The notes under the pieces are model-generated. The model was not told where the DNA came from. It was given only the letters and a program-made list of their open reading frames with translations, and made no database searches. Shown here piece after piece: positions 1 to 23,632 of a stretch of DNA of 23,632 bases. The DNA lies in NCBI GenBank assembly GCA_021432655.1, contig MU271346.1, forward strand, positions 62,001 to 85,632, written 5' to 3'. The translations under genes were made by a program, and so were the position numbers. This stretch comes from Atractiella rhizophila (Eukaryota). Every line of letters begins with the position of its first letter. Within the stretch, counting starts at the first letter, position 1.

Positions 1-1557
1 TTATGGCACTTTTCAGTCGTACTACACCTCCCATGCGCCGTTCGACAACACATCAGGCAGCCTTGTCTCTGCAGTTGGCACCGTATCCATAGCACTTCTC
101 TTTTCTCTCATGCCTCTTGCCACGTATATTGTTCAAAGGTGGCCAAAATGGGCTCAGGAGATGCGTTGGGTTTCGATGGTTGTTGCTTGGGCAGCGATAT
201 TTGGAAGCAGCTTTTGTAATCAGGTGAAGTAATGTCATAGTTCCAGATGGTGCTGACAGAATGGATAGATATGGCAACTTCTACTGCTTCAAGGAATAGT
301 CTTTGGATTTGCCGCTGGGCTCATGTTGGTTCTCATTGGATCGACTCGCCGCCATTGACAATATCACTGAGCAGATATGCGCCTCTCATCCCGTACCTTT
401 CAGAGTGGTTCATCACTAGACGGAATCTCGCAATTGGTCAGTCTTCGTCATTGTCATCTCTCCACCTCATCTCCCATCTGAGATCTATCACAGGTATCAT
501 GTTTGCTGGTACGGGTTAGTTGCTCGTTTCGTTTACGGCGATAATCTGCCGACATATTTTCTGGTTCCAGGGACTGGTGGGACAGTATTGCCCCTTTTTC
601 TTGGAGCTTTACTCGACAGTGTGGGCTTTGGATGGACGCTACGAATTTGGTCTTTCGTCTTCCTTGCCCTCACAAGCATAGGGCTCTTGTTCTCCTCGCG
701 CCGCTTGCCTCGCGGGTCTAAGTTCTCGACCACGATCGCCGTACCTCCAACCGCTTCGATCATAAGCAAGGAACAGATCAAAAAGTCTCAATGGAGGTTT
801 CTTTGGAATCCGAAGTTCCAGATTCTTGTGCGCGCTCGTTTTGCTTCTGTCTAACTATCTGCTCATGAGAATGACAGAACACCATTTCTATTCTTTGGGC
901 TTTAGGCTTCTTTCCTGTCCCCATCTACCTCCCCATCTACACGGAAACCCTTGGGTATCCCCTGATCGTAGGGACTGGCGTTCTAGCAGTCTACAACTGC
1001 TGTCAAGCGATCTCCTTCATAATTTTCGGTTGGATAGGCGACCGATACTCCTATATACGGGTCGGACCGGTATCTTTTGGACTCGCCTCCCTCTTTGCTT
1101 TTTTCATCTGGGGATTCTTGGCTGACAACTTGGGCTGGACATTTGCTTTCGCTTTCTTATACCCCACGGTTGTGAGTTCCTCTGGCCACTTACGCTACAT
1201 GCTCTTATCGACGGAGCACAGATAGGAGGCAACGCATCAATGTGGCCTGCTATGGCTGCTGATGTGTCAAAAAGCGTCTCAGGTCTTTCTCACGCCTCCG
1301 ACGATGTTCCACTCATAGTTTCGACAATTGGAGCGATGCGAGGAATAGCCGCGATCATAGGTCCCATCATTGCTTCCGAACTGTACAAGCGGAAGAATGA
1401 AAAAAGCGATTTTGGAGCCTTTGGATTCAAAGCCTCGATCATCTTCGCGGGCGTATGCATGGGCGCAGCAAGTGTGCTGAGCGTTGTGATGTGGATGCAA
1501 AAGTTTTGGACGACCTCGACATGGTTGCAGAGGTTTCGGAAGTCCTTTTCACGTTGA
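1..1557 (+). CDS. MFS transporter, monocarboxylate porter (MCT/Mch)-like; multi-exon, 5' end outside window
   Basis: Spliced reading gives YGTFQSYYT...VSAVGT, WQLLLLQGIVFGFAAGL, YLSEWFITRRNLAIGIMFAG, GTGGTVLPLFLGALLDSVGFGWTLRIWSF and GIAAIIGPIIASELY. These are typical fungal MCT-type MFS motifs with many hydrophobic segments and GT-AG introns. Stop at 1555-1557. Confidence 0.9.
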
Positions 1558-2058
1558 TCGATCGAGCCATGCCAGGAGGGCTTCATCGTTTCACGCCTCT
1601 TCTTTCGGGTTGGATGGGCTTTTTGCTTCCTCTGCATGATCATCATTCTATGTGGAAGGTTTTGAAGCACTTGAGTTGCATACGATTTTCAGTTGCATTG
1701 CTGTACGGTTGACGAATCGTTGTCAGAGTTGTTGTACATCACAATCTTTCATTTTGTTTCATAAGTTGAGCAAGGACCCCCACGTGATTTCAAGGAAGAT
1801 CTATTATGACAATTACATCTTACATGATACACAGGGATGATGTAATCATGATGCACTGCTCAGAACAAGATAAAATTAGTGCAAACATCTATTGGTAATA
1901 AGGTTAATGAATCAATTAAGTTAAGAAACCACTTAAGGTTACCAGAGCTTGGAAGAAGGCCACAGAACCACCAGCCACCAGCTCAAATTTCGTCGAAGTT
2001 GGCTGCTGCTCAGCCAGATAATCCACCACCTCTTACTCCCACCAACTTGCCAGGAAGC

Positions 2059-5000
2059 ATGGACGCCCCTGTTGATGTGAAGCCAAAACGCAGACACGGT
2101 CCCATAGGCAGCTCCTGTCTTGAGTGCAAGCGGTACGTTTCTCCCATTCGCTCCCGCTTCTCGGTTAACAATCTGGTGCGATAGGCGAAAAATCCGGTGG
2201 GTTATCTTCTTTTGCTTCATGTTTTGTGATCCTAACCGGTGCCTTTGGACAACCTCATAGATGCGACAAGGTGCGTCCGTCCCAGTTCAATCACGTCAAC
2301 GTTTGATGCTAAAAGGCTATTTACAGGCAAACCCGTGCGGGAGCTGTATTCGTGCATTTTCCCCTCCTTCCCTAGCACAATCCACTTATCACCTCATCCC
2401 GCCGATTCAGGGCGAGAATGTCCCCACCTGTGCATCTGGGACGTTGAGCCCTCTCAACCTGACCGGCCGAAGTAGGATGCTCTTTTTCTCCAGCTGCACC
2501 TGCACACATTCTAATTATTGATTTATTTAAGGCACGGAAACCATTACGCGACAACCCTTGAGCTTCAGGCCATAACGCGTCGATTAGAAGTAGTGGAAAA
2601 AGTCCTGCACCGTGTTCGTCCTTAACTCTCCTGTCCATGTCCATTACATGATGCCACGATGTAGGAACGGTCCTCCTCCTCACACCCCCACGATCGCCCC
2701 ATGGACGCAGAACCACAGACACAGGAATTAGCCGCCGATACATTGGAGATGACATTTGCCAGTTTCCAACCTCCACCATTCCCATCACCTTCAATCGCGC
2801 GCTCTCACCCTCAGAACCCGAGTCAACCTCAAAATTCGTGTTCAGAAGACAGGACAGAATGGGCCACTAGCATCTGTGATACTAGGATCAAGCCTATTGG
2901 GCAGGCAGAAGCAGAAGAGGACATGAAGATTATGAGCCTTGTCCCAGGGGTGGAAGAGAGAGATTGGGTGCTCACCAAGGTCCGCCTTCTCCCCTCTTGT
3001 AATTCACAAGCTTACGGCCGAATGACGCATGCAGTTTTTCAATTTTGTAAGTGCCTCCTACATACAGAAGTATGGATACTGACGACGGATGATCGATCTA
3101 GCCAGATTGGACGTACCGTTGCATCCATTTCCCGACATTCAGCTCCGAAGTTGCCTACTTCTACACTCGAATCCTCCCATTCCCCTCCCTTGCCCAACCT
3201 CGTGTCGACCTTCTTTGGCTGGCTCTCTTCTTCCAAATCCTAGCAAATGGCGTGGAAGCTGCACTCGTAAAATCTCATGGTCTGGATGGACCCAATCCAT
3301 ATTCACAGCTTTCTCGTGACGAGGTCCAGGAGAAGGCGAAGCGATGGATGGCTGCTAGTCAGCGCTGTTTGGTCCTTGGGGAATACACAGAGCACCCACG
3401 GATACGGACTGTTCAGCAAGCTTTGCTTTTATTTCACCCTGGCAGATATTAACCCGAGATTAGGACCATCATCCTCTTTTGCCAAAACTTACAAACTACT
3501 GGTCTCGTCACCTATGCGGATACCTTTGCTCTGTCATTATTGGCGGTTGCCATTCGCATCTCCCAAGTATTAACATTACACAGACTGGGAGAGGACGAAG
3601 ACGTCTGTTTCTCTCCCTTCACTTCCCCACCTTAATATTGACGTACCGCCAGAAAATGCCACCTGACGATCCTGCTTTGCCACCAGGAAAGAATTCACTA
3701 AAACGTCAAATGGCGCTGCGCATCTTTGGAATCATTTGCTTTGTCAGTTGGACCCCTTCCTCGGCCTTTATTCTTATCATTGCTTATGACGATAACAGCA
3801 AGACTGGATGTCAGCGACAACAGTCGATCGAGCCTATCTCATAAACCCATCTCTGGTCGATTCGGAGCCTCCAATGAATATAAACGACGATTCTCTCTCC
3901 CTTACCTCCTCCTCCGTGACGCGCCAGCCCCCTCAAGTACTCACAGATGTGACATATGAACGGATGAAGCTTGCGGTGGCGAGGATGATGCAGACGACAC
4001 ATGAGAAAATTTTGTGTGCGCCGAACAAGGGCCCAGGATACGACGTTATCCTTGCACTTGATGATGTGCGTTTGTTTCTTTTGTATTTTGCAGCGCTCCT
4101 GTACTAATTGAATGTGGGCTGAACACAGCAATATCAGGACATGTTGAGCCACCTTCCGGATGAATTCACCCGCCCTCAACCATCGAACCAATCTCCTGTA
4201 TTTCATTGGCATAAATGTAAGTTTTCGTTACTCAATTAGGCCGGCACGTTGACAGGCGTTATAGATGGATCTCAAGACATGGTCTCTCTTCTTCCTGATA
4301 TATGCCAGAGCCGTGGTCTGAAAGTGAGGTTTATTAGATACACTACCGATTGATGAAGCTTCATCGACCCTTTTTGTTCCTCAAGGCATCTCGAAGAGAA
4401 CATGGATATTCTAAGGAACAGTGCATCCGTTCGGCCAGCATTGTCGTCCGCTCCGTCTTTGAACTTCGCGGTCAGTCCGTTTAACCCATCCTTCAGCGAA
4501 CTGATCTTTAACGCAGAAACACTGTCTCATGTCTGGTAAGGCTTTCAACACTGCGACAAAGTGTCGCTAAAAGATGGAAAAGGCATGTTTATCACCATGC
4601 TTTCGCTGCAACCATTGTCCTCTTTGCAGATATCTTCGAATCAATTGAGAAAGGCGTAGCACCGTCCATAATCGAAGAGAAAAGGAGGACCCTTCTTCTC
4701 GCACAGAACATCTTTGTACCAGACCGTATTCCAGGGCACAACCTTAATCATTTGGTCAGGCAAGCCGCCACAGCAGTCAAATTGTTGCTGGACGGTGTGC
4801 AGGTCAAGAGTAATGGTAAGTGAACCATTACGCGTGGACTTGGATAGCAACTGATCTGATCTTCTTCAGAGGATACGGATAACAAACCAAACCGTAACAG
4901 CTACAGCTCTTTTGTGCAGGTTTGTCCTTCCGTCTTTCGTCTTCGTGTCCAGCCAGATTTGATACCTTTTAGGTCCTTCAATCCGTAGCTGGGCGACTTG

Positions 5001-5569
5001 AGACGCTCCTCTCTGACGGTGCTCAAGCCGGGTTTAAACCAAGAGTTGCGATGGCTGTTCCACCAACTCCATCTTCTCACACATCTCCAATGACGCATCT
5101 TCAGCCTCCCCAATGTTCGTCACTGCAACCCCGTTATTCTTATTCCAACGAGGGCTTCCTTGAACTCTTGATTGAAGACATAGAAAATACCCAGGCGACC
5201 GGAGGATCGGTTCAAGCGTTCGAGTACGCGTTACAGTCTACGCCGTTCCAGCAACCCATTGAACTGGGAGGATCACAACCAGCCATGACAACTCCAGTGC
5301 CTGTCTCTGCGGCTCCGCTCCCACTATCGCACTATCCTCCTCAACAACAACTCACCATTGCTCAGCCTCAGATCCAGCCACCGTACACAGTCCCCTCAAA
5401 CTCATCTCAATTCTCGATGCAGCAGTTTCCGTCCCACCACAATCTCCCTCATGCTATACCTCTATCGAGACCACAAATGGAAACACCCTATGTACAGACA
5501 CCTATAGGATATCACCCGCCTCTACAGTACAAACAGGAACCTTCCCCTCATTATATGTCGAAATATTGA
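2059..5569 (+). CDS. Zn(II)2Cys6 (GAL4-type) transcription factor with fungal-specific middle domain and Q/P-rich C-terminus; many exons
   Basis: ATG at 2059. Joining exons 2059-2132, 2185-2196, 2261-2270, 2327-2351 and 2411-2471 gives CLECKRRKIRCDKANPCGSCIRRECPHLC, followed by coiled-coil-like ELQAITRRLEVVEKVL. Later exons include EPPMNINDD, KLHRPFL and YSKEQCIRSASIV. The last exon ends at TGA 5567-5569. Confidence 0.9.
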
Positions 5570-8480
5570 TAACTTCAGTATTTCAAACCCGCTGCATTTT
5601 CTTATGGGACATTTTGGTGACTGTTCCAAGTTTAGTACAGTCAGTTGTTGCAAATGTGGACGTTGGAGTCAAATGTTGCAGCATTATTGTGATCATTTTG
5701 TCCTTGCTTGTCGTCTCCCAATGAATTTGTCTTTGCACATGTTTCTTATGCCCTTTTAATGCTTCCGATTGACTTCGTGCCTTGTTATTATAAGCTGCTA
5801 TTAAAGCCAGTTTAATTGTTCAGGAATAATTTACGATAATGCATCACTTATTGATATCATCCTACTCCTTTTCTGCCAACTTGAATCCTAATATCCTAAT
5901 GTACAGTCTACATAACAAGGCGTACCACCATTCACACCAAACATCACAACAACCGATACTGCCTCGTTCACGGCTAACTTTAACTCGTCTTAGTCCCAAC
6001 GTCCCACGACCACCATGTTATCTCAGTCACACCAGATGTATTTACTTATCACTACTAATAAGAATCCGTGCGTTTTTGGCTCTATGAACGACAATGCAAT
6101 TACTACAAATACATCGCGCAATGCAAGTCAGAAGTCATGAAGGCTTTATGCCAATTTACAAAGCACAAAACGAATATGCAAACGGGTCCACAAAATGAAC
6201 TAACTCCATTCCTGATCCTACTTCTTTCCCACGAAAAAACTACCCTGCACATCAACTCCTTTTACGGCGAGACCACTTTTAGTAATTCCTTCGATTGCAA
6301 CTCTCACGTCCGCTTTCCCTTTGATCCCAGCTTGCGTGCCCTTTCCGAAAATCACTTTGCTGACGAAAGCCGCGGAAAATATCTCCTCGTCCTTCCAAGA
6401 CTTCCAGCGGAATGTCTTCGAGGTAAGTCCTCACCTCACTGACCAGCTTGCCATCTTCGTCGTATCGATGTGTCGTAGTAGCGGGGGCAAAATCCGGCGT
6501 TCGTAACCTTCCAAAGGCATTTTCGGGGGTGGGTTCTGGTGGGTACTTGTCGTTTGCACTCTTCTGTGGTGGCTCGCCATCATAGACATATATGTCTGGC
6601 CAGATGGCTGTGATGTCGGTTTGAGGTTCGAACGATTTGAGCGCAGCCGGGAGATTCAAGAAACCTTTGACCCAACCAGAAGCTCTGATCTCAGTCCCCG
6701 CTTTACCTAGAGACAACTTCATGTCCTCTATCTTGACATGCTCGAGAAGATGCAGCCGTTCTTGCGCGCCAGGGAAGTCATAACGCAGTTCTTGCCTCTT
6801 CAAGACGTCTACAACAAAATCTGGCGGGACATTCTTGCCGGGAGATCGCTTAGCTGAATCGTAACGGAAGACGACTTCATTCGGTTGGCGCCGGAGGTAG
6901 CGAGAGAGAAAGCGCGAGACGACGTTTTCGACTTCTTTGGAAGGTTCAATAGGCTCGACCCAACCACTGATGGTTAAATTGATTTCCTTTTGGGAGTTGT
7001 CAAATGTGAATGGAATGGTCGCTACACGGGCGAGGAGAAAATCTGGCACGCTGTGGCCGTCTACAGGAGGGATGGGGAAGTAGACCCCGAATGGGAACGT
7101 CCAAGGAACATCAAATCTGAGGATTGGAGGTTTCGAAGGAATGGTGGGAGATTCTTAGAGAAGGTTGTTGATGGGTGAAGCGGATTGAGGAGAATTCCGC
7201 GAGCGGTGAGGCTGATCAGTTTCTCTTTGATCGTCGAACTGTCTAATCCCAGCGATTGGAGTTGGGTATCCGTCCCCTTTGTGCTATTTACCATCTTGAA
7301 GTCGTAGGAAACCAGCCGGAGTAACGAAGCGGGCTCTGGAAGCGGTGGTAGTGCAGGAACTGTCGCATCCTTGCGTCAGTTACATGCTTCAGCACAGGAG
7401 AATGACGTGGGCAAGATGCGTATATTCATTTGCTTTTGATGATCATTAGTCAAAGAGGGCATGACACAGGCAAGACAAAACGATTAGAGTAACCTCATGA
7501 TTCAAGAAGTGTTCTCTTCTTTAAAGCGGTCAGGATCTTCTTTTTCCCTGCACCTGCTCTTTCCCTCGCTACTACAGAAAGGAAAGGCCCCTCACACCCC
7601 ACTCTGCCCAGGAAAGACGTACCTTCTCCTTTAACATCAATTCCCCATCCTTTCACCCCCAACTTCCATCCGCGAACCTTCACACCACCTTGCTTGCCCA
7701 CAACGCGACCTTTGAGATCCCCTCCTCCGCTCTTGACCAGCTCTACCACCTCTTCGATCGCTTCCTTCGCTCCCCTGCCCGTCGTGACCTCGACCCTCAA
7801 ATCAATGGACTGCTCTCGTCCAATCTCGATAGGCGGACAATCCAACACCTTGAGCGACGCCACTTCCTTTCCATCCGTTCCCTCTGACTGTCCCGAAAGA
7901 TAAACGGCGGCAGATAGATCGTATGCTTCCACCTCCGCCTTGCTTCCCTCCTCCCCAATGCCCGCTTTCAACGCTAGCCTGAACAGGAGGGGAAGCGAGT
8001 CTGAGCTGATACGCACTCCCACCCCTCGCACCAATACCTCCGCTCTACCCTTTCCTGCGCCTAATAACTCCAACGAGGATGAATCTGTCCATTGTACGTT
8101 CAGCGCTTCGGTAGGAGGTTTGAACATGAGCTGCCCGATTGAGAGGTGGAGGATGGGAATCAAGAGGATGAGAAACGAGAGGAAGAACAGAAGGGTTATC
8201 CGCATGGTCCATGCCAAGATCCTATGCTTCGACTGTCTCTTCTCTCCAGCCTCGACATCTCCTTCGTCATGACCCCTGACACCTTCACTCCTGGAGTCTC
8301 CGTGCAGCAGGGGAGTCTGCTCGTCGGCGTCTGGGAGTGCTGGAGAGTAGGAGGGAGAGAGTCCTGCGCTGGGAGTGCGCAATAAGGGTCCACGGCCGTG
8401 GGAGGGACGCTTGGGCTTGTGCGTTTGGAGCGAGGGAGGACGGGAGGACGCTGACGTTGAGGGGGCTGGGGAGTCGGTGG
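4088..8480. repeat. Segment C: source of the large inverted duplication (copy at 19176-23632)
   Basis: The reverse complement of 8471-8480 (CCACCGACTC) starts at 19176, and the window end (..CAGGAGCGCTGCAA) is the reverse complement of 4088-4101. Mirrored ORFs include the identical 172 aa ORFs 5051..5569 and 22151..22669. The left limit is set by the window end, not by a breakpoint. Confidence 0.98.
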
Positions 8481-8520
8481 GGGAGGAGGGAATGGCGAAC
8501 GGCGGGGGCGGGGAGGACAT
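6218..8520 (-). CDS. Single-pass type II membrane protein, Tag1-like (putative vacuolar); 2 exons; two apparent frameshifts in exon 2 of this copy
   Basis: Exon 1 is 8520-7623 (an in-frame upstream ATG exists at 8601), the phase-1 intron is 7622-7360 (GTACGT...CAG), and exon 2 is 7359-6218. It has a P/S-rich N-terminus, acidic dileucine motif DEQTPLL, one TM segment (ITLLFFLSFLILLIPILHLSI) and a luminal part with WPDIYVYDG...PENAFG...DIPLEVLEGR...FVSKVIFG. Relative to the right-hand copy there is a -1 near 7121 and a +1 near 6366. The family assignment is from recall of motifs, not a search. Confidence 0.7.
8461..8490 (+). other. Canonical G-quadruplex motif containing the duplication breakpoint
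   Basis: GGGGG-CT-GGGG-AGTCGGT-GGGGG-AGGA-GGG fits (G3+N1-7)3G3+. The breakpoint 8480/8481 falls in the third G tract. Confidence 0.6.
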
Positions 8521-8683
8521 GCTGCCAGTGTCTATGTCTGAGGGTCGTAACTGGAGCGGTAGATGGTGGTCGTCGTTATCACTTTGCAGCAAGCAGGGCA
8601 TCCGAAATAGGGGTTGCTGTTCTTTCTCTTCGATCGACGATCACTTTGTTGCTTCAAGACTTCAACTTGTCACTTGGCCTTAG

Positions 8684-9082
8684 AGCGTGCTGTCTTGGAA
8701 GAATGCAAGAACGGGGAGAGGAGCAGTGAAAGAGAAGTAGTATGACCCAGCATGGACAATGCATGAGATGTCGGAGTCCACGCAACAGTTCGTCTTTTTT
8801 CTGCAATCAAGGAACGGGAACGAGCGATTAGCTCTCTATAAGCGTTTTGTTGCAAAAGAGATATTCAAGGTAGATAATTCAGCACCCACCGCTTCTCCAC
8901 ATTGGTACGGGTCGCAATTTGTCCAATTTGTCTCCTTGCCTTTGCTTCCTCTGAGGTGACATGATGACAATGGCGTGGAACAATGCTTCGCCTGTCAAAA
9001 GAGCAGAGAAGATGTATTTGATAGGATGAGGTCTATGTACCATTCACAGTTGAAATGCTTGAATGCTGCTTTTTTGGGCTGA
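8684..9082 (+). pseudogene. Degenerate 3' fragment of an unknown gene (second copy at 17535-17902, minus strand)
   Basis: The frame ...YDPAWTMHEMSESTQQFVFFLQ...ASPHW is followed by an intron-like GTACGG...AG and then HDDNGVEQCFACQKSR...NAAFLG*. There is an in-frame TAG at 8738, and a TGA at 8957-8959 where the other copy has TGG. No family recognised. Confidence 0.35.
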
Positions 9083-10356
9083 GAATACATTCTTTTCGTC
9101 CCCGCTGAGGTCTGTGGATTGAGAACATCCTCCAGCTCTTGTGCCCCAGAACTCTCCTTAACAAAAAAAACGCTTCTTGAAAATAATCTAACCAAAAGAA
9201 TAAACATCCCTGAACTCTGGCCCGCATTGAATTTGCACTTATTAAATCGAGCATTTCTGATAAACTGCTCACGAGTACGGATTCTCGCAGGTGCGTCTTG
9301 CCTCTCAGTTAAGGCTGGGGATAGGTTCAAACTTTCCTCTATTCATCGGCTCTCGTGTATTTGTAAGACATGCAGAGATCACGCAGTCTTTTTGTACTCT
9401 TTCGCCTTGTTACCCCTGCATTTCCCCTGTTGATAGTTCGATTGTCAAGTGTCAAGTGCTTCGTTATCCGCGCTGCCTCAGTCCAGCTGGCAAGCTTCTT
9501 TGAAACTTTTTGATGAGCAAGAATTTACAGAACTCTCCGGTTGCCGTGGATCGACCTCACGCCTAGGAACGTAACGTTGAGACTGACGCAGTTCTCTGAA
9601 TAATACGAAATTGAAGGAGTGACACCACATCCTAAAGCAACCGCAGGAAGTGGTATAAATTGGATGGTCTGGTATAAGCTACCCTCAGAATTGTCTAATA
9701 GTTCCCGACAATGAAGCTTTACGCTTTTTACCTGCTGGCTGCTGTTACCTCTGCCGCTCTTCTCCTTCCATGCAAGGGTTACGGTCATGAAGTGACGTGG
9801 GAAGGTACGTCAAATGGTTCGTCCACCCGCCCGCTTTGCCCATTTCCATTTCTGATTCACATGCCGCTTAGGCAATATGAAGACAATAAACGGAGTTCCA
9901 CCTGCGTTAATTTGCACAAGGGGGGGGGGGTTCAATCCGAGGAAAGAAGCGCTCATATACCTCACCGGTGTTTTTGGACTCCCTCATGTGAATAACAAGC
10001 TCCTCGCGTGCAATTTTTGGGTACTATTTCGACGTGTTTGCCCCAGATTATCTCAACGGTGATACTGTTCCCTTTTCGGGACTCAATGATCCTAACGTCT
10101 ATTACATTTTTGCAGTTTTGCAAGCTAGTGAGAGCTGATACGGATGGTGGCAGGCAAACGACTTCTTGAACCTTTGGCGGACCAATCATAACCCTTCCTA
10201 TCCTCCTCAATCTCATTGAAGGTCTCCAGCAAAATTGGATACAAGCGCTTTCTCACGACTGGATATTGTTTCGGAGGTTAGAGGTTCTCTCCCGTTCTCT
10301 ACTTCTTTTCATCGAATTGCTTCCAGGTCTGTATGCCCTCAAACTGGCTCAGCGAA
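8712..10356. repeat. Segment A, duplicated in inverted orientation at 16265-17902
   Basis: CGGGGAGAGGAGCAGTG at 8712 matches the reverse complement ending at 17902, and AAACTGGCTCAGCGAA ending at 10356 matches the reverse complement starting at 16265. Similarity is continuous between them, about 90% by eye. Confidence 0.95.
9654..9660 (+). promoter_or_regulatory. Putative TATA box of the dienelactone hydrolase pseudogene
   Basis: TATAAAT about 50 nt upstream of ATG 9711, also retained in the inverted copy. Confidence 0.45.
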
Positions 10357-10783
10357 ATATGGCCTCTGTCTCAACTTTGCGCACACACCAGTTTGAATTG
10401 CCAGATGATTTCGAGGTAATCCGCAAGAAATCGCATGTCCCAATCCAAGTTAACAGGTTAGGTTGCATACTAAATGAGGCTTACAGCTAACGACGGGCGT
10501 CATTCAGTGCCGAATTTGATGACTACTTCAATCTCACGAGTCAGGCGTTGGTGGACGATATAATGCATGGATACAAAGCTGGCTACAACAGAACCTTCTT
10601 CGCTGGAGTGGGGCATGGTTTCGCTGTTCGAGCTGACCTTGTGGGTGGGGGCCTTGCATTGATAGATGGTTGAGTCTGAGAGAACAAATTAGTCTAATCC
10701 AGGAGAAGGCGGCAAAGGAGGGAGCGTTCTTCGACGCTGTTTGCTTTCCATTACTCTCATTCCAATGGCTGACAATGATTTAG
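9711..10783 (+). pseudogene. Dienelactone hydrolase family (alpha/beta hydrolase) pseudogene with N-terminal signal peptide
   Basis: Exon pieces read MKLYAFYLLAAVTSAALLLPCKG..HEVTWE|GNMKTINGV..EALIYLTGVFGLPHVNNKLLA, FDVFAPDYLNGDTVP, TTGYCFG|G (nucleophile motif, ~10255-10277), LPDDFE..VPIQVN|SAEFD, FAGVGHGFAVRADL (catalytic His) and KAAKEGAF. Introns include 9805-9871, 10457-10507 and 10641-10692. Frameshifts near 10020, 10190, 10232 and 10701 are needed to join the pieces. Confidence 0.85.
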
Positions 10784-11046
10784 CTGGAATGGTTAAGGAG
10801 GTAGCGACATCTGATCTTAACAATGATAATATACTCTTGCATGTCTGGTTGTTAATAAGTCGAAATGCTATTGCCAGTTTGTTATTGCCAGATTGATACA
10901 AATCGGTCCAAACATTCTCGCGGAAATCCTACTTCTGGCAGCCATGACCCGAGGTACATTCAGCCTCATCTCATACAATGTGGATTGTGGATAGTAGGAG
11001 AACGGCAGCGTCCGATTCAAACACTACTCCATAGTCTCTAAGCAGC

Positions 11047-11123
11047 TGAGTAATCAAGGGTTGACGAATGGCACTGAAGTATGGCATCATTTGGATTCGA
11101 GATTTTTCATCCGGCGTATAAAA
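11047..11123 (+). promoter_or_regulatory. Peroxiredoxin promoter: Yap1-response-element-like site and TATA box
   Basis: TGAGTAA at 11047-11053 (reverse complement TTACTCA, a known YRE variant) and TATAAAA at 11117-11123, about 95 nt upstream of ATG 11217. Confidence 0.5.
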
Positions 11124-11216
11124 GCACTCGAGCTGGCGTCCTCTGCCAAGTTCCATCCATCTGCATCCATCGACGATCAATCTGCGCTTCTCCAGTCATT
11201 GAAATTTATTCGCAAA

Positions 11217-12046
11217 ATGCCTTCTCTTCGCTTGGGATACAAAGCCCCCGACTTCGAAGCTGAGACCACCCAAGGTCCCATCAAGTTTTACGAGTTTTTC
11301 GAGAACAACTCGAAATGGGTCATCCTCTTCTCTCACCCCGCGTAAGTTTGCATTCATTGGGAAGAATGGGCCATGGCTAACGCTTCGTGTTATAGCGATT
11401 TCACCCCCGTGTGCACTACGGAATTGGGCGAGGTGGCGAGGATCCAGCCAGAATTCGAGAAGAGAGGAGTAAAGGTTATTGGCCTTAGCTGCAACGAGTT
11501 GAAGAGCCACGAGGAGTGGATTTCTGAGTGTGTATTTCTCCTACATTCTGTGATTGAAATCCTTCGCTGAAACACACTATCAATGCAGCATCAACGAACT
11601 TTCAAACGTCACCCTTAGCTTCCCCATCATAGCCGACCCCGATCGTAAGGTTGCTACGACCTATGACATGCTTGATGCTTTGGACGCCACAAACGTTGAT
11701 GCTAAAGGTGAGCTCGTTTTCGTTATCTCGGGTCGCGAACCAACTGACTAATATATTTTGCGCAGGAATCCCCTTCACTGTCCGCTCTGTCTTCATCATC
11801 GATCCCACCCACACTATTCGTACGATGCTCACCTACCCCGCATCAACGGGCCGTCAATTCGACGAGATTCTGAGGATCGTTGATTCCCTCCAGACGGGAG
11901 ACAAATATAAAGTCACCACGCCTGCTAACTGGCGCCCTGGGGACAAGGTCATCGTTCACCCTTCGATTAAGACGGAGGACGCCCACAAGATCTTCGAAAA
12001 GGGAGTGGATGTGAAGAAGCCTTATTTGAGGTTTACTCAGGTCTAA
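11217..12046 (+). CDS. PRX1: 1-Cys peroxiredoxin (Prx6 subfamily), 4 exons
   Basis: MPSLRLGYKAPDFEAETTQGPI...WVILFSHPA|DFTPVCTTELG...FPIIADPDRKVA...GIPFTVRSVFIIDP...TYPASTGRQFDEILR...TPANWRPGDKV...KPYLRFTQV*. PVCTTE is the Prx6 active-site signature. No obvious mitochondrial presequence. Confidence 0.97.
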
Positions 12047-12295
12047 ACATTTTCGGACCGAAGTACAAGGTCTCTTTTGTTTCTAAGAATTCTGTTGTGC
12101 CATTCCGATTGTGTGCAAGTAGGAGCTGTGAATTATATGGTAATGTCATGAATTTATAGATGCACTTGTAGCTGCACCCGCTGCGGGTATACGTCACATC
12201 GATTCAGGGTATCGCACACACTGAAGCAGACTCTGAGAAGAGTTTGGATAAATTGACAACGGCCCAATAAATTTTATGAGTGAGATGATGTACGG

Positions 12296-13495
12296 TTATC
12301 GACTCGAAAACAAGCTATCTAAAGCAGCTGAAAGTTGAACCAGAAGGTACTTCTCCTTCTTCTTCTTCTCAACAGGAGCAGTTTTACTAGGCTTCCACTC
12401 TGGGATTTCGCCAACAATGGCGTCGTGTATCATCTTCGCAGAAGCCGAGTAGCGAAGCGACCACCCCTCCTTCTCCTTCTCCCCTTTTGGCCCCTGACGC
12501 AAACCGCGTCGAAGATCGGCGTTGCTCCGCAACCATATTGAGGCAATTCTATCCAAGGGGTGTTCGAGAGGTGCAAAGTGGAACGGCGATGGTACATACC
12601 TGCTGTCCTCCGACTTAGTGTGGATCTCGACCTTAATTGGATCGAGGTAAGCAAATTGCTCTAGGATGGTCGCTTCCGTCTCAAGGTCTGAAATGCCATC
12701 AACAACCAAATTCCGAGTCCATGGATCGTCGAGGGGGAACAGGTTGCCGCGGATGAACAGCTTGAAGGGAAAACTGTCTTGATGGCGTGAAACGAAGGCA
12801 TAGACGGTCGCCAAAACCTGGAAGGATTCCCACTCAATCAAAAACTGGGGTCGACTCGGATCATTCCTCTTCTTCCTGTTAAAGCGGCCAGGCAACATCA
12901 ATTCCAAAGGCCCCTTGACGCAAAAAACTAAGTGAGAAACGGACACAATGATATACCGTGTATTTCTTCGATGCCGGAATCCAGACTTTGTGTTCCAGAA
13001 GCGCTCCTTGAAATAGTCAATGAAGTCCTCATTTGACCCTGTGTAGCTTTTCGATGGTTCCACGCCGGTCACGTATCCTTTGGTTTCACTTATTGGGACG
13101 AATCCAACCCGGCGGTCCGTGAAAGTTGATGGAATAGCAGGAGTTGGTTTGTGGACAATCGGTGGGATTCTACGTTTATCTGTGCGGGAGGCAGAAGTGG
13201 CAGACTGCGTCGCTTCGGAGTCCGGGGCTGGGTCAGATAGAAGTTCCACAATTTCTGGTGGTAATGTAGACAGATTCCGTCGTGAATGAAAACGATATGG
13301 TGTACGAGAGAATGCTCTTGGTATCTCGGAAGTAAGCGTTGGTTTATGGGTAGAATCTATCAAGAATGAGCGACAGAAACGAGACAGCGAGGTCGGTGAT
13401 TTGCGTTTAGCCAATGACTTGGCAAAGTAGGAGGTGAGTTGAGCGGTGTAAGAGACTGATGCTGCCGCATTCATAGCTAGCATTCCGTGCATCAT
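12296..13495 (-). CDS. Uncharacterised protein, possibly with a mitochondrial presequence and degenerate RRM-like domains
   Basis: Long open frame; first ATG at 13495, alternative at 13474. The N-terminus is R/K/S-rich and acid-poor. Two probable in-frame introns: 12956-12876 and 12599-12549. RNLVVDGISDLETEATILEQFAY...IASIWL resembles an RRM pattern (inference). Confidence 0.65.
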   Translation of the reverse strand: MMHGMLAMNAAASVSYTAQLTSYFAKSLAKRKSPTSLSRFCRSFLIDSTHKPTLTSEIPRAFSRTPYRFHSRRNLSTLPPEIVELLSDPAPDSEATQSATSASRTDKRRIPPIVHKPTPAIPSTFTDRRVGFVPISETKGYVTGVEPSKSYTGSNEDFIDYFKERFWNTKSGFRHRRNTRYIIVSVSHLVFCVKGPLELMLPGRFNRKKRNDPSRPQFLIEWESFQVLATVYAFVSRHQDSFPFKLFIRGNLFPLDDPWTRNLVVDGISDLETEATILEQFAYLDPIKVEIHTKSEDSRYVPSPFHFAPLEHPLDRIASIWLRSNADLRRGLRQGPKGEKEKEGWSLRYSASAKMIHDAIVGEIPEWKPSKTAPVEKKKKEKYLLVQLSAALDSLFSSR

Positions 13496-13776
13496 CAGTT
13501 GAATATGCACCTTCAGCCGCTGAATCCACGAACCGTTCTTCACGAAACCTGAGCAATTATGCCACTGCACTGGAAAAGGTTATCTGCAAGCTATCAAATT
13601 GCGGTCAGTATTACGGCGTGAAACGCTCAATGCCCCGAACTTGGGAAAGTCCTTGTTCTGGACGGAGCCGAGTGGTCGGACTTGAACTTTTGAAACGCGA
13701 TCTCAAAAGCAAAGCGCGACCTGGCTCAGAAGACCATAAGAGCATCATTCCTCCCCTACACAGCATTCAGCAGCCC

Positions 13777-15094
13777 ATGGTGCCCTCTCGAACCCCCTCC
13801 CTCCTCGGCTTCGGCCGTGGCCAACCCATCCCGCAAGCACGCACGCCACCCATGCCTTCCACAGCTAACCCTCCTCCTTCCAAAGGAGGCACCCACCCAC
13901 TCAAGCACTCCTGGTCCATATCGTTCCTCTTCCGCTCAACTTCGAAACTTGACTCAGATTGGTCCGGAGCGCTACGACACCTCGGCTCGTTCGGGTCCAT
14001 CGAGAGCTTCTGGCTACTCTTCTCTCACCTCTCCAGGCCGTCAATGCTCCCTTCGATATCCGACATCCATATATTTCAAAGCTCTATACGTCCTGTCTGG
14101 GAAGATCCAGCTAATGCGAGTGGAGGGAAGTTCCTGATCCGGCTAAAGAAAGGAGTGGAGGATAGGGTGTGGGAAGAGGTTGCCATGGCTTTGGTAGGGG
14201 AGATGCTGGTCGCCGACGCAATAGACGGAGAGGAAGATGATGGAGACGGAGCGGTTGTTTGTGGGATAGTGATGAGCGTAAGGAGCAACGAATGCGTGCT
14301 CAGTGTGTGGAATAAAGACAAGGACGACAAGAAGGGGAGGGAAAGGATCAGGTTTGTATTCTCACGCATCTTATTTGTATGGGGTTGTTCCTTGTCCCAA
14401 AATGGTATAGCCCTTCAAGTCAATTCTGCAAGCGAAATATGTTGGGAGTGTGTGATGACCGTTCACAATTTATTGTTCCTGTCCTGTCAAGGTTACAGCC
14501 ATCAGATGATTTTCGTTCACTATGGGATCAGATCACATTTGGCGCTCAGTTGTTGGCGCGGAAAATCGATCTCTAAGCCTTAGTAAGGCGCTTGCCAAGG
14601 AAGTATATCGAAGAACCTTCACCTGTCTTATTCATGCTCCTTGGGCGAGTCTACTGACGGTCTGATCCGTGGGAACTATCCAAGTAGAAAGCTTTCAAAG
14701 CAATCTACTCAAATTATGGAATAATGGGCTGATAAATGGTGACAGGAGCGGCATCCTTAAAGTTCTTCATCGCCTATGGCGTCCTCCAGCAGGTATCACG
14801 GCAACAGAACCGCCAGCAAACTTCGTCTCGGTCGAATACAAGCCTCACCCTCTTCCCTCCGCCACTCCACAACCAATCACACCTTCGACATTGACGTTTG
14901 CCAATCTAGAAGAGCGGGGTAACGAGCGAAGCGAAGGATATTTCGAAAACAGGCCCTCTCGTGGGCGGGGTAGGAGAAGGGAGGGGAGTGAGGTTGAGGT
15001 TCATGGAGGGGAGGGAAGGGATTGGGCGGGAAAAGGAGGAGGTCGATCTTGGGGAATGGGCAGAAAGGAGAGCCAAAGAGAGATCGTGGAATGA
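13777..15094 (+). CDS. eIF4E-family cap-binding protein, class II (4EHP/nCBP)-like; 2 exons
   Basis: HPLKHSW...SIESFW...IRPVWEDPANASGGKFLIRLKKG..DRVWEE...VCGIVMSVR...LSVWNK. Intron 14352-14745 (GTTTGT...GACAG) joins ERIR to SGILKVL...VEYKPH, followed by an R/G-rich tail. The start could also be the ATG at 13852. Confidence 0.92.
14452..14676 (+). ncRNA. Candidate structured intronic RNA (snoRNA-like or regulatory fold); unclassified
   Basis: Lies within a 394 nt intron. Box C-like GTGATGA at 14452-14458 and CTGA at 14654 and 14662. The long stem 14515-14534 pairs with 14659-14676, and the inner stem 14580-14601 pairs with 14638-14657. No rRNA guide recognised. Confidence 0.3.
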
Positions 15095-15104
15095 GCACAT
15101 GTCC

Positions 15105-16000
15105 AGTGGTTAATGGAGCATCCATGTTGTTATCCTGCCCAACGATCGTATCTGCGCTGGTAGAATTTTGTAGAAGCGCCTGAATGTCCCTCTAACCGAG
15201 TCATGAGAAGAGAAATGATGAAGGGGAATTGCGTATTTCCTGTGAGAGTTGATAGAACCGCCATACAAACTAGACGGAGGAACGACGCACGCAAAGCTTG
15301 CATGGGAATATTGTTGACATCTGCCCCTTTGGCAACTAACCATTTCGTCGTGCTTTCCCAAGGACGATCTCCACCCCCTGCTGATCCCCCCCTCTCAATT
15401 CAACATCCAACATCAGATCACGATTGGGAGCGTTCCTCAAGGCACGCTTGTGAGCTTCGAGACGCTCTGTTCTTCAGTGGTAATGGAGACTTCGGACCGT
15501 TCATCTCGTCGCTTCCCCAAGATCTCCACCGACCAATCCGCGAAGCATTCTGAATTCTCGCAACGTCTTTCGTGACGCAACAAAGATGTCTGCAAGAAAG
15601 CGAAACGTGGAAATATTTGAACTGGAAGTCCACATCAAGAACCTCCAGAGTGGTTGACTAAGGGAGGTAGCGCATGTCTAAGTAGAGCGCACCGGGTACC
15701 ATGCCCAACTTCAGACGGGAGGGGTGCAGAAGCGAGGAGAGGGAAAAGACGAGCATGAGTTGTCGAAAAATCTATACCAGATTTCGACAGTGTTCAGTGT
15801 CGCGGAAAAGGGAGAAATGAAAGAGCAAATATCCGCCAGATCGGTGACCGATGGGGAAGCGACTGAGATGTGGAAGGTTTGCGTAAGCTCGTCAGGTTTG
15901 GAGCGATCGAAGGCGAGGCGAGGAGAGAAATGGACCCAAACTCGGGATTTCGAAGCTTGAGAGATCGCAGAATCGCTGATTATGAAAGGCGAGTCGTAGC
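15105..16000. repeat. Segment B, directly repeated at 17904-18804
   Basis: Both copies start AGTGGTTAATGGAGCATCC and end GGCGAGTCGTAGC. They are roughly 90-95% similar by eye and differ by a micro-inversion at 15476-15511. Confidence 0.95.
15270..16000 (-). pseudogene. Truncated copy of a degenerate LRR/F-box-like gene
   Basis: Homologous to 18069-18804, broken by frameshifts and the micro-inversion, and cut off at 16000. Confidence 0.45.
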
Positions 16001-16264
16001 CCTTGACAAAATCGTGCGCCTCCTCCTTTCGCCACTTGCGCACTTGCGCGTTTCCACTTTCGTCGAGCGTGTTCTGGAACTGTGGCAACTTCTCTTTTGC
16101 CACAGGGATCTTAGCTATAAAAGCCTTTCACCTGCAAGTGCGAGACTCACACTTATTTGTTATCTCGCACTTTGCAGGTAATGTAGTTCCCTTACATACT
16201 AAATGCAACACACACACTTATTTGTTATCTCGCACTTTGCAGCGCTCGCACATTTGTCAAACCA
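16001..16264. repeat. Junction segment X with hairpins, a 30 bp direct repeat and a reiterated CGCACTT(T)GC motif
   Basis: 9 bp stem CTGTGGCAA/TTGCCACAG (16080-16105); 16 bp inverted repeat 16130-16145/16163-16179; identical 30-mer at 16148-16177 and 16213-16242. Confidence 0.85.
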
Positions 16265-16911
16265 TTCGCTGAGCCAGTTTGACGGCATACAGACTTGAAA
16301 GCAACTCGAGACTCGGATGAAATGAAGTAGAGAGCGAGAGAGAACCTCTAACCTCCGAAATATATCCAGTCGTGAGAAAGCGCTTGTATCCAGTTCGCTG
16401 GAGACCTTCAATGAAATTGAGTAGGATAGGGTCACTGCTTCCGTATGATTGGGCCGCCAAAGGTTCAAGAAGTCGTTTGACTGCCACCCTCCGTATCAGC
16501 TCTCACTGGCTTGCACTGCAGAAAATACAATAGACATTAGGATCGTTGAGTCCTGAAAAGGAAACAGGATCACCGTTGAGATAATCAGGGGCAAACACGT
16601 CGAAATAATACCCAAAAATTGCACGCGAGGAGCTTGTGATTCACATGAGGGAGTCCAAAAACAGCGGTGAGGTATATGAGCGCTTCTTTCCTTGGATTCA
16701 ACCCCCCCTTGTGCAAATTAACGCAGGTGGAACTCCGTTTATTGTCTTCATAGTGCCTAAGCGGCGCGTGAATCAGAAATGTGCAAAGCGGACGGATGGA
16801 CGAACCATTTGATGTACCTTCCCACGTCACTTCATGACCGCAACCCTTGCATGGAAGGAGAAGAGCGGCAGAGGTAAGAGCAGCCAGCAGGTAAAAAGCG
16901 CAGAGCTTTAT
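16265..16911 (-). pseudogene. 3'-truncated second copy of the dienelactone hydrolase pseudogene
   Basis: The start codon is ATA (16911-16909), the G-run is 7 nt versus 11 nt, the GYCFG codons are disrupted (GGATATATTTCG), and the copy ends after KLAQR at 16265. Confidence 0.85.
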
Positions 16912-17902
16912 TGTCGGGAACTATTAGAAAATTTTGAGGTAGCTTATACCGGACCATCCAATTTATACCACTTCCTGCGGTTGCTTTAGTATGTGGTGCA
17001 CTCCTTCAATTTCGTATTAGTCAGAGAACTGCGTCAGTCTCAACGTTACGTTCTAGGCGTGAGGTCGATCCATGGCAACCGGAGAGTTCTGTAAATGCTT
17101 GCTCAGCAAAAAGCTTCAAAGAACCTTGCCAGCGGGGCTGAGGCAGCGCGGAAAGCGAAGCACCTGACAATCGAACTATCAACAGGGGAAATGCAGGGGT
17201 AACAAGGCGAAACAGTACAAAAAGACTGCGTGATCTCTGTACGTCTTGCAAATACACGAGAGCCGGTGAATAGAGGAAAGTTTGATGAACACCTATCCCC
17301 TGCCTGAACTCGGGAGGCAAGACGCACCTGCGAGAATCCGTGCTCGTGAGGTGTTTATCAGAAATGCTCGATTTAATAAGTGCAAATTCAATGCGGGCCA
17401 GAGTCCAGGGATGATTATTCTTTTGGTTAGGTTATTTTCAAGAAGCTTTTTTTTGTTAAGGAGAGTTCTGGGGCACAAGAGCTGGAGGATGTTCTCAATC
17501 CACAGACTTCAGCGGGGATGAAAAGAATGTATTCTCAGCCCAAAAAAGCAGCATTCAAGCATTTCAACTGTGGATGGTACATAGACCTCGTCCTATCAAA
17601 TACATCTCTTCTGCTCTTTTGACAGGCGAAGCATTGTTCCACGCCATTGTAATCATGCCACCTAGGAAGCAGAGGCAAGGAGATAAATTGGATAAATTGC
17701 GACCTGTACCAATGTGGAGAAGCGGTGGATGCTGAATTATCTACCTTGAATATCTCTTTTGCAACGAAACGCTTATAGAGAGCTAATCGCTCGTTCCCGT
17801 TCCTTTCTTGCAGAAAAAAGACGAACTGTTGCGTGGACTCCGACATCTCATGCATTGTCCATGCTGGGTCATACTACTTCTCTTTCACTGCTCCTCTCCC
17901 CG
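16265..17902 (-). repeat. Inverted copy of segment A (8712-10356)
   Basis: Mirrored ORFs, e.g. 8759..8959(+) vs 17535..17855(-) and 9119..9433(+) vs 17293..17478(-); end matches read directly. Confidence 0.95.
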
Positions 17903-17903
17903 A

Positions 17904-18804
17904 AGTGGTTAATGGAGCATCCATGTTGTTATCCTGCCCAACGATCGTATCTGCGCTGGTAGAATTTTGCAGAAGCGCCTGAATGTCCCTCTAACCGAGT
18001 CATGAGAATAGAAATGATAAAGAGGAATTGCGTATTTCCTGTGAGAGTTGATAGAACCGCCATACAAACTAGACAGAGGAACGACGCACGCAAAGCTTGC
18101 ATGGGAATACAATGTTGACATCTGCCCCTTTGGCAACTAACCATTTCCTCGTGCTTTCCCAAGGAAGGTCTCCACCCCCTGCTGATCCCCCTCCTCTCAA
18201 TTCAACATCCAACAGAAGATCACGAATGGGAGCGTTCCTCAAGGCACGCTTCTGAGCTTCGAGACGCTCTGTTCTTCCGACGAGATGAACGGTCTGAAGT
18301 CGCTCCATTACCAATGCTTCCCCAAGATCTCCACCGACCAATCCGCGAGGCATTCTGAATTCTCGCAACGTCTTTCGTGACACAACAAAGATGTCTGCAA
18401 GAAAGCGAAACGTGGCAATATTGGAACTGGAAGTCCACATCGAGAACCTCCAGAGTGGTTGACCAAGGGAGGTAGCGCATGTCTAAGTAGAGCGCAGCGG
18501 GTACCATGCCCAACTTCAGACGGGAGCGGTGCAGAAGCGAGGAGAGGGAAAAAACGAGCAATGAGTTGTCGAAAAATCTATACCAGATTTCGACCGTGTT
18601 CAGTGTCGCGGAAAAGGAAGAAATGAAAGAGCAAATATCCGCCAGATCGGTGACTGATGGGGGAGCGACTGAGATGTGGAAAGTATGCGTAAGCTCGTCA
18701 GGTTTGGAGCGATCGAAGGCGAGGTGAGGAGAAATGGACCCAAACTCGGGATTTCGAAGCTTGAGAGGTCGCAGAATCGCTGATTATGGAGGGCGAGTCG
18801 TAGC
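17904..18804. repeat. Second copy of segment B
   Basis: Begins one nucleotide (A17903) after the end of the inverted A copy and continues into unique sequence 18805-19060. Confidence 0.95.
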
Positions 18805-19060
18805 TCTCGTATGTCGCGTCCCTTGCTCTTGAGAATGTGTTCAAGCTGCTTCTTGAGCAGCATTGTCGCTTTTTCTCGGAAGACTAAGGGGCTTGCCTTC
18901 TATTGAAACCAGTGGAGCTCTTGCTGTGAAGCATCCTCCCAATTGCTAGATACATCTTTATGAAACCGGAAGATGTCGATGCTAATCGTTCGCACGAAAA
19001 GTATCAGTGAGGACGGGCAGAGCGTCGGATGTAACCAGCCACACGTTTCAGAAGCAGAAG
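18069..19060 (-). pseudogene. Degenerate leucine-rich (F-box/LRR-like) gene, 5' end replaced by the telomere tract
   Basis: Overlapping minus-strand pieces in different frames carry LxxLxL-type patterns: GRDIRELRL, APNLTSLRI, SATLNTVEI, STTLEVLDVD, SRKTLREFRM and MERLQTVHL. There is an in-frame TAG near 18900 and an intron-like GTGTGG...TTAG at ~19045-18982. The family is inferred only. Confidence 0.5.
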
Positions 19061-19101
<41 letters not shown>

Positions 19102-19174
19102 GGTTAGGGTTAGGGTTAGGGTTAGGGTTAGGGTTAGGGTTAGGGTTAGGGTTAGGGTTAGGGTTAGGGTTAGG
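19061..19174 (+). repeat. Interstitial telomeric repeat (TTAGGG)3 TTTAGGG (TTAGGG)14 TTAGG
   Basis: Read directly: 114 bp with the G-rich strand on +, i.e. oriented as a cap for the sequence to its left. Confidence 0.99.
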
Positions 19175-19175
19175 A

Positions 19176-21507
19176 CCACCGACTCCCCAGCCCCCTCAAC
19201 GTCAGCGTCCTCCCGTCCTCCCTCGCTCCAAACGCACAAGCCCAAGCGTCCCTCCCACGGCCGTGGACCCTTATTGCGCACTCCCAGCGCAGGACTCTCT
19301 CCCTCCTACTCTCCAGCACTCCCAGACGCCGACGAACAGACTCCCCTGCTGCACGGAGACTCCACGAGTGAAGGTGTCAGGGGTCATGACGAAGGAGATG
19401 TCGAGGCTGGAGAGAAGAGACAGTCGAAGCATAGGATCTTGGCATGGACCATGCGGATAACCCTTCTGTTCTTCCTCTCGTTTCTCATCCTCTTGATTCC
19501 CATCCTCCACCTCTCAATCGGGCAGCTCATGTTCAAACCTCCTACCGAAGCGCTGAACGTACAATGGACAGATTCATCCTCGTTGGAGTTATTAGGCGCA
19601 GGAAAGGGTAGAGCGGAGGTATTGGTGCGAGGGGTGGGAGTGCGTATCAGCTCAGACTCGCTTCCCCTCCTGTTCAGGCTAGCGTTGAAAGCGGGCATTG
19701 GGGAGGAGGGAAGCAAGGCGGAGGTGGAAGCATACGATCTATCTGCCGCCGTTTATCTTTCGGGACAGTCAGAGGGAACGGATGGAAAGGAAGTGGCGTC
19801 GCTCAAGGTGTTGGATTGTCCGCCTATCGAGATTGGACGAGAGCAGTCCATTGATTTGAGGGTCGAGGTCACGACGGGCAGGGGAGCGAAGGAAGCGATC
19901 GAAGAGGTGGTAGAGCTGGTCAAGAGCGGAGGAGGGGATCTCAAAGGTCGCGTTGTGGGCAAGCAAGGTGGTGTGAAGGTTCGCGGATGGAAGTTGGGGG
20001 TGAAAGGATGGGGAATTGATGTTAAAGGAGAAGGTACGTCTTTCCTGGGCAGAGTGGGGTGTGAGGGGCCTTTCCTTTCTGTAGTAGCGAGGGAAAGAGC
20101 AGGTGCAGGGAAAAAGAAGATCCTGACCGCTTTAAAGAAGAGAACACTTCTTGAATCATGAGGTTACTCTAATCGTTTTGTCTTGCCTGTGTCGTGCCGT
20201 CTGTGACTAATGGCCAACAAAAGCAAATGAATACACACATCTTTCCCACGTCATTCTCCTGTTTCGGTTCAGAAGAATTGGCATAGACGTAGTCTTGTTT
20301 ATGAAGCAGAGAATTTCCTCGCACCTGGATTGCTGAAGAATGTAACTGACGCAAAGATGCGACAGTTCCTGCACTACCACCACTTCCAGAGCCCGCTTCG
20401 TTACTCCGGCTGGTTTCCTACGACTTCAAGATGGTAAATAGCACAAAGGGGACGGATACCCAACTCCAAACGTTGGGATTAGGCAGTTCGATGATCAAAG
20501 AGAAACTGATCAGCCTCACCGCTCGCGGAATTCTCCTCAATCCGCTTCACCCATCAACAACCTTCTCTAAGAATCTCCCACCATTCCTTCGAAACCTCCA
20601 ATCCCTTAGATTTGATGTTCCTTGGACGTTCCCATTCGGGGTCTACTTCCCCATCCCTCCTGTAGACGGCCACAGCGTGCCAGATTTTCTCCTCGCCCGT
20701 GTAGCGACCATCCCATTCACATTTGACAACTCCCAAAAGGAAATCAATTTAACCATCAGTGGTTGGGTCGAGCCTATCGAACCTTCCAAAGAAGTCGAAA
20801 ACGTCGTCTCGCGCTTTCTCTCTCGCTACCTCCGGCGCCAACCGAATGAAGTCGTCTTCCGTTACGATTCAGCTAAGCGATCTCCCGGCAAGAATGTCCC
20901 GCCAGATTTTGTTGTAGACGTCTTGAAGAGGCAAGAACTGCGTTATGACTTCCCTGGCGCGCAAGAACGGCTGCATCTTCTCGAGCATGTCAAGATAGAG
21001 GACATGAAGTTGTCCCTAGGGAAAGCGGGGACTGAGATCAGAGCTTCTGGTTGGGTCAAAGGTTTCTTGAATCTCCCGGCTGCGCTCAAATCGTTCGAAC
21101 CTCAAACCGACATCACAGCCATCTGGCCAGACATATATGTCTATGATGGCGAGCCACCACAGAAGAGTGCAAACGACAAGTACCCACCAGAACCCACCCC
21201 CGAAAATGCCTTTGGAAGGTTACGAACGCCGGATTTTGCCCCCGCTACTACGACACATCGATACGACGAAGATGGCAAGCTGGTCAGTGAGGTGAGGACT
21301 TACCTCGAAGACATTCCGCTGGAAGTCTTGGAAGGACGAGGAGATATTTTCCGCGGCTTCGTCAGCAAAGTGATTTTCGGAAAGGGGACGCAAGCTGGGA
21401 TCAAAGGGAAAGCGGACGTGAGAGTTGCAATCGAAGGAATTACTAAAAGTGGTCTCGCCGTAAAAGGAGTTGATGTGCAGGGTAGTTTTTTCGTGGGAAA
21501 GAAGTAG
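19176..21507 (+). CDS. Second copy of the Tag1-like membrane protein gene, lacking promoter, start codon and first ~13 codons; in frame with the telomere tract
   Basis: Exon 1 remainder 19176-20033, intron 20034-20365, and exon 2 20366-21507 uninterrupted (VPALPPLPEPASLLRLVSYDFKMVNST...GSFFVGKK*). The first in-frame ATG is at 19451. Confidence 0.7.
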
Positions 21508-22150
21508 GATCAGGAATGGAGTTAGTTCATTTTGTGGACCGTTTGCATATTCGTTTTGTGCTTTGTAAATTGGCATAAAGCCTTCATGACTTCTGACTTG
21601 CATTGCGCGATGTATTTGTAGTAATTGCATTGTCGTTCATAGAGCCAAAACGCACGGATTCTTATTAGTAGTGATAAGTAATACATCTGGTGTGACTGAG
21701 ATAACAGTGGTTGTGGGATGTTGGGACTAAGACGAGTTAAAGTTAGCCTTGAACGAGGCAGTATCGGTTGTTGTGCTGTTTGGTGTGAATGGTGGCACGC
21801 CTTGTTATGTAGACTGTACATTAGGATATTAGGATTCAAGTTGGCAGAAAAGGAGTAGGATGATATCAATAAGTGATGCATTATCGTAAATTATTCCTGA
21901 ACAATTAAACTGGCTTTAATAGCAGCTTATAATAACAAGGCACTAAGTCAATCAGAAGCATTAAAAGGGCATAAGAAACATGTGCAAAGACAAATTCATT
22001 GGGAGACGACAAGCAAGGACAAAATGATCACAATAATGCTGCAACATTTGACTCCAACGTCCACATTTGCAACAACTGACTGTACTAAACTTGGAACAGT
22101 CACCAAAATGTCCCATAAGAAAATGCAGCGGGTTTGAAATACTGAAGTTA

Positions 22151-23632
22151 TCAATATTTCGACATATAATGAGGGGAAGGTTCCTGTTTGTACTGTAGAG
22201 GCGGGTGATATCCTATAGGTGTCTGTACATAGGGTGTTTCCATTTGTGGTCTCGATAGAGGTATAGCATGAGGGAGATTGTGGTGGGACGGAAACTGCTG
22301 CATCGAGAATTGAGATGAGTTTGAGGGGACTGTGTACGGTGGCTGGATCTGAGGCTGAGCAATTGTGAGTTGTTGTTGAGGAGGATAGTGCGATAGTGGG
22401 AGCGGAGCCGCAGAGACAGGCACTGGAGTTGTCATGGCTGGTTGTGATCCTCCCAGTTCAATGGGTTGCTGGAACGGCGTAGACTGTAACGCGTACTCGA
22501 ACGCTTGAACCGATCCTCCGGTCGCCTGGGTATTTTCTATGTCTTCAATCAAGAGTTCAAGGAAGCCCTCGTTGGAATAAGAATAACGGGGTTGCAGTGA
22601 CGAACATTGAGGAGGCTGGAGATGCGTCATGGGAGATGTGTGAGAAGATGGAGTTGGTGGAACAGCCATGGCGACTCTTGGTTTAAACCCTGCTTGAGCA
22701 CCGTCAGAGAGGAGCGTCTCAAGACGCCCAGCTACGGATTGTAGGACCTAAAGGGTATCAATTCTGGCCGGGACTCAAAGATGAAGGACACAAGAACAAA
22801 CCTGCACAAAAGAGTTGTAGCTGTTGCGGTTTGTTTTGTTATCCGTATCCTCTGAAGAAGATCAGTTGTCATCCAAGTCCACGCGTAATGGTTTACTTAC
22901 CATTACTCTTGACCTGCACACCGTCTAGTAACAGTTTGACTGCTGTGGCGGCTTGCCTGACCAAATGATTAAGGTTATGCCCTGGAATACGGTCTGGTAC
23001 AAAGATGTTCTGTGCGAGAAGAAGGGTCCTCCTTTTCTCTTCGATTATGGACTGTGCGGCGCCTTTCTCAATTGATTCGAAGATATCTGCAAAGAGGACA
23101 ATGGTTGCGGCGAAAGCATGGTGATAAACGTGCCTTTCCGTCTTTGAGTGACGCTCTGTCGCAGTGTTGAAAGCCTTACCAGACATGAGACAGTGTTTCT
23201 GCGTTAAAGATCAGTTCGCAGGAGGATGGGTAGCACAGACGGACTGACCGCGAAGTTCAAAGACGGAGCGGACGACAATACTGGCCGAACGGATGCACTG
23301 TTCCTTAGAATATCCATGTTCTCTTCGAGATGCTTTGAGGAACAAAAAGGGTCGATGGAGCTTCATCAATCGGTAGTGTATCTAATAAGCCTCACTATGA
23401 GACCACGGCTCTGGCGTATATCAGGAAGAAGAGAGACCATGTCTTGAGATCCATCTAAAACGCCTGTCAACGTGCAGTCTTAAATCAGTAATGAAGAACG
23501 TACATTTATGCCAATGAAATACAGGAGATTGGTTCGTTGGTTGAGGGCGGGTGAATTCATCCGGAAGGTGGCTCAACATGTCCTGATATTGCTGTGTTCA
23601 GCCCACATTCAATTAGTACAGGAGCGCTGCAA
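22151..23632 (-). CDS. Second copy of the Zn2Cys6 transcription factor, 3' exons only (rest outside window)
   Basis: Mirror of 4088-5569. The last-exon 172 aa ORF is identical at protein level and HVYHHAFAATIVLFADIF is retained. Confidence 0.88.

Follow-up and report, generated by a model that had tools for sequence, protein, structure and literature searches.

Breakage-fusion-bridge cycles give inverted duplications, the arms of which come together at a fold-back or sister-fusion joint, separated by a short spacer at most. The joining of a telomere to a double-strand break (telomere-DSB fusion) is found as a term and as a phenomenon in the sections of PMC4656829 and PMC8266670 that are cited here; for the yeast assay of the latter, these sections report clones that had lost the telomere and not fused it. 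Short interstitial telomeric sequences have been described in primates, rodents and the horse, where the flanks of the tract are contiguous in a copy without it and the tract is thought to be made by telomerase at the break (PMC2246262 and PMC7215372, in the sections cited). Here, we analysed a stretch of 23,632 nt from the fungus Atractiella rhizophila (hereafter the window), in which a one-sided telomere tract is joined to an inverted copy of upstream genes. The segments of the window are as follows.

4088-8480: arm A, the source copy, which pairs with 19176-23632
8481-8711: segment x, 231 nt, in the left arm only, including a G-rich run
8712-10356: arm B, with an inverted copy at 16265-17902
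10357-15104: single-copy centre with a peroxiredoxin gene, an unnamed minus-strand gene and an eIF4E gene
15105-16003: segment C, with a direct copy at 17904-18807
16004-16259: dispersed repeat element of 256 nt
16265-17902: arm B', inverted copy of 8712-10356
17903, plus strand: single orphan A at the joint of B' and C'
17904-19060: C' (17904-18807) and 253 nt of unique subtelomere (18808-19060)
19061-19174, plus strand (G-strand on the plus strand): TTAGGG tract, from tandem-repeat and motif counts
19175, plus strand: single orphan A at the joint of the telomere and A'
19176-23632: arm A', inverted copy of 8480 to 4088, up to the window end

The tract belongs to a period-6 tandem array (19060-19174; 19.0 copies, 98% matches) that is in TTAGGG register from 19061 and contains one TTTAGGG variant near its base, with the extra T at 19079. 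The motif TTAGGGTTAGGG, with at most one mismatch, has 17 matches in the window, all on the plus strand, compared to a mean of 0.06 in shuffled sequences, where 0 of 100 shuffles reached 17. As no CCCTAA tract occurs anywhere in the window, the tract is one-sided and has no facing C-strand tract. The 3' end of its G-strand lies at the joint and points toward A'. From 19176 onward, the sequence is the reverse complement of 8480 leftwards, so that the partner of the tract is internal, non-telomeric sequence that starts 40 nt within a coding sequence. We found no microhomology at 19175, where the telomere register predicts G and the source flank C, and where the actual base is A. An earlier note on this DNA had described the 114-bp tract, the single A and the inverted sequence from 8480 leftwards, with neither a CCCTAA counterpart nor microhomology; we confirm these observations and find that the pairing extends to 4088. 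The one-sided tract with its G-strand pointing at the joint, the single filler base and the lack of microhomology give the joint the form of a ligation between the telomere of a chromosome end and an internal break, and it is in this respect like a telomere-DSB fusion. The earlier note had further taken such junctions as the footprint of telomere-to-broken-end fusion and of breakage-fusion-bridge events. The form of the joint agrees with the former, whereas a breakage-fusion-bridge product is not supported: inverted copies of chromosome-end genes and a telomere in an illegitimate joint are indeed present, but the A arms are not identical and lie 10,695 nt apart with the telomere tract between them, and thus there is no joint at which they fold back onto each other.

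What lies to the left of the tract changes how the joint can be read. The window contains a second inverted pair (B and B') and a direct pair (C and C'), both of which the earlier note had overlooked. Between arms B' and A', which are both collinear with the left arm, lies a copy of a chromosome terminus of 1,271 nt (17904-19174). It consists of a gene copy, unique sequence and a telomere with the variant repeat at its base, and its G-strand points outward from the block. B' and A' follow each other in the same order and orientation as B and A, except that x has been swapped, 231 nt for 1,273 nt. Each joint of the block carries one orphan A and neither has microhomology; at 17903, the A matches neither 8711 nor 15104. 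At the left arm, the break lies within a GGGGG run (8479-8483). C' is a copy of 15105-16003 that lacks the repeat element. Local alignment of x with the 1.27-kb block, and of 18805-19060 with the rest of the window, gave scores at chance level only (15-26). The simple fusion of a chromosome end to a broken homologous arm, as proposed in the earlier note, is thus not supported, since the tract ends a terminus copy that sits between two collinear arms. The locus also departs from described telomere-DSB fusions: the telomere is carried by a short fragment of 1.27 kb whose other end is ligated as well, the outcome is an insertion and not a dicentric, and the case is fungal and old (5-6% divergence, see below). 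It resembles short interstitial telomeric sequences in having a TTAGGG tract at a repaired break, with flanks that are contiguous in a copy lacking the tract. Unlike tracts made by telomerase, however, it brings along 1,157 nt of subtelomere and gene copy and is accompanied by the 231-nt deletion, which argues that it was captured and not synthesised.

A Pfam scan of 28 open frames gave a match for four, two of them above the curated cut-off. In the centre, the scan identified a 1-Cys peroxiredoxin (PF10417, E 9.4e-12) and eIF4E (PF01652, E 2.8e-41), whose stop codon lies 13 nt ahead of 15105. Introns in the centre genes are evident from public contigs. Arm A contains a plus-strand gene (around 4000-5900) and most of a minus-strand Tag1-like gene, with its ATG at 8520, a first exon down to 7625 and a 265-nt intron with GT..AG ends (7360-7624), for which spliced contigs occur in the public runs X3 and X4 (see below). 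The Tag1_C match on the A' copy is weak (E 0.0013, under the Pfam cut-off). Segment x contains the start codon and the first 13 codons of this gene, and in the A' copy the promoter, the start codon and coding sequence up to the 40th nt are missing. Segment C covers the greater part of a small gene on the minus strand, which belongs to no known family and has an intron at 15192-15301 (contig 26 of X4).

When comparing the copies, we found 90 substitutions (54 transitions, 36 transversions) and 12 indel events between A and A' in 4,469 aligned columns; one of the indels is an extra piece of 69 nt at about 20263-20331. The differences are clustered: two divergent blocks contain 58 substitutions in 928 nt (4183-5110) and 17 in 344 nt (7119-7462), and another block contains only two differences in 1,018 nt (7463-8480). 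B and B' have 91.8% identity (blastn; 89 substitutions and 51 gap columns in 1,667 columns; substitutions 5.5%), and C and C' have 93.5% identity (45 substitutions and 21 gap columns in 912 columns; substitutions 5%). Because the substitution levels of B/B', C/C' and the divergent blocks of A/A' are similar, the data would fit one age for all three pairs, with gene conversion as a fitting explanation for the near-identical blocks of A/A'. With copies about 5-6% apart in the unconverted blocks, the joining event was not recent, in agreement with the earlier note, which had inferred from the non-identical copies that this might be so.

Two lengths in the window point to the way in which the contig was assembled. 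The perfect period-6 run within the tract (19080-19174) is exactly 95 nt long, and so is the identical stretch that follows the last difference between A and A' and reaches to the window end (23538-23632, identical to 4182 to 4088). In an assembly graph, unipaths overlap by K-1. ALLPATHS-LG, according to the section of PMC3483556 cited here, glues perfect repeats of size K or more, with K = 96. Both the repeat run and the contig end after the last variant thus have the length K-1 that is expected from such unipath (de Bruijn) gluing. Judging by these two lengths, a K=96 graph assembler seems to have produced the contig as a path, where K-1 = 95 would have set both the tract length and the contig end. 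The product of the eIF4E gene matches an NCBI protein that is named for Atractiella rhizophila and encoded on a contig of 85,632 nt, 62,000 nt longer than the window, so that the window is probably the last part of this contig. Two numbers are the source of the assembler's identity here, and if the perfect run truly measures 95 nt, then the tract length is no artefact. If the contig is a graph path, the words of the joint would come from reads, and neither the tract length nor the long-range order would be guaranteed. Since a graph contig contains only words that occur in reads, the joint between the telomere and A' should exist in the DNA. The alternative raised in the earlier note, that an assembler had joined a second haplotype onto a true chromosome end, would then be half right: a graph path and a doubtful mirror layout are supported, but the joint itself appears to stem from reads. 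More generally, tracts inside graph-assembly contigs can have a length of K-1, and the order of their flanks needs to be checked before they are read as fusions or palindromes.

We further compared the window with contigs of four public runs (X1-X4), where 19048-19181 was masked as repeat and lay outside the comparison. The public sample may differ from the assembled strain, as all four runs have A at 7808 and both window copies have G. The sample is heterozygous: in the centre and in B, letters of the window type occur alongside others. Some of its letters agree with neither B nor B', which fits the presence of more than two copies, namely two loci in two haplotypes. Bins of A and A' with little or no cover (e.g. 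zero at 5965-6619) were not interpreted, as contigs that fit two places are assigned to one. Word depth of contigs is not copy number, and an attempt to obtain the copy number of A (two versus three or four) from it was dropped, as its values spread from 58 to 358 among comparable contigs of one run. Among metagenome contigs, the joint sequence had no match.

The repeat element between C and B' is MITE-like, with 7-nt terminal inverted repeats, and is dispersed in high copy number: its summed word depth in the public contigs is 10,253 and 4,636 compared to about 200 around it, and many differing loose ends occur at 16003/16004 and 16259/16260. No target duplication surrounds it in the window, where its left flank ends in GCCCT and its right flank starts with AACCA. 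In X1 and X2 (two of the four runs, one sample), by contrast, the right end of the element (16259) leads into GCCCT, the same 5 nt that precede the element in the window, and from there into sequence resembling 18808 onward. In this joint of 16259 to 18830, the shorter side has only 30 letters and was found at 90% likeness. The unmatched flanks of the element make the large mirror layout doubtful. In addition, one contig of X2 (one of four runs), which differs from B' by two substitutions and one indel, continues with 80 nt that resemble 10404-10483, after which telomere repeats follow.

Taken together, we give about an even chance to the following reading: the joint is a real end-joining product of a telomere and a break, situated in a rearranged second copy of the chromosome end, and the assembler has strung the two ends head to head. 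The joint at 19174/19176 would then not mark a recent fusion between this chromosome end and a homologous arm. The right 7.4 kb (16260-23632) would be the reverse complement of this second copy, which may be a paralogue or the other haplotype. It would have suffered a double-strand break in the G-rich 5' end of the Tag1-like gene, where 231 nt were lost and a free terminal fragment of 1,271 nt was captured in inverted orientation. The fragment would have comprised most of the small gene, 253 nt of subtelomere and the full telomere. Both of its ends would have been ligated with no microhomology and with one extra A each, a form of joint that is characteristic of non-homologous end joining. This requires that the fragment was uncapped at its telomere, which was then handled as a break; the tract would have been interstitial ever since. 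The K=96 assembler probably threaded the left 16.2 kb, which represents the normal end, and the second copy through the 256-nt element, and also took the shortest path through the telomere repeat. We infer a single capture event and a false link across the element.

Several observations speak for this reading with a captured fragment and two ends: the collinear arms in which only x is replaced, the matching one-A joints, the resemblance of the block to a chromosome terminus, the similar divergence of the three pairs, the 95-nt signatures together with a window end at the contig end, the alternative links in the public contigs (the element followed by GCCCT and the terminus, and a B'-type arm that ends in a telomere) and the signs of more than two copies in the public sample. 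On the other hand, no public contig among those listed bridges the joint, which falls into the masked region, and the public evidence comes from what is possibly another strain. The contig with a telomere-ending B'-type arm could derive from a third locus. Moreover, the repeat has dozens of copies, and it would be a coincidence for a false path through it to hit a paralogue of the very same region; this favours a real link of C, element and B'. If the joint is real, it represents a clean natural case of a telomere treated as a break and ligated, in a little-studied fungal lineage, with both joints readable to the base and the unrearranged copy adjacent for comparison. The whole reading, if true, would describe the reshuffling of chromosome ends in a heterozygous fungus by fragment capture, gene loss from a duplicate and, probably, healing by a new telomere.

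Such a real link is the core of an unlikely alternative, in which the whole window exists as a single molecule. The molecule would carry a terminal inverted duplication of the inv-dup kind, with A-x-B, a single-copy centre of 5.9 kb and B'-block-A', where x' was later replaced by a captured telomere-bearing fragment and the chromosome continues as a mirror of its own proximal part. Each local adjacency in a graph contig comes from reads, and a chance mis-threading onto a paralogue of the same region is unlikely. The right arm also starts exactly at the end of the element (16259/16260), which could mark a break made by a transposase, and a contig end at K-1 past the last difference would equally fit a long perfect inverted repeat. 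However, the element has no target duplication in the window, whereas the public contigs have one that leads into terminus-like sequence, and the public B'-type arm passes the arm boundary into a telomere. Furthermore, a mirror image reaching toward a second centromere would be unstable, and arms that are 5-6% apart demand an old and stably inherited palindrome. We consider it quite improbable that the window is one molecule that records such a stably inherited terminal palindrome in the Pucciniomycotina, with the telomere tract at full length within the arm and the right arm starting from the transposon end. If it were true, the locus would preserve, as a natural record, how a chromosome end broke, was mirrored through a transposase-made break and was re-capped, with the captured telomere as a scar.

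A heterozygous terminal inversion would dispense with false adjacencies altogether, but is itself decidedly unlikely. Here, the last 10.7 kb (from 8481 to the telomere) would have been flipped in one haplotype after a break at 8480/8481, which brought the telomere to the break end on the centromere side, where it was ligated. The assembler would have merged the 10.7 kb that the two haplotypes share, and the path would run through A, the shared segment and the mirror of the other haplotype's A. This would account for the heterozygous centre and B and for the stop of the contig where A' becomes identical to A, and it predicts the same form of telomere-to-break joint. Yet it would be a coincidence for the break at 8480 to fall within 231 nt of the older B' boundary (8712), and the orphan A shared with the B'/C' joint would also be due to chance. 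The public contig with the element's target duplication and the telomere-ending B'-type arm are left unexplained, and no new telomere at 8481 is found among the contigs listed, from which telomere-like records may have been filtered.

Native fungal telomeres are typically of a length comparable to that of the tract. The tract has this length and also the variant-repeat base of a native telomere, and the contig ends only 4,457 nt beyond it. These observations would agree with a pure artefact, where the true chromosome end is 1-19174 and the tract and A' are not connected in any molecule. Chimeric molecules in the library, or a patch by the assembler, would have created the joint, and A' would simply represent A in the other haplotype, which is compatible with a heterozygous public sample and with a joint region that was masked in the read comparison. 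We nevertheless hold this explanation to be very unlikely, as a K=96 path would need about 96 consecutive joint-specific words, and thus overlapping reads over about 190 nt, and as a chance chimera would not set A' beside B' collinearly and with the same one-A joint as between B' and C'.

Other origins were rejected by the orientation and content of the joint. A healed break at A' does not fit, because A' is attached on the tract's C-strand side, which is the wrong strand. Telomere-primed reverse transcription, or a Penelope-like element, disagrees with a tract that is followed by the sense strand of a gene from its 5' end, including an intron and neighbouring genes. Microhomology-mediated copying primed by the telomere 3' end would need complementarity to 8481 onward, and there is none. 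Lastly, a palindromic read with a missed adapter or the joint of a mate-pair circle would yield a telomere facing its own complement, or a direct joint; these origins are also disfavoured by the two 95-nt signatures, which point to graph assembly.

A side observation concerns not the tract at 19061 but the X2 contig that ends in telomere repeats. Bases shared between unique sequence and repeat are the usual form in which telomerase is seeded. In this contig, the sequence passes from ...CTTA into GGGTTAGGG repeats, with TTA common to the unique sequence and the repeat. In this, the contig resembles chromosome healing by de novo telomere addition.

In the window, Tandem Repeats Finder detected a single array (19060–19174; period 6, 19.0 copies, 98% matches) that is in TTAGGG register from 19061 on, with one additional T at 19079. 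All 17 double-repeat matches in the window are on the plus strand, and this number was reached in 0 of 100 shuffles. The tract is followed by a single A (19175) and, from 19176 onward, by the reverse complement of 8480 leftwards (A'), which extends to the last base of the window, where 23632 pairs with 4088. The earlier note had described this sequence of tract, A and inverted copy, and all of it was recovered by array finder, pattern count and alignment. A pattern search of both strands found no CCCTAA tract anywhere in the window, and sequence comparison at the joint found no bases common to the joint and the source flank; both absences had been claimed and hold. The joint lies 40 nt inside the coding sequence of a minus-strand gene, here called Tag1-like, whose product starts with MSSPPPP, and the gene copy in A' is without promoter, start codon and 13 codons. 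The break 8480/8481 falls within a GGGGG run that opens a 40-nt stretch (window 8479–8520) with four runs of at least three G on the plus strand. Judged from these letters, it may be a fragile, quadruplex-prone site.

We observed that the inverted relation continues on both sides of the tract. With blastn, a second inverted pair (B/B', 91.8% identity) and a direct pair (C/C', 93.5% identity) were found, which are absent from the earlier note.

Order of features in the window, from left to right
4088–8480: A, inverted partner of A'
8481–8711: x (231 nt), left arm only
8712–10356: B, inverted partner of B'
between B and C: single-copy centre with genes for a peroxiredoxin, an unnamed product and eIF4E
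15105–16003: C, direct partner of C'
16004–16259: 256-nt repeat element
16265–17902: B'
17903: one A
17904–18807: C'
between C' and the tract: 253 unique nt
19061–19174: telomere tract, TTAGGG on the plus strand
19175: one A
19176–23632: A'

B' and A' are arranged and oriented as in the mirror image of A-x-B, except that 1,273 nt stand in the place of x. The replacing block (17904–19174) begins 13 nt past the eIF4E stop codon and has the telomere at its other end, and thus looks like a copy of the chromosome terminus. Both of its joints are alike, with no microhomology and a single A (17903; 19175) that matches neither partner. The block may thus stem from one event, in which a telomere-bearing terminal fragment was captured at a break by end joining. 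In C, the intron 15192–15301 of a small minus-strand gene has GC..AG ends on its own strand (contig of run X4) and reads CT..GC on the plus strand. An NCBI protein named for Atractiella rhizophila matches the product of the eIF4E gene: the first exon is, by eye, identical up to the intron, and tblastn gave 97% and 85% for two pieces crossing intron borders. The contig that encodes this protein is 85,632 nt long and thus exceeds the window by exactly 62,000 nt, so that the window is probably the last part of that contig.

Outside the masked stretch 19048–19181, which contains the joint, the window was compared with contigs of four public sequencing runs (X1–X4) from one run search. X1 and X2, both from one sample, are DNA-like (0.68 and 0.61 of sampled words present), whereas X3 and X4 are RNA-like, with GT..AG skips. 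At sites in the centre and in B, both the window letter and a different one occur among the X1 and X2 contigs (as at 12182, where two X1 contigs disagree and one of them agrees with the window), and at 5 of the 9 listed B sites a letter matches neither B nor B'. Thus, this sample is heterozygous and has at least four B-like sequences.

A 599-nt contig of X2 matches B' (16261–16731) with two differences and one indel, continues with 80 nt like 10404–10483, and then has telomere repeats added at ...CTTA. The arm matches B', not B, and continues as GGGTTAGGG repeats; from its letters, the contig is a putative chromosome end healed at the TTA common to arm and repeat.

The element between C and B' is a MITE-like, high-copy dispersed repeat of 256 nt. 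Its terminal inverted repeats are 7 nt long, it contains a direct repeat of 42 nt (16136–16177 and 16201–16242), and in X1 and X2 its summed word depth is about 20–50 times the value of the neighbouring sequence. The neighbouring gene's transcript contig extends 36 nt into it. In X1 and X2, its right end is followed by GCCCT and sequence like 18808 onward (shorter side only 30 letters). As these five letters also stand immediately left of the element in the window, they look like a target duplication made when the element simply inserted between C and the terminus sequence. Within the window itself, B' forms the right flank, with no target duplication. Other X1 and X2 contigs lead from 9248 through 38 other letters to 15928 without a change of strand (shorter side 46 letters), a link that fits none of the readings offered here.

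An excerpt of the ALLPATHS-LG description states that its unipath graph glues perfect repeats of size at least K, with K = 96 (PMC3483556). Two runs in the window are exactly 95 nt long, namely the longest perfect period-6 run (19080–19174) and the identical run from the last A/A' difference (4183) to the window end. Neighbouring unipaths overlap by K–1. A path that enters the telomere loop after the extra T and exits at TTAGG/A would use the shortest allowed run, which at K–1 nt or more and with remainder 5 on division by 6 would be 95 nt, and a variant-carrying branch would end K–1 nt past the variant. Both signatures, in the tract and at the window end, are found at 95 nt. The contig would end 4,457 nt past the tract. 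On such a path through a putative K = 96 assembler, about 96 joint-specific words must occur in the reads, so the joint of telomere and A' is probably real DNA. True tract length and long-range order across repeats would not be guaranteed. The genome data are acknowledged as unpublished in an excerpt of PMC13347111.

We give about even chances to the reading that the joint is a real telomere-to-break end-joining product on a second copy of the chromosome end, with mirror layout and 114-nt length resulting from the graph path. A free terminal fragment would have been captured at a break in this second copy. The normal end would be A-x-B-centre-C-element-terminus, the rearranged end A2, inverted terminal block, B2, about 130 nt and a new telomere, and the assembler would have joined the two through the element. 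The links seen in X1 and X2 contigs are consistent with two separate chromosome ends. Three points speak against this: a mis-thread would need to hit a paralogue by chance, the 599-nt contig may come from a third locus, and the X1/X2 sample may differ from the assembled strain. At 7808, contigs of all four runs laid on A read A, differing from both window copies (G; C on the plus strand at 19848 in A'); either the assembled strain is unlike all four runs at this site or homogenisation has acted on the two copies. The species does have a third, more distant Tag1-like paralogue (protein P0015, on an 8,542-nt contig). Its N-terminus is intact, and its identity is 62% with exon 1 and 92% with part of exon 2, so that the Tag1-like genes are a small gene family.

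That the window is one real molecule with a terminal palindrome is unlikely. A heterozygous terminal inversion, with the last 10.7 kb turned round in one haplotype and both haplotypes merged in assembly, would account for the heterozygosity of centre and B, and we consider it more doubtful still. A pure artefact, against which the joint-specific words would argue, is slightly less probable again. Telomerase healing at A', telomere-primed reverse transcription, microhomology-primed copying and palindromic-read or circle-joint artefacts were ruled out on strand or geometry.

Judging by the excerpts of the respective reports, the joint works like telomere-DSB fusion (PMC4656829, PMC8266670) and resembles in outcome the interstitial telomeric sequences at repaired breaks (PMC2246262, PMC7215372). 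Unlike the latter, the tract comes with 1,157 nt of subtelomere attached, which argues for capture and against synthesis by telomerase. In a breakage-fusion-bridge duplication the arms meet and share one molecule, whereas here they do not meet and their common molecule is putative. Of the proposal of a telomere fused to a broken arm by breakage-fusion-bridge, the observation stands and the telomere-to-break type of joint is supported; the simple fusion with its bridge product is not supported.

In a global alignment, A and A' differ by 90 substitutions, of which 54 are transitions, and by 12 indel events; one indel is 69 nt long and intronic. Substitutions amount to 5.5% for B/B' and 5% for C/C'. 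This divergence excludes a fresh sister-chromatid fusion. Along A, it forms a mosaic, with 58 substitutions in 928 nt (4183–5110), 13 in 2,008 nt (5111–7118), 17 plus the 69-nt indel in 344 nt (7119–7462) and two in 1,018 nt (7463–8480), the last block including 162 nt of intron with zero differences. As the diverged blocks match B/B' and C/C', all three pairs can be of one age, and the near-identical blocks are compatible with gene conversion at a later time or with haplotype segments that share ancestry. At about 7120, A is one base short of A' (20604), and the extra base is also present in several run contigs (depth share: X1 all, X2 183/417, X4 84/209). The missing base splits the frame of A into 7061–7375 and 6279–7154, whereas A' has one 385-codon frame (20350–21507); in A, this is either a frameshift or a small intron.
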